Part shown: one piece after another, positions 1 to 64,000 of the stretch
How positions within the stretch are numbered: the stretch's first letter is position 1
Layout: every line of letters begins with the position of its first letter
DNA from: Selaginella moellendorffii
Taxonomy: Eukaryota; Plantae; Lycopodiophyta
Assembly (NCBI RefSeq): GCF_000143415.4
Contig: NW_003314343.1
Location: forward strand, 310,813 to 374,812
Length of the DNA stretch: 64,000 nucleotides
Direction: 5' to 3'
Made by a program: the position numbers and the translations under genes
The notes under the pieces: model-generated
The model's input: the letters and a program-made list of their open reading frames with translations, nothing else
Databases searched by the model: none
Told to the model about the DNA's origin: nothing

Positions 1-1215
1 GTATCTCTACTTTTGTGTTAAAGATTTTTTATTTATTAAGGGATGCCTCTACAAATTTGAAGGGTGATAAATTTTCATCATTCAAGATATATTAAGGATG
101 TATGTGTTGGTGAAGAGGCATTTCTTTTGACTTGGGATAAAGTTAGATGTTGAAAAGTATGTAAGTGGTTATTTAATCTACTAGGTGGTCAAAGTTGATC
201 ATCAAAAGCTTATTGACATTTATCATCCTATATATATAACCAAAAATAAGTGGGATAATATCTTAATGAACTTTATCACTTATTTGCTCAAAACCTTTTG
301 AGGAAATAATGTTATTTGGGTTTTTGTGGATCGATGACTCACTTCTTATTAGTTAAAATGATAATTAAAGCTTTTAGGCATTTATAAATTGGTTATTCAA
401 TCCCTATAATTTGCCGGGTGACATTGATCAAGATCCTAACTTCACATCCAAGTTTTGGCAAATAGGTTTTAAGAATTTAGAAACTAAGCTGAGCATATAA
501 GTAATGGTGAGCCTCCACAGTTAGATAGGTAGATAGAGCACTTGAATTAACTGTTAGAATATATGTTGAGATTTTCTCATGGGAAACTTGATTTGGCAAG
601 GAGAAGTACTTACATTTGCTCTAGTTTACTCACAATAGCATTTAACAATCAACTATTAGTATATCTTAATTCATGGTAATATATGGCTTTAAGCCCAAGT
701 CTATTGTGAGTTTAAATTTGGCTTTGGTTTATACAAAATAAGCTTAAGTTGGCAAATTCAACATGAGATAGATTTAAGAAAATGATCAACATTGTCATCA
801 TTAGGAGTACAAAGTAGGTTTTCCTTAAGCTATCACATGTACAATAGTCTCTAAAGGAGATGGTACTGTTAAGTTGTCTCTATAGTATTATAGGCTTTGG
901 ACAATTTTGTAATGAATGAGGAATTTAAATTTTCTAGCTAGTTTGAAGATAAATACACTTACTAACTAGTTTGAAAATTCATCCAATATTTCATTTGAGC
1001 AAGTTTAAAATGTGTTTGCACTCTGGTAATGTCATGGATTAATCCATCATCTAAGTCATAAAGATTGATGTTGAAAAGGTTGGTGTAGCTAATATTCTTG
1101 CTCAAAAGTTGTTGGTTTAGTGAAATAAATATTCTATAGACTATGTTATATAAGAAACTGAAAATGACATGGAATTTCTCAAGTTTTGGTGAGTTTTAGT
1201 CATGAGGGGAACAAC
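1..1215 (+). mobile_element. Heavily decayed Ty3/gypsy LTR-retrotransposon integrase remnant
   Basis: Interrupted translation gives WDNILMNFITYLLKTF*GNNVIWVFVDR (~250-335), DQDPNFTSKFWQ (~425-460), a PQLDR*IEHLN segment resembling HPQTDGQTERLN (~515-550) and IHPIFHLSK (~977). AT-rich with many stops. Confidence 0.8.
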
Positions 1216-1467
1216 AATATTTGAAGAGCCCTTGAAAAACGTTTGGGTTACGTCATCAAACGATGGAGACTTCTACAGTTTTAAAAGCTCTCAGCGGGCT
1301 TTGTGGACACCTCGAAAGATCTCACGCTCAAGAGTGCCAGCCTCGAGAGTTTCCAGTTCTCTGGGTGCAGCGAGAACGAGAAAGTTTAGGATGATCACCG
1401 GGGGTAAAGTCTTATCCTTTTTGCTTGTCTTTTTAATAGCCGTAGTTTCCTAGGGCAGGGAAAACCT

Positions 1468-1899
1468 ATGGCGGAGGTGGACGCGACGGTGGAGTTCCTT
1501 AAAGCAGTCATGGAAATCTCAAGGACAGGCGTGAAACCTGATTGGATAGAGGTGGAGTATGGTCCTTATGGCATCCGTGGATATAAGGATTCTAGGCCTA
1601 AACGGGTTAAATCTCAAGAGGAGTTGGAAGAGATTGACAGGAAGAACAAGGAGCTGTGGGAATTGCACAGCCGTGGAAATGTATTTGGCACTATTTGCTC
1701 AAAGTGGGTTCGCTATGGGCGCTGTGGATTTGATGATTCGGATCCCTTGTGTAGCAAGGAGCATCCTCCAGAGTATCGAGGTAAATCAGGCCTCATCCTG
1801 GATAATGAATTAGCGTTCGCTCGCCAGAGAGTCCAGAATGGCCAGGTTGACAGGAGGATCTTGCCTCCGAGTGGATGTAAGTCATTGAATCATGAATGA
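1468..1899 (+). CDS. Uncharacterised ORF with a CCCH-like zinc finger (C-x8-C-x8-C-x3-H); possibly first exon of a degraded multi-exon gene running to ~2950
   Basis: ATG-started 143-aa ORF containing CSKWVRYGRCGFDDSDPLCSKEHP. Downstream GT/AG-bounded exon-like blocks (1990-2950) could not be joined into one open frame. Confidence 0.4.
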   Translation: MAEVDATVEFLKAVMEISRTGVKPDWIEVEYGPYGIRGYKDSRPKRVKSQEELEEIDRKNKELWELHSRGNVFGTICSKWVRYGRCGFDDSDPLCSKEHPPEYRGKSGLILDNELAFARQRVQNGQVDRRILPPSGCKSLNHE

Positions 1900-3265
1900 C
1901 GATCATTCTCCCGCAAATTTGATTTTGCGCGTTGCCATTATCCAAGAGGTGAGTCTCCTTGCTCCTTGTGTGTTCTCCAACCTCTCTTTGTAGGCCGGAG
2001 AACGGTTGGGCAAGCTTCTGTATATGGTACCCCGATTTCTTTGCTCGGTAAGATCATTAGCCAGGTTGCCATTGTTATCACGTCTGGAAAGGAGAGGGCA
2101 GTTTGTTTATCTTTTTCTTTGTTCTCCTTTCTCATGCACAATGTTCCAGAGGACGTAAAGGCTGCAGTTGATGCTGTGATCAACAGAAACAATGCCTTTA
2201 AAATTGAGGTTTTTGCTTTAATTATAACTCCCTTCTGGTGTCAGCTTTGGCAGCAGCCGTGCTGCTGGTGAGGGAGCTCCAGCCGCACGCTGATCAGAGA
2301 GAAGCTGCTGGGGGAGAAAACAGAAAAACCAACAGAGTTCGTGTCACGATTGTCAGCGTGACGTGTAAGTTAAATCGCTTAGAATTGCTCGCTTGATCTC
2401 CGGTGGCTTGTTCTTCTTTTGTTTTGGATCTAGACAAGGCCTCCCAAATCCTCAGGATGTTCAAGATTGTAACCTCCTAACTTGAGTCCTGATCGTGTCT
2501 AGACAGTGAGATGTGTATCTGAGGAGCTGCTTTGGCCGAAGAAGAGGTAGGTTTTTATACTTCTCTCCATTCCAGCTATGAGAAACAATGACATCCTGTA
2601 ACGATGGTTTCTCAGGCCGTCTATAGTGGAGACCGTGTTGCAACACAACACACTAAACCATATGTGGTCTTCTCTTAGAAGATAGAATTCCATCACTGTT
2701 GCATTGCTTACTCAGGAAATAAAATCCAACCCAGAAGGCACTCCAGCAACTGAGGCATGCTGCGGTGGCTACGCCCTCGTATGCATGGAGGCATGCTCTC
2801 TTCACCGCGGTCGTTAAGCCCGCGGCCAAGCACAAGTTCCTGTTCAAGCACGGCGTGCCTAAGCACATTGAAGCGCGGCAGGATCCCCACACCACTGCCA
2901 AGCTGAGACAGCCACTGGAATCGGTCGCGCCCAAGGAACGAACCTTTGCTTGAGAAAGATGGAGAATGTTTTGGTGATGCTTCTTGTTGTCCTGGTGCCT
3001 GGCAGCACAAAACGAATTAAAGTTTTAAGCACAATTCTACAAGAAACACACGCTAGAGAAACTCCTCCCTCGCTCTCCTTGCCTGGACAATCTCTCGAGC
3101 GAAGAGATAATTCCTGTTCAACACTCAAATGAAAGCATTGAGAGTGAAAGAATGATGTCAGTTCGTTAGTATTTCAAAACGTGAAGGACTCTGAAGATAG
3201 CCAGTATCGATCAAGCTCAAGACATAAGATTTAGGAACACTAACCTTTGCTTGATAAAGATCGAA

Positions 3266-4756
3266 TCAATACAAGGAGAATGTTTTGGTGATGCTTCTTG
3301 TCCTGGTGGCTGGCCTCGCAGCAGCTCGGCAGCAGCACAGCCTGCAAAACTGCTCCTTGGCCACCCCCAGCACCGAGCAAACTCCAAACGAGACAAAATG
3401 TAGCACAATGAGGCCAGAGTACCTTGGCAAATAAGCAAATTTTGCCTTTGTCAGCATCAACTGGACACAAGATAACGATTACCATATTGGTGCAGAAGCA
3501 GTGGTGATGTCCAAGAAGGGGTATGGCCACCTGAAGTTGCAAAAATTTAGCTGTAAATTCCATCACAACTCTTTTCGATCTTACCAGCTTACGCCTGTAG
3601 CATGCATTATCCACAAGAAGAGGGTGTAAGCAACACTCCACAGGGTGAAGTAGGCGCACCGAAACCATGGAAAAGGCTGCACGGACGACACAGTCACGAC
3701 CACCATTTATAATTTCATATACTAGAACTCACCATGGTGTTCACCATGAACTCTGTCAGAATAAACAAGGCGTTGATTCCATGAACGTTGATGTTGAGCT
3801 GCGGGATGTAAGTAAAGCAACGTGTTTTATTTCCGAGTCGATCAAGAAACTTACGAAGTTGTTTCGAAATCCGGATGGTATGACGAGTGGAACAAGAACG
3901 AGCCAAAACATCGCATCCGTGAGCAGCACGGCTGGAGCGGAGATCTAGCCAGAAAAAAAAGAAAAGAAAAGAAAAAGCAGGTGATTATAGCTTGCAAACT
4001 TGCTGACACGAAACAAAATACCTGAAACAAGATTTGCAGCAAGTAGCCCAGGCATCCAGCATTGGTTTCTTCCGGTGCTGTCGAAGCACGAGGTGATGAA
4101 ACACCAGCTTCCTCCGGCGATCCCTTGAGAAGCGAGACACTCTGGGCGGTGTCTGTCTCTCGGCCACGATTGCAAAACATTCCTTTCCCACTCACCAGCG
4201 ACGCAAGCTACAAAACAGTCCAGGCTCACGAAAGTAAAAAGTAAAAAAACGCCTTTTTGGTAGGAGAGGAAAAGTTACCGCGAAATAGACGACTGTGAGA
4301 GTGAAAGTCCACCTGCAAGGAACACAGAAAATGATGCCTTGAGTGGAGGCTTCACACATTTTCTACCTACAAACCGAGAGTTAATTAGTGCTGAGACTTA
4401 TAGAAAGGAAACAAAGCTTACTGTGTGTAGAAGCGATAGGAGAAAACCCCGTGGAAGCAGAGATCATAGACGAGAATCGGGAGAAAGTAGACGAATCCCA
4501 GGGCCCGGAACGCCAGCAGCCATCCAGGATGCAGCGCTCCAGCGCAGGCCGCCCACACATCCCCATCCGCCACAAAATCCACACTCCCCACGCCCACAGT
4601 CACCTCCCTCCGGGCAGCATTCCAAGCGCATCGCGTCCCAAAGCGCTCGTACTTCCAGATCAATGCGATGGATCCACATACCACCAGCGCGACCTCCACA
4701 ATGCACAGCATCGCCGGCCATCGCTCCCCCACCAAGCTCCCAAACGCCATAGCCAC
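3266..4756 (-). CDS. Multi-pass membrane protein, rolling-stone-like plant family (8 exons)
   Basis: Spliced model: LHPGWLLAFR...FYTQ|WTFTLTVVYFA|LASLVSGKG...GYLLQILFQ|ISAPAVLLTDAMFWLVLVP|LNINVHGINALFILTE|PFPWFRCAYFTLWS|WPYPFLD|YSGLIVLH...FSLY*. GT-AG junctions are in phase. Confidence 0.85.
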
Positions 4757-5089
4757 CGCCTCTTCCCCCCTCTCTCTCTCTAGTTCTTTGCCCTAGGACC
4801 AGTCTGTTGAATGGCCTGCCACGTGGTGCCTCGCCATTGGCTCCAGGCCGAGGTCTCTCTGTGGGCAGTGGGTCTCTTTTGTGAGAGCGTTTGCTCGTCC
4901 TTTTCTTCCTCCACGTTTCCCTCTCTTTCTTTCCCCCTCACATTTTTCTTGTGGAGCTCCGAGATTTGTGCCAGATCTACGCAGCTCATTGTCTTGTGGC
5001 CGTGAATCTCGATCCGGCTTTTAGGGTTCTAGCAATGCAGAGATCTCCCCGGAATTGATAGCCTAGCGCATTGGATTCGCGACAAAGGA

Positions 5090-6419
5090 ATGTCGCTTCG
5101 TGCTCCCAAGGGCGTGGGGCTTGCATGGCAGCCTGAGAATCCAGCGCTCCTCGGCCGGGCTGGCAGCGTCGCGTCAGCGAAGGCGTCATCAAGCTCCAAG
5201 AGTAGAGGAGCTCTTTTTCGTGTCAAGGGGGGCGTTGCTCGTCACAGCATGGATTTCCCACACAAGAACAAGGAAATGGATTCGTGCTCCTCTCAAGATC
5301 GCGAAGATGTTTCTTCCAAGCGATCGACCACGAGTCCGTGCCTTCCTGGTAAGTTTGACGCATAGGTAGCTCGTCGGACTTGATTTTTTCTTGCTCTTTC
5401 GATCCAGGGATCATCTATCCTCCAACCACGACTGTGGGAAAATCGACCAACATCTTCTGGCAGGAATGCATGGTGAAGAAACAAGATCGAGAGGCGATGC
5501 TGGGCCAGAAAGGATGCGTCGTGTGGATCACTGGCCTCAGTGCTTCAGGTGCTGTTTTTAAGGTGAAAGCTTTGGCTCTAGCAATTCTTTTGACGTGATG
5601 TTCTTGCTTCTTTCCTTCCTTCCTTGGCTGGCAGGGAAGAGCACTCTAGCTTGCGCGCTGGATCACGCACTGCTCAGCCGGGGGAAGCTCAGCTACGTTC
5701 TCGACGGAGACAATCTCCGCCATGGTCTCAACAACAACTTGGGATTCAGTGCCGAGGATCGAGCTGAAAACATTCGACGTGTTGGTACTCATCTCGATCG
5801 ACACTTTTTCCAAAAGAGAAAGTTTGTTTAATGTTTGCTTGCTTTTCTAGGTGAAGTTGCCAAGCTTTTCGCCGATGCCGGACTGATTTGCATTGCGAGC
5901 TTTATATCACCGTATAGAAAAGATCGCGATTCCTGCCGTCAGCTACTTCCCGCGGGAGACTTCATTGAGGTGAACTGTCTCTTTTTCTTTTGGACCAGAT
6001 ATTGAAGACTGCCAGCACAGGTCTATCTCAAAGTTCCGCTCAGTGTTTGCGAGAAGAGAGATCCCAAAGGCCTTTACAAGCTGGCTCGTGCTGGAAAGAT
6101 CAAAGGTTCCTCTTTCTTTTTTCTTTTGTAGCTTGCACAGCGCTTTAAGTTGGTTTGTTTCAGGATTCACCGGCATTGATGATCCATACGAGGAGCCTCA
6201 TAACTGCGAGGTACTTACTGCTGAGACTCTTTTCTGGTTTCACAAGTAAAGCATAAGCCAATGCAGATCGTAATGGAGATAGACGACGGTGCTGTTCCCA
6301 CGCCTTCGGAGATGGCCGACACCGTTATCTCGTTTCTCGAACAAGAAGGTTACTTGCCTGCCAAGCAAAACAGTAACAATTGCTCCGGTGTACATACCAA
6401 CATTGACTGTGAAGGCTAG
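5090..6419 (+). CDS. APK: Adenylyl-sulfate (APS) kinase with an N-terminal extension (possible plastid transit peptide)
   Basis: Motifs [25 protein letters not shown] (P-loop), [30 protein letters not shown] and [10 protein letters not shown] across spliced exons; TAG at 6417-6419. Confidence 0.95.
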
Positions 6420-6489
6420 AGAAGTTTGCTTGGAAACACGGTAAACTGTTATTCCTTTCACTCTTACTAATCCATCCGTTTCCTTTTTT

Positions 6490-7523
6490 CTAGTAAGAAA
6501 GCCTGCAGTTTTGGAAAGCTTCCACGACGAGCTGGGCCGTCTTGAGAGAGCTCTGTGGATTCTGACCCGTGATCAGTCTCCCATCAGCCACGGCGTAAGG
6601 TGTCTGCAGCCAAAAATCCCGTGAGTTCTCTAAACAACGAGCTCTCCAACTTGGACAAACTCACCCAGTCTGAGCCAGATTCGTAGCGTCCTCCCAGCTT
6701 CTTGAGCTTGTCCTCGAGGAGGTATGGAACTTTGTCAGTCTTTCCAACCGCGGCTTCCTCCGAGTTACTGAAACCAGTCACCTGTGACAAGAAGAAAGCG
6801 TTACAAAGCGTGATCCAAAGAGTTGGAATGGAAGAAACGCTACCTTCTTTCCCTTGACGATGGGATCACCGTCTGGAGTGAGCGGGCCACAAAGGCCGAC
6901 TGGACCGTGGCACACTGCAGCGACGATCTTGCCATCGGCCCAAAACTTTTCAACCAGCGCTATGAGCTCCGCGTTCTCGGCAAAGTCGAAGCACACTCCA
7001 TGTCCTCCTGCGAAAGAAAAAGTGAGACCACACTAAACAATCGAAGAGCTTGCCTGGCAGGAAGATCGCATCGTACGTGTCGGCAGCATCTTTGATCGCG
7101 ATCGACTTCTCCAGTTTGTCTTTCAGGCCATGCTCTGATAGAAAACCAAGTAGAACCTTACACTTCTTTTTGGAAAGAAGTAGAGAGTACCGTTTTGATG
7201 AAAGCGCTTGACATGATCAGTGGTGTAGTTCTCCGCAAGACTGTTTGGATCTGGAGAGAGAAGATCACAAAAAAGACTAGTTGCAAAGATCCAGAAAGAT
7301 CATCAGCACAAACCCAATGGAATGGCGCCTCCTTTGATGCTTGCAACATCACACTTGGCGCCTTGTTCGATGAACTCGTAGTACGGTGCTGCCAGTTCCT
7401 CGGCCCTGTGACACCGCTCAATTGGATTCGATCACAATGGACTTACCAAAGCCCGGTCTTCTCGTCCACCGCCTTAAAGCGATCGCACGAGGTGCACACA
7501 AACAAGACGCGCTTCTCCGCCAT
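6490..7523 (-). CDS. DJ-1/PfpI superfamily protein, Hsp31/glyoxalase III type
   Basis: Spliced model: MAEKRVLFVCTS...TGLW|AEELAAPYYEF...KGGAIPL|DPNS...|YDAIFLPG|GHGVCFDF...AAVCHGPVGL...KGKK|VTGFSNSEE...|DGRLITGQNPQSS. Glu/Cys/His catalytic residues are present. One GC-AG intron (7008-7053). Confidence 0.9.
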
Positions 7524-7648
7524 AGCCAAAAGCAAGAAATCTCTGTGCTTGTAGAGATAAAAAAAGTAGACGAACCCTTTCTATGTATTCCACGTGTTAG
7601 AACAGATATGGAATATAAAAGAGCTTCTTTTCTTTGATCGTAGACTTT

Positions 7649-9443
7649 CTAGTCGTGCGTAGGGGCGGCAGCGTGACGAGCTGCTCGAGCCAAGGGACCA
7701 AACAGCTTCTTTAGCTGCTGAACTCGATCGTTGTGACAGCCAAGGATTGCGGGAGAAGGCTTGGCATCCGCTGCTCCTTGATCGATCAGCAAATCAAAGC
7801 CTCCAACCTGTGAAGACATCAAACTAGATCTTCACTGAACGAGAGAAAAGCTTACTCTTTTCGGAGAGCTTTGCGCTGGTAGACGTCGCTCCATGTCTAC
7901 AATGGAAAGCAAGTCGTCCAGCATTCCAAACTTGAGGTCGTAGTCGGATGGAGTATCAGCAGCCAGGCTCGGAGATGCATTTACCTGCACTTAAAACCTG
8001 TGAGAGAAAAGAAAGCTTGTATGGTACGTACTTCGAGCAACCACGGCTTGAGAGACTCGTCCACGAGAATGTCGTATCCATAGAGCTCGAAGCAGTGCTT
8101 GTCCTGGATGATTACGTTTTGCACCGCTATAAGTGACCGGATGATTATCATCTGGATGTTGTGGAAGAGCTCGTTCACGGCCTTCTCTCCATGCTTGGTG
8201 ATCATGTGTATCTTCAAACTCTGTAGTGGCCTGGTGAAAGAAATTTGTTTAATGCCAAAACATGTGAATGGATCACTCACCATTTTGTTCCATTCTTTGA
8301 ATCGTAAGTTGGGGCCGTCTTCTGTATAGCAAAATTCGTGAGATGGACGTAGTTGTTCAAGATATCTTCTTTCTTCATGCTGAAACGCGTGTTTGTGAAT
8401 CTCGCAAAACCTGATCTGTATAGGTAGGCCTGGAAAGATCGAGTAAAATGACCTTCAAGACGTAGAAATGGCATAACAGGGAGTACCTTCAGTGGTGTAT
8501 ATGCCATGACCAAAACGTAGATCCGAAGATCAAATTTTTTGCCGCCGACCAGGTAAGGATTGTTGATGTATCGTTGAACAATGTAGCTTTCCACCTGGCC
8601 ATAGCGTTCATTTCTCAGGAAATCACGAGAGCACTCACCTGTGGATTATCAACTTTCCATCGATGATCCTTCTTCCATTCACTGATCTGCCCGAGCTTGT
8701 GGAACAAAAAGATACCTCTTCCTTGTGCTTTTCCAACGGGTTTCATTATCCAGACTCCCTGCAAGGGAATTTCTATAAAAAAATGTAAAGAAAGAGCTGG
8801 ATCTTAGCATACCGCATTTCGCTTGAACTGCTCCACAAAGAGACCGTATTCTGCGGGCAAGGCGTATGTGGGTGGAAAAAAATCGTACTTTGCAGCTTCC
8901 GCCGATCGACTGTCTTTCTCAAGTGTTTTCTTCATGCGCTTCAAGTTCTTGATGAGCAAATCTTTCCGTGTCAGCTGTAGAGAGCATTCTCAGGTATTAC
9001 ACCACTTCACAAGGACATACCTTTTTAGTGCATGGATTACAAGAATGCCTGGGAAATGTACCTCGTAGTAGTTTCTAAAGTGATTGATCCTCTGCAAAGA
9101 AAAATTAGCCCAAGGCTGATGCCACAAGAGCGTCGTGTACCTGGTGGTCTGCGAGATGGATATGGTCGAAAAACTCGTGCAACCAGCTCACATCGGACCA
9201 GAAAAAATCCCAATCTAGCTCACTGCATCGCCACACTCGAGCATAAAGCAAAGAAACAATAGCTCCAAGTACCTGTCCGTCTCGCTCCACTGCCGGGCCT
9301 TCAAAACTTCGTAGATAACTGTCTTCCAGGAGCAGCGAAACCGGATGCTGGAAAATTCACAGAAAAAATGATTCCAGCAAATGTAGAAGAAAGAAGCAAG
9401 CATATTACTTGGGGTTGGGCTTTCCAAGAATTCTCTGAGCCAT
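7649..9443 (-). CDS. TTLL9: Tubulin polyglutamylase, TTLL9-like
   Basis: Motifs [102 protein letters not shown] and C-terminal VGGFDL...LGCHNDR. Start [12 protein letters not shown] inferred from splice phase. Confidence 0.88.
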
Positions 9444-9815
9444 CCAGCTGAGCAGCGGCACAAGCAGCGATGGACGAGAAAGCAGCGAGCCCTAATCCAC
9501 GCAACGAGTCTCGGACACCTGAAACGGACGCCGTTGACAGTTTAGAACATTCCTGTCGGTTACAGTTAAGGAACTCTCCCGTTGAATATCCCCAAAACCC
9601 TAGCTCCTCCTCTACCTAGAAATCGCTCTCTCCGAAAAGAATGCGCCATGGATCGAGCACGGAATGCTCTTCCAAAGATCTAGGAATCGAGAATGCCCTA
9701 AACTATAAACCCTAAAGACAGAAGGCGGGCTGTTTAAATCCAAATTCAAATTTCAAATTCCAATCCAATGTGTATACACAAGAATCCGATAGAAGGTAGC
9801 AAGCCATAGCCGAAC

Positions 9816-11923
9816 TTACTTGCCGCTGCCATAGCCGAGCTTGGTAGCAAGCTGCCCAAAGAGTCCTGAGTTGGGTGCTTCATTCGGATTCTCATGGGCT
9901 ATGGCGCTTTTCTCTGGCAGTGGAGACGCTTCGGCTTTGTCCTCTTTATTCTGTTCTTTGGGATGAGCTTGGTCGGGGGCTCCGATTGCCTTCTCTGATG
10001 GCTCCTCTTCCTTGACAGTGTCTTGAGCAGCGGGGATTGGATCTTCTCGAGCAGACGTTTCAACTGGTGCTGCTGTTTGATCACTCTCCTTTGACTCCGG
10101 GACTTGTGATTTCTCTGGAGCTCCTGTCAATTGATCGCTCGTCTTCTCCAGCTCTCGAGGCTTTGGCGCCGACTCCTGCGTTGGAAGTGCCTGTGGCTCT
10201 TCATCTTTGATTTCCTCGATGGTGGGTGCATCGTCGGTCCGCTCCAGTGTTTCATCCTTGGCGTCCATGAAGTTCTCCCCGTTCTTTGGTGCTTCTGGTA
10301 AACCTTTGTCACTCGCATCCACAAATCCAATGTCCCGCTGCGAGGAGCTATCTTCCACTTTGCTGCCGATCTCGTCTTTCTCAGCTGGAGATTTTTCCAC
10401 TTTGCTGCCGCTCTCGTCTTTCTCAACTGAAGATTCTTCCACTTTGCTGCTGCTAATTTCCTCCGGGCCTCTCTCGGCTTGCGCTCCCTCACCTTTGCTG
10501 GACTCGCTCTCCTTGGTCGCATTGATAGAAGTCTCATCGTCGAGCTTTGTCTCCGCGGATTGCTGTTCCAAGCCGGATGATTCCTTCAAAGCCTCGTCAA
10601 CCTTTGAGTCGCCCAGATGCTCATCGGCGGCTGGTGCTTTCTCGCCAGCCACTGTATCGTCGAGAGGCGCTGCTTTTTCCTGCTCTTGACCCATCGGATC
10701 GTCAAGAATCTGCTCGTCTCCGTGCGTTGGAGCACTCCGATCGTCAGCCACCTTTGGGTCGATCTCACCACCCTCTTGTTTCTCGCCTGAAGTTTGATGC
10801 TCGCTCGGAAGCTCGCGCGGCTCAGCAGAGATCTCGTCAGTGCCTTTCTCGCCCTCAAACTTTGGAGGCTGATCGATCTCCTTTGTGTCAAGTTCTCGGC
10901 TGACAACATTCTCATCACCTTCCGTTGGCTGCTGTAAGAAAAGAGCAAGATCACTACTCATTCAACGAAAACTCATCAGTTCTTACCTTGGCAGCATCGT
11001 TTCCCTGATCAACTTTAGCTTGCTCCAAGGACTCCTCCCCTTGAGCACTTGAGGAAGACTTAATGTCGGGTTCTCCAGTGTAAACATTGCTGGAAGACAG
11101 TTCTTCCACTTGTTCGGGAGTGACTTGCACCCCCTTGTCGGACGTAAAAATGCTCCCATCTTTCCTCTCATCGTCACGAGTTTCGGAAGTTTGTGGAGTC
11201 GGTTCTTGAGTCTGTGACTCCGCGGGGGCCTTCTCATCGAGATCACCATCTTTGTCCTTGTAATTGTAGTTCGTGGGGACTGCTTGGAGCGCGTCCGATG
11301 GTTCTTGATGCTCCGCGATGGCTTGAGAAGGCAACCCCTCGGTTAGACCATCCGATTTCCTAAATTCAAAGCTATCATCATTGTCTGATAAGAAAAAACA
11401 TCCATCTTTAGTCGGACTGATACAGAAAAAACCCTCGAATTCCATACCTTTCTTTTCCTTTTGCTGGATCAAAGCATACTCATCCAATGGCACATTCAAA
11501 TCCTGCAAGAATCACGATCCGAATTGATACTTTTGTCGAATTATTATCGAATTTGCTTACTCTCGAGTCGGGCTGGCTGGAAGGAGCCTGAGCCTCGGTG
11601 CTCAGCTCTTCCTCTTCCTCAACCTCACCCTCTTCACCAGGAATAGAATCATCGATAATCTCTTGCTTAGTGCCGTCCTCACCACCGCCGCTATGACTCT
11701 TGGGCTTGAGCTTGCTCCCGAGTTTCTTGACCTTGTCCTTGGCCTTCTGGAGCACGGATTTCTTCTCCGGAGTTGTGCCACTGCCGCCCTCCACAACCTG
11801 TGCCTCATCCTTGACGTGATCTATCGAAGTTTCGATCGAGAATCAAGCGTTTAGTCTTCAAGAATGCGATGCTAGAAAAGAAACACTCTGATATATAGTA
11901 CCTGGGTGGTGCTCTTGAGCCAT
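9816..11923 (-). CDS. Large acidic, hydrophilic protein, LTI65/RD29/CAP160-like
   Basis: N-terminal EKKSVLQKAKDKVKKLGSKL resembles the LTI65/LTI78 N-terminal motif. Long E/D/K/S-rich ORFs (11480-11794, 10954-11508, 9816-10961) are joined by short introns. First exon MAQEHHP at 11923. Confidence 0.7.
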
Positions 11924-12011
11924 GCTTTATCTTGTAGTGAATAGACTATCCCCGACTGCGTTCTCGCAAATCAAGCAAAGTGTTCTGAGCTCCACACCAA
12001 TCGCCAGAAGG

Positions 12012-12102
12012 TTTATAAAGCGGCCGGATCGGACGGACGAGGGGAGACGTGGCGGCATCCAGCGGCGCGGGCCATGTGGGTCCGTCTCCTCTTGACACGT
12101 GT
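12012..12102 (-). promoter_or_regulatory. TATA box and two ABRE/G-box elements upstream of the LTI65-like gene
   Basis: TTTATAAA at 12012-12019, ACGTGGC at 12047-12053 and GACACGTGT at 12094-12102, all 90-180 bp upstream of the ATG. Confidence 0.6.
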
Positions 12103-12463
12103 TTTGCTCCTCTGGCATGGCTACCTGTCCCCCGCGAATATTTCTGCCCCGTTGGATTAGAGTAATGTATAAAATACTACGATACGATAATGTCCGTATG
12201 GAGGGTACGGAACGACCATGCTTTTTTTTAGCATGCTCGCAACGGCATCAATTTATACCCTTCCGATTTAAACGGTTCGGGTAGCCGAACCTAGTCGCAA
12301 CAGCCAGAATTTTGGCTCGGCGGGGCGGCTCGTCACCGGGGCTGGGGCATTAGGCGGGCAAAGCAATTCGAGAGAGCTCAAAGAAGGTGGAGGTAGCGAG
12401 CCCTAGGGTTGGATCGATCGATCGCCGGGACTGGCTTGTGATGCGCCGCGACGCAGCCGACTG

Positions 12464-15400
12464 ATGCGCTGCGCGATGCTCTCCTCGGCAATGCACGGCG
12501 GCAATGCGGCCGGATCGGCGGAGGCGTCGCGGGCGAGCGATGAGCACGACAGGAATTTGACGGTGGTGGAAGTGGCCGCGGGGAGGGTGAGCGATGTGCA
12601 TATGGCGTCCAGGAAGGCCGAGGAAGCAGGTATGGATTCCAAGGTTTTGGGCCGAGCCTAAATTTTTGTCTCAGCTACAAGAAGGTTTCAAGCGGCTTCT
12701 TGGATCAACAAAATTGTTGGGTGCTCCAAAATACCATCGGAGCCATCGGAGGATGAGCTGCGGCTGTGCCTCCGGAATGGAGCGCTGCTCTGCCGTCTCA
12801 TGAACAGGATCGAGCCCGGTTCCGTCTCAAAGGTTGGTTGCTTTGGTTTTGATGCATTCGTCAGAGTGACTGACTTGCATTTCTGCCGGATGTATCGGAA
12901 CAGGTTGTGGAGACTACCTCATCTGATGGGAGTTTATCGGCATTTCAATGCTTCGAGAACTTGAGGAACTTTCTGGTCGCGTCGCAAGAGATGAGGCTTC
13001 CTACATTCGAAAGCTCGGATTTGGAACAGGTATATCCAATGTTTTGACACCGCATGTTGGAAGTACCACTGACTGACCACTTGCATTTCACTATCAGGCT
13101 ACAGGATCCATGACAAAAGTTGTGGATTGTATACTAGCACTAAAGTCTTACAACGAGTGGAAGCAGACGGGGGCGCTGGGCTCCTGGAAGTACGCTGGAT
13201 CTCTGCGGTCACCGTTGCGAGGGAATGTCTATCCGAGAGGATATGGAAGACCTGGAGGCGCTGAAAATACTTTCAAGAAAAACTCGAGGAAGAGACTCCT
13301 TCCACCTGACAATTATGTCGAAGCTGAAGACCAACCTGTAGCTTCTGGAACGCAAACAGATGAACCTCAAGTGGTAAGAAACTCCTTCCGTGACAGCTCT
13401 TAATGTTATGCATTTGCAACTTAGCCTGATGATGCGAAGGTTAGGGAGGACTTCCAGCAACCTCCGGGAGTACACGTTACAGATGTGAGTTGTCGCCTTT
13501 TCTTCTTTGAACCAACATTCTGTTCTACCTGCTTCAGGGAAAATATTTAAAGAGCAAGAAACTGGACCAAATGCTCGTGGAGGCGCGAATCGAAATTAAG
13601 GTGAGTGAAACCAGCTATAGTTCTGGATGCAGACATTCAATCTATATCCTCTTCTGTTCATGTAGAGCTTAAGATCCGCACTTGAAATCGTCAAGGGCGA
13701 CGCCAATGCGATGCAGAAAATGTGGAAAACCGACGTGAATTGCTTGGGTAAAACATGTTCTTGAAATTGACCAGTATCTAACATTCATTACGTACTGCTC
13801 AGAAAACCAAGTCCTCGGGTTAGCTGCTGATGCCGCTGGATATCGTAAAGCGCTTGCTGAGAATCGAAAGCTGTACAACGAAGTTCAAGATCTCAAAGGT
13901 ACAGAATTTCTACATCAATGGCTTCTAACGTTTTTAAGTTTGCGCAGGGAACATACGAGTGTATTGCAGAGTAAGGCCATCGTCAGACCCTGTAGGATCT
14001 GTCGAATTTATTGGTGAGAATGGGGAAATTATGATTGCTAATAAGGAGTTACGCAAGTCGTTTTGCTTTAACCGGATTTTTGGTCCTCGTGCAACTCAAG
14101 GTTCGTTCTGCACATGGTATGCACTTCATTTGCTCACCCTGTTGGCATTTACAGAGTCTGTGTACCTTGATACTCAACCTCTCATTCGATCGGTACTTGA
14201 CGGCTACAATGTTTGCATCTTTGCTTATGGTCAAACTGGATCCGGAAAAACATACACGATGGTTCGTTTCTGATAAGTATTTTCTTCTTGTGACTTGTCC
14301 TTTGTGATGCAGAGTGGTCCTGATAATCTAACAGAAGAAACATGGGGTGTAAATTATCGAGCCCTCCATGACTTGTTCAAAATTACTACCGACCGCAAGA
14401 ACCTGTTTCAATATGAGATCGTGGTTCAATTTCTGGAGATCTACAATGAACATTTGAGGGATTTGCTCACTGGAGATTCTGGAAACAAAAAATATCCTTT
14501 GGTGTCCTGGTCCTGACTTTTACTGATAGCTTTCCTTGACTTTCTTACGCTGGAAATTCGAAATTGTTCGCAGAAGAATGGCATTAACGTCCCCGACGCG
14601 ACCATGATGCCAGTGAATTCGACCGCGGATGTCTTGCAGTTGATGAAGCTTGGCCAGAAGAATCGTTCTGTTGGTTCAACAGCTATGAACGAAAGAAGCA
14701 GCCGCTCTCACAGGTGCGTCAATGTGCAATCCCGTTTCCATTTTACAAATTCCGGCTTTTCTTTTAGTGTATTGACGGTACATGTCCGAGGCAAAGACCT
14801 GAAGACTGGTGCTGTTCTACATGGGTCTCTTCATCTCGTAGATCTTGCTGGGAGTGAAAGAGTTGATAAATCTGAAGCCACTGGAGAACGCCTCAAAGAA
14901 GCTCAGTATATCAACAAGTCCCTTGCAGCTCTGGGAGACGTGATCGCAGCGTTGAGTGTGAAAAGCTCGCACGTGCCTTACAGGAATAGCAAGCTGACTC
15001 AACTTCTTCAAGATTCCTTAGGTACTTCCAATTCCAAAGGCTCTTTCGACTGACATTGTTGTGTTTTCTGTCAGGTGGCCAGGCAAAAGCTCTAATGTTT
15101 GTACATATGAGCCCAGACAGTGAGTCCTTTAGCGAGACGCTGAGCACGCTCAAGTTCGCTGAGAGAGTGGCCACTGTAGAACTTGGAGCGGCACGAACTA
15201 ACCGAGAGAGTGGTGAAGTACGGGATTTGAAAGATCAGGTACGTTATGCATGTTCCTGGGTGTCACCCGTAACACAACCATTTCTCCAGGTAATGGCATT
15301 GAAAGAGGCGATGGCCAAGAAGGACGCAGAGATAGAAAAGCTAAAGCTTGGTCTAATACCGAAGACAAGGATAAAAGGCACGCCACTCAGAGGCTTGCTG

Positions 15401-16150
15401 GCACCGGAAGCTACCATGTCAGCAGAATGGCACCTTACAACAGAGGACAGTTCACACTCGTCGTCTACAAGCCCGGACGAAGAGGTCTTTGAGTCGTGTT
15501 TGAGCACCGATAGCGGGAAAGACGAAGCGAGCTGTCCGGAGTTACTATTCTCGTCGTCTCCGAGTAGGCCTACTCCCAAACGAATTTTGCAGGAGAAGGT
15601 TCTCAACGCAAAGGCAGTCGTCACGACTTCATTTTCAGGGAAGCCAAGACTCAAGCCTACAGAACTGACCGCGAGTCAGAAACTCTTGAGAAAGAGCGCT
15701 TATTTAAGAGGTTCTTCTTACTTGGATCAGAATTTGGACACAGGTGGCAGATCTCCCGCTAGCATCAGGAAACCGCAACCTGGACCTCAGTGGAGGTTTG
15801 TACTCTCATTTCCAGTTACTGTTCCTGGTCGGCTGCTAATATTATATGCTTTCTTCAGGACGCCTTTACAACCACCTAAGCTCAAGGCGTCTGATCCACG
15901 GCTCTCCTGTGGCGACCAGTTCGCTTCGTCCCGTCGATACTCAAATGTTGGCGTGCCCGCTGATTGCTCGAGCGTGAAACGGTCTTCACTGGGATCGAAG
16001 GAATCCTCTCAGTCAGGTGCGCCTTTAGTCACTCTTTGATCTCTAATCCCCACCCCCCTCTACTTTGATGCAGGCGAGGGAAGCAAGCCAGCATTTGCTC
16101 GCCATCTTTTTGCAAATCCAACATCCAAGCCAACCAAAAGGTGGATATAA
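12464..16150 (+). CDS. Kinesin-14 with N-terminal calponin-homology domain (KCH type)
   Basis: [10 protein letters not shown] domain ([22 protein letters not shown]), neck [24 protein letters not shown], motor motifs [21 protein letters not shown] and [10 protein letters not shown]-terminal KRWI*. Confidence 0.93.
14492..14548 (+). other. U12-type AT-AC intron (57 nt) in the kinesin-14 gene
   Basis: 5' ATATCCTT, branch site TTCCTTGAC (14532-14540), 3' TTAC. Removal restores the frame GNKK-LEIRN. Confidence 0.92.
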
Positions 16151-17433
16151 CTTCTCGTTTTTTTTAACCTTGTCTAGAGCGCCTAGACACAGTCAAAATT
16201 TTCAGGCTTCTGACGTAGAGCTCACTCTATGAAATGCTCATCTTGTTGTACAGTTGATGCTTGATCCTGATGCTGATTGACCCCTGCGTACGTAACAAAC
16301 CCGGCATTAGCTGGAGGGCAGTGCCAAGAAAGACGAGAGAAAACGGATCCTCGGTTGGTTTTTGCTCGACTTTTCTTTCCTTGGTTGGCGAATTGTTCGT
16401 TCTAACTCGTCGTGATGGTGGTGGTACCACAGGCATCCACATCCAGTTCATCCCAGCAGCGAAATTTTGCGTCGTGGCGCTTGATCGACGAGCTGCTTGC
16501 TTGTAGAGTAATTGTCCCCGCTCGAGAATGTAATCTATGCGGCAGCCACCGAGTTGTCTCACCTACAAACTTGGAGAGAAAGTTCCAAAGATCGGTTTTC
16601 TTTTGCAGAGAGAATGGGCCAGGCCAAAAGATTGGATAGAACTTTAACAGAAGTGGGCGATGCGATAATAGAGCTACGAACGCATCCAGGAGGTTCGCAA
16701 AATGATGATAGTTGAAACTTCGCGGGAATGCTGACGTGGGAATATTTGATGCCACGTCGCCTTGGAACTCCTTGTGTGAAGATTGCACAACTATGGAGGA
16801 ATCAATAATGGTTGTGGAATATTTGAACCATATGATTATGATACATTGAAAAATAATAGATGTATAGTTTTGGCTGTAGAGATGGCAAAGGTGTATGTGC
16901 GAGCCATGTGTCCTTCCAGTGCCGCAAGGGCCACACATTCCACGCCAGAAAGCACACTCACTGGCCACTCCATTCCGCGGCGGAATGGAATGCGACCGGT
17001 ATAGAATCCCCCGCTCTCCCGCGACTGAGAGAGAGAGAGAGCAAAGAGAATAGAATAGTGTCCCCCCTTGGTGTCCTCCACGCATCATTGAGAAGATAGA
17101 ATCCGTTCTGCTCTCCACTTTGTGTCTCGAGATTCGAGAGCGATGATTTTGTTCGCTGCGCTGCGCTTGCTCCTCCGCCTATAAATGTTGTGAGCTGCCT
17201 TTGTCTACGCTACGCCTCTTGAGTTGCGCCTTCGTTCTTCCAGTCAGCCTTGTTGTTGTTCGTCCTTCCCTGTAACGTCTCTAGTCGCTTTCTCGGGCTT
17301 TTCTCCGCACAGGGTATCTTTGTCACGACTCCACTCGCGAGAAAGTTTTTGCTTGCTTGCCTGCTGTGAGCGACTTCGAGAGAGCCGAGAGCTCGTTGGT
17401 GTTGATCTTCCCACCAGCAGACTTTGAAGCTTC

Positions 17434-19020
17434 ATGGGATTCTCACCCGCACGAATCTCATCCGTCTCACACGCCACCATGGGAATTCTCCTCCCACATC
17501 TGCCAAAGGAATCGCTTACTGAGACTCGAGTCACGAGCATTTCCTCCATACCTGAGGCAGCCGCTTTAAAGGCTAACGATCTGTCGTCCACCGCCGCTTG
17601 TGAGGCCATGATGGTAAGCTCCAAGTCTCCGCTTCGTCGGTCCGCCGGTATGGATTTAGAATTAGTTCTCCAGTTCGATGCCGTGCTTTTGCCTAGCAGC
17701 GATAGCGATAATGCCTTCTCCAGCACTAGTAGAAGCAGCAGCAACTTGTCCGACTCCACCTCTTGCTCGGACAACGAATCTCTCTGCTCCTACCGTTGCC
17801 TCAGGAGCTTCAACCAGGAGAGCCATGCAGTCTTTTCACTCGGCCTTGTTCACGATGGCGGAGTCATCTGCGGCGGCCTGGGAAACAACCAGATCTCAGT
17901 GTGGAGACACTCGGATGCCACTCACCTTCTCACGTTGAGAAGCAAGCTTCACGCCGGTGCTGTCAAGTCGCTGCTTGTGGCTGGCGACAAGCTCTTCAGC
18001 GCTCACCAGGACAAGAAGATCCGGGTGTGGCGGCTTTCCAAATCCAACCACACGCAGCACACTCTCGTCGCGACGCTTCCAACTCTCAAGGACCTAGTAG
18101 CAGAATCGACGTCATCAAGGTTCTCGAGCAAAAAGAACAAGGCCGCAAGATCAGTCCAACATACCGACGTAGTGTCCGCGCTAGCTCTCGGCGACGGCGT
18201 CGTGTACTCGGCCTCCTGGGACAAGACTGTCAAGGTTTGGAGGCTGTCCGATCTCAAATGCATCGAGTCGTTCGTGGCTCACGACGATGCAGTCAAAGCT
18301 CTGGTGGCAAAAGCGGGATTTCTCTACACAGCCTCTGCAGACTCAAAGATCAAGATCTGGAAAAGAGAAGCGAGCGACAAGAAAAGTAGTAAAACTTACC
18401 ACAGGCACTTGTTGGCCAGAGTTCTTGAGCGTCCAGGCAATTGCTCCAGCGCAGTGAATGCATTGGCACTGGGTGGCGATGGAGGAGATGACAAGGTTCT
18501 CTACGGCGGATCCAGCGACTCATCCATCTCCGTGTGGGAATTAAATCCCGACATGGAAGCCGTGAGCTTGAGTGGCCTTCTCAGCGGCCACACACAAGCA
18601 GTAGCTTGCCTGGCAACACTCCGCGATCTCCTGTGTAGTGGCTCTGCCGATAAAACCATAAGATTGTGGAGAAGAGAGCGAAAGCAAGGATACTCACCAT
18701 CGCATATTTCCCTGTCCGTTGTCCAAGGCCACACCGGCCCCGTCAAATCGATCGTGCTCGCCCCCGACAGGATCGGCCTGTGTAGCATCACCAGTGGAAG
18801 CCTCGACGGCCAGGCCAAAATGTGGAGAGTCTATCCCTGCCAGGAGCGAGACGAAGAAGAGGAAGAATCTCCCCAGTCAGAGCGCTTCTACTTCAATAGC
18901 AGCGATCCACTCACCGCGAGAAGCGAGGCGCAGCAGTGGAAGCTCAGCACGATCAAGCACGCCCTAGACGAAGGCGGCCACTTCTTCCGCCTTGCATTTG
19001 ATACTCTCCAATGCTCATAG
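17434..19020 (+). CDS. Intronless WD40-repeat protein (JINGUBANG/myosin-heavy-chain-kinase-B-like group)
   Basis: 528-aa ORF with WD repeats: LFSAHQDKKIRVW, YSASWDKTVKVW, AHDDAVKAL, GHTQAVACL...SGSADKTIRLW, GHTGPVK...SGSLDGQAKMW. Confidence 0.92.
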   Translation: MGFSPARISSVSHATMGILLPHLPKESLTETRVTSISSIPEAAALKANDLSSTAACEAMMVSSKSPLRRSAGMDLELVLQFDAVLLPSSDSDNAFSSTSRSSSNLSDSTSCSDNESLCSYRCLRSFNQESHAVFSLGLVHDGGVICGGLGNNQISVWRHSDATHLLTLRSKLHAGAVKSLLVAGDKLFSAHQDKKIRVWRLSKSNHTQHTLVATLPTLKDLVAESTSSRFSSKKNKAARSVQHTDVVSALALGDGVVYSASWDKTVKVWRLSDLKCIESFVAHDDAVKALVAKAGFLYTASADSKIKIWKREASDKKSSKTYHRHLLARVLERPGNCSSAVNALALGGDGGDDKVLYGGSSDSSISVWELNPDMEAVSLSGLLSGHTQAVACLATLRDLLCSGSADKTIRLWRRERKQGYSPSHISLSVVQGHTGPVKSIVLAPDRIGLCSITSGSLDGQAKMWRVYPCQERDEEEEESPQSERFYFNSSDPLTARSEAQQWKLSTIKHALDEGGHFFRLAFDTLQCS

Positions 19021-19099
19021 CCAAGAACCCTAGTTTTTTTAAATTCTAGGGTTCTTCCTTCTTTAATGCAAGTGTATACTACAGATCATCTCCTGAAAG

Positions 19100-20287
19100 C
19101 CCTTCTTCTTCTTCTTCTAAACTTTTAAAACTCTTTTCTCCTGTGATTCCTAGGCTGCAACTCTTGTAGATAATCAGCTCATCGTTGCAAAGCTTTCCAA
19201 CATCAAGGGAAAGAAAAGACGTGGCGTGGAACTTGGCAGTTCTAGTGACGATGGCGACTCTAGCAGCAGTGATGATAACAGTGATGACGAAGAAATGAGC
19301 GACAAAGCTCCCAAGCTTGCTCCTCATTCGTTTGGGACTTTGCCAAAAGCAGCCATGCTTTTTCTCAGGTTACAAACCAGGCACCCCTCCAAGTTGTTTC
19401 TCACGGTGGAAAGATTTGCTTTGGATTGGAGTTTGGCGCACCATGGATAGCTTGTGTCGTGCTTTGAACTGATTGATCGAACTTTTTCTTTTGCTAAGCC
19501 TTGCTTTTTTTTCATCCAGGCAAAGTGAATCATCTTTCTTTGTTGCTTTTATATAAACTTGATGATCAGTGGTGTCCGAGGGTGGATTCCTTTGAGCTTG
19601 CGGCTTGCTCCTCCGATGGAACGGTCAGTCTGTGGGAGTTTCCGCTGGTACATGCAAAACGGTGGTGAAAGTCCACAACACAGATGCTAACGTGATCTCT
19701 TGGAACAGGTATACGGTTCTCAAGAACAAATACTTCACTGTCACGTTCCCCAAAGTCCCAGTTTCAAACGGCACTCGCCACTGGCTGTGACGATGGCATC
19801 ATCCATGTATGGCATTTAGACTCTCTCTTGCGTTTAAATTCCATACTTCCTCCATATTTAAATTTTGCAGGATCGTCGTCCCATTTACAGTACTGCTTAC
19901 CATTCTACTGCAATAACTCCCATCGAATGGTCTGCTCATGAATGTTCCATGTTGGTGGCAACCTCTGCTGACTACCATTTAAGGTATGAATTTGTGTCTC
20001 TCTTTTCTCGGTTTAGCTCACATTCTATTGTTGTTATAAGCAGTGTGTGGGATTTGGAAGCTTTCCCAGATCAAGAAGCACAAGTGAAACAATCTCCTCA
20101 AGGTTTGCCTGAAAGCTTGATAAAAGTTTTTAGATTAATTTTTTAATATTCCAAAGAGAAGTAAATCTATCTCTTTTCTTCAGGGACAAAGCAACTTAAA
20201 AGAAGTTCACTGGCATCCATAGCTACTGGAAACAATCTTCTCAACATCTCTCAGCAATTTCAACGTTTTCAAGCCCTCCAATCTCTA
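19100..20287 (+). pseudogene. GRWD1/Rrb1 (HTD1)-like WD40 pseudogene, copy 1
   Basis: Fragments: acidic SDDEE linker, VHNTDANVISWNR, LATGCDDG, YHSTAITPIEWSAHECSML and QGQSNLKEVHWHP*...FNVFKPSNL, with stops, deletions and residual introns. Confidence 0.8.
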
Positions 20288-20377
20288 GAATCTAAAGCTC
20301 TTCTAAGGCGATCTTGAGTTTAAGCGGGAGGGGGCCGGTTGGAGAAGGTTTACCGTGAAGGTACTCTGCAATTGCTC

Positions 20378-21971
20378 TTAGCTACTATAGACGCTTCTTT
20401 CAAGCCGTGCTTTCGGAACAGCAATGAGCGGCTGCGTTTTGTGACAAACCAAGCCATAAGTCTCGTCCATGTTGATCTCAGCTGGATCTTGTCCCTTCGC
20501 CAATTTCCACTCGAATCCCTGAACCAGTGTAGCAATGCCAATCTGCAGCGTGTCAAATCCAAGTTTAGCTCCAGGGCACATTCGCCTTCCAGATCCAAAT
20601 GGCAGCAAGTTGTAATCTTGTCCGAACACGTCGATGTCGGCCTCTAGAAATCGCTCGGGCCGGTACTTCATTGGATCTTTCCAGTGTGCAGGATCGATGC
20701 CGAGCGAATGGAAGTTGACAAAGGCGCAGGTACCGTTAGGAATGGTGTAGCCACCAAGTTTTGAAGGACCTCCTTGGACTACCTTGGGAAGAGCCAGTGG
20801 TGCTAGCTGGTGCAGCCTCAATGTTTCTTTGGCGATTGCAGCGATGAATGGTAGCTGATCCAAGTCTGAATCTTCCACCAATCTGTTGCTTCCAACCACA
20901 GAATCTATATCTTTGCGGGCCTTTTCCATGACGGATGGGTGACGAAGGAGCTCTGTGATGGCCCATTCCAGTGAGAGTGCCGAAGTATCCACTGCACCAA
21001 GCAACATATCCTGAAACAAATTTGGATGACTTATATATTGTGTAAAGCAGGAAACCACTTACGAAGAGAAGGGAGAGCTTGGTAATATCTGAAACTTCTT
21101 CTTCAGTTGAATCCAGAGAAAGGAGGACGTCAATGAACGGAACAGGCTCATCTCTCCTATACTTTCGAGGGTTCCTTCTATGATCTTGCAGGACAGAAAG
21201 CAAGTAGTCGTTCACCTTAGCTATCAGCTGCTTGTACCGTTTCTCCAAGCGTTGAACGTCCAGCCATTTGATTGCTGGGATGAAATCACTGATGTTGAAT
21301 ACCCCTGACAATCTTAAGCTTTCTATAACTGCATCCGCAAAAGCGTCAAGTGCTGCTGTGTTCCTGGCATGCGCCCCGTAGAAACGCTCTCCGAAGAGCA
21401 TGTAAGTGATGATGTTCACGTTCAGGTTGTGGAACTTGTCTCTGAGCTTGATCGGTGTGCCTTCTGCAGACACAATCGAACGCGCTAGACTGCATTGTTC
21501 TTCCCTGCGGATCTTGTCGTAGACTTTGAGCCTGGTTGCCGAGAGCAGATGAGTGTTGACGATCTTCCTGTACAGTTTCAGCTGTGGAGTGTACTCCGCA
21601 TAAACAATCCCATTGAAATCATTGCCAAAATGCCTGCCAGCTATAGTAGGAACTTTAGAAGCAAACTCAAGGCCACGATACTTGTACAGCTCCTTTGCTG
21701 CTTCTTCAGAGCTCACAACTACGAACGGTACTGTACCAAATTTGAGATGCATAATGCCACCGTACTTTCTAGACAGCTCGTGAAGAGACACATGAGGAAG
21801 AGGGCCAATCAAGTGAAGACAACCAATCACAGGCAGGCTAAATGGTCCAGGGGGGAGATCGCTGGGCTTTCTGAAGAACCATCTTGAAGTGACAATCACA
21901 AGCAGCAATACAAGCAACAACGAGTAGCAGTTTTCTTGTAGGAAAGCTGGAATGCTGGACAGAAGCTCCAT
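20378..21971 (-). CDS. Cytochrome P450, CYP71 clan (A-type), copy 1; 2 exons, 513 aa
   Basis: Membrane anchor and PPGP hinge; phase-0 intron 21011-21062 before DMLLGAVDTS; KETLR, PERF and heme loop PFGSGRRMCPG. Confidence 0.95.
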
Positions 21972-22059
21972 TCTTTCTATTCTTTGCTGGAAGGAGCACC
22001 AAACAGAGCAGAGAGAGGTGCTGAGCTTAAGAAGGAAGAAATTCTCCTACCTTAGCAAA

Positions 22060-22218
22060 AGAAATAGCCGTCCTTGTGTGACATGTGTTCTTGTGTATTG
22101 TGTGAAATAGACGTTCTACTTACCTGGCTCCAGTGAGGAGAAATAGCCGGCCTTGTGTGACACGCGCTGGACAATGTTCTTGTATTGTGTGAAATAGACG
22201 TTCTACTTACCTGGCTCA
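22060..22218. repeat. Imperfect ~80-bp tandem duplication in the CYP copy-1 leader
   Basis: agaaatagccg...gtgtgaaatagacgttctacttacctggctc occurs twice here and once at ~39388-39465. Confidence 0.8.
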
Positions 22219-23129
22219 AAGTCGAAGCAAGCTGGACCGAGACAAAGAATCGAGAAAACGAGATTGTGTGACTTATACTGTGGGTTTTAATAGTGATAGT
22301 ATCGCTTGAAATAATTATTGACAAACTGGATCCTTGACTAATCCGTTGGATTGTGAAAGGAGCAAGAAGATCACGTTCTACTTTATTTGGCAAAACATCT
22401 AATCCCCATTATTCTATCCCTTTTAAAGGTATCATAAAATATTCCTTGTATACTTTTTATATACCTTATATAAATAACATAGTGATTAAGTTTCACTCTT
22501 TTTTTATCAAGTTGACAATATTAAAAACTGTAAAAAAAGTTCTATTAATTTCTCTTAGCTTAATTTAGCTTATTTATTGTATAGCTTTTCTTGTATATAG
22601 ATCTTCTAATTGAAATTAATATAATCCATCCATTTTTGTATATAAACAAAGATTTTTACCCCAATGAATATAACTATTCTTATATCCTAAACACTCATAG
22701 TTTCTAAAAATTCTTTAGAGAGTAAGGTTTTTTGGCAGTGGTTTGATCTAGTATTCAAGATTGTGTTTTTGTTTTTATAATTCCCTTGTTCTTTAAATTT
22801 AGATTGTTGTAATTTTTGCTAAGATCAAGGATTGTAGCTATCAATTTTGCTCTTTTTTTAATCTTCATTACATTCCTTCTTTTTTTTTATCATGCCACAT
22901 TGTTCTCAGAGTGTGATGTTTAAGGCTTTATTCATTATCTCAATCTGGCAACATTGTTTCTATTATTGTATCACACATTGATCAAGGTTTTGGTGTTATG
23001 AGGTGTGATTTTGTTACTGCTACTTCAATCCTCAATGTGCTTTAGTGGGACATAGTTACACAACTTTTACTATTTTTGATATTATGATATCTTTTGCTAA
23101 TATGAAGTGTGCTAATGTGAAGTAAATTT

Positions 23130-24870
23130 AAAGTTATATCATTGGGTGTTCTTGATGGTATATTTGGTATTAAATTTTGTTAGATGGTGAATCTTATATT
23201 TTCTAAATATAATGAGCTTGGTGGCTCATGTACTATAATACTGGTTTATCAGATGATAATTTACCATTGAATATCTTTGTGTTCTAATTTATGATTTATT
23301 CACTAATAATTATGTCTTTAAGATATCATTGTTTATGACTTTGATATTATCCATTTTTTGATCTTTCTATTTGGGCCAATATAAGTAGACTAACTTCAGC
23401 ACTTCATGGGCATGGTGAAATCTCTAGTTATGGGGTAGCTACTATCAACTAATCACATCATTAACCTCTCTTTCAATATTTTTTATTTCATTAAAAAGGC
23501 ATGACCATGTAAACAACTTTCATTGTTTGTTTATAATAGTCTATCTAACTTTACCAACTTGAAAGATAATCTATTAGGGTTCAAATATAGATGAAAAGGG
23601 CCTATGAACAAGAATGCACCCCCTTTTTCAATCGACTATTTGGGGTTAAGTGTCCTTAGGTTTAAATAGTACTAGGTTAGGTGACCTATTAAAAAGTCTA
23701 AATTCAAGAGGTTATATTAGGTATCAAAGTAATATGTTAAAAGAGTGGGGTTCTCGGGAGTGTTGTGGCTCTTAGCTTCCATTATTCACAAGGGTGTGAA
23801 TTTACAAGGAAGCGTGGTGGATTGTAGACAGCCAAAGGGAAGGGTCTTGAGATTAAAGGTCTCAAGATATTTGGGGTTAAGCGTATTAGGAGTTTACAAT
23901 TAAATAAAGAAGTTACTTTAACTCATTTAAATTGGTGCATTTCTCACAAAGTGTGGACACCATGAATTTTTTCTAGAATTGTTTCCTTGGCAATGATCTA
24001 GATTATAGTATGCATCGACGAAGACGTTGATCTTCTCTAAGAGGGGGAGAACGAATATGACTATGGGTATCAAAAGTTACATGTCACCTAGTCTTTTTGG
24101 ATATTCTTTTTTGTTGCCACAACAGCAGCAGGAGGTCAGTATTGCTAAACACTTGATCAATCTTCACTTAAGCTAGTTGAGAAGCTAATCATTATATATG
24201 CACTTAGAACAAAAAAACACTAAGGAAATCTTAAGTTGTTATTTAGTCAAGCATACTTGACATGGTGATGAGAAACTCATATTGTTGGATTACACTTACT
24301 AATGTTAGGAACTCTCATGATATTGAGTTTAATCCCTCAATATTTACTATATAATAGCTTATTGTATTTGCCAAACACCTTCGCTATCATGCCCCTTACT
24401 AAATACGAAATGGCGCTATTGTGAATTTGGACATGGGACCAACATCATTATATTCTAGAAAACCTTTATATGTCATAGAAATGCTAAATTAGTAAATCTA
24501 GACACTTTCCATAGATAGCAATGAGAAATTTCACACTTGTCTTAGAGATTAACTCTTTGTACTAAAGGTGACTAAAGGTGAAAGCCCAAAGTGTGCAATC
24601 CTCAAGTGGGGGTTATAAAAGGTTCTAAATATATTGTAAGGATAATAGGTAAGTTGGGCATGATTAACTAATTTGAGGCATAGTTCAACTCCCGCTTATG
24701 TACGTATCCTTGTTTTATATTTGGCTTGGGTCTAAGCCCAAGTTCCATACCATGCTATCTAGTGAAGTACTCATATCCCCGCATTAAATCACCAATATGT
24801 TAAAATAGCACTAGACTCTGTTTAGCTCTAATTTGTGTGTTAGATTTGGCATTAGGATGTTAGATGCTCT
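23130..24870 (+). mobile_element. Decayed gypsy 3' internal region with polypurine tract, followed by a family-2 LTR (continues 26574-26760 after the solo-LTR insertion)
   Basis: gaagacgttgatcttctctAAGAGGGGGAGAA at ~24020-24050 precedes a repeat also found at 32098-32930, 33130-33919 (inverted), 34350-35300 and 41150-41620. Confidence 0.6.
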
Positions 24871-26568
24871 TGTGAAACACAAAATCCCTAGGCCCCAAAG
24901 TGGAGCCGGAAGGGTGCCACATGGTAGTGGCTGAAGCGAAAGCCAAACGAGCATAACACGTTTGGACTAAAAGCTCAACCTTGAAAGGTCGAGAGTGGGA
25001 GTGGAACTCCCAACAAAGTGTTCAAGGAATGAGCACAAAGCAAGCAATAAACGAGGCTCTAAAAGGGGACCCAAAAGGACCAATACATGAACACATGGAA
25101 GTGTCCGAGATGGAGTCCGAGATGGATCAAGACGGAGTCCGAGATGGAGTCCGAGATGGACCGAGACGGAGTCTAAGATGGAGTCCGAGATGGAGTCTGA
25201 GATGGACCGAGACGGAGTCTAAGATGGAGTCCGAGATGGAGTCCGAGATGGACTGAGACGAAGTCCAAGATGGAGTCCGAGATGGACCCGAGATGGAGTC
25301 CGAGATGGAGTCCGAGACGAAGTCCAAGATGGAGTCCGAGATGGACCCGAGATGGAATCCGAGATGGAGTTTGAGAAGGACCTGAGATGGAGTCCGAGGT
25401 CGAGACCGAGACCAGGACTGAGACCGAGACCAAGACCGAGACCGAGACCGAGATCGGGACCGAGATCGAGACCGAGGCCAAGGCCGAGACTGAGCCCGAG
25501 CCCGAGTCCGAGTCCGAGTCCGAGTCCGAGTCCGGGTCTGAGTCCGAGTCTGAGTCCGAGTTCAAGTCTGAGAGGGTGAAAGCCCAAAGCGTTCATCTCC
25601 CAAACCCTAGGGGGTTTGGTGAGCTCCAAAAGTATAGTAAGGGGGAGGACTGCAGTGGAGCCAGTTTAGCCAGGAAAGGCCAGTTTGGCCCAGGAAGGCT
25701 GTACCCAGTGTTGGGTGATGAGCTGCCCAGTGGGAAGTCCAAGACTAAAGTGAACACAAACCGATAAGTGGGGTAGCTTGGTGAAGTGTTCAAAAGCCAG
25801 CTCTAGTTCCCCCGGGAGATCGACTAGCCGATGCTCCTAGTCCAAGTGTGGGTGGCACTACCTACTTGGATACTTGGTGTAGCTCAACGAAACCTCGCTC
25901 TAAGCCCATGGCTAGAGCACCCAAAGGCAGAAGGCAAGGAGAGTACCCACGAGGCTTGCGTAAGGCCATGGTGTTCCGAAATGTTGTCCCAAAGGCCCAG
26001 ACTATGGAAAGGAAGAGGAGTAGTCCTTTGGTGTAGTGACCAAGAATACAGTTGTGCGGTGAAGAAGTCCCAGAGGACCATGGGACTTAGTGGTCAGGCC
26101 TATGGGCCTTGATTCAGTGGCAGTGTTGGCAAACACGGCCAAGGACAGAGAGGGACTTGGTGGGGACCAGAAAGGAGATATTGGGGAAAGTTATTCCCTA
26201 TATCTGTGGGCATCCTAAGGATGCTAAGGAGTGGATTTGGGATGACCACTCATGGATAGATTGCCCAGTCTTGGAGAGACGGGATTGCAATGCAGGTGGT
26301 GTTGGACCACCGATGTGACCAAGGTGATTGGGCATGGCTTAGCGTAACGGGCTGGTATGTTGGTGGTGCTTTGGGGTGTCGGTCATGGGACCGGACACGT
26401 GGAGCACTTGGACCAAGTGTAAAGGTTGAGTGGCATGGATGCCATTCTCGAGGCTTGCAAGCCCCAAGTCCTGAGAAGGACTTATGGAGGTTGTGAATGA
26501 GACTCCTTCAAGTGGTCAAAGATGCAGTTAAGTGACTAAAGTAGAATGGAAAAAATTAGTCACTTACA
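24871..26568 (+). mobile_element. Solo LTR, family 1, copy A (1698 bp)
   Basis: TG...CA ends, perfect 5-bp TSD GCTCT (24866-24870 and 26569-26573), internal GAGATGGAGTCC/GAGTCC arrays. Confidence 0.92.
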
Positions 26569-26764
26569 GCTCTAGAACTATTTCCAACATCACTCTATGC
26601 TTTTATGCTCCTTGGGCTAAAAGCTTAGCATTCACTCCATGCTTTAGTTCCTTTACTTCTTGGTTGCAAGTTTGGGAGTTTAGCTCCATACCTTTATTTA
26701 GTGGCCCAAGGCTCTGAAACTTAGATTCCACCTTACTGTCTTTGGACATGTGGCATGTGGTATG

Positions 26765-28300
26765 TGTAAGTGATTAAATTTTCCATTTTACCTTAGTCAC
26801 TTAACCACACCTTTGACCACTTAGAGGAGTTTTGTTCACAACCTCCATAAGTCCTATTTCTAGCTTGGGATATGCTAACCTTATGAATGACATTTATGCC
26901 ATTTAGCCTTTGCACTTGGTCCAAATACTCCATGTGTCCAATCTCATGACCGACACCCAAAGGTACCACCAACATATCAGTTTATTATGCTAAAGCCATG
27001 CCCATTCACCATTGTCATATTAATAATCCAAGACCACTTGCATCATAGTCATGTCTCTCAAAGACTAGGCCATCTATCTATGAGTAATCATCCCTTGACC
27101 ACACCTTAGCACCTTAGGATGCCCAGTACACCCTTCCCCAATATCCCTTCTTGCATCCCCACTAAGTCCTTCTCTCATCCATAGCCGTGTTCACCAACAC
27201 TGCCACTGGGTCAAGGCCTAAAGGCCCAACCACTAAGTCCCATTGTCCTTTGGGACTTCCTCACCATGTGACTATATCCTTGATCACTACACCAAAGGAT
27301 TATTCCTCTTCTTTTCCATAGTCTAAGATTTTAGAATAACATTTCAAAACACTATAGCCCTACGCAAGCTTTGTGAGTATTCTCCCCACCTTTCACCTTT
27401 GGGTGCTCTAGCCATGGGGCTAGAGCGAGGTTCCACTGAGCCACACCAGGTATCTAAGTAAGTAGTGCCACTTACACATGGACTGAGAGCATTGACCTTT
27501 CAATATCTTGGAGGAACTAAAGCCAGCTCTTGAACAATTCACCAAGCTACCCCACTTGTCCGTCCGTAGTCACTTTAATCTTGGACTTCTCAGTGGATAT
27601 ATCATCACCCAAGACACAGGCATAACATCCCTGGGTCACATTGGCCTTTCTTAGTCAAATTGGTTCCACTAGAGTCCAACCCCCATGCTCTCTATACTAT
27701 ATTTTTGGAACCCTCTACAGCCACCCCTTGGGGGATGATCGCTTAGGGCTTTCACCCCATAGCTTGTATTAATATTCAAACTTGGACTCGGCAGACTCAG
27801 ACTCGGTCTCGGTCTTGGTCTCATTTTGAATTCCATCTGGGGTCCATCTTAGATTGCATCTCAAGTCTATTTCAGGTCCATCTTGAGTCCATCTTGGGTC
27901 CATCTCGAACTCCATCTCAGATCCATCTCAAACTCCATCTAAGGTCCATCTTAAGTTTATCTCGAGTTCCATCTCAAACTCTATCTTAGGTTCATCTTGT
28001 ACTCCATCTCAAGTCCATCTCAGGTCCATTTTGGACTCCATCTTAAGTCCATCTTGGACTCTATCTTGACACTTCCACATATCATATATTAGTCTTCTTA
28101 TATCCCTTTTTTAGATACTCACTTATTGCTCACTTTGTGTTTGTTCCTTGAGCACTTCGTTGATAGTTCCACTCCCACTTTCAACTTTTCAAGTCAGAGC
28201 TTTTAGTTTAATATGTTACATTTGTTTGGCTTTTGCTTTGGCCACTACTAAATGGCATTTTTTCAGCTCCACTTTGAGGCTCTAAAATTTGTGTTTCACA
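26765..28300 (-). mobile_element. LTR family 1, copy B (oldest; probable 3' LTR of a truncated element)
   Basis: Reverse-complement homolog of copy A with heavy C>T/G>A decay and no TSD. On the minus strand it is preceded by TGAGGAC...GGATGGTAGAGT, a PPT-like flank. Confidence 0.82.
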
Positions 28301-30121
28301 ACTCTACCATCCATAGACAAAGTTTGATGTCCTCATTGAACGATAAACCATTTTATATAACAACCCCATCCTAAATCACCATATTCATTTTTGGCACCAA
28401 ACTAATATTGGTCAATGGTTCAACATCGAAGGTTCACCATGCATTGCTCATCTTGTAAAGAGCATAGTCTCTCCCAACTTAGAGACTCATTAGACCATTT
28501 TTTATAGTTCTCCCTTTATTTGGTTTAGTTCTCGCTAAACCCAATAAAGACAATTTTTTCTATCTCAATTAAACTACTTTTTAGCTTCTATCAATATAAC
28601 TATCACACTTTGGAAATTTTAAGTTTGATTTCTCAAAGTCAATTTTTTGGGTGTCTTTAATACTTTATATTGCACATGTTGTGCAAACTCCATGTCCCCA
28701 TCCTAAAAAGTTCTTTACCTAAGGGAACCATTATCCTCTCTTTTATTTCATGCCACTTTAAATACTAAGTTCCATTTATTCATAGTTTGTGCTAAGGCTG
28801 TCCACAGCCTTATCATTGACTACAATCTAGTTCTTGGAGGATGTTTGAAGATCAAGAAAACAATGTATATAAGCTTAAATGGATTCTTGTTGATAAGAAA
28901 TTCAAGTACTTTGAAAATAACTTTGAAGATAAATTAAAGATTTTGAAGGGTAATATGAAGGTTGGCCATATCAATTTCAAATAGTAGTTAGTATGGTGCA
29001 CAATTCTTGATAGGAACTATTTACCTTTTATCTTTTCCCAACTTTTTCTCGTTTTTGGCTTTGCCTCTATAGATTTCTAGTGTTTCTTCTTCATCTATTG
29101 CACTTTTTTCTTCTAGTACATTGATCAATTCTAACTTTTATGATTCTTGTTCTTAGTCTAATGTTAAATTGAGTGCTCTTTGTCTCCCTCAAAATAATCT
29201 AGATTTTATTATTTATTTACTATCTCTTTATATTTACTGAATAAATTTAACTATCAAAGAATGCAAACAATATGCAAAACAACTTACTAAAGACAACTAA
29301 AAGAACACAAAGTATCACCAATTGATAAAAAAGTATATTTGCCACTACTGGCCACTACAAGAATCAAATTTCAACCGGATTTGAACTCAATATCTATTAT
29401 TCATATAGATGGGTATATGGGAATCTAAATTAAGTTTCTAAGTTAGCTTCAGTTATATCAAATTAGTTTTTAGATCCCTATAACAGTAAAGTTTTTTGAC
29501 GACTTTGTACTCAAAATGTTTAATACAAATTTATCTTTTCTTTTCTATTTCATACTTTATTAGAATTTTTATTGTCTTCCTTCTTCTTGATAATAAACTT
29601 CTAAGAGATTGAATATTTTGTTATCAAAGGCTTTTTTATATCCTCTTCTTCAGCAAATTATTCAATATGAATAGCAACTCACTAGTTTAAAGTTTTAGAC
29701 TGGTATGCCATTAAATTTTGAAAGCATGTGGTCTAAGTTTTGTGGCTTCTTTGACTAAGTTAAACTTTAAATTATTATATAGTTTACCCAATATTCCACT
29801 TTAACTTCTTGTGTAGGATCAATTGAATCCATGATAGACTTTTTTAAATTCCCCACCCTTTTTAAAAAGAGTGATCTTGTTCTTTAAGATTTCAATTTCT
29901 TTATTCAATGTTTCACTAGCATGTTCAACAATACTAATCAAGAGTATACCACCATTAATAAGTTATAACAATTTTTGCCAAAGCTCCAAATCTAGATTTG
30001 TTTATGTATTAGAGTTCCAAATGATTGCTATTGATATTTCATTAGACAATATAGATCTCAAAGAATATTTTTACCTTGGCTTTAATGACAAGATCAAAGA
30101 TCTCATGGTTTTTCATTTAAC

Positions 30122-31805
30122 TGTAAGCGACTAAATTTTCCATTCTACTTTAGTCACTTAACCACACCTCTGTCCACTTGGAGGAGTCTCATTCACAACC
30201 TCCATAAGTCCAATCCAGGACTTGGGACTTGCTAGCCCCGAGAATGGCATCCATGCCACTCAACATTTGCACTTGGTCCAAGTGCTCCACGTGTCCGATC
30301 CCATGACCGACACTCAAAGGTACCACCGACATAGCAGCCCGTTACGCTAAGGCCATGCCCAATCACCTTTGCCACACTGGTAGTCCAATACCACTTGCAT
30401 CACCGTCTTGGCTCTCCAAGACTAGGCAAACCATCCGTGAGTGGTCATCTCAGATCCACTCCTTAGCATCCTTAGGATGCCCACTGACAAGGGGAATAGC
30501 CTTCCCCAATATCCCTCTGTCAGTCCCCACTAAGTCCCTTTCTGCCCCTGGCCGTGTTTGCCAACACTGCCACTGGATCGAGACCCACAGACCCGACCAC
30601 TAAGTCCCACGGTCCTCTGGGACTTCCTCACCACACAACTGTGTCCTTGGTCACTACCCCAGAGGACTGCTCCTCTTCCTTTCCACAGTCTGGGCCTTTG
30701 GGACAACATTTCGGAACACCGTGGCCTTACGCGAGCCACCTGGGTACTCTCCTCGCCTTCTGCCCTTGGGTGCTCTAGCCATGGGCTTAGAGCGGGTTCC
30801 GTTGAGCCACACCAGGTATCCAAGTAGGTAGTGCCACCCACACTTGGACTGGGAGCATCGGCTAGTCGATCTCCCGGGGGAACTAGAGCCGGCTCTTGAA
30901 CACTTCACCAAGCTACCCCGCTTGTCGGTCCGTGTTCACTCTAGTCTTGGACTTCCCAGTGGGCAGCTCATCACCCAACACTGGGTCCGGCCTTCCTGGG
31001 CCAAACTGGCCTTTCCTGGCCAAACTGGCTCCACTGCAGTCCTCCCCCTACTATACTTTTGGAGCTCACCAAACCCCCCAGGGTCTGGGAGACGAACGCT
31101 TTGGGCTTTCACCCTCTCAGGCTCCGGACTCGGACTCGGACTCGGACTCGGACTCGGACTCGGACTCGAACTCGGACTCGGACTCGGGCTCGGGCTCGGT
31201 CTCAGCCTCGGCCTCGGTCTCGGTCTTGGTCCCGATCTCGGTCTCAGTCTCGGTCTCGGTCTCGGTCTCGGTCTCGACTTCGGACTCCATCTCGGACTCC
31301 ATCTCGGGTCCATCTCGGACTCCATCTCGGACTCCATTTCGGGTCCATCTCGGGTCCACCTCGGACTCCATCTCGGACTCCATCTCGGACTCCATCTCGG
31401 GTCCATCTCGGACTCCACTTCGGACTCCAACTCGGGTCCATCTCGGACTCCACTTCGGACTCCAACTCGGGTCCATCTCGGACTCCACTTCGGACTCCAA
31501 CTCGGGTCCATCTCGGACTCCAACTCGAGTCCATCTCGGACTCCACTTCGGACTCCAACTCGGGTCCATCTCGGACTCCACGTGTCATGTGTTGGCCCTT
31601 TTGGGTCCCTTTTTGGAGCCTTGCCTTTTGCTCGCTTCGTGCTCGTTCCTCGAGCACTTTGTTGGGAGTTCCACTCCCGCTCTTGACTTTTCAAGTCGGA
31701 GCTTTTGGTCCAAACGTGTTACGCTCATTTGGCTCTCGCTTCAGCCACTACCACGTGGCACCCTTTCCGGCTCCACTTTGGGGCCTAGGGATTTTGTGTC
31801 TCACA
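30122..31805 (-). mobile_element. Solo LTR, family 1, copy C (1684 bp, youngest)
   Basis: TG...CA ends, perfect 5-bp TSD TTAAC (30117-30121 and 31806-31810), CpG-rich intact tandem arrays at 31125-31580. Confidence 0.93.
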
Positions 31806-32097
31806 TTAACATCTTTCATGACTATCATTGATCTTGTTATTTATTGTGATAATTAATTGTAGGAATGATAATTAGAGTGTAGTTATTAAACCTTTATTCC
31901 TTATTTAATATCCTCAATGTTGGAATAAATAACATATGAGCAAGGTGCAAATTTAATAGTATATCAACAATGTATTTTTGATGTTGAATAATGATGTCAA
32001 ATTGAAAAACACTTGTATATATATCATGTAAACACAAACCACTTCTTGTAATATATATAGACCACTTCTAAGAGCAATATCCTCATCATCACACTAC

Positions 32098-33919
32098 TAT
32101 TATAAATGTAATTTTGGGTATCTAAAAATACTTGTTAGCCAGTCTTTACAGACACTCTTTTTTTACTGCCATGATGGCAAGAGGTCGATACTACTAGTTC
32201 CCTTTATTAGCTCCTTTTAAAGAAGTGTTAGTAAACTGGATTTAGCATCTATACTTGGGTAGATGAGCATAAGAAAGGAATTCTTAAGTATCTATTTAGC
32301 TAAGCATACTTGGCCTAGCTTGTTAGTTCTCTTTTGCTCTATCTTGCACTGGCTTGCAAGAACCATCACGTATTGAGTCTAGTTCCTCAATATCGCTATA
32401 TGATAGCTTATCATGTCTATTAAACACCCTTGATGTCATGCTTTATGTGTTGGTTCCATTCTGGATTTATATGTTATTTATAGTAAGTGTCTAGATCTAC
32501 CCACGAAGCATATCTATGGAATGTAGAGAGTGTCCTAAACCTTATGATGTTGTTCTTGCTCCCTAATTTGTGATCTATTTAATAAGTTTAACACTTGTCC
32601 CAGAAACTAACTCCTAATACTAAAAGAGGCTAGGGGTGAAAGGCCAAAGTGTGTGTTTCTTAAGAAGGGTGGGGGGGGGGGGAGGAAGGGAGAGGGGGGG
32701 TTCCAAATGTATAGTAAGAATAGTGGTTGGAATGCATATTCAACCACCTAAAATATTAGTTTGGCTTTTACTAGGCTATATTGCTCTTTGTCTACATCTA
32801 GTTTGGGTCTAAGCCCAAGCTTCACACTGCTCTAGTTGATGGAATATCCTCCTCCTTGCGTTAAACCACCGGTATGCCAAAATCGTGCCGGACACTATTT
32901 GACCCCATTTTATGTGTAAGTGGTGAGTATGGGGAGCTGGTGCTCATGAGATTGTACTGGACCCTTGTTTGATAGTGCAATGGATTTGGAGTTTGGCTCC
33001 AAACTCAAGTGCACTATATTTGGTCATGTGTGTTTTGACCAAATGTAGCACACTTGAATTTGAAGTTGAACTCCAAACCTGTTGCACTATGAAACAAGGG
33101 TCCGGTACAATCTCATGAGCACCAACTCCTTGTATCCAACACCTACATGCAAAACAGTGTCAAACAGTGTCTGGCATGATTTTGGCATATCAGTGGCATA
33201 ATGTGAAGAGGAGGGTACTCCATCGACTAGAGTAGTATAGAGCTTGGGCTTAAACTTAAACCAAATGCAGAACAAGGAGCGACACAGCCCAGTAGGAGTT
33301 AAACTAATGTCTTAAATGGTCAGACATACATTTCAACCACTATCCCTATTATACATTTAGAACCCCCCATATCCCCCCTTGAGGAACACATGCTTTAGGC
33401 TTTCACCCCAAGCCTCCCTTAGTACCAAGAGTTAGTCTCTGGGACAAGCATGAAACTTACTAAATATGGAATAGTGCTAGATCATGAATCAAGGAGCAAG
33501 AACAATACCATAGGGTTCAAGACACTCTCTACATTCTGTACATATGCCTCGTGGATGGATCTAGACACTTACCATAAATAGCATATAGATTCAGAATGGA
33601 ACCAACACATAAAATATGATATCAAGGGTGTTTAGTAGACATATAATGACATTAAAGGACTAAACTCAATATGCAAAGGTTCTTGCCAAGCAAGTGTAAG
33701 ACAAAGCAAAAGAAAACTAACAAGCCAAGCAAAGTATGCTTGGCTAAATAAACACTTAGGAATTCATTCTACAAATGCTAAATTTAATTTACTAACACTT
33801 GGACAAGAGGGGCTAATAATCAGTAGTACTGACCTTCTATTGTCATGGCAGTAAAGAAAGAGTGTTTATAAGGACTAGCCGACAAATATCTTTCGATATT
33901 TGAAGTCACATTTGCGACA
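32098..33919. mobile_element. 1.82-kb palindromic (fold-back) element made of two inverted family-2 LTR-like arms
   Basis: Arms 32098-33026 and 33036-33919 are reverse complements (~80% by eye) around a 9-nt loop. Flanks are ACTAC and ATTAC. Confidence 0.85.
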
Positions 33920-34349
33920 ATTACTTGTCAAGCTCGTACAATGGATGCAACACTTATCATTTTGGAAAATGAAAATGTTCAATTTAATTAAGGGGTGCTC
34001 AACTAAGTGAATCATCTCTTCTTCCTCATTTTGGCTTTATTTATATTTTTCAAGGATCTCTCATCATTACTCACTTTTAGTTCATTAAATTTAGTTTCAT
34101 TTTTTGCATTTTAAATGATAGTGGCATTAATATAAACTTTAGTGATTGGGAGTTTGTGCTTTCTCTTGGCATTCTCTTTCAGCTAGCATAACATCTAACT
34201 TATACTAAAGTGGTAGACAGTCAATAAATCTCCTTTAGGTTTATTATTCATGAGATTGATTTAGTGCACATTAGGATTTGTTATCTTCAATATTATTTTC
34301 ATTATGAAGATATTATTGCAAATGTGATTTAATGAGTCCTTTTGGATTT

Positions 34350-35300
34350 TTTTTTTTACTGCCATGATGGTAGGAAATTAGTATTATTGATTCCCTTTGA
34401 TAGTCCTTTTGTTACTAAATTAACTTTAATATCTATATTTGGCTGGATAAGCATAAAAAGGAATTCCTAAATGTCTACATCCTTAGCTCAGTTTGTTAAA
34501 TTTCTTTTCACTCTATCTTGCACTAACTTATTAAAAACCTTCATATGTTGAGCATTAGTCCCTCTGTATAATAGCTTTGCTATCATGCCCCATATGTTGA
34601 TCTTTATTTATGAAAAATGTCTAGATTTGTGAGTGAGATATATCTATGGAATACAAAAATTGTTTTGAACATGATAGTGTTATTCTCAAGTCCAGATTCA
34701 CAATCTAACTCTATCTCATATTTAGTAAGTTTTCATGATTGTCCTAGAGATTTAACTTCTAAGACACCAAAAGTGTGCTTTCATATATAAGGTGGTGGGG
34801 CTTTAAATGTTTAATAGAGATAGTGGTTGAGATATTATCTTTTATAACCAACTTGGGTCTACATCTAGTTTAGGTTCAAGCCAAAGCTCCATATAATGTT
34901 AGTTGGTGAAGTACTTATATTTTCAACCAGTATGCTAAAATAATGCTAAATTTTATTTGGCTCCATTTTGCATATTAGTTTTGGCATTAGAATATTGGAT
35001 GTTCTAGAATTATTCAAATGTCACTCCATGCTCCCACTCTTTTACTTCTTGGTTATACACTTAAGAGTTGTGTTATGCTCCAATTCCTTCATTCTTTAGT
35101 TATATATTTAGGAGTTTGGTTACGTCTTTCCATCCCAAGGTTCTAAAATTCAAGTTTTGCTCAATTCCCTTTGGACAAATATTCACTATCTCATTTCTTG
35201 AAACATAAGTTTTTAGAGGTTGAATCTTCATCCAACTTTAGAGATTCTATACTTTTTTTATCCTAAGCTCCTCCTCACACTTTATCTATGGTCTTTTTGT
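34350..35300 (+). mobile_element. Decayed copy of the family-2 LTR-like repeat
   Basis: ttttactgccatgatgg...gtctagat...gttggtgaagtact is collinear with 32160-32920 and 24100-24870. Confidence 0.7.
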
Positions 35301-36299
35301 GTATTAATGAAAAGTGTAAAACAGTTAGAAAAAGTTTAAAATAGTAAGCTGAAATATTTAAAAAGTATAAGAGAGATTTCACACCCACTATTAAACTAGT
35401 AAATTTAATAGTAATTTGTTCACACCACCACACTATTATATTAGATTTTGTAAACTCTAATTTAATAGCTGAATTAATGGTAACTTGTTCACACCAGAAA
35501 TTAACATTAAATTAGCTTCGTGGTAAATTAGCATTCTCTTTTTATTTTTCCTTACTTTTCTAGCATTAAAACTAAAATATTCAAGAATATTCGTTAGGGT
35601 GATTAGCTAGGGTAAGGCATGGTATCCTTGTTGCAGCAGCATGACTGGGGAGTGCTGCCAATCAATTGTTGAGCTATTGAACTATGAGAATGTTGCCAAT
35701 CAATCAATTGTTGCTGCTACTTGAGCTATGAGGGATTTAGGGTGTTTGCAATCAATTAATTGCGCTCAATCGTTGGAACACATTGTTGCCTGCCAGGGTT
35801 GTAAGGGCACTCCTAATATTACTGGACCTGTGAGGGATTTGTCACAATTCAATGAGCACCAAAGGTAAAAGATGAGGATAGATGAGGATTTGAACAAAGT
35901 GTGATTAAATAAGTTAATTTAAATGCTTATATGAACAGAATTTCATGACCTAACTATTTTTTAACAAAATTGACTAAATGTTGATGTGAACAGAATAACA
36001 TTAAAATTTTGAATTAAGTTTACCAGGAGCGAGACAAAGAAGAGGAAGAATCTCCCCAGTCAGAGCACTTGTACTTCAATAGCAGTGATCCACTCACCAC
36101 GAGAAGCAATGGCGAGGCGCAGCAGTGGAAGCTCAGCACGATCAAGCACGCCCTAGACGAAGGCTGCCACTTCTTCCACCTCGCATTTGATACTAATGAG
36201 GTTTTTAAATTCTAGGGTTCTTCCTTCTTTAATGCAAGTGTATACTACAGCGTTGCAAAACATGGTAACTTGTTTTGAAAGACGAATCGTATCAATCTT

Positions 36300-37665
36300 T
36301 TGATCGAGGGTCGAGAAAAAAAAAACCTTTGATATCTTGCAAGACGATTGAGTTACCTTTGCTGGAACGCAAGTGAAAGGGTTTCTTCTTCTTCTAAACT
36401 TTTAAAACTCTTTTCTCCTGTGATTCCTAGGCTGCAACTCTTGTAGATAATCAGCTCATCATTGCAAAGCTTTCCAACATCAGCAGAAAGAAAAGAGGCA
36501 TGGAACTTGGCAGTGCTAGTGACAATGGCAACTCTAGCAGCAGTGAAGAAATGAGCGACAAAGCTCCCAAGCTTGAGGTCAGCAACTTGTAGGCAAGATC
36601 TTCAGCCAGGTCCACATGATAGCTCATGAGGGATCATCAATCGCATTTGTGCCAACAAGAACCAGAAACTGAAGTTGTCGAGATATGAAGCTTCTTGCCA
36701 TGGTTTACACTGCTCTCATACTTTCACTGGGTTTGGGACTTCCTAGCCTCTTGCTAGAACTTCCGTGCTTTTTCTCGGGTTACAAACAAGGTACCCTTCC
36801 AAGTTGTTTCTCATGGGGTGGAAGGATTTGCTCTGGATTGGAGTTCGGTGCACCACAGATAGCTCGTGTCGTGCTTTGAACTGATTGATTGAACTTTTTC
36901 TTTTGCTAAGCCATGCTTTTCTTTCATCCAGGCAAGTGAATAATCTTTCTTTGTTGCTTTTACATAAACTTGATGATCAGTGGTGTCTGAGGGTGGATTT
37001 CTTTGAGCTTGCGGCTTGCTTCTCCAATGGAATAGTCAGTCTGTGGGAGTTTCCACTGGTACTTGCAAAACGGTGGTTAAAGTCCATGACACAGATGCTA
37101 ACGTGATCTCTTGGAACAGGTATACAGTTCTCAAAAACAAACACTTCACTGTCAAGTTCCCCAAAGTCCCAGTTTCAAACGGCAGCTTGCCACTGGTGGT
37201 GACGATGCCATCCATGTATGGCATCTAGACTCTCTCTTGCGCTTAAATTCCATACTTCCTCGATATCTAAATTTCGCAGGACTGCTTACCATTCTGCCTC
37301 AATAACTTCCATCGAATGGTCTTCTGATGAAAGTTCCACGGTTGACCACCAGTTAAAGTATGAATTTGTAGCGTGTGTCTCTTTTCTCTGTTTAGCTCAC
37401 ATTCTATCGTTGTTATGAGCAGTGTGTGGGATTTGAAAGCTTTCCCACATCAAGAAGCACAAGTGAAACAATTTCCTCAAGGCTTGCCTGAAAGCTTGGT
37501 AAAAGTTTTTAGATCGATTTTTTAATATTCCAAAGAGAAGTAAATCTATCTCTTTTCTTCAGGGACAAAGCGACTTAAGAGAAGTTCACTGGCATCCATA
37601 GCTACTGGAAACAATCGTTTCAACATCTCCCAGCAATTTCAACGTTTTCAAGCCTTCCAATTTCC
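36300..37665 (+). pseudogene. GRWD1/Rrb1-like WD40 pseudogene, copy 2
   Basis: FDILQDD, AHEG..NRI, VHDTDANVISWNR, YHSASITSIEWS and QGQSDLREVHWHP* fragments. Retains segments deleted from copy 1. Confidence 0.8.
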
Positions 37666-37727
37666 AAGGCGATCTTGAGTTTAAGCAGGAGGGGGAGGTT
37701 TACCGTGAAGGTACTCTGCGATTGCTC

Positions 37728-39321
37728 TTAGCTACTATAGACGCTTCTTTCAAGCCGTGCTTTTGGAACAGCAATGAGCGGCTGCGTTTTGTGACAAACC
37801 AAGCCATAAGTCTCGTCCATGTTGATCTCAGTTGGATCTTGTCCCTTCGCCAACTTCCACTCGAATCCCTGAACCAGTGTAGCAATGCCAATCTGCAGCG
37901 TGTCAAATCCAAGTTTAGCTCCAGGGCACATTCGCCTTCCAGATCCGAAAGGCAGCAAGTTGTAATCTTGTCCGAACACGTCGATGTCGGCCTCTAGAAA
38001 TCGCTCGGGCCGGTACTTCATTGGATCTTTCCAGTGTGCAGGATCGATGCCGAGCGAATGGAAGTTGACAAAGGCGCAGGTACCGTTAGGAATGGTGTAG
38101 CCACCAAGTTTTGAAGGACCTCCTCGGACTACCTTGGGAAGCGCCAGTGGTGCTAGCTGGTGCAGCCTCAATGTTTCTTTGGCGATTGCAGCGATGAATG
38201 GTAGCTGATCCAAGTCTGAATCTTCCACCAATCTGTTGCTTCCAACCACAGAATCTATATCTTTGCGGGCCTTTTCCATGACGGCTGGGTGACGAAGGAG
38301 CTCTGTGATGGCCCATTCCAGTGAGAGTGCTGAAGTATCCACTGCACCAAGCAACATATCCTGAAACAAATTTGGATGACTTATATATTGTGTAAAGCAG
38401 GAAACCACTTACGAAGAGAAGGGAGAGCTTGGTAATATCTGAAACTTCTTCTTCAGTTGAATCCAGAGAAAGGAGGATGTCAATGAACGGAACAGGCTCA
38501 TCTCTCCTATACTTTCGAGGGTTCCTTCTATGATCTTGCAGGACAGAAAGCAAGTAGTCGTTCACCTTAGCTATCAGCTGCTTGTACCGTTTCTCCAAGC
38601 GTTGAACGTCCAGCCATTTGATTGCTGGGATGAAATCACTGATGTTGAATACCCCTGACAATCTTAAGCTTTCTATAACTGCATCCGCAAAAGCGTCAAG
38701 TGCTGCTGTATTCCTGGCATGCGCCCCGTAGAAACGCTCTCCGAAGAGCATGTAAGTGATGATGTTCACGTTCAGGTTGTGGAACTTGTCTCTGAGCTTG
38801 ATCGGTGTGCCTTCTGCAGACACAATCGAACGCGCTAGACTGCATTGTTCTTCCCTGCGGATCTTGTCGTAGACTTTGAGCCTGGTTGCCGAGAGCAGAT
38901 GAGTGTTGACGATCTTCCTGTACAGTTTCAGCTGTGGAGTGTACTCCGCATAAACAATCCCATTGAAATCATTGCCAAAATGCCTGCCAGCTATAGTAGG
39001 AACTTTAGAAGCAAACTCAAGGCCACGATACTTGTACAGCTCCTTTGCTGCTTCTTCAGAGCTCACAACTACGAACGGTACTGTACCAAATTTGAGATGC
39101 ATAATGCCACCGTACTTTCTAGACAGCTCGTGAAGAGACACATGAGGAAGAGGGCCAATCAAGTGAAGACAACCAATCACAGGCAGGCTAAATGGTCCAG
39201 GGGGGAGATCGCTGGGCTTTCTGAAGAACCATCTTGAAGTGACAATCACAAGCAGCAATACAAGCAACAACGAGTAGCAGTTTTCTTGTAGGAAAGCTGG
39301 AATGCTGGACAGAAGCTCCAT
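37728..39321 (-). CDS. Cytochrome P450, CYP71 clan, copy 2; 2 exons, 513 aa
   Basis: Same structure as copy 1 at offset +17350, intron 38361-38412, four amino-acid differences seen. Confidence 0.95.
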
Positions 39322-41695
39322 TCTTTCTATTCTTTGCTCCAAAAAGAGCAGAGGAACAAGGAAGAAATTCTCCTACCTTAGCACGAAAGAAATAGCCGGC
39401 CTTGTGTCACATACGCTGGACAATGTTCTTGTGTATTGTGTGAAATATCTACTTACCTGGCTCCAGTAAAGTCGTACAAGCAAGCTGGACCGAGACAAGG
39501 AAACGAGAAAACGAGATTTTGTCATAGTGATTATATCGCTTGTAATAATTATTGACAAACTTGGTCCTCAATCTAAGAAAAAACTACAACAAATCTAATT
39601 AATGAACAAGGGAATCATAAAAACGAAAACAACAATCTTGAACTCTAAGGAATCTATAAAACCCCTTACTTCCAGAAATTGTGAGTGTTTAGATTACTGG
39701 GGTTTGTTTATATACAAAAATGGATGGATTATATTTAATCCTAATTAGATGGTCTATATATAATACTTAAATGCTATGTAATAAGTATGCTAAATTAATC
39801 TAAGAGGAAATTAATAATAATTTATTTTTCTTACAGTTTTGAATATTGTAGAAAAACATTAACTATGTCTTTATTTATGCTTTATTTATATATTTATATA
39901 ATGTATAAGAAGTATATTCTCTTTTTTTAAATACAAGGAATATTTTATGATACCTCTCAAAGGGAGAATGAAACAAATAATTTCCCTTGTGCATTAAGCC
40001 AACCCTGCAAACAGGTAATTGCAAATTGGATTTGCTATCAAATTTGTTCTTTTTTTAATTTTCATTGTGTTCCTTTTTTTTTGTTTATCATGCCACACTC
40101 TTCTCAATGTTGTTCAAGGCCTTAGGCAACATTGTTTCTACTATTGTATCACACATTAATCAAGGTTTTGGTGTTATGAGGTGTTATTTTGTTAATTTTA
40201 TTTAAGTCTTTAGTGTGTTGATGTCTCTAGCTTTAGTGGGACATAATTACACAGCTTTTACTATTTTTGGTATTATAATATCTTTTGCTAATGTGAAGTG
40301 AATGCTTCTTGGAAGATGTTTGAAAATCAAGAAGATGATGTTTATGAGCTTAAGTGGATTCTTGTTAATAAAAAATTCAATTACTTTGAAAATAACTTTA
40401 AAAATAAATTCAATATTTTGAAGGGTATGTGTCAATCATTTAGTTTTTCTTTTTGCCTTCTACATTTTCCCAACCTTTTCTTGTTTTTTTGGCTTTGCCT
40501 CTTCAAATTTCTATTATTTCTTCCTCATCTATTGCACTTTTTCTCCTAGCACATTGATCAATTCTGACACTTATAATTCATGTTCTTAGTTTAGTGTTAG
40601 GTTGAGTGCTCTTTGTCCTCCTTAAAGTAATTTAGATTTTGTCATATATTTACCATTTCTTTATATTTACTGAATAATATTTTTAGCACTACTGGCCACT
40701 ACAAAAATTGAACTTCATTAGATTTGAATTCGATATCTACTATTCATATAGATGGGCATTTGGGGCTAATACTTAGATTACGCTTATGGATTAGCTTAGG
40801 TTACATCAAATTAGATTTTAGATCTCTTTTAAAGTAGGGTTTTGAGGACTTTATACTCAATACAAATTCATCTTATCTTCTTTATTAATATTTAAATAGT
40901 AATTTTTTTTGTCTTTCTTATTCTCAACAATGAACTTTTAAAAGATTGAATATTTTGATATCAAAGGCTTCTTCATATCCTCTTCTTCAACTTCAATTAT
41001 ATCAGAAGTCTAATTAAATATTAAAGTAATCCAATATGACATTTCACTTGCAGCACTAGCAAATTATTCAATACCAATAACAACATGGCTGACCAATTTA
41101 GGATATTTTCTAACTCCTTTCTTAGCATGTTTGTCTTTATTTTGTGTCTGGTTTAGCCCAAGGTACATATAATGTTAGTTGGTGGAGTACTTATATTTTC
41201 AATTGATATGCTAAAATAACATTAAACTCTGTTCAGCTCTATTTTGCATGGTAATTTTGACATTAGGATGTTAAATGTTTTAAGACTATTTTAATGTCAT
41301 TCCATGCTTTTTTACTCTTTAGTTATATACTTAAGAGTTATATCATTAATTCATCACTCTTTAATTATATACTTAAGAATTTAATTATGTTTCTCCATCC
41401 TAAGGCTCTAAAATTTAAGTTTTGCTCCATTGTATTTGGGCCACGTGTTCAAGAGTTAAGATTCTACTTCATAATTATCTTATGGTAAAACACTAATAAG
41501 GTAAAGGTACACTACAAATACTCACTATCTCATTTCTTGAAACACAACTCTTTTAAAGGTTTTTAGAGGTTGGATCTTCATCCAGCTTTAGAGATCTTAT
41601 ACTTTTTTTATCTTGAGCTCCAAGTGTAAAACAGTTTAAGCCCCTAAACCTTAAAAAGCATAAAGCTAACAAGATCATTGCTTTAGGGTTTTACT

Positions 41696-44260
41696 ATGGG
41701 CGCCAATGCTGCCGCTTTCGCGTCTCTACTGCGCGGCGCCACCAATCTCTCGCAATGCCGCTGGATCCTGGAGCAGCTGATCAACAGCAGGTATGCTGGT
41801 GACATCTTCCTGGGGAATTTGGCGCTCCAGATGTTTGGGAAGCTGCACGGCATCGGCGACGCCAGGGCTTTGTTCCACCGGATGGCACAGACCGGGCGAA
41901 ATCTCTTCTCCTGGTCGATCATGATCTCGGCACTGTGTCGCGACGGGCATCACCGCGAGGCCCTGGGGTGTTACCACGCGATGAATCTGGAAGGGGGCAT
42001 TGAGGCTGATATGGTGATCTTGTCCACCGTCATTGGCGTTTGCTCCGCGCTCCAGAATCTCTGCGAGGGACGCAAGCTCCACGATCGCGTCGCTGGCTGT
42101 GGCCTGGAATCCGACACGGTCGTCCACAACGCTTTGGTGAGCATGTATGTGAAGTGTGGCTGCTTGGACGATGCTCGAGCGGTCTTCGACGCTACTCCGA
42201 CGCGAGAGAAGGATGCCGTCTCTTGGAACGTGATGATGGCTGCGTACTCCTCGCGAGGTAAGTTCCAGCAAGCTCTAGAGATTTTCAATGACTGTCTACT
42301 CCACTCCGTCCAGGGACCCGATGCCGTGAGCTTTGTCACCGCCATCTCGGCCTGCTGTGGATTAAAAGACGTGAAGCAGGCTAGAGCTCTGGAGGAGCTC
42401 AGTTGTTCGCATGGATTTTTGGAGACCAGCGTTGCGGTCCAGAACTCTCTCATCAACCTCTATGGAAAATGCGCGAGCTTGAGCGAGGCCAGGTTGGTTT
42501 TTGACAGGATTGCTTCCAAGACTGCTGTGAGCTGGAACTCTATAATGGCAGCTTACGGCCAACATGGAAATAGCTCGGAAGTCTTAAGCTTGTTCCGGAG
42601 GATGGACTTGGAGGGCATCGAGCTGAGCAAGGCGACTTATGTCGCAGTTGTCAGTTCGTGCTGCAGTAATGGAGGTGATGCTGAGACGAGAAGAGAAATT
42701 TTGTCACAGGTTTGTTATCGCATTCATGCTGCCTTCTATTCTGATGTGGTGCTTGGGACTTGTCTTCTAGATGCACACGCCAAATGCGGGAGTTTGGAAG
42801 GGGCTCGCGCTATCTTCGACTTCATGCCTGAAAAGAATGCGCGGACATGGAATTCGATGATCGGTGCTTGCATCCAGCACGGACACAGCGACGAAGCCAT
42901 GCAAACGTTCTACGAGATGCAGCTCGAAGGCATCCACGTCACTGACGTGACAGTCATCGTTGTTCTAGGAGCCTGCACATCCGATCAGCACCTCGACTTG
43001 GGCAACAGGATTCAGAAGCTAGTTTCTGAAGGAAACCATGCCCAGCCAGCGACTGCTCTTCAGAACTCTCTCGTCAACATGTACGCCAAGTGTGGGTGCC
43101 TTGAAGCCGCAAAGAAGAACTTTGACGAGATGGAACAGGATACGCGAAGTGTGGTCTCCTGGAACGCAATGATCTCGGCCTACATTCAAAACTCGCGGGA
43201 TGTAGAGGCCTTGGAATTGTACAAGCAAATGTGCCAGGCAGCAGAGCCAGATTCCTTCACATTCTCAAGCGTCCTCACCGCCTGCTCCAACTTGAATGCT
43301 CTAGAGGAGGGGAAGTTGGTCCACCATCAGGTTGAAGCCACTGGAATGGAACTGGATGGTGTGCTCGGGAGTGCACTCATCACCATGTATGGCAAGTGCG
43401 AAGACTCCGGCAGTGCTCGCCTGGTTTTTGAGACACTGGTGGAAGAGCAGAGGACGAGCATGGACGTCGTGTGCTGGAACGCGATGATCTCGGCTTACTC
43501 CCAGTGCGGCTGCAGCAGCGAAGCTTTCGAGCTCTTCTACAAGATGGACCTGGAAGGCATCAAACAAGTCAGTGCGAGCTTCGTCAGCATCCTCGCAGCG
43601 TGCGACAGTTTCGACAAAGGGATGGCACTCGAGTTACGGCTGGCTAGTGCTGGACTGGATACGAGCCAGGAGATTGGAGCCGCACTGATCAACATGCACA
43701 GCAGGTGTGGAAACTTGGACCGAGCGAGACGCGTGTTCGACAGCATGGTGCGCATCAACGACGTAAGAGCATTGCGGAATCCAATCTGCTGGACGGCCAT
43801 GCTTGCGGCCTACTCCCACCATGGCTGCGCTCGCCAGAGCCTGGAGCTCCTCTTCCTCATGAGCCTCGAAGGCGTCCAGCCCAACGAGATCAACTTCACC
43901 AGCATTCTCAACGCGTGTAGCCATGCAGGCCTCAGCAGCCAGGCGTGGACGAGCTTTCTAGACATGCACACCAAGTATGGCGTAGCTCCCGCTGCTCAGC
44001 ACCTGGTTTGCTTGAGCGACATGCTGGGGAGAGCCGGGATGCTGGGTGAAGCGGAGGCGTTCATCGGGACCTCGACTTACGATGACACTAGTACCGAGGC
44101 CGAGTTCGCTGCTGTGGCATGGAAGTCACTGCTCAATGCTTGCAAACTCCAGGGGAATGCCGGAGCTGGAGCTCGTGTAGCGGAGAAGCTGGCCGAGCTG
44201 GAGCCCGAGGTGGCGGCTCCTTACATCCTCCTGGCCGGTATCTACGCAGCTCAGACGTGA
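41696..44260 (+). CDS. PLS-class pentatricopeptide repeat protein with E-type C-terminus (no DYW domain)
   Basis: Intronless 854-aa ORF with repeated NALVSMYxKCGxLxxAxxVFD and VSWNAMIxAY motifs; ends AWKSLLNAC...APYILLAGIYA. Confidence 0.93.
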   Translation: MGANAAAFASLLRGATNLSQCRWILEQLINSRYAGDIFLGNLALQMFGKLHGIGDARALFHRMAQTGRNLFSWSIMISALCRDGHHREALGCYHAMNLEGGIEADMVILSTVIGVCSALQNLCEGRKLHDRVAGCGLESDTVVHNALVSMYVKCGCLDDARAVFDATPTREKDAVSWNVMMAAYSSRGKFQQALEIFNDCLLHSVQGPDAVSFVTAISACCGLKDVKQARALEELSCSHGFLETSVAVQNSLINLYGKCASLSEARLVFDRIASKTAVSWNSIMAAYGQHGNSSEVLSLFRRMDLEGIELSKATYVAVVSSCCSNGGDAETRREILSQVCYRIHAAFYSDVVLGTCLLDAHAKCGSLEGARAIFDFMPEKNARTWNSMIGACIQHGHSDEAMQTFYEMQLEGIHVTDVTVIVVLGACTSDQHLDLGNRIQKLVSEGNHAQPATALQNSLVNMYAKCGCLEAAKKNFDEMEQDTRSVVSWNAMISAYIQNSRDVEALELYKQMCQAAEPDSFTFSSVLTACSNLNALEEGKLVHHQVEATGMELDGVLGSALITMYGKCEDSGSARLVFETLVEEQRTSMDVVCWNAMISAYSQCGCSSEAFELFYKMDLEGIKQVSASFVSILAACDSFDKGMALELRLASAGLDTSQEIGAALINMHSRCGNLDRARRVFDSMVRINDVRALRNPICWTAMLAAYSHHGCARQSLELLFLMSLEGVQPNEINFTSILNACSHAGLSSQAWTSFLDMHTKYGVAPAAQHLVCLSDMLGRAGMLGEAEAFIGTSTYDDTSTEAEFAAVAWKSLLNACKLQGNAGAGARVAEKLAELEPEVAAPYILLAGIYAAQT

Positions 44261-44351
44261 CGATGGAAAGAAAAGTTGGCCGGGAACCCAGAGTTTTATT
44301 GCTTGGCGGCGAAGAATATATCTACACGGAGGAACTGCAAAGCAAAAGCTT

Positions 44352-45857
44352 TCACGAAGCGATGCAGCCCGATGAATCCTTCTGTGGCCGGGGAAACGTA
44401 CTGAATTTGGACGAGTCATTGTGCTCCGGGGTCCGTTTGGCCTTGGAGTCTTCGGAAGGGCCTGGAGCCGAGTAGCCCGGGGAACTAATCTCCAGTAGCC
44501 TCTTCTTTATGTACTCGAAACTAGTGAATGTGATGACCGCCGCCGGGGTTGTTCTCATCAAGTTGGTCGCACAGCCGCGATAGTAGCCTCGAATCCCTTC
44601 TTGCTTCCAGATCTTTTGCACGCAGTCGACCACGCCATTGTATCTTGGATTGGCGGAGCTTCCCTGCTCTTGTAGCCTGGATCTCACAACCTGCTCGTTC
44701 TTACTCAGCGCTTGATCTTTGATATATAGCCAAGGACGGAGAAAAAGAAGGCTTACCTCGTGAGGATATGTTACAGTCGAAGCAATCATCTTCGACGCTG
44801 CCGACGCTCCAATAACACCAAATGTGCCACTGTCAGCGAGACGCTCTTTAAGATGCTCGTAAACGGGAAACTGAACAGCTACGTGGCTCACCCCAACTAG
44901 AGCTGGAACCAATCCACTGCTCGATGTCAAAGCAAGAGAACAGAGTTAGCTAAAACTACGGCCACCAGCGAAAATACATACCTGTACAGTCCACGAAGTC
45001 CTTCCTCTCTTCCAATCCGGACGAGGGAAGAGAGTGTTCCGACATACGGAGCGATCCCGGACTTCACTTGCTGAGTCTGTGAAAGAATATCAAACAGAAA
45101 TTAAAGCAAGAAAGAGTGAGCGATCGACATACCTGGAGACGCGTCTTGACAACCCAAAGAGGATTTGTAGCAATATTCGTTGCCGATCCGGCAACTACAG
45201 CAGCTATCATGTGTTCGCCAGGAGACAATTTCTTATCGGGAGAGCCATCTGAAATGAAGTCACGAGAGTAAGCTTGTGGAGAAAGAAAAATGGAAAAGAA
45301 GTCACCTCTGCGCTCTAGATACCCTTTCATCTGCTCGTAGGCTGTGAAATAAACCTGTGGAAAGAGCTCGAGTTAGAAACCAGAAAACTTCGTGACATGG
45401 ATGGATCGATTTGCTGCATACGCACCGCCCAGTTTGGCAGCAATGCGAAGATGGTCGGGGAGAGACCGCGGTACATACCCGCAACTCCTTCATTCTGGAA
45501 GATCACGGCCAAGCTGCGGACAATCACCCCACCACCTGGGAAGAATCTAAGTTTTGGGAAGAACAGAAAAAAAAAAGAGAGGAATTTTTATAGTACCCTT
45601 CGCGACGGCTTGATCGGGAACAGGAGCTTTGTGTACTTGAAGGCGAGTTTTCACGACATCCAAAGGACACACAAACGTCGCAGAGATTGCGCCTATAGAA
45701 AGCGCAAAGAATACAATCGAGATGGAAGATGGATTGGATATTTACCCGCGCCGGCGCCAGCGAGCGCGCTAACGAGCTTGTCGCGCTGGTCTTCTCGGAT
45801 TCCTTGCAGCCAGCTCTTCATCGCGCTCCCGACTGGATCGGCGTCATTGTGAGTCAT
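44352..45857 (-). CDS. Mitochondrial carrier family protein, NAD+ transporter (NDT1/2-like)
   Basis: Three carrier signatures ([33 protein letters not shown]), plus [15 protein letters not shown] and [23 protein letters not shown]. Confidence 0.9.
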
Positions 45858-46022
45858 CCATCCAATTCGCGAGGCAATTGGAGCGATCGAGCTCCCCGGC
45901 AATCACGAGCCCTCCGCTTTCCCCCAACCCTAACCCCGATTACACTGACATTGCGCCACGTGTAAAAAAGACACTGGCCCTTTTTTGGATTCCCTATTTC
46001 TATTTCTTTGTTTAGGCGTCTC

Positions 46023-47081
<1,059 letters not shown>

Positions 47082-47250
47082 GGCAGCGCAGCGGCAGCAG
47101 CGAAAAATCCCAATTCTCTTAGCGATGGAGGGAGGATCCAAGAACCCTAAATATGGGCCAAGTATAGAAACGTTGGCCAGTGCCGCATTTGCGACACGTG
47201 CACACATATAAGCCGTTGCTAGTGACGCGCGATCCGAGGGTTGTGAGTTA
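47082..47250. promoter_or_regulatory. 169-bp bidirectional promoter region between RPL10 and MAPEG
   Basis: Telo-box-like AACCCTAA (47143-47150) next to site II TGGGCC (47154-47159), plus a CACGTG G-box near 47195. Confidence 0.55.
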
Positions 47251-48078
47251 ATGGCTATGGCGTGTAGTGTGGGTGCCGGCGCCGCCAGGAAGCCGCCGAG
47301 GAATGGCATTGGCATTGGCATTTGCAGCAGCAGAGCGGCGAGATTGCAAGCGAGAGCGGCGTCTCCACTGCCCGCCGAGTTTGGATTCGTGGCGCTCACA
47401 GCAGCATCCAGCGCTGTTCTTACGCAATGGCAAGCGGTCCAGGTGAGAATCTACATTACATTCTAGCTGATTGATCCCGCGAGTGACTGCGCTGCTTGAT
47501 TCGATCGATCAGGTGGGAATCCAGCGGCGAAAAGTGGGATTGAAATATCCACAGGTGGGATTTTTGAGCGATCCCAGTGATCAAACTTGAACTTTTTCGT
47601 GCATGCATGGCACAGATGTACGAGGATGCCGAGAAATCTGTGTTTAATTGCTACCAGCGAGCGCATCAAAACACGCTCGAGAGCTACCCGGCATTTCTGG
47701 CGCTGCTGCTTGTGTCGGGCTTGGGCTACCCGATCACCGCGTCCGTGTGAGTGTTCTGGAAACTCTAGCCTTGTTCCAGCTCGATCGGCTGTGAAAAAAT
47801 CTCTTTTTTTTTCTCTCGGATTGATGCAGCTTTGGAATGGTATGGGTGATTGGACGCGTCGTCTATTCGCTCGGGTGAGTGAAATCACTTCAATTGCGAT
47901 CGAGAAGTTCTAGCTTTTGGCTTGATCTTCTTTGATTTTGTGTAGATACTACACCGGCGATCCAGACAATAGATTCAGGGGGATCTGGAATGCATTTGGA
48001 TTGCTGGGTCTCCTCGTCACCTCGATCGTGTTTGGAAGCAGTCAGGTCGCGGCCATTTTCTTCCCTCGCGTCTCGTAA
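47251..48078 (+). CDS. MAPEG family protein (microsomal glutathione S-transferase 3-like)
   Basis: [10 protein letters not shown]...Q|[14 protein letters not shown]|[25 protein letters not shown]...|GRVVYSLG|YYTGDP. [13 protein letters not shown] is the MGST3 signature. Confidence 0.92.
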
Positions 48079-48449
48079 ACAAAAGCTTGTAAGTTTTCTC
48101 TTTGTCCGATTCCCAGAATTTGGGAGCTTTCTATAGTCTATTCCAAAGCATCGAATATATGCGCCGGCACCAGGTTATATTCCATCCATCCGCGGCTTGC
48201 TTTGACGACGCATTCACAAAGTAGACAAACGCCATGTTACGTACGTGGAAAAACTTGCGCTGATATTGTTTCTAGATCGTAATCTAGTCCAGGATATACA
48301 AATCTTCGAGAGACGTTTGATTCCATCCAATGTGTTGGGCATGCCTAGTTTAATTTTGACGTTGGCGATCAATCCATCCAGCTAGAGAGGCCTATCCCAG
48401 AAAAATTGGCACAAAAGTTAGGGATTACGATCGCGAGAAAGATACAGGA

Positions 48450-48515
48450 TTGACTTCCTCGCCACTTATGATGGAGACCCGCGTTGACTAAGACGAGTGT
48501 GCGATTGACTTGACC
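48450..48515 (+). promoter_or_regulatory. W-box cluster upstream of CBP60
   Basis: TTGACT at 48450, 48484 and 48505, TTGACC at 48510; nearby CCGCGT and TGACG motifs. Confidence 0.45.
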
Positions 48516-49021
48516 CGGTAAGAATATTCCAGAGGCGCCAGCGTGGCAGCAGGGCTGACGTGGTGACTTGCGATTGCCCGCACGCCTACGCCGACTGAGC
48601 CGCCGTGGCACGCGGAGACTGTGTTGCCCGCTGCCAGCTCACCGCGCCCACGCGGCCCTTATGTCGCGTTCACACGGGCGCGGGTTTTGTGGTTTTGGGA
48701 TTATTGTAGCTATAGTTTTGGCGAGGAAGCGTGGAGGAAATTTTCAGCAGGCTGGGAGGAGGTTTCGTGGGCGCTGCTTCGCAGGGTTCAGATTCGTCCT
48801 CTCCGCGCATCGCAGCCAAAAATCTCTGCGGCGGCGCTGCTCGCGCGCAAGCTCGCACGAGAGGAGGGAATTCTTCCCAATTCCGAGAAGGATCGGGAAA
48901 GCGCACGCTAAGGTTTGGGGGTTTTGGGGATCCAGATGTGAATTTCGCGCAGCAATGACTGATTCTTCGTGTGTCTTGGTGGTCAGGACTCAGGTCTGGG
49001 GCAATTGGAGAGATTCTAGGT

Positions 49022-50789
49022 ATGACGCTTAATCCGAATGCGCTGAGGGAGAAGAGGCCGCTGGAGAAGCAAGCCAGCTTCAGCAACAGGGATGGATTGC
49101 CCGAAGAGAAGAGGCAAAAGTCGCTTGCCGGGTAAGAGAAGATATGACCAAGTCCAATTCATCTCGCCATAACATTTCTTATCTAACAGGGTCATATTCG
49201 AAGCTGTGAAAATGGATAGCATGCAAAAGCTGTGTACCTCTCTGGAACCTTTCCTCCGCAAAGTTGTGAGTTTCTATCTTTTTTCTGTTTCGATGCCTTG
49301 ACATCAAAGTTTTCTTTTCCTTTCTTCTGTGAGATCAGGTTGGTGAAGAGGTTGAACGAGCTCTGTCAAAATTCCCATCTTCAAAACTGGGACTAAAGTA
49401 AGTGCTAGATCTTTCATCTCCTTTCTCTAGATTTTGTGGAAGTTCTGATCGAGGATTACTCCAGAGCTTCGCCTCCAAAGAAGATCCCCGGCCCGAACGA
49501 CAAGATGTTGAGGTTGCAATTCAGAAATAAGCTCGCGCTTCCGCTTTTCACGGGTAGCAAAGTAGAAGGCGAGCAGGGGTCTAGCATACATGTGGTGCTC
49601 CAGGATGCAGCCACAGGTCAAGTTGTCACGACTGGACCCGAAGCTTCAGCAAAGTTAGATATCGTAGTTCTGGAAGGCGACTTTAGTGTTGACGATGAGG
49701 ATGACTGGACGCAGGACGAGTTTGAGAACCATGTTGTCAAGGAGCGCGAAGGCAAGAGGCCTTTGCTTACGGGAGAGGCTCACTTGACATTGAAGGAAGG
49801 GGTGGGAGCGCTTGGGGAGCTCACCTTCACAGATAACTCGAGCTGGATCAGGAGCAGGAAATTCAGGCTTGGGGTCCGGATGTCGGGAGCTAGCAGCGAA
49901 GTTCTTCGTATTCGAGAAGCAAAGACAGAATCGTTCACAGTGAAAGATCACAGAGGGGAACGTAAGTTGGCGACTGAACTGTTTCTTTTTTTTGTTTGGT
50001 TTTGACATGCTGCTTACCGATGTTACGTGCGCTCTTGTGCAGTGTACAAGAAGCATTATCCACCTGCATTAACGGACGAGGTGTGGCGTCTGGATAAGAT
50101 CGGAAAGGACGGGGCTTTCCACAAGCGGCTGAATCAAAACGGGATACAGTCAGTGGAAGACTTCCTGCGAATGGTTGTCATGGACCCTCAAAAGTTGCGC
50201 AATGTAAGCAAGCGCTACTTCTGTTTCTACTTAGAAGAGTTTTTTAGTTTGTGGACAAGCTAAACGTTGTGCTCAATCTCAGGTGCTGGGAAATGGAATG
50301 TCCAACAAGATGTGGGAAGGAACTGTGGAGCACGCAAAGACATGCGTGTTGAGTGGCAAGCTTCACGTCTACTATGCGGACGAGCGACATAACATCGGAG
50401 TCATTTTCAACAACATTTTCCAGCTGATGGGATTGATCGCCGACGGCCAGTACGTGTCCGCAGATTCTTTGTCCGACAGCGAAAAGGTCTGAATCCTCAT
50501 TTCTCTCTTACGGTTTTGCCAAAACTTAGTTCGTCTTCCACAGGTTTACGTGGACAAGCTCGTCAAAGTCGCGTACGAGAACTGGGAAAGGGTGGTGGAA
50601 TACGATGGCGAGGCACTGGCAGTTCCAAAGCCTCATATGCTACGAGGCCTCGACGCTCACACGGAAGATCCCGTTCCAGGCCGCCAGAGCTCGCGGCAAC
50701 AGCAGCAACAACAGGGACTGCTTGGAAACCAGCAACAGAGACCCGGATCAGCCGGGAACCTGGGAAGATACTCGTCCTACATGCCGTGA
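49022..50789 (+). CDS. CBP60: CBP60/SARD1-family transcription factor
   Basis: [79 protein letters not shown] and [16 protein letters not shown]. Confidence 0.95.
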
Positions 50790-51048
50790 TCACGAAGCGT
50801 TTCGATTGTTCGTAGCTAGCTACCGTCGAGAAGATCGAGAAGAGTGGCAGCAGCGGCAGCTTTCGTTGGTTCATCAAGTAAGCGCCCCTCGAAGTCGACA
50901 GGTCTCGTTTTTGTGCCTCTTTTGTGCTGCGCTGCTCGTGATTTTGGTACAAAATCTGTACAGAGGGATCTAGAGATACATTTCATTACAGGAAGAACAA
51001 AAAACAAAACAAAGAAAAAAGAAAAGAATAACAAAAACCAAAGCTTGG

Positions 51049-51480
51049 TCACCAAAAGACGAAGTCATCCTTCTTGGGACGCTTGTTAGTAATTGGAGGT
51101 GGTGTGATCTTTGGTTCTTCTTCTTCCAGTGGCACCAAGATCTTCTCCAGATCATTCCAGTCCACTTCTTCCTCATCGCCATCCTCGTAGACGATCCAGT
51201 ACCACTTGGTTTCCTTGTCGTAGCTCCTTACTTCACCGTTGTAGAGCTTCCGGCCGAATCTCTTCCTCACTTTGCGCCCTGTGAATTGGTCGAGTTCTTG
51301 CGATTGTGATGTAGTGGTAGCGCTCGGCTGTGGATGTGGATGTGGCTGGAGCTCACTTGTGCCCTCTAGCTCTCCTATCGATCTCTTTGTGGCACTCACA
51401 GCATTTTGATCCTCGGCCTTCTCCATGCTCTTTTCTTGCTGGAAGCTAATCGATTTCTTGGACTTTCGTAGCCGGGCCAT
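51049..51480 (-). CDS. Small protein with PTM/DIR17-like Tudor domain
   Basis: FTGRKVRKRFGRKLYNGEVRSYDKETKWYWIVYEDGDEEEVDW in a 143-aa ORF. Confidence 0.8.
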   Translation of the reverse strand: MARLRKSKKSISFQQEKSMEKAEDQNAVSATKRSIGELEGTSELQPHPHPQPSATTTSQSQELDQFTGRKVRKRFGRKLYNGEVRSYDKETKWYWIVYEDGDEEEVDWNDLEKILVPLEEEEPKITPPPITNKRPKKDDFVFW

Positions 51481-51727
51481 AGTGTCGATTCATTTCACGT
51501 TCTCCAGTACCTTGAGAGGAAGAGAAATGTGAGCGCTATGGCGCGGATCTCTCAATCAACTCGCCATAGCCAAGAGTGCGCCCTGCGAAACGAACGGTTG
51601 AGATGTCGTTGGACCAATCTAATCGCCTGATTTGAAAAAGAGCTAGGGTTTAAGTTAGGGCATGCAATGGCGACGGCATTCACGGCAATGGAGGTAGGCC
51701 TCGTGTAGACTGTCATTGATCGGAGAA

Positions 51728-54043
51728 ATGGCTCCTGGAGCGAATCCAAAGGAGAAGCCTCGATCGAAGAAGAAGAAGGTAGCTCAGGAATTAGAGAATG
51801 GAGCTCTAGAGGAGGCGCCGAAGCAGAAAACGAAGAAAACGAAGAAAGTTGACGATGCAAGTGAGACGCCGATAGCTGGGGACGGAGATTCATGCTTGGG
51901 GAAGCCTTCCAAATCTAGGAAGAAGGCCAGGAAGAGCACGGAGGCTGAGGCCGAGCAGGATCAAGACGCTGAGGTGCCAAGGAAGAACAAGGCAAAGAAA
52001 GGAAAGAGTGAAAAGGCAGAGAGTAAGGATGCCAAGCAGAGTATAGCTGAGGATGTAGAGCACGATCGAAAGGAGGGGGAAGAACAGGTTGCTAAGCAGC
52101 CGGAGGTACCAAAAAAGAAGAAATCAAAGAAAAGGACAGAGGAGTCTTCTGAGCAAGCCAATTCTGCTGAGGAAGTAGAGCCGGGGGTACCAAAAACAAA
52201 GAAGAAGATGGAAGAGGCTGCCACCAATGCTGAGGAAGGAGAGCTGGAGGTACCAAAAAAGAAGAAAACGAAGATCAAGATGGAGGAGAAGGAAGAGGCT
52301 GCTAAGCAAGACAATGCTGAGCCGGAGGTCCCGAAGAAGAGGACAAAGAAAAGGATGGAGAAGGAAGAGGTTGCTAAGCAAGCCATTGCTGAGGAAGTAG
52401 AGCCTGAGGTTCCAGATAAGATGAAAACGAAGATGGAGGAGAGCGATGAAGCTGCTAAGCAGGTTAAAGTCGATGAAGTAGAAACCGTTGCTCGTGTGCA
52501 AAAGAAAAGGAAGGCGAAGAAGGCCAAAGAGGAGAGCGAGCAGGTCCCCGAGGAGGCCACCATCGCACCTAGAAGTGGAGAGGTAGCAGAGTCAAAGGAT
52601 AAAGAGAAAATGCCGATGGAGGTGAGTGACGACGCTACGAAGCAGGTTAAAGTCGTTGCGCAGGTGCCAAAGAAAAAGAAGGCAAAGAAGACCAAAGAGG
52701 ATAGGGAGCGGGTCCCCGAGGAGGTCGGAAGTGGAGAAGTAACAGAGTCAAAGGATAAAGCGCAAAAGAAGAACGAAGAGGACTGTGACAAAAAGCAGAC
52801 CAAGCAGCGCGTTGGTGATGACGAACTAAAGCATGACGGGAAGCCGAAAAAGAAGAAAACAAAGGAGGGGGCCTCGAGCAGTGCTCCCGAGCTTGCAGAG
52901 ACGAATTCGATGAAGGAGCCCGAGGTTGCCAAAGAGGTGCCGAAGAAAAAGAAGCGAAAAACTGGAGGTGAGAAGCCGAATGTACCGGAGGTTGACGAGC
53001 CCAAAGAAAAGAACTCGGAAATTGACGGGGAGTCTGACGTGCTCGAGCACGCAGAGAAGGCCAATGAGAGCAAGGAGAACACAGATGGTGATATTGCATC
53101 GCAGCACGACACTGAGCGGAAGAGAAAAAAGGCAAAGAAGGAGCGTGAGAGTGGTGGAAAGAAGTCGAAGAAGAGTCCTGATACTGAGACTGAGGCGGAG
53201 CCTGAGAAACAGAAGAAGGTGAAGAACACTGACGAGACGAAGAGCCTAGTCGAGAGTTCGGAGCTTGCGGGCATACCGAAAACAAAGAAGTCGAGAAAGG
53301 CGAAAGAGGATGGCAACGGAAATGCGAACGCTGGCAGCATGCCACTCGAGAACCCAGAGCCTGAGGCACCGGCGAAGAAAAGGAAAGCAAAGAAGGGGAC
53401 GGAAAAGAACGAGGAAGAGAAACCACTGAAGGAGTGCTCTGCGACTGTGCCACCCGAAGAGCCAGAGGTCCCGAAAGTGGAAGATGAATCTTCTGACAAG
53501 CGTAGCAAAAAACGAGGTCGTGCAGCGGATCAAAACGGCAGCGAGTCTGACAGTAAGAAGGTACGTGAAAGCTCGTTCCTGTCATGTTTCTTTTCTAACT
53601 CCGTGCTCTTCGTCTAGCCGAAAGCTTTCCAGAGAGTGGATTCCTCGCAAGTAAGTAGGCTTTCTAGAACAAATCGCTTGAACGCTAACGCTAAACACTG
53701 CTCTACAGGTCGAGTTTGTAGATTCCAGGCTCCAAGACAATTCATACTGGGCAAAGGTAACTCTCACAGGCTACCTTGTGTTAAACTTCTTTGATCTGTG
53801 CGCTCGTTTCGTGGCCAGAGTGGTGCTGAGACGGGATGGGGTGCCAAGGCCCAGGAAGTTCTCGGTCAAGTGAGAGGAAGGTAAGTTCCATAGCTAAGTT
53901 TTTAACAAAGTTCCATTGCTCTAAGTTTTAACACCTTCTCCAGGGGCTTTCGACACGAGAAAACGAAGAAGAAGCGTGGATCTTACCGTGGTGGTACCAT
54001 CGATGGAGCTTCACACTCCATCAAGTTTGACTATGAGGATTAA
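51728..54043 (+). CDS. Lys/Glu-rich nucleolar protein with SRP40 C-terminal domain (Nopp140/Srp40-like)
   Basis: Long K/E-rich exon, then FQRVD|RLQDNSYWAK|GWGAKAQEVLGQVRGR|GFRHEKTKKKRGSYRGGTID...SIKFDYED*. Confidence 0.92.
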
Positions 54044-54140
54044 AGAGACCTATCGGAATTGTATGGTACTTAGTACCAAATTTTTTGGAATATGCTCGTC
54101 TCTTTGAGCGCCAAGGGAGGGTTTAGGGTTCCTGGCAGCC

Positions 54141-56632
54141 ATGGCGACGAGGCCCGTGGCGTGCGAGCAGAACGAGGGCTTGGCGCTCTACATCTACTGG
54201 AAGCGCGAGGAGCTGATGCAGAAGCCCAGCTTCAGCGACAATCTGGATGCCACATTCACGACGGCGTACAGGAATGTGTGCGATCACAAGGCGCCGATTT
54301 GTACCCTCAAAGAGGCTGCCAAGGTCAGGTGAGTGGCAGATTTTCTAGTGTTTTTCTTGTCCGACCGTTGCCATTCCAGAGGAATTGGCGCTTGGATGCT
54401 CAAGCAGCTCAAGGATTTTTTCGGTGATGGTTTGGAGCACGCTTCTCAAGAGAATGCTTCACAATGTATGTGAATTTTCTACTCTTTTTCCTTGTGATTT
54501 TCTTGACCAGGAGAGATTGACGCAGCGAAGAAGAGGAAAACAACGAGGAGATATTTACCACAGAAGAATTCAGCACCATATGCGTTATTAATCACTTTAT
54601 ACGGGTACTTTAATTCTAAAATGCATCGATCACTTCCATTCTTTTTGCTTTTGTTTGAGCAGAGGCTTTCTAAACGAAGGGAAGTCATACATGATGAAGC
54701 AAGAGCTCATTGACGCCGCAGAACTTAGCGGACTCTCTAAGATGCAAATTCAGTAAGAATTGGCTTGGTTTTTCTTCCTTCTTTTCCTGTATTTTTGTCA
54801 GCTCACAAGTTGTAGACAGGCCATCGAACAAAAACTCAAGTGGGAGTGGGCGATTTGGTGACTCTACCAAGGACTGGTACTCGGGCTGGTCGTCCATGAA
54901 GACGCTTATCTCGAAAGGACTTGTTGTCAAGTCGAGTTGTCCCGCGAAGTACGTTCTCCATGTTTTGTGGCCTCACTAGAATTGATAACGCGTGTTGCAA
55001 CAGGTACATGCTGACAGAAGAAGGCCATGAAACTGCAAAGGAGTGTTGCCTGAGAGGTGGTTTGCTGGATGCTTCCACAACATCAAAACAGACTTCTAGT
55101 CAGGCCCAGCCTACAAATGCTTCTCCTTCCACAAATCAAAACTCGTCCCAAAACCAGAGTTCTTCTCCAGTTTGCACTGTGAACCGAAATCCAGGTCCAA
55201 CTTATGCTGCTGTTGCTGCTGCTGCAAAGGCACCTACCATAATGCGGTGTGAGCGGCAGATAAAATCGAATGAGACTAGACTTCATGGAGCGGGTATGGC
55301 TTGTTCTATAGCATGTCTCACTGGTCCCTTACCTTTTTTTTTCGTTCCTTATCAACTTTGCAGATCAGGCAACACCAGTCACGGGTAGGCCTTTATTTTT
55401 GTCCAGGAGGATAATTTCTAAGTCTGTTTCACGGCAGGAACTGGAGCAAGCATCGGCAGCACAAAATCCTGTCTTGCTGTTCCTCCTCTGAGTGAGGGCG
55501 AAAGTTTCGCTAATGTATACAATGTTATCTTGATTTTGGATGACAGAGAATGCTTTACACGCGGTGGTAGGGGGTAAGTTATTCCTACCATGCTTATGAG
55601 GTGGTTCTAAGCATTGAGTTTTAGAACTTCGAAGTCAATGTTTGCCGAACGGTTGCGACAACAATACAAAGTAGATGTCGAGGTAAGCTGCGTTTGATTA
55701 TATGCGAGGTGTGCTCGTGTTTGAGTTTTTGCTCTCTTCGTTTTTTAGGTGAGACATCTACCAGTTGGAGACGCTACGTGGGTGGCGTACAACAAGCTCA
55801 CGAGGCAGGAGTTTGTATTGGACTTCATCGTGGAAAGGAAAGCGGTCGATGACCTGTGGTCGTCAATCAAAGATACTCGTTATAAGACGCAGAAACTAAG
55901 ACTATTGGTAAGCGCGACGTTCATTGCTCAGCCAAGCTTAACTTTTTTCATTGCAAACAGCGCTGCGGGATAACCCGGTTAATTTATCTTATTGAGGGCG
56001 ATCCAAATCTGATAGACGGCGCGGAAAGCATAAAAACTGCGTGAGTTTTTTGTTTCCTTTGAGGCTCACTCGTTTATCATCGATAACCAGAGCTCTGACA
56101 ACCGAAATACTTGAAGGATTCGACGTCCAGAGGACACGAGACACTCACGACACAATAAGCAGATATGGAGAGCTTACGAATGCAATCAACAGGCGTTACA
56201 GCGGTGAGACAGGTAGCTTGTCTGGTGAAAGCAAGCGATGCATGAGCTACCAGGAGTTCCTGGAGCACTGCAGCGACGTCGAGAAGGAAAGAGTGACAGA
56301 TGTGTTCGGGGTGCAACTCATGCAAGTAAGTCGACCGTGTTCGGCGCTTTATCATCTATCTGTGTGTGGTTTGTTACAGATAAGGCATGTAACGGAGGAC
56401 ATAGCTCTTTCCATCCTGGACAGGTATCCAACTGTGTTGGCTCTGGCTCAAGCATACACTGCGCTGGTAAGGATTTGTTTATTTTCTTGGAGTTAGGCTT
56501 ATATCTCGTTGACAGGAAGGAGATGTTTCCAAACAAAAGAATCTTTTGACAGGGCTTGGGATACTAAACAAGAACAAATCCATTAGCGGTGTAGTGAGCA
56601 GAAACGTTTACAACTTTTTCTGGGCTCCATGA
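54141..56632 (+). CDS. MUS81: Crossover junction endonuclease MUS81
   Basis: N-terminal HhH (GIGAWM), winged helix (YLPQKNSAPYALLITL, WYSGWSSMKTLI), ERCC4 nuclease (LILDDRE, HLPVGDATW, VERKAVDDLWSSIKDTRY) and C-terminal HhH. Confidence 0.93.
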
Positions 56633-56817
56633 CGATTTTTCTACTTGCAACCGTTGGCTAAAGGATAGTATACAGCTCTTTTGACTCCCTCAAATCACAT
56701 TATAACCCAGGCTGTGATCTTGCGAGCTCACACCGAGGTCAGCAAACAAGATTACCTGTTTCCTCATTAATGAAGCTTGCGTTTCGTCCAGGCATAGAAA
56801 TCTAGTCCGGTATCTAT

Positions 56818-59800
56818 TTAACGCCGCTGAAAGTTGAAGTGCTTGATGCAAAACGCGAAGACGAGGATAGAAAGGATGACAAATGCCACATGCACGCCGG
56901 CCATGAGGCCCAGAAAGTCGTAGCGAAAGTTGAACCTGTCCCTGATAAAATCCTCCACTCGGACTGGTGCTTGCTCTGGTATTTGCATGAAGGATTTCAC
57001 GTCTCCGAGCTGGGAAGTTATCAAGCCGTATAGAGTCCATGCAACGGGAGAAATCCAGTAATACCACTGCCACCACACGGGGATTTGCTGTATCGGTACA
57101 AAGCAAAACATGTTAACGAAGTAAGTATTTTCCAGTCTTTCTCTTACCGAGTATGGAATCAGGAATCCCGAGAAGAGGTTCCACATGATATAGAAGAACG
57201 ACGAAATAATGGCAGCGAATTGTCCATTCGGAGAGAGAGCAAGGATCATCATCCCGTAGAGCGTGAAGTACCAAAAACTGAAGAACGAGAAGAACATGAA
57301 CCAGAAGAACTTGACGACTGTCCACTCGAACTGGACCATTGGATAAACTACAAGCCCGAAGATTACTGTCTGAGTCAAGAGATAAGGGACCTCAATAACG
57401 ACCTGTGAATCCATTTTCAACTCGCATGAGAAAATAAAGAAAAGAAAGAACTCTTGTACCTGCGCGATCGCATATGGCAGCGGAGAATACATTCCAGCAG
57501 CTCTTTCTCGGTAATAAACGGTGCGTTCTATATCGACAACCGGTATCACAGATGCTGCGTTGTTCACTCCTACGAAGAGAACTACCAGATACAAAACGCC
57601 GGTGACGTTGAAGACGTCTTGCTGAGTATCCCTGCAATGCAAGCTTGTTTGGTATGACGAACAAGAATGAAGAAAGGAGATCGTGTACCTTTTGGATCCA
57701 CAGCCCCAGAAGATGACCCCAAACATAAGCGAGACGAAGGCAGTGAAGCAGAGGCGAACAAGTTGATACTGAGGATTTCTCCAGTATGACCAGTACTGCT
57801 TCCACAGGCATGCTTTGCACTGCTCCACAAAGGTCTGGGAGAATGTTGACGTGAAGTACAAGTCCTTAGAACCAGGAGCCGGAGTGCTGAGCTCCTCCAC
57901 GAGATCTTCATTGCGCCTGTGTATTAGATTGTTATTCAAGGCACCGTAACGCAAGACTCTGAACGCTTACTTGTACAGCGACGATTCCTTGTAGATCGTG
58001 GCGAAGTCTATCCTCAGCTGGCTCTCGACAGTTTGAGACGTTACATCTAGCATCCAAGTTGCTGGATTGATACCATCACCAATCTTTGGAATTCCCTCGA
58101 CGGCCTATATTTCATAAAGGTCAGTCAGATAGGCAGAGAAAGTTAACTTTTGGAGTACCTCGAGGTACTCAATCAGATGGCAAGAGTTTGTGCCCAATGG
58201 TCCTGCATAGATAACTTGGCCTCCACGTTTCATCAGCAAGAGCTTCACAATTCACAAAGTCATTCCCTCAGAAGTTGCAAATATATGTGGTCTTACGTAC
58301 CTCATCAAACATTTCGAAGATATCAATACTCGGTTGATGTATGGTACAGACAACGGTTCGGCCGGTTTTGACAGTGTTTCTGACGGCGCGCATGACCACC
58401 GCCGCAGCTCTTGCATCCAGTCCCGATGTTGGTTCATCCATAAAAATGATGGACGGATTCGCAACAAGCTCCACTGCAATTGTCAGCCGCTTCCTCTGCT
58501 CGGTGGAAAGCCCGCTGACCCCAGGAAGGCCAACAAGACCATTCTGGACGGGAGTGAGCTCCACAAGATTTAAGACTTCTTGAACAAACATCTGCAGTTA
58601 ATCCAGCCACCATTACGAGAATGAAAAGAACAATAAAACCACGCAAAACTTACCTTTCTGGTTCTGCTGTCAATCTCTTGAGACAGACGAAGCCATGCCG
58701 AGTAAGTAATTGATTCTCTTACTGTCACATATGGGGAGTGAATATCATTTTGCTCGCAGTATCCAGAGATTCGAGCAAATGTCTCTTGCTTTTTGGGAAA
58801 CCCGGAGATATTGACGCTTCCCTCGATGTACCCACCTGTCTTTCTGCCTGCAAGGACGTCCATCAGCGTTGTCTTTCCAGCACCACTCACGCCAACGAGT
58901 GCCGTAAGAACTCCTGGTCGGAAGGCTCCAGTAATGTCTTGTAGCAGCTGCAGCTTGTCGTCAGACACTCCTTGCTTCTTCATTTCCTGTTTTGCAATCC
59001 AGAATATGCGTCAAAACAAAAGGAAAATTCTTAAATGCACTCATACCAAAGGCATGTCAACGTAATAGTTGACATGGGAGAAAGAAATTGACAGGGGAGG
59101 AAACGGCAGCACCATCCCTGTTTTAGTTGCCAATGCCATTTCAATCCCTTCCACTGCTCAAGGTAAAGTGTCAACGAAAAGGAGAACAATGGAAAAACGT
59201 ACCGCTATCCCAGGTTTTACTGGCCTCGGAGACTGAAATGTCTTTGTCTTTAGTCTTTTCTTCCGAAATAGCTCCCCGAGAATTTTGGAAAGCTGGTATC
59301 AGAAACAGCAAGTTAGCAACTTGCACTACGCGCAAGAAAGAACTTACGATCAAGATAGCTTAATGCGACAATGTACAGGAAATTGTACACAGCTCCGAAC
59401 CCAAGCAAAGCTCCAACGCCAATCCAATACCAATACTCGTTCGGAAATAATCCACGAGATTTAAGGAAAGCAACTCCAACAGTATCTGAAGAATTAGAAG
59501 GCTACAACGAAGGTTTTGGTGAGCAACACAACAAACAGCAGCAAAGAAACATGTACTCTTTGCCAGCGATGGGCAAGAAACTCGTTGGCAGAGAGTGCAT
59601 TCTGCGCATAAGACAGCGGCGTACTCCAATAACCCCAAGTTAGCCAATTTGGAATGTTCTCTGCACAAACATTCTTGCTGAGCGAGAAGGAAAAGCGACC
59701 AACAATGTTTACCTCTGGACAAGATAAAGCCTCCTAGTGCGCACATAAGCAGGAACTGGAAAGAGCCTAGAGTGTTTGCCACAACTATAGTTCGAGACAG

Positions 59801-62360
59801 TGCGCCAACCATGCGAAACAATCCCAGCGACATAATATGGAGACAAATGAAGAGGAGGAACTGCTTGAAAAACCTGCAATAGCCGTGTAGGCAAATCAAC
59901 CATCACGTAAAGGAAACAATTACCTGCTAGCCTCTGGTGCGAAGCCTATAACATAGTAAGTGATGACGGTCCATATTGCAGAGTCCATAACAGACACCGG
60001 GATTTTCAAAAGTATGACTGGCAGTGCATACGCCCAAGCAGGATAGAACAAGAGGTCTCTCTGCTTGTAGAAAACTGGAAGATAAACGACGGTCATGGCC
60101 ATTTCAGCCATCCCATTGAAGGCCACGTTGAGCAGGCCATAAAACAAAGCACCAAGGTACTTGTTTCCATCACCGACGGTTTCATGATGCATTTCGGTAC
60201 GCAAAAACACTGTCATCCCGATGACTGAAATAATGCTAATCTGGAAAAAGAGATAAGAATGTTGAATATTGGGAGATAAAAGCAAAAAAAACAATAGTTG
60301 TTACCTGTACAGCCTTGAAAATGAAGAGAAACGAGTTTCTTCTCATCAACAGCCATTCTCTGGCAAGGCATGCCTGAAACAGTTCCCAGTTTGTTAATGA
60401 GAATTTCTCGGTAACCAGAGCCGCGGGATGGCTGGTTGACTTGTCAAACGGTCGTGATAACTCCGATACAAGTCGCTGACCCACGCTAAATTTTTTAAAC
60501 GCTTCAACGAAGTCCTCCACGGAGACGTATGAATATGGCTCATCCAATGCCCAGTATTGACTTTGATCTTTTCTCGAAGTCACCTGATGCATGAACTGGT
60601 GAGTAGAGCTTAAAACCAAGTCTAAAGTCAGACCTCTTGTAGGAAATCAGCGACGCCTTTTCTTTCTGGACATCGGAATCCCTGAGCCTCGAAGAATTCA
60701 AGAACAGTAGTACGAGGTCCTTGGTATACGATTTGGCCCTCGGATAAGAGAATAACGTCGTCAAACAGATCATATGTTTCAGGCGCCGGCTGCAGTAATG
60801 AGATGACCATAGTGCCACTCGTTGCATGAACGGATTGCTTGAGACACTTGACAATCTGATAAGTTGTTGAGCTGTCCAGACCAGTAGAAATCTCGTCCAT
60901 GAAAAATGCTTTTACGGGCCCAACAAGCATCTCCCCTGGACACAATTATAATCTTTGCTATTAAGAAAACTAAACAAGAAGATAACATACCTGTAGTGAC
61001 TCTTTTTTTCTGACCTCCGGAAATTCCTCTCAACATGTCATTCCCCACAAAGATGTCTCCGCAAATGTCGAGACCCAGAATCTATAAGTTGATACAATTT
61101 GAGAACATTCTCAACAAAAAAACAAGACTACCTTGAGAACATAGTCGGAAACTATACTTGTTCTTTGGCCTTGAATGGCTGAGGCCTGCAAATGCCAGCA
61201 CAAATCCAGGTCAGGATCACGAGCACAACATCACATACTTTCATAAACGCATCGATATCTGGATCTGGCTTGATTCCTGTTGCTCTCTCACGCTTGGCCA
61301 GTTCAGATAACATTTCTGCGTTGCAGGCAAGAGAAGTTGGAGTTTGTAGAGCAAGTAACAACAACATACTGACCGTATGAAGAGCCAACACCTTGGCAGC
61401 GCGATGAGAAGTCAAATGTCTCCCGTACTGTCAGTTCGCCCAGGTGTACGTCATTTTGACTTGTGTATGAAGCAGTTCGTTGAGGCACAAACTCGTGTAA
61501 TTCATGACCATTGTAGGTAACACTTCCAGTTACCTGCAAATTCTAAAGTTTAGGCAGTGCAATACGGTCCATTTCACTCTGACCTTCAAGTCATCCCTGA
61601 GCTTCCCAGAAAGAGCGAGAAGAAATGTGGTTCTTCCAGATCCGGGAGGTCCAAGGAGCAGTGTTATCCTGGAAAAGCTTCCCGATTTACGCAAGGAAAG
61701 AGATGGACATGAAACCGACCTCGATGGTTTTATTATCCCGCTAATGTTGTTTAGGACGGTAAGGGATCTTTTTCTGGTGGGGACAAGGCGCACCATGTCC
61801 AGTATGCTCTGCAGCATGCAGATTTGAGAAACATCGGACACAGGCAGATGAGTTAAAACCTCTATCCAGTTGAGTGTTGTGTTCCATAGCGTTGGCAAAG
61901 CCCTGCTTCCAACGTGAACGTGTGCAACGACATGAAGGCGTTTGAAACGAACTTCAATCTCAGGGAGTTTTAAGCCGACCCTGGACAAGAGTAGGAGATC
62001 TTAGTTTGAAAAGTCAAGCAAAAACAGGAGCGACAGATACCTGTCAATCCTATCCCGTAGCTTGGACAAGAACAGCTCGTTGTCTTCTTCGCCAATCCCA
62101 ATTATCGTCTGCACAATCCTCTGCTTGTGCTCAACACCGAGCTTTGAAAGATCGACCTGTTCAAGCCTGCTACCCGACACATCTTTGAGAATTGATGTTC
62201 TCAACCGGTTGTAAGTAGGCAGCTTCTCAAGTGCGGCCCACAGCAGTGCTTCCTCCTCATTTAGTTGTCTCTCACGAGTCGACGACCGTGAGAAGACCGT
62301 GCCTTCTCTCCGGGAGCTCCTCGTGAGCGGGTTGTTCCAGAGAGGATTGTCCGTTGACAT
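56818..62360 (-). CDS. Full-size ABCG (PDR-type) ABC transporter
   Basis: [95 protein letters not shown]; ends FNFQRR*. Confidence 0.96.
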
Positions 62361-62730
62361 TTGTGGTTAGGAAACGAGATCCAGAATTATCTATCGTCCC
62401 TGGATCAAGAAACACTTCACACAGATTTGAATCAACTCCAAAGAGTACCTCTTGATAGCGGCAGTGCATTATGTTCCTCCGGAGTCACCGATGGTTCTTT
62501 CAAACTATAGGACAAGAGAGCCAACCAGTCTCGTCGCCGCCGCAGTATGGAAATCAATATCCTGCTTGTCGTTTCCGACCGACTGACTGACTAGCTACAA
62601 TGCGGCAGCAGTGGGGTCAAGTCTTTGGTAGAGAACGAAAAGAATGAAATAAGAACAGATAAAAAACACGAAGTTCGCGAGACCAGCAAGCAGTGAAAAC
62701 AAACAAACAAACAAACCTGTCTGCTCAAAG

Positions 62731-63404
62731 TCAAGGGCCGGCGCCGTGGGCCTTGTATGGAAGCTCGCATGCCGGTTCGTGGCCTTTGGATTTATGGACA
62801 CCATTTCCAAGCGTCTCGGACACACTCTTACACCGGCATTGGAGCCCGGGACGTATCACGTTTCCATACACCGCCATCTCCACCAGGTCCAGCTCTCGCG
62901 CTGCCAAAACAAACAAGATATGCTGTGTGTATAGATTCACTGCGGAAGCTCAAGAGAAGGAAGAACACCAACCTGTGAACTTGAGATCACAAGAGTACTG
63001 CTGGAGTAGATGTTCGTCAGCGTCTTTGTTGCTCTTCAAGCGATTGACACGCGACTGCAAAATCTGGCAGTTGCTCACATCGGTCTCTCCTCCTGTATCC
63101 AAAAATTCACGCACAAAATTACAATGTGGCTGCGAGTGAGGAAGAGGAAGCAAAAGATCGAGAAGGAACCTTTGGAGAAGGGGCGAATGTGATCAAACTC
63201 GTAGCACATACAGCCCTCGCATCCAATGAACTTGCGGCACACCACATTTCCAGCTCCATCCTTGCGCCATCGCTCCGGATGCCGCCCGGGAACCACCTCC
63301 GCCTTCTCCCAGCACTGGCGGCGCATCTTCTCGTCGAAAAGCCGCAGCTTCCGCGCGGCATTGTCCGGCAGAGGCGACGAGGAGGACGAGGTTGCCTCCT
63401 CCAT
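62731..63404 (-). CDS. Plant HNH endonuclease-domain protein (3 exons)
   Basis: CWEKAEVVPGRHPERWRKD...YEFDHIRPFSK|GGETDVSNCQILQSRVNR|ELDLVEMAVYGNV. Confidence 0.9.
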
Positions 63405-63904
63405 CAAAATAAAACACTCTCAATCAAGAACCCTAAAATCAATGTCTCACTTTAGGTGGAGAATCTAGTCTGTGGCGCATTGATTCCCAGCCGGAGCTTC
63501 TCCGGATCGTACTCCATCCACAGATTTTGCTGCCGATGATGTTGCGCCGCGCGTCTGGAACGCCAGGCATAGTGTCGTGTGCTCCTCGCTGCTGCTCAAA
63601 TTGAGCGCATTGTTTGCTTTGTCTTCTAGAAGCAACTTAAGTTGGAAGCCATGCTTAACATCTGAGATTGACACGATCACAAGGTGGAAGATTCTACTTC
63701 CTTAGTGCAAGCGTAAGAAATCCAGGACTCGCCAGGAAAAGATGGAAGTTCCATCTATGATATCTCTCATAAGGTACTTGTGATCTTTCACATTCTATCT
63801 GTGGTTTTTGTGATCAAATGGAAGCCATTCGTCACAAGGAAAAGGCAAGCTTTCTTTCTTTGCTCTAACTTGTGCATACTTCGTTTCGATCGAGCAGCAA
63901 GATC

Positions 63905-64000
63905 ATGGGCGTAAAGAAGGACGTTTTGATCATCTGTGCGGTGGTGGTGGCGATGGTAGCAGCAGGAGTGCAGGGCGTGAAGCTACTCTCGGGGCTGTGC
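63905..64000 (+). CDS. Start of a probable secreted protein, truncated by the window end
   Basis: MGVKKDVLIICAVVVAMVAAGVQG-VKLLSGLC has a signal-peptide pattern; the frame is open to the edge. Confidence 0.5.
   Translation, partial: MGVKKDVLIICAVVVAMVAAGVQGVKLLSGLC

Follow-up and report, generated by a model that had tools for sequence, protein, structure and literature searches.

Does the large fold-back structure that lies in a transposon-rich stretch of the Selaginella moellendorffii genome represent two LTR ends that entered the chromosome together, as one preformed palindrome, or was it assembled in place from resident copies? The window analysed here is the whole stretch of 64,000 nt from contig NW_003314343.1 (positions 310,813–374,812, forward strand), and all coordinates given below are window-based. 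Its gene content comprises a PPR gene (41696–44260), two cytochrome P450 paralogues, a WD40 gene and an ABC-2 transporter fragment. The fold-back sits within a transposon nest, between the two units of an old tandem duplication. This segmental duplication (18840–23109 and 36023–40300, extending to ~35330 and ~41650) carries the two cytochrome P450 paralogues. The two units are 92.6% identical in the gene region and 77–88% identical in their non-coding parts, where the transversion distance is 4.5%. Unit 1 is about 11.6 kb longer than unit 2, owing to transposon insertions at 23127–28830 and 29662–34837.

The initial annotation had described an inverted repeat at 32098–33919, and comparison of the sequence with itself bore this out, giving two arms in opposite orientation around a loop of only 9 nt (Table 1). 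The complete structure is 1822 nt long and thus forms a hairpin-shaped insert of about 1.8 kb. In a global alignment, the arms share 873 columns with 78.8% identity (73% when gaps are counted) and differ by seven indel events. When the 1822 nt were folded as RNA, the predicted free energy was -1023.5 kcal/mol, compared with about -433 kcal/mol for shuffled sequences, and 747 of the 758 predicted pairs joined the left arm to the right arm. No tandem arrays were detected inside 32098–33919 with Tandem Repeats Finder.

Table 1. Coordinates of the fold-back, of the related LTR copies and of the tandem units in the window. Strand is given as + or -; a dot marks features read without strand.
Feature	Position	Strand	Remarks
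Left target-site duplication (candidate), ACTAC	32093–32097	.	direct reading
Left arm	32098–33026	+	initial ~930 bp of a family-A LTR, with U3 at the outer end; alignment, terminal motif, homology to the 24-kb and 34-kb copies
Loop, tgtgtgttt	33027–33035	+	9 nt, between TGGTCA and TGACCA
Right arm	33036–33919	-	same LTR portion inverted, terminus TGTCGCAAATG on the minus strand; alignment, terminal motif
Right target-site duplication (candidate), ATTAC	33920–33924	.	direct reading
Polypurine tract AAGAGGGGGAGAA	24039–24051	+	directly upstream of a single family-A copy
24-kb copy, single family-A copy, 5' part	24050–24870	+	resumes at 26569–26764, then from 28301 on, once nested B1 and B2 are removed
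34-kb copy, single family-A copy	34314–35330	+	same terminal motif; extends past the turning point of the fold-back
41-kb copy, unit-2 paralogue of the 34-kb copy, 3' part only	41084–41650	+	lacks the 5' 520 bp and all preceding sequence as far back as the equivalent of 29662
B1, solo LTR of family B	24871–26568	+	ends TGTGAAAC...CTTACA (TGT..ACA); perfect GCTCT at 24866–24870 and 26569–26573
B2, LTR of family B, inverted	26765–28300	-	195 bp from B1; no recognisable duplication; nested in the 24-kb copy
B3, solo LTR of family B	30122–31805	-	ends TGT..ACA; perfect TTAAC at 30117–30121 and 31806–31810
Tandem unit 1	18840 to ~35330		
Tandem unit 2	36023 to ~41650		

The outer ends and flanks had been given as TATTATAAATG on the left, TGTCGCAAATG on the minus strand on the right, and ACTAC and ATTAC on either side; direct reading confirmed all four. 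The window was searched for the terminal motif TRTYRYAAATGTRAYTT with up to two mismatches allowed, which returned four matches where 0.5 were expected by chance. Mismatch-free matches were found only at 32098 (+), 33919 (-) and 34314 (+), that is, at both outer ends of the fold-back and at the start of the 34-kb copy, so that the motif marks a true element terminus. A 5' TG (TGT...) terminus is common to these separate copies: it is intact in TGTCGCAAATG and decayed by transitions in TATTATAAATG at 32098, where TG has become TA, and in TATTGCAAATG at 34314. Both arms of the fold-back therefore stop exactly at the family terminus, as set independently by the 34-kb copy.

The flanks ACTAC and ATTAC are separated by a single C/T transition and share four of five bases. 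At control positions with the spacing of the fold-back, 5-mers that match exactly or with one transition occur in 0.65–0.72% of cases. The repeat is 5 bp long and does not extend to a sixth base; the perfect duplications that flank the related solo LTRs of family B in the window are equally long. What speaks against its being the trace of a single integration is that the duplication is imperfect (4/5) and is seen in one instance only.

These termini bear directly on the possibility that the palindrome arose in place, by breakage or stalling at about position 1000 of a resident family-A LTR followed by fold-back repair or by template switching at a replication fork. Fold-back repair typically yields palindromes with short loops, the region is prone to rearrangement (it holds a tandem segmental duplication, with large indels between the units), and four family-A copies are clustered here. 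Such repair should, however, run on into the left flank, whereas here the inverted copy breaks off precisely at the end of the LTR; moreover, the left flank does not reappear as its reverse complement on the right, and the matching 5-mers would have to be a coincidence (0.7%). An origin in place thus appears unlikely. The presence of four family-A copies within 11 kb could in itself hint at local rearrangement, but the three family-B copies of the same stretch include two that are provably independent insertions. Unit 2 was considered as an empty site and rejected: the whole segment 29662–34837 is missing from it, including the 5' 520 bp of the 34-kb copy, which indicates a deletion and not a pre-insertion state.

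The reading of the arms as the 5' part of an LTR was upheld by three lines of evidence: the TG start, the polypurine tract in front of the 24-kb copy, and homology to a demonstrable LTR family, here called B. As had been noted before, a single arm-type copy begins at about 24050, right after the polypurine tract. Once the nested elements B1 and B2 are removed, this copy is colinear with the unit-2 paralogue. Families A and B have a conserved block in common (blastn E values 3e-9 and 3e-8), and the motif GGTGAAAGSCYAAAGYRTG from this block has six matches in the window, every one in a copy of A or B, where 0.27 were expected. A search of a metagenome collection with an 18-mer shared by A and B returned 44 loci, none of which was similar beyond the seed. 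On the strength of its terminus, the polypurine tract and the homology to family B, we accept family A as an LTR. It measures at least 1.5 kb in the 24-kb and 34-kb copies; its 3' end was not found in the decayed local copies. No primer-binding site of the iMet type was found near any family-A copy, and neither a paired LTR nor an internal coding region was found in the window. Remnants of gag or pol were likewise absent from the ORFs and stop-free pieces examined at 23.3–24.0 kb, 24.9–26.1 kb (+) and 28.3–34.1 kb, and Pfam detected no retroelement domain in such pieces around the A and B copies and in the flanks.

Judged from its ends and flanking duplications, family B is a genuine LTR, and B1 and B3 are solo LTRs. 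B1 is nested in the 24-kb copy, and the corresponding undisturbed site is visible in the 34-kb copy. The family is represented by three copies of about 1.7 kb, each with an internal minisatellite built from 12-bp GTCCGAGATGGA units and 6-bp GAGACC units. Lying tail to tail, B1 and B2 mimic a second fold-back with arms of 1.6 kb and 78% identity. This candidate was rejected, as B1 has a duplication of its own, 195 bp of host-element sequence lie between the two, and the pair is more diverged; B1 and B2 are separate nested insertions.

The position of the turning point was then defined from the family copies. According to the initial annotation, the inner ~100 bp of each arm were absent from the other local copies. 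This proved wrong: the inner ~86–90 bp of both arms match 26645–26752, in the portion of the 24-kb copy on the far side of the solo LTR B1, with scores that were reached by 0 of 500 and 3 of 500 shuffled sequences. The first bases of the loop carry on the family sequence in the orientation of the left arm (TTTGGTCATGTG, compared with TTTGGACATGTG at ~26741–26752), and the two arms end at family positions no more than 9 nt apart. Family A continues for at least 500 bp past this point in the 24-kb, 34-kb and 41-kb copies, and the arms therefore represent the first ~930–1000 bp of an LTR of at least 1.5 kb that has been cut symmetrically.

The relationship between the arms was evaluated from transversions. 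The arms differ from each other by 2.1–2.4% transversions, compared with 6–12% between the arms and the other local family-A copies in pairwise comparisons and at least 10% in a multiple alignment. In the shared tail, the distance from the arms to the 34-kb copy exceeds that between the 34-kb copy and its unit-2 paralogue. The arms are thus sisters that derive from one common template, and they were not copied from the neighbouring 34-kb copy.

The symmetric cut and the sister relationship are difficult to reconcile with two independent family-A insertions in opposite orientation followed by a deletion between them. Inverted, independent LTR insertions do occur in this nest, as illustrated by B1 and B2, which stand tail to tail 195 bp apart with a duplication belonging to B1 alone. 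However, with an element length of at least 1.5 kb, the chance that both cuts fall within 9 nt of the same position is about 1%. The transversion values just given also show the arms to be far closer to each other than to the other copies, and the outer flanks match as one duplication. We regard this scenario as very improbable.

The arms differ at 188 of the 873 aligned sites, by 167 transitions and 21 transversions. The transitions are evenly spread over both arms and both strands. The fraction of differing sites, calculated by taking the C or G state as original, decreases from CG (0.79) through CHG (0.60) to CHH (0.31). This order fits deamination of methylated cytosines and points away from a repeat-specific process. 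Several indels could be polarised against the other local copies, among them deletions of 20 bp (right arm) and 13 bp (left arm), which shows that the arms decayed independently. An assembly artefact, in the form of a chimeric palindromic read or clone, would have produced identical arms, whereas here 188 of 873 sites and seven indels separate them, which excludes such an origin.

The transversion distance between the arms is about half of that between the non-coding parts of the two units, indicating that the fold-back is younger than the unit duplication. This agrees with its absence from unit 2.

Decay of the same kind is seen in the transposon copies across 22000–36000, which differ almost only by C-to-T and G-to-A changes, with transition:transversion ratios of 4–8, and grade into sequence of ~30% GC. 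The ratio of 8:1 in the fold-back is higher than in the non-coding pairs of the units (Fisher p 0.0005–0.025). The idea that the fold-back had been methylated beyond its surroundings, as a sign of hairpin activity, was dropped because this ratio is not significantly above that of B1 versus B3 (p 0.11). A BLAST comparison of sequences recoded as purines and pyrimidines was discarded as well, since BLAST statistics do not hold when only two letters are used, and the output was full of spurious matches.

Together, the sister arms, the symmetric fold, the exact termini and the ACTAC/ATTAC repeat argue for a single integration of a preformed palindrome. The proposal that the two arms were integrated as one unit therefore stands as the best-supported reading of the locus. 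As to how the palindrome was formed, we favour, with a probability of roughly 0.6, a plus-strand cDNA that snapped back on itself and became double-stranded with U3 at both ends, followed by a single integration. In this scenario, the polypurine tract of a family-A LTR retrotransposon would have primed synthesis of the plus strand. After about 1 kb of the long LTR had been copied, the growing strand would have folded back and copied itself as far as the U3 terminus. Synthesis of the second strand by displacement would then have produced a blunt palindromic duplex of 1.8 kb that has the U3 terminus (TG...) at either end. The snap-back and the second-strand step are of a kind that cannot be observed in sequence, and for the final step we infer that the integrase of the element joined both ends in one concerted reaction, generating the 5-bp target duplication (ACTAC). 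Lacking a primer-binding site, a polypurine tract and genes, the insert would have been incapable of further transposition, and it has since decayed in place, mainly through deamination of methylated cytosines and independently in each arm.

A palindrome of this shape could alternatively belong to a mobile, non-autonomous fold-back family with arms made of LTR ends, mobilised either by an integrase of the retro type or by a 5-bp-duplicating DDE transposase. The TG..CA-type ends, the long inverted arms, the tiny loop and the 5-bp flanking repeat are all features that such a family would display. Only one fold-back copy is present in the window, however, and the other 3.5 local copies occur singly and extend beyond the turning point, which means that the palindrome is not the normal form of family A. 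Without a primer-binding site and a polypurine tract, a palindrome could also not be reverse-transcribed in the normal way. Foldback DNA transposons, such as FB of Drosophila and FARE of Arabidopsis, have arms composed of tandem sub-repeats and create duplications of roughly 9 bp. The present structure shares long inverted arms, a very short loop and a target duplication with these transposons and with MITE-like elements having long terminal inverted repeats. It differs from FB and FARE in that its arms are free of tandem repeats, which also counts against a mobile family, are homologous to an LTR family and are flanked by a duplication of 5 bp. Membership of a mobile fold-back family is accordingly improbable.

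DIRS-type retroelements also carry inverted terminal repeats, but they encode a tyrosine recombinase, contain an internal complementary region and insert without duplicating the target. The inverted repeats apart, the fold-back departs from this type, as it has no internal region and is flanked by a 5-bp duplication.

A literature search for published palindromic LTR insertions with two U3 ends gave no direct match. A parallel to the favoured reading, snap-back of a cDNA followed by one integration, is provided by cereal complexes with three LTRs, whose flanking duplication was read as the mark of a single integration that followed aberrant template switching (Sabot & Schulman 2007, PMC1950507). 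In both situations a non-canonical structure with several LTRs is bordered by a single 5-bp target duplication, and an error of reverse transcription combined with a normal integrase would account for it. The cereal cases are direct tandems of three LTRs with two complete internal domains, whereas the fold-back consists of two inverted partial LTRs, has no internal domain and presents a U3 end on both sides.

In terms of possible activity, the structure recalls the maize locus Mu killer, in which the 5' part of a transposon is naturally duplicated in inverted orientation and which uses small RNAs to silence its family (Slotkin et al. 2005, as presented in PMC2725412). According to that account, Mu killer is likewise an inverted partial copy of a transposable element, from which a read-through transcript would form a long hairpin; it arose through rearrangement of a DNA transposon, and genetic work demonstrated its activity. 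The fold-back, by contrast, is LTR-derived, was apparently integrated as a unit and has decayed by ~21%. A role in silencing by hairpin RNA may be envisaged on the basis of the predicted fold.

If the single integration is true, the locus would provide natural evidence that a retrotransposon integrase can insert DNA with two identical U3 ends, and that snap-back products of reverse transcriptase can reach the chromosome. Inserts of this type would be ready-made LTR inverted repeats, a structure able to trigger RNA-based silencing of a family, as with Mu killer and Mutator. One could go further and suppose that two-U3 snap-back LTR cDNAs are integrated appreciably often in the lycophyte genome, forming a recurrent class that seeds hairpin-RNA loci and thereby starts the silencing of its own family; we consider this extension doubtful. 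The suggestion of an undescribed system was too strong: the fold-back is an old, heavily mutated single relic, a curiosity and no new system. Its value is that of a documented example, one dead and decayed copy, and not of a new mechanism.

Some further observations concern the remainder of the window. Rfam and tRNA scans across its whole length found nothing. The stretch 51716–53617 displays a strong strand asymmetry (GC skew 0.27, AT skew 0.41) with long ORFs overlapping on both strands, and contains diverged internal repeats at 52098–52766; its 633-aa ORF had no Pfam match. Finally, a decayed 3' part of a family-A LTR (41084–41695) lies directly 5' of the start of the PPR gene at 41696. As LTR-derived sequence abuts the start of this gene, its promoter region is LTR-derived.
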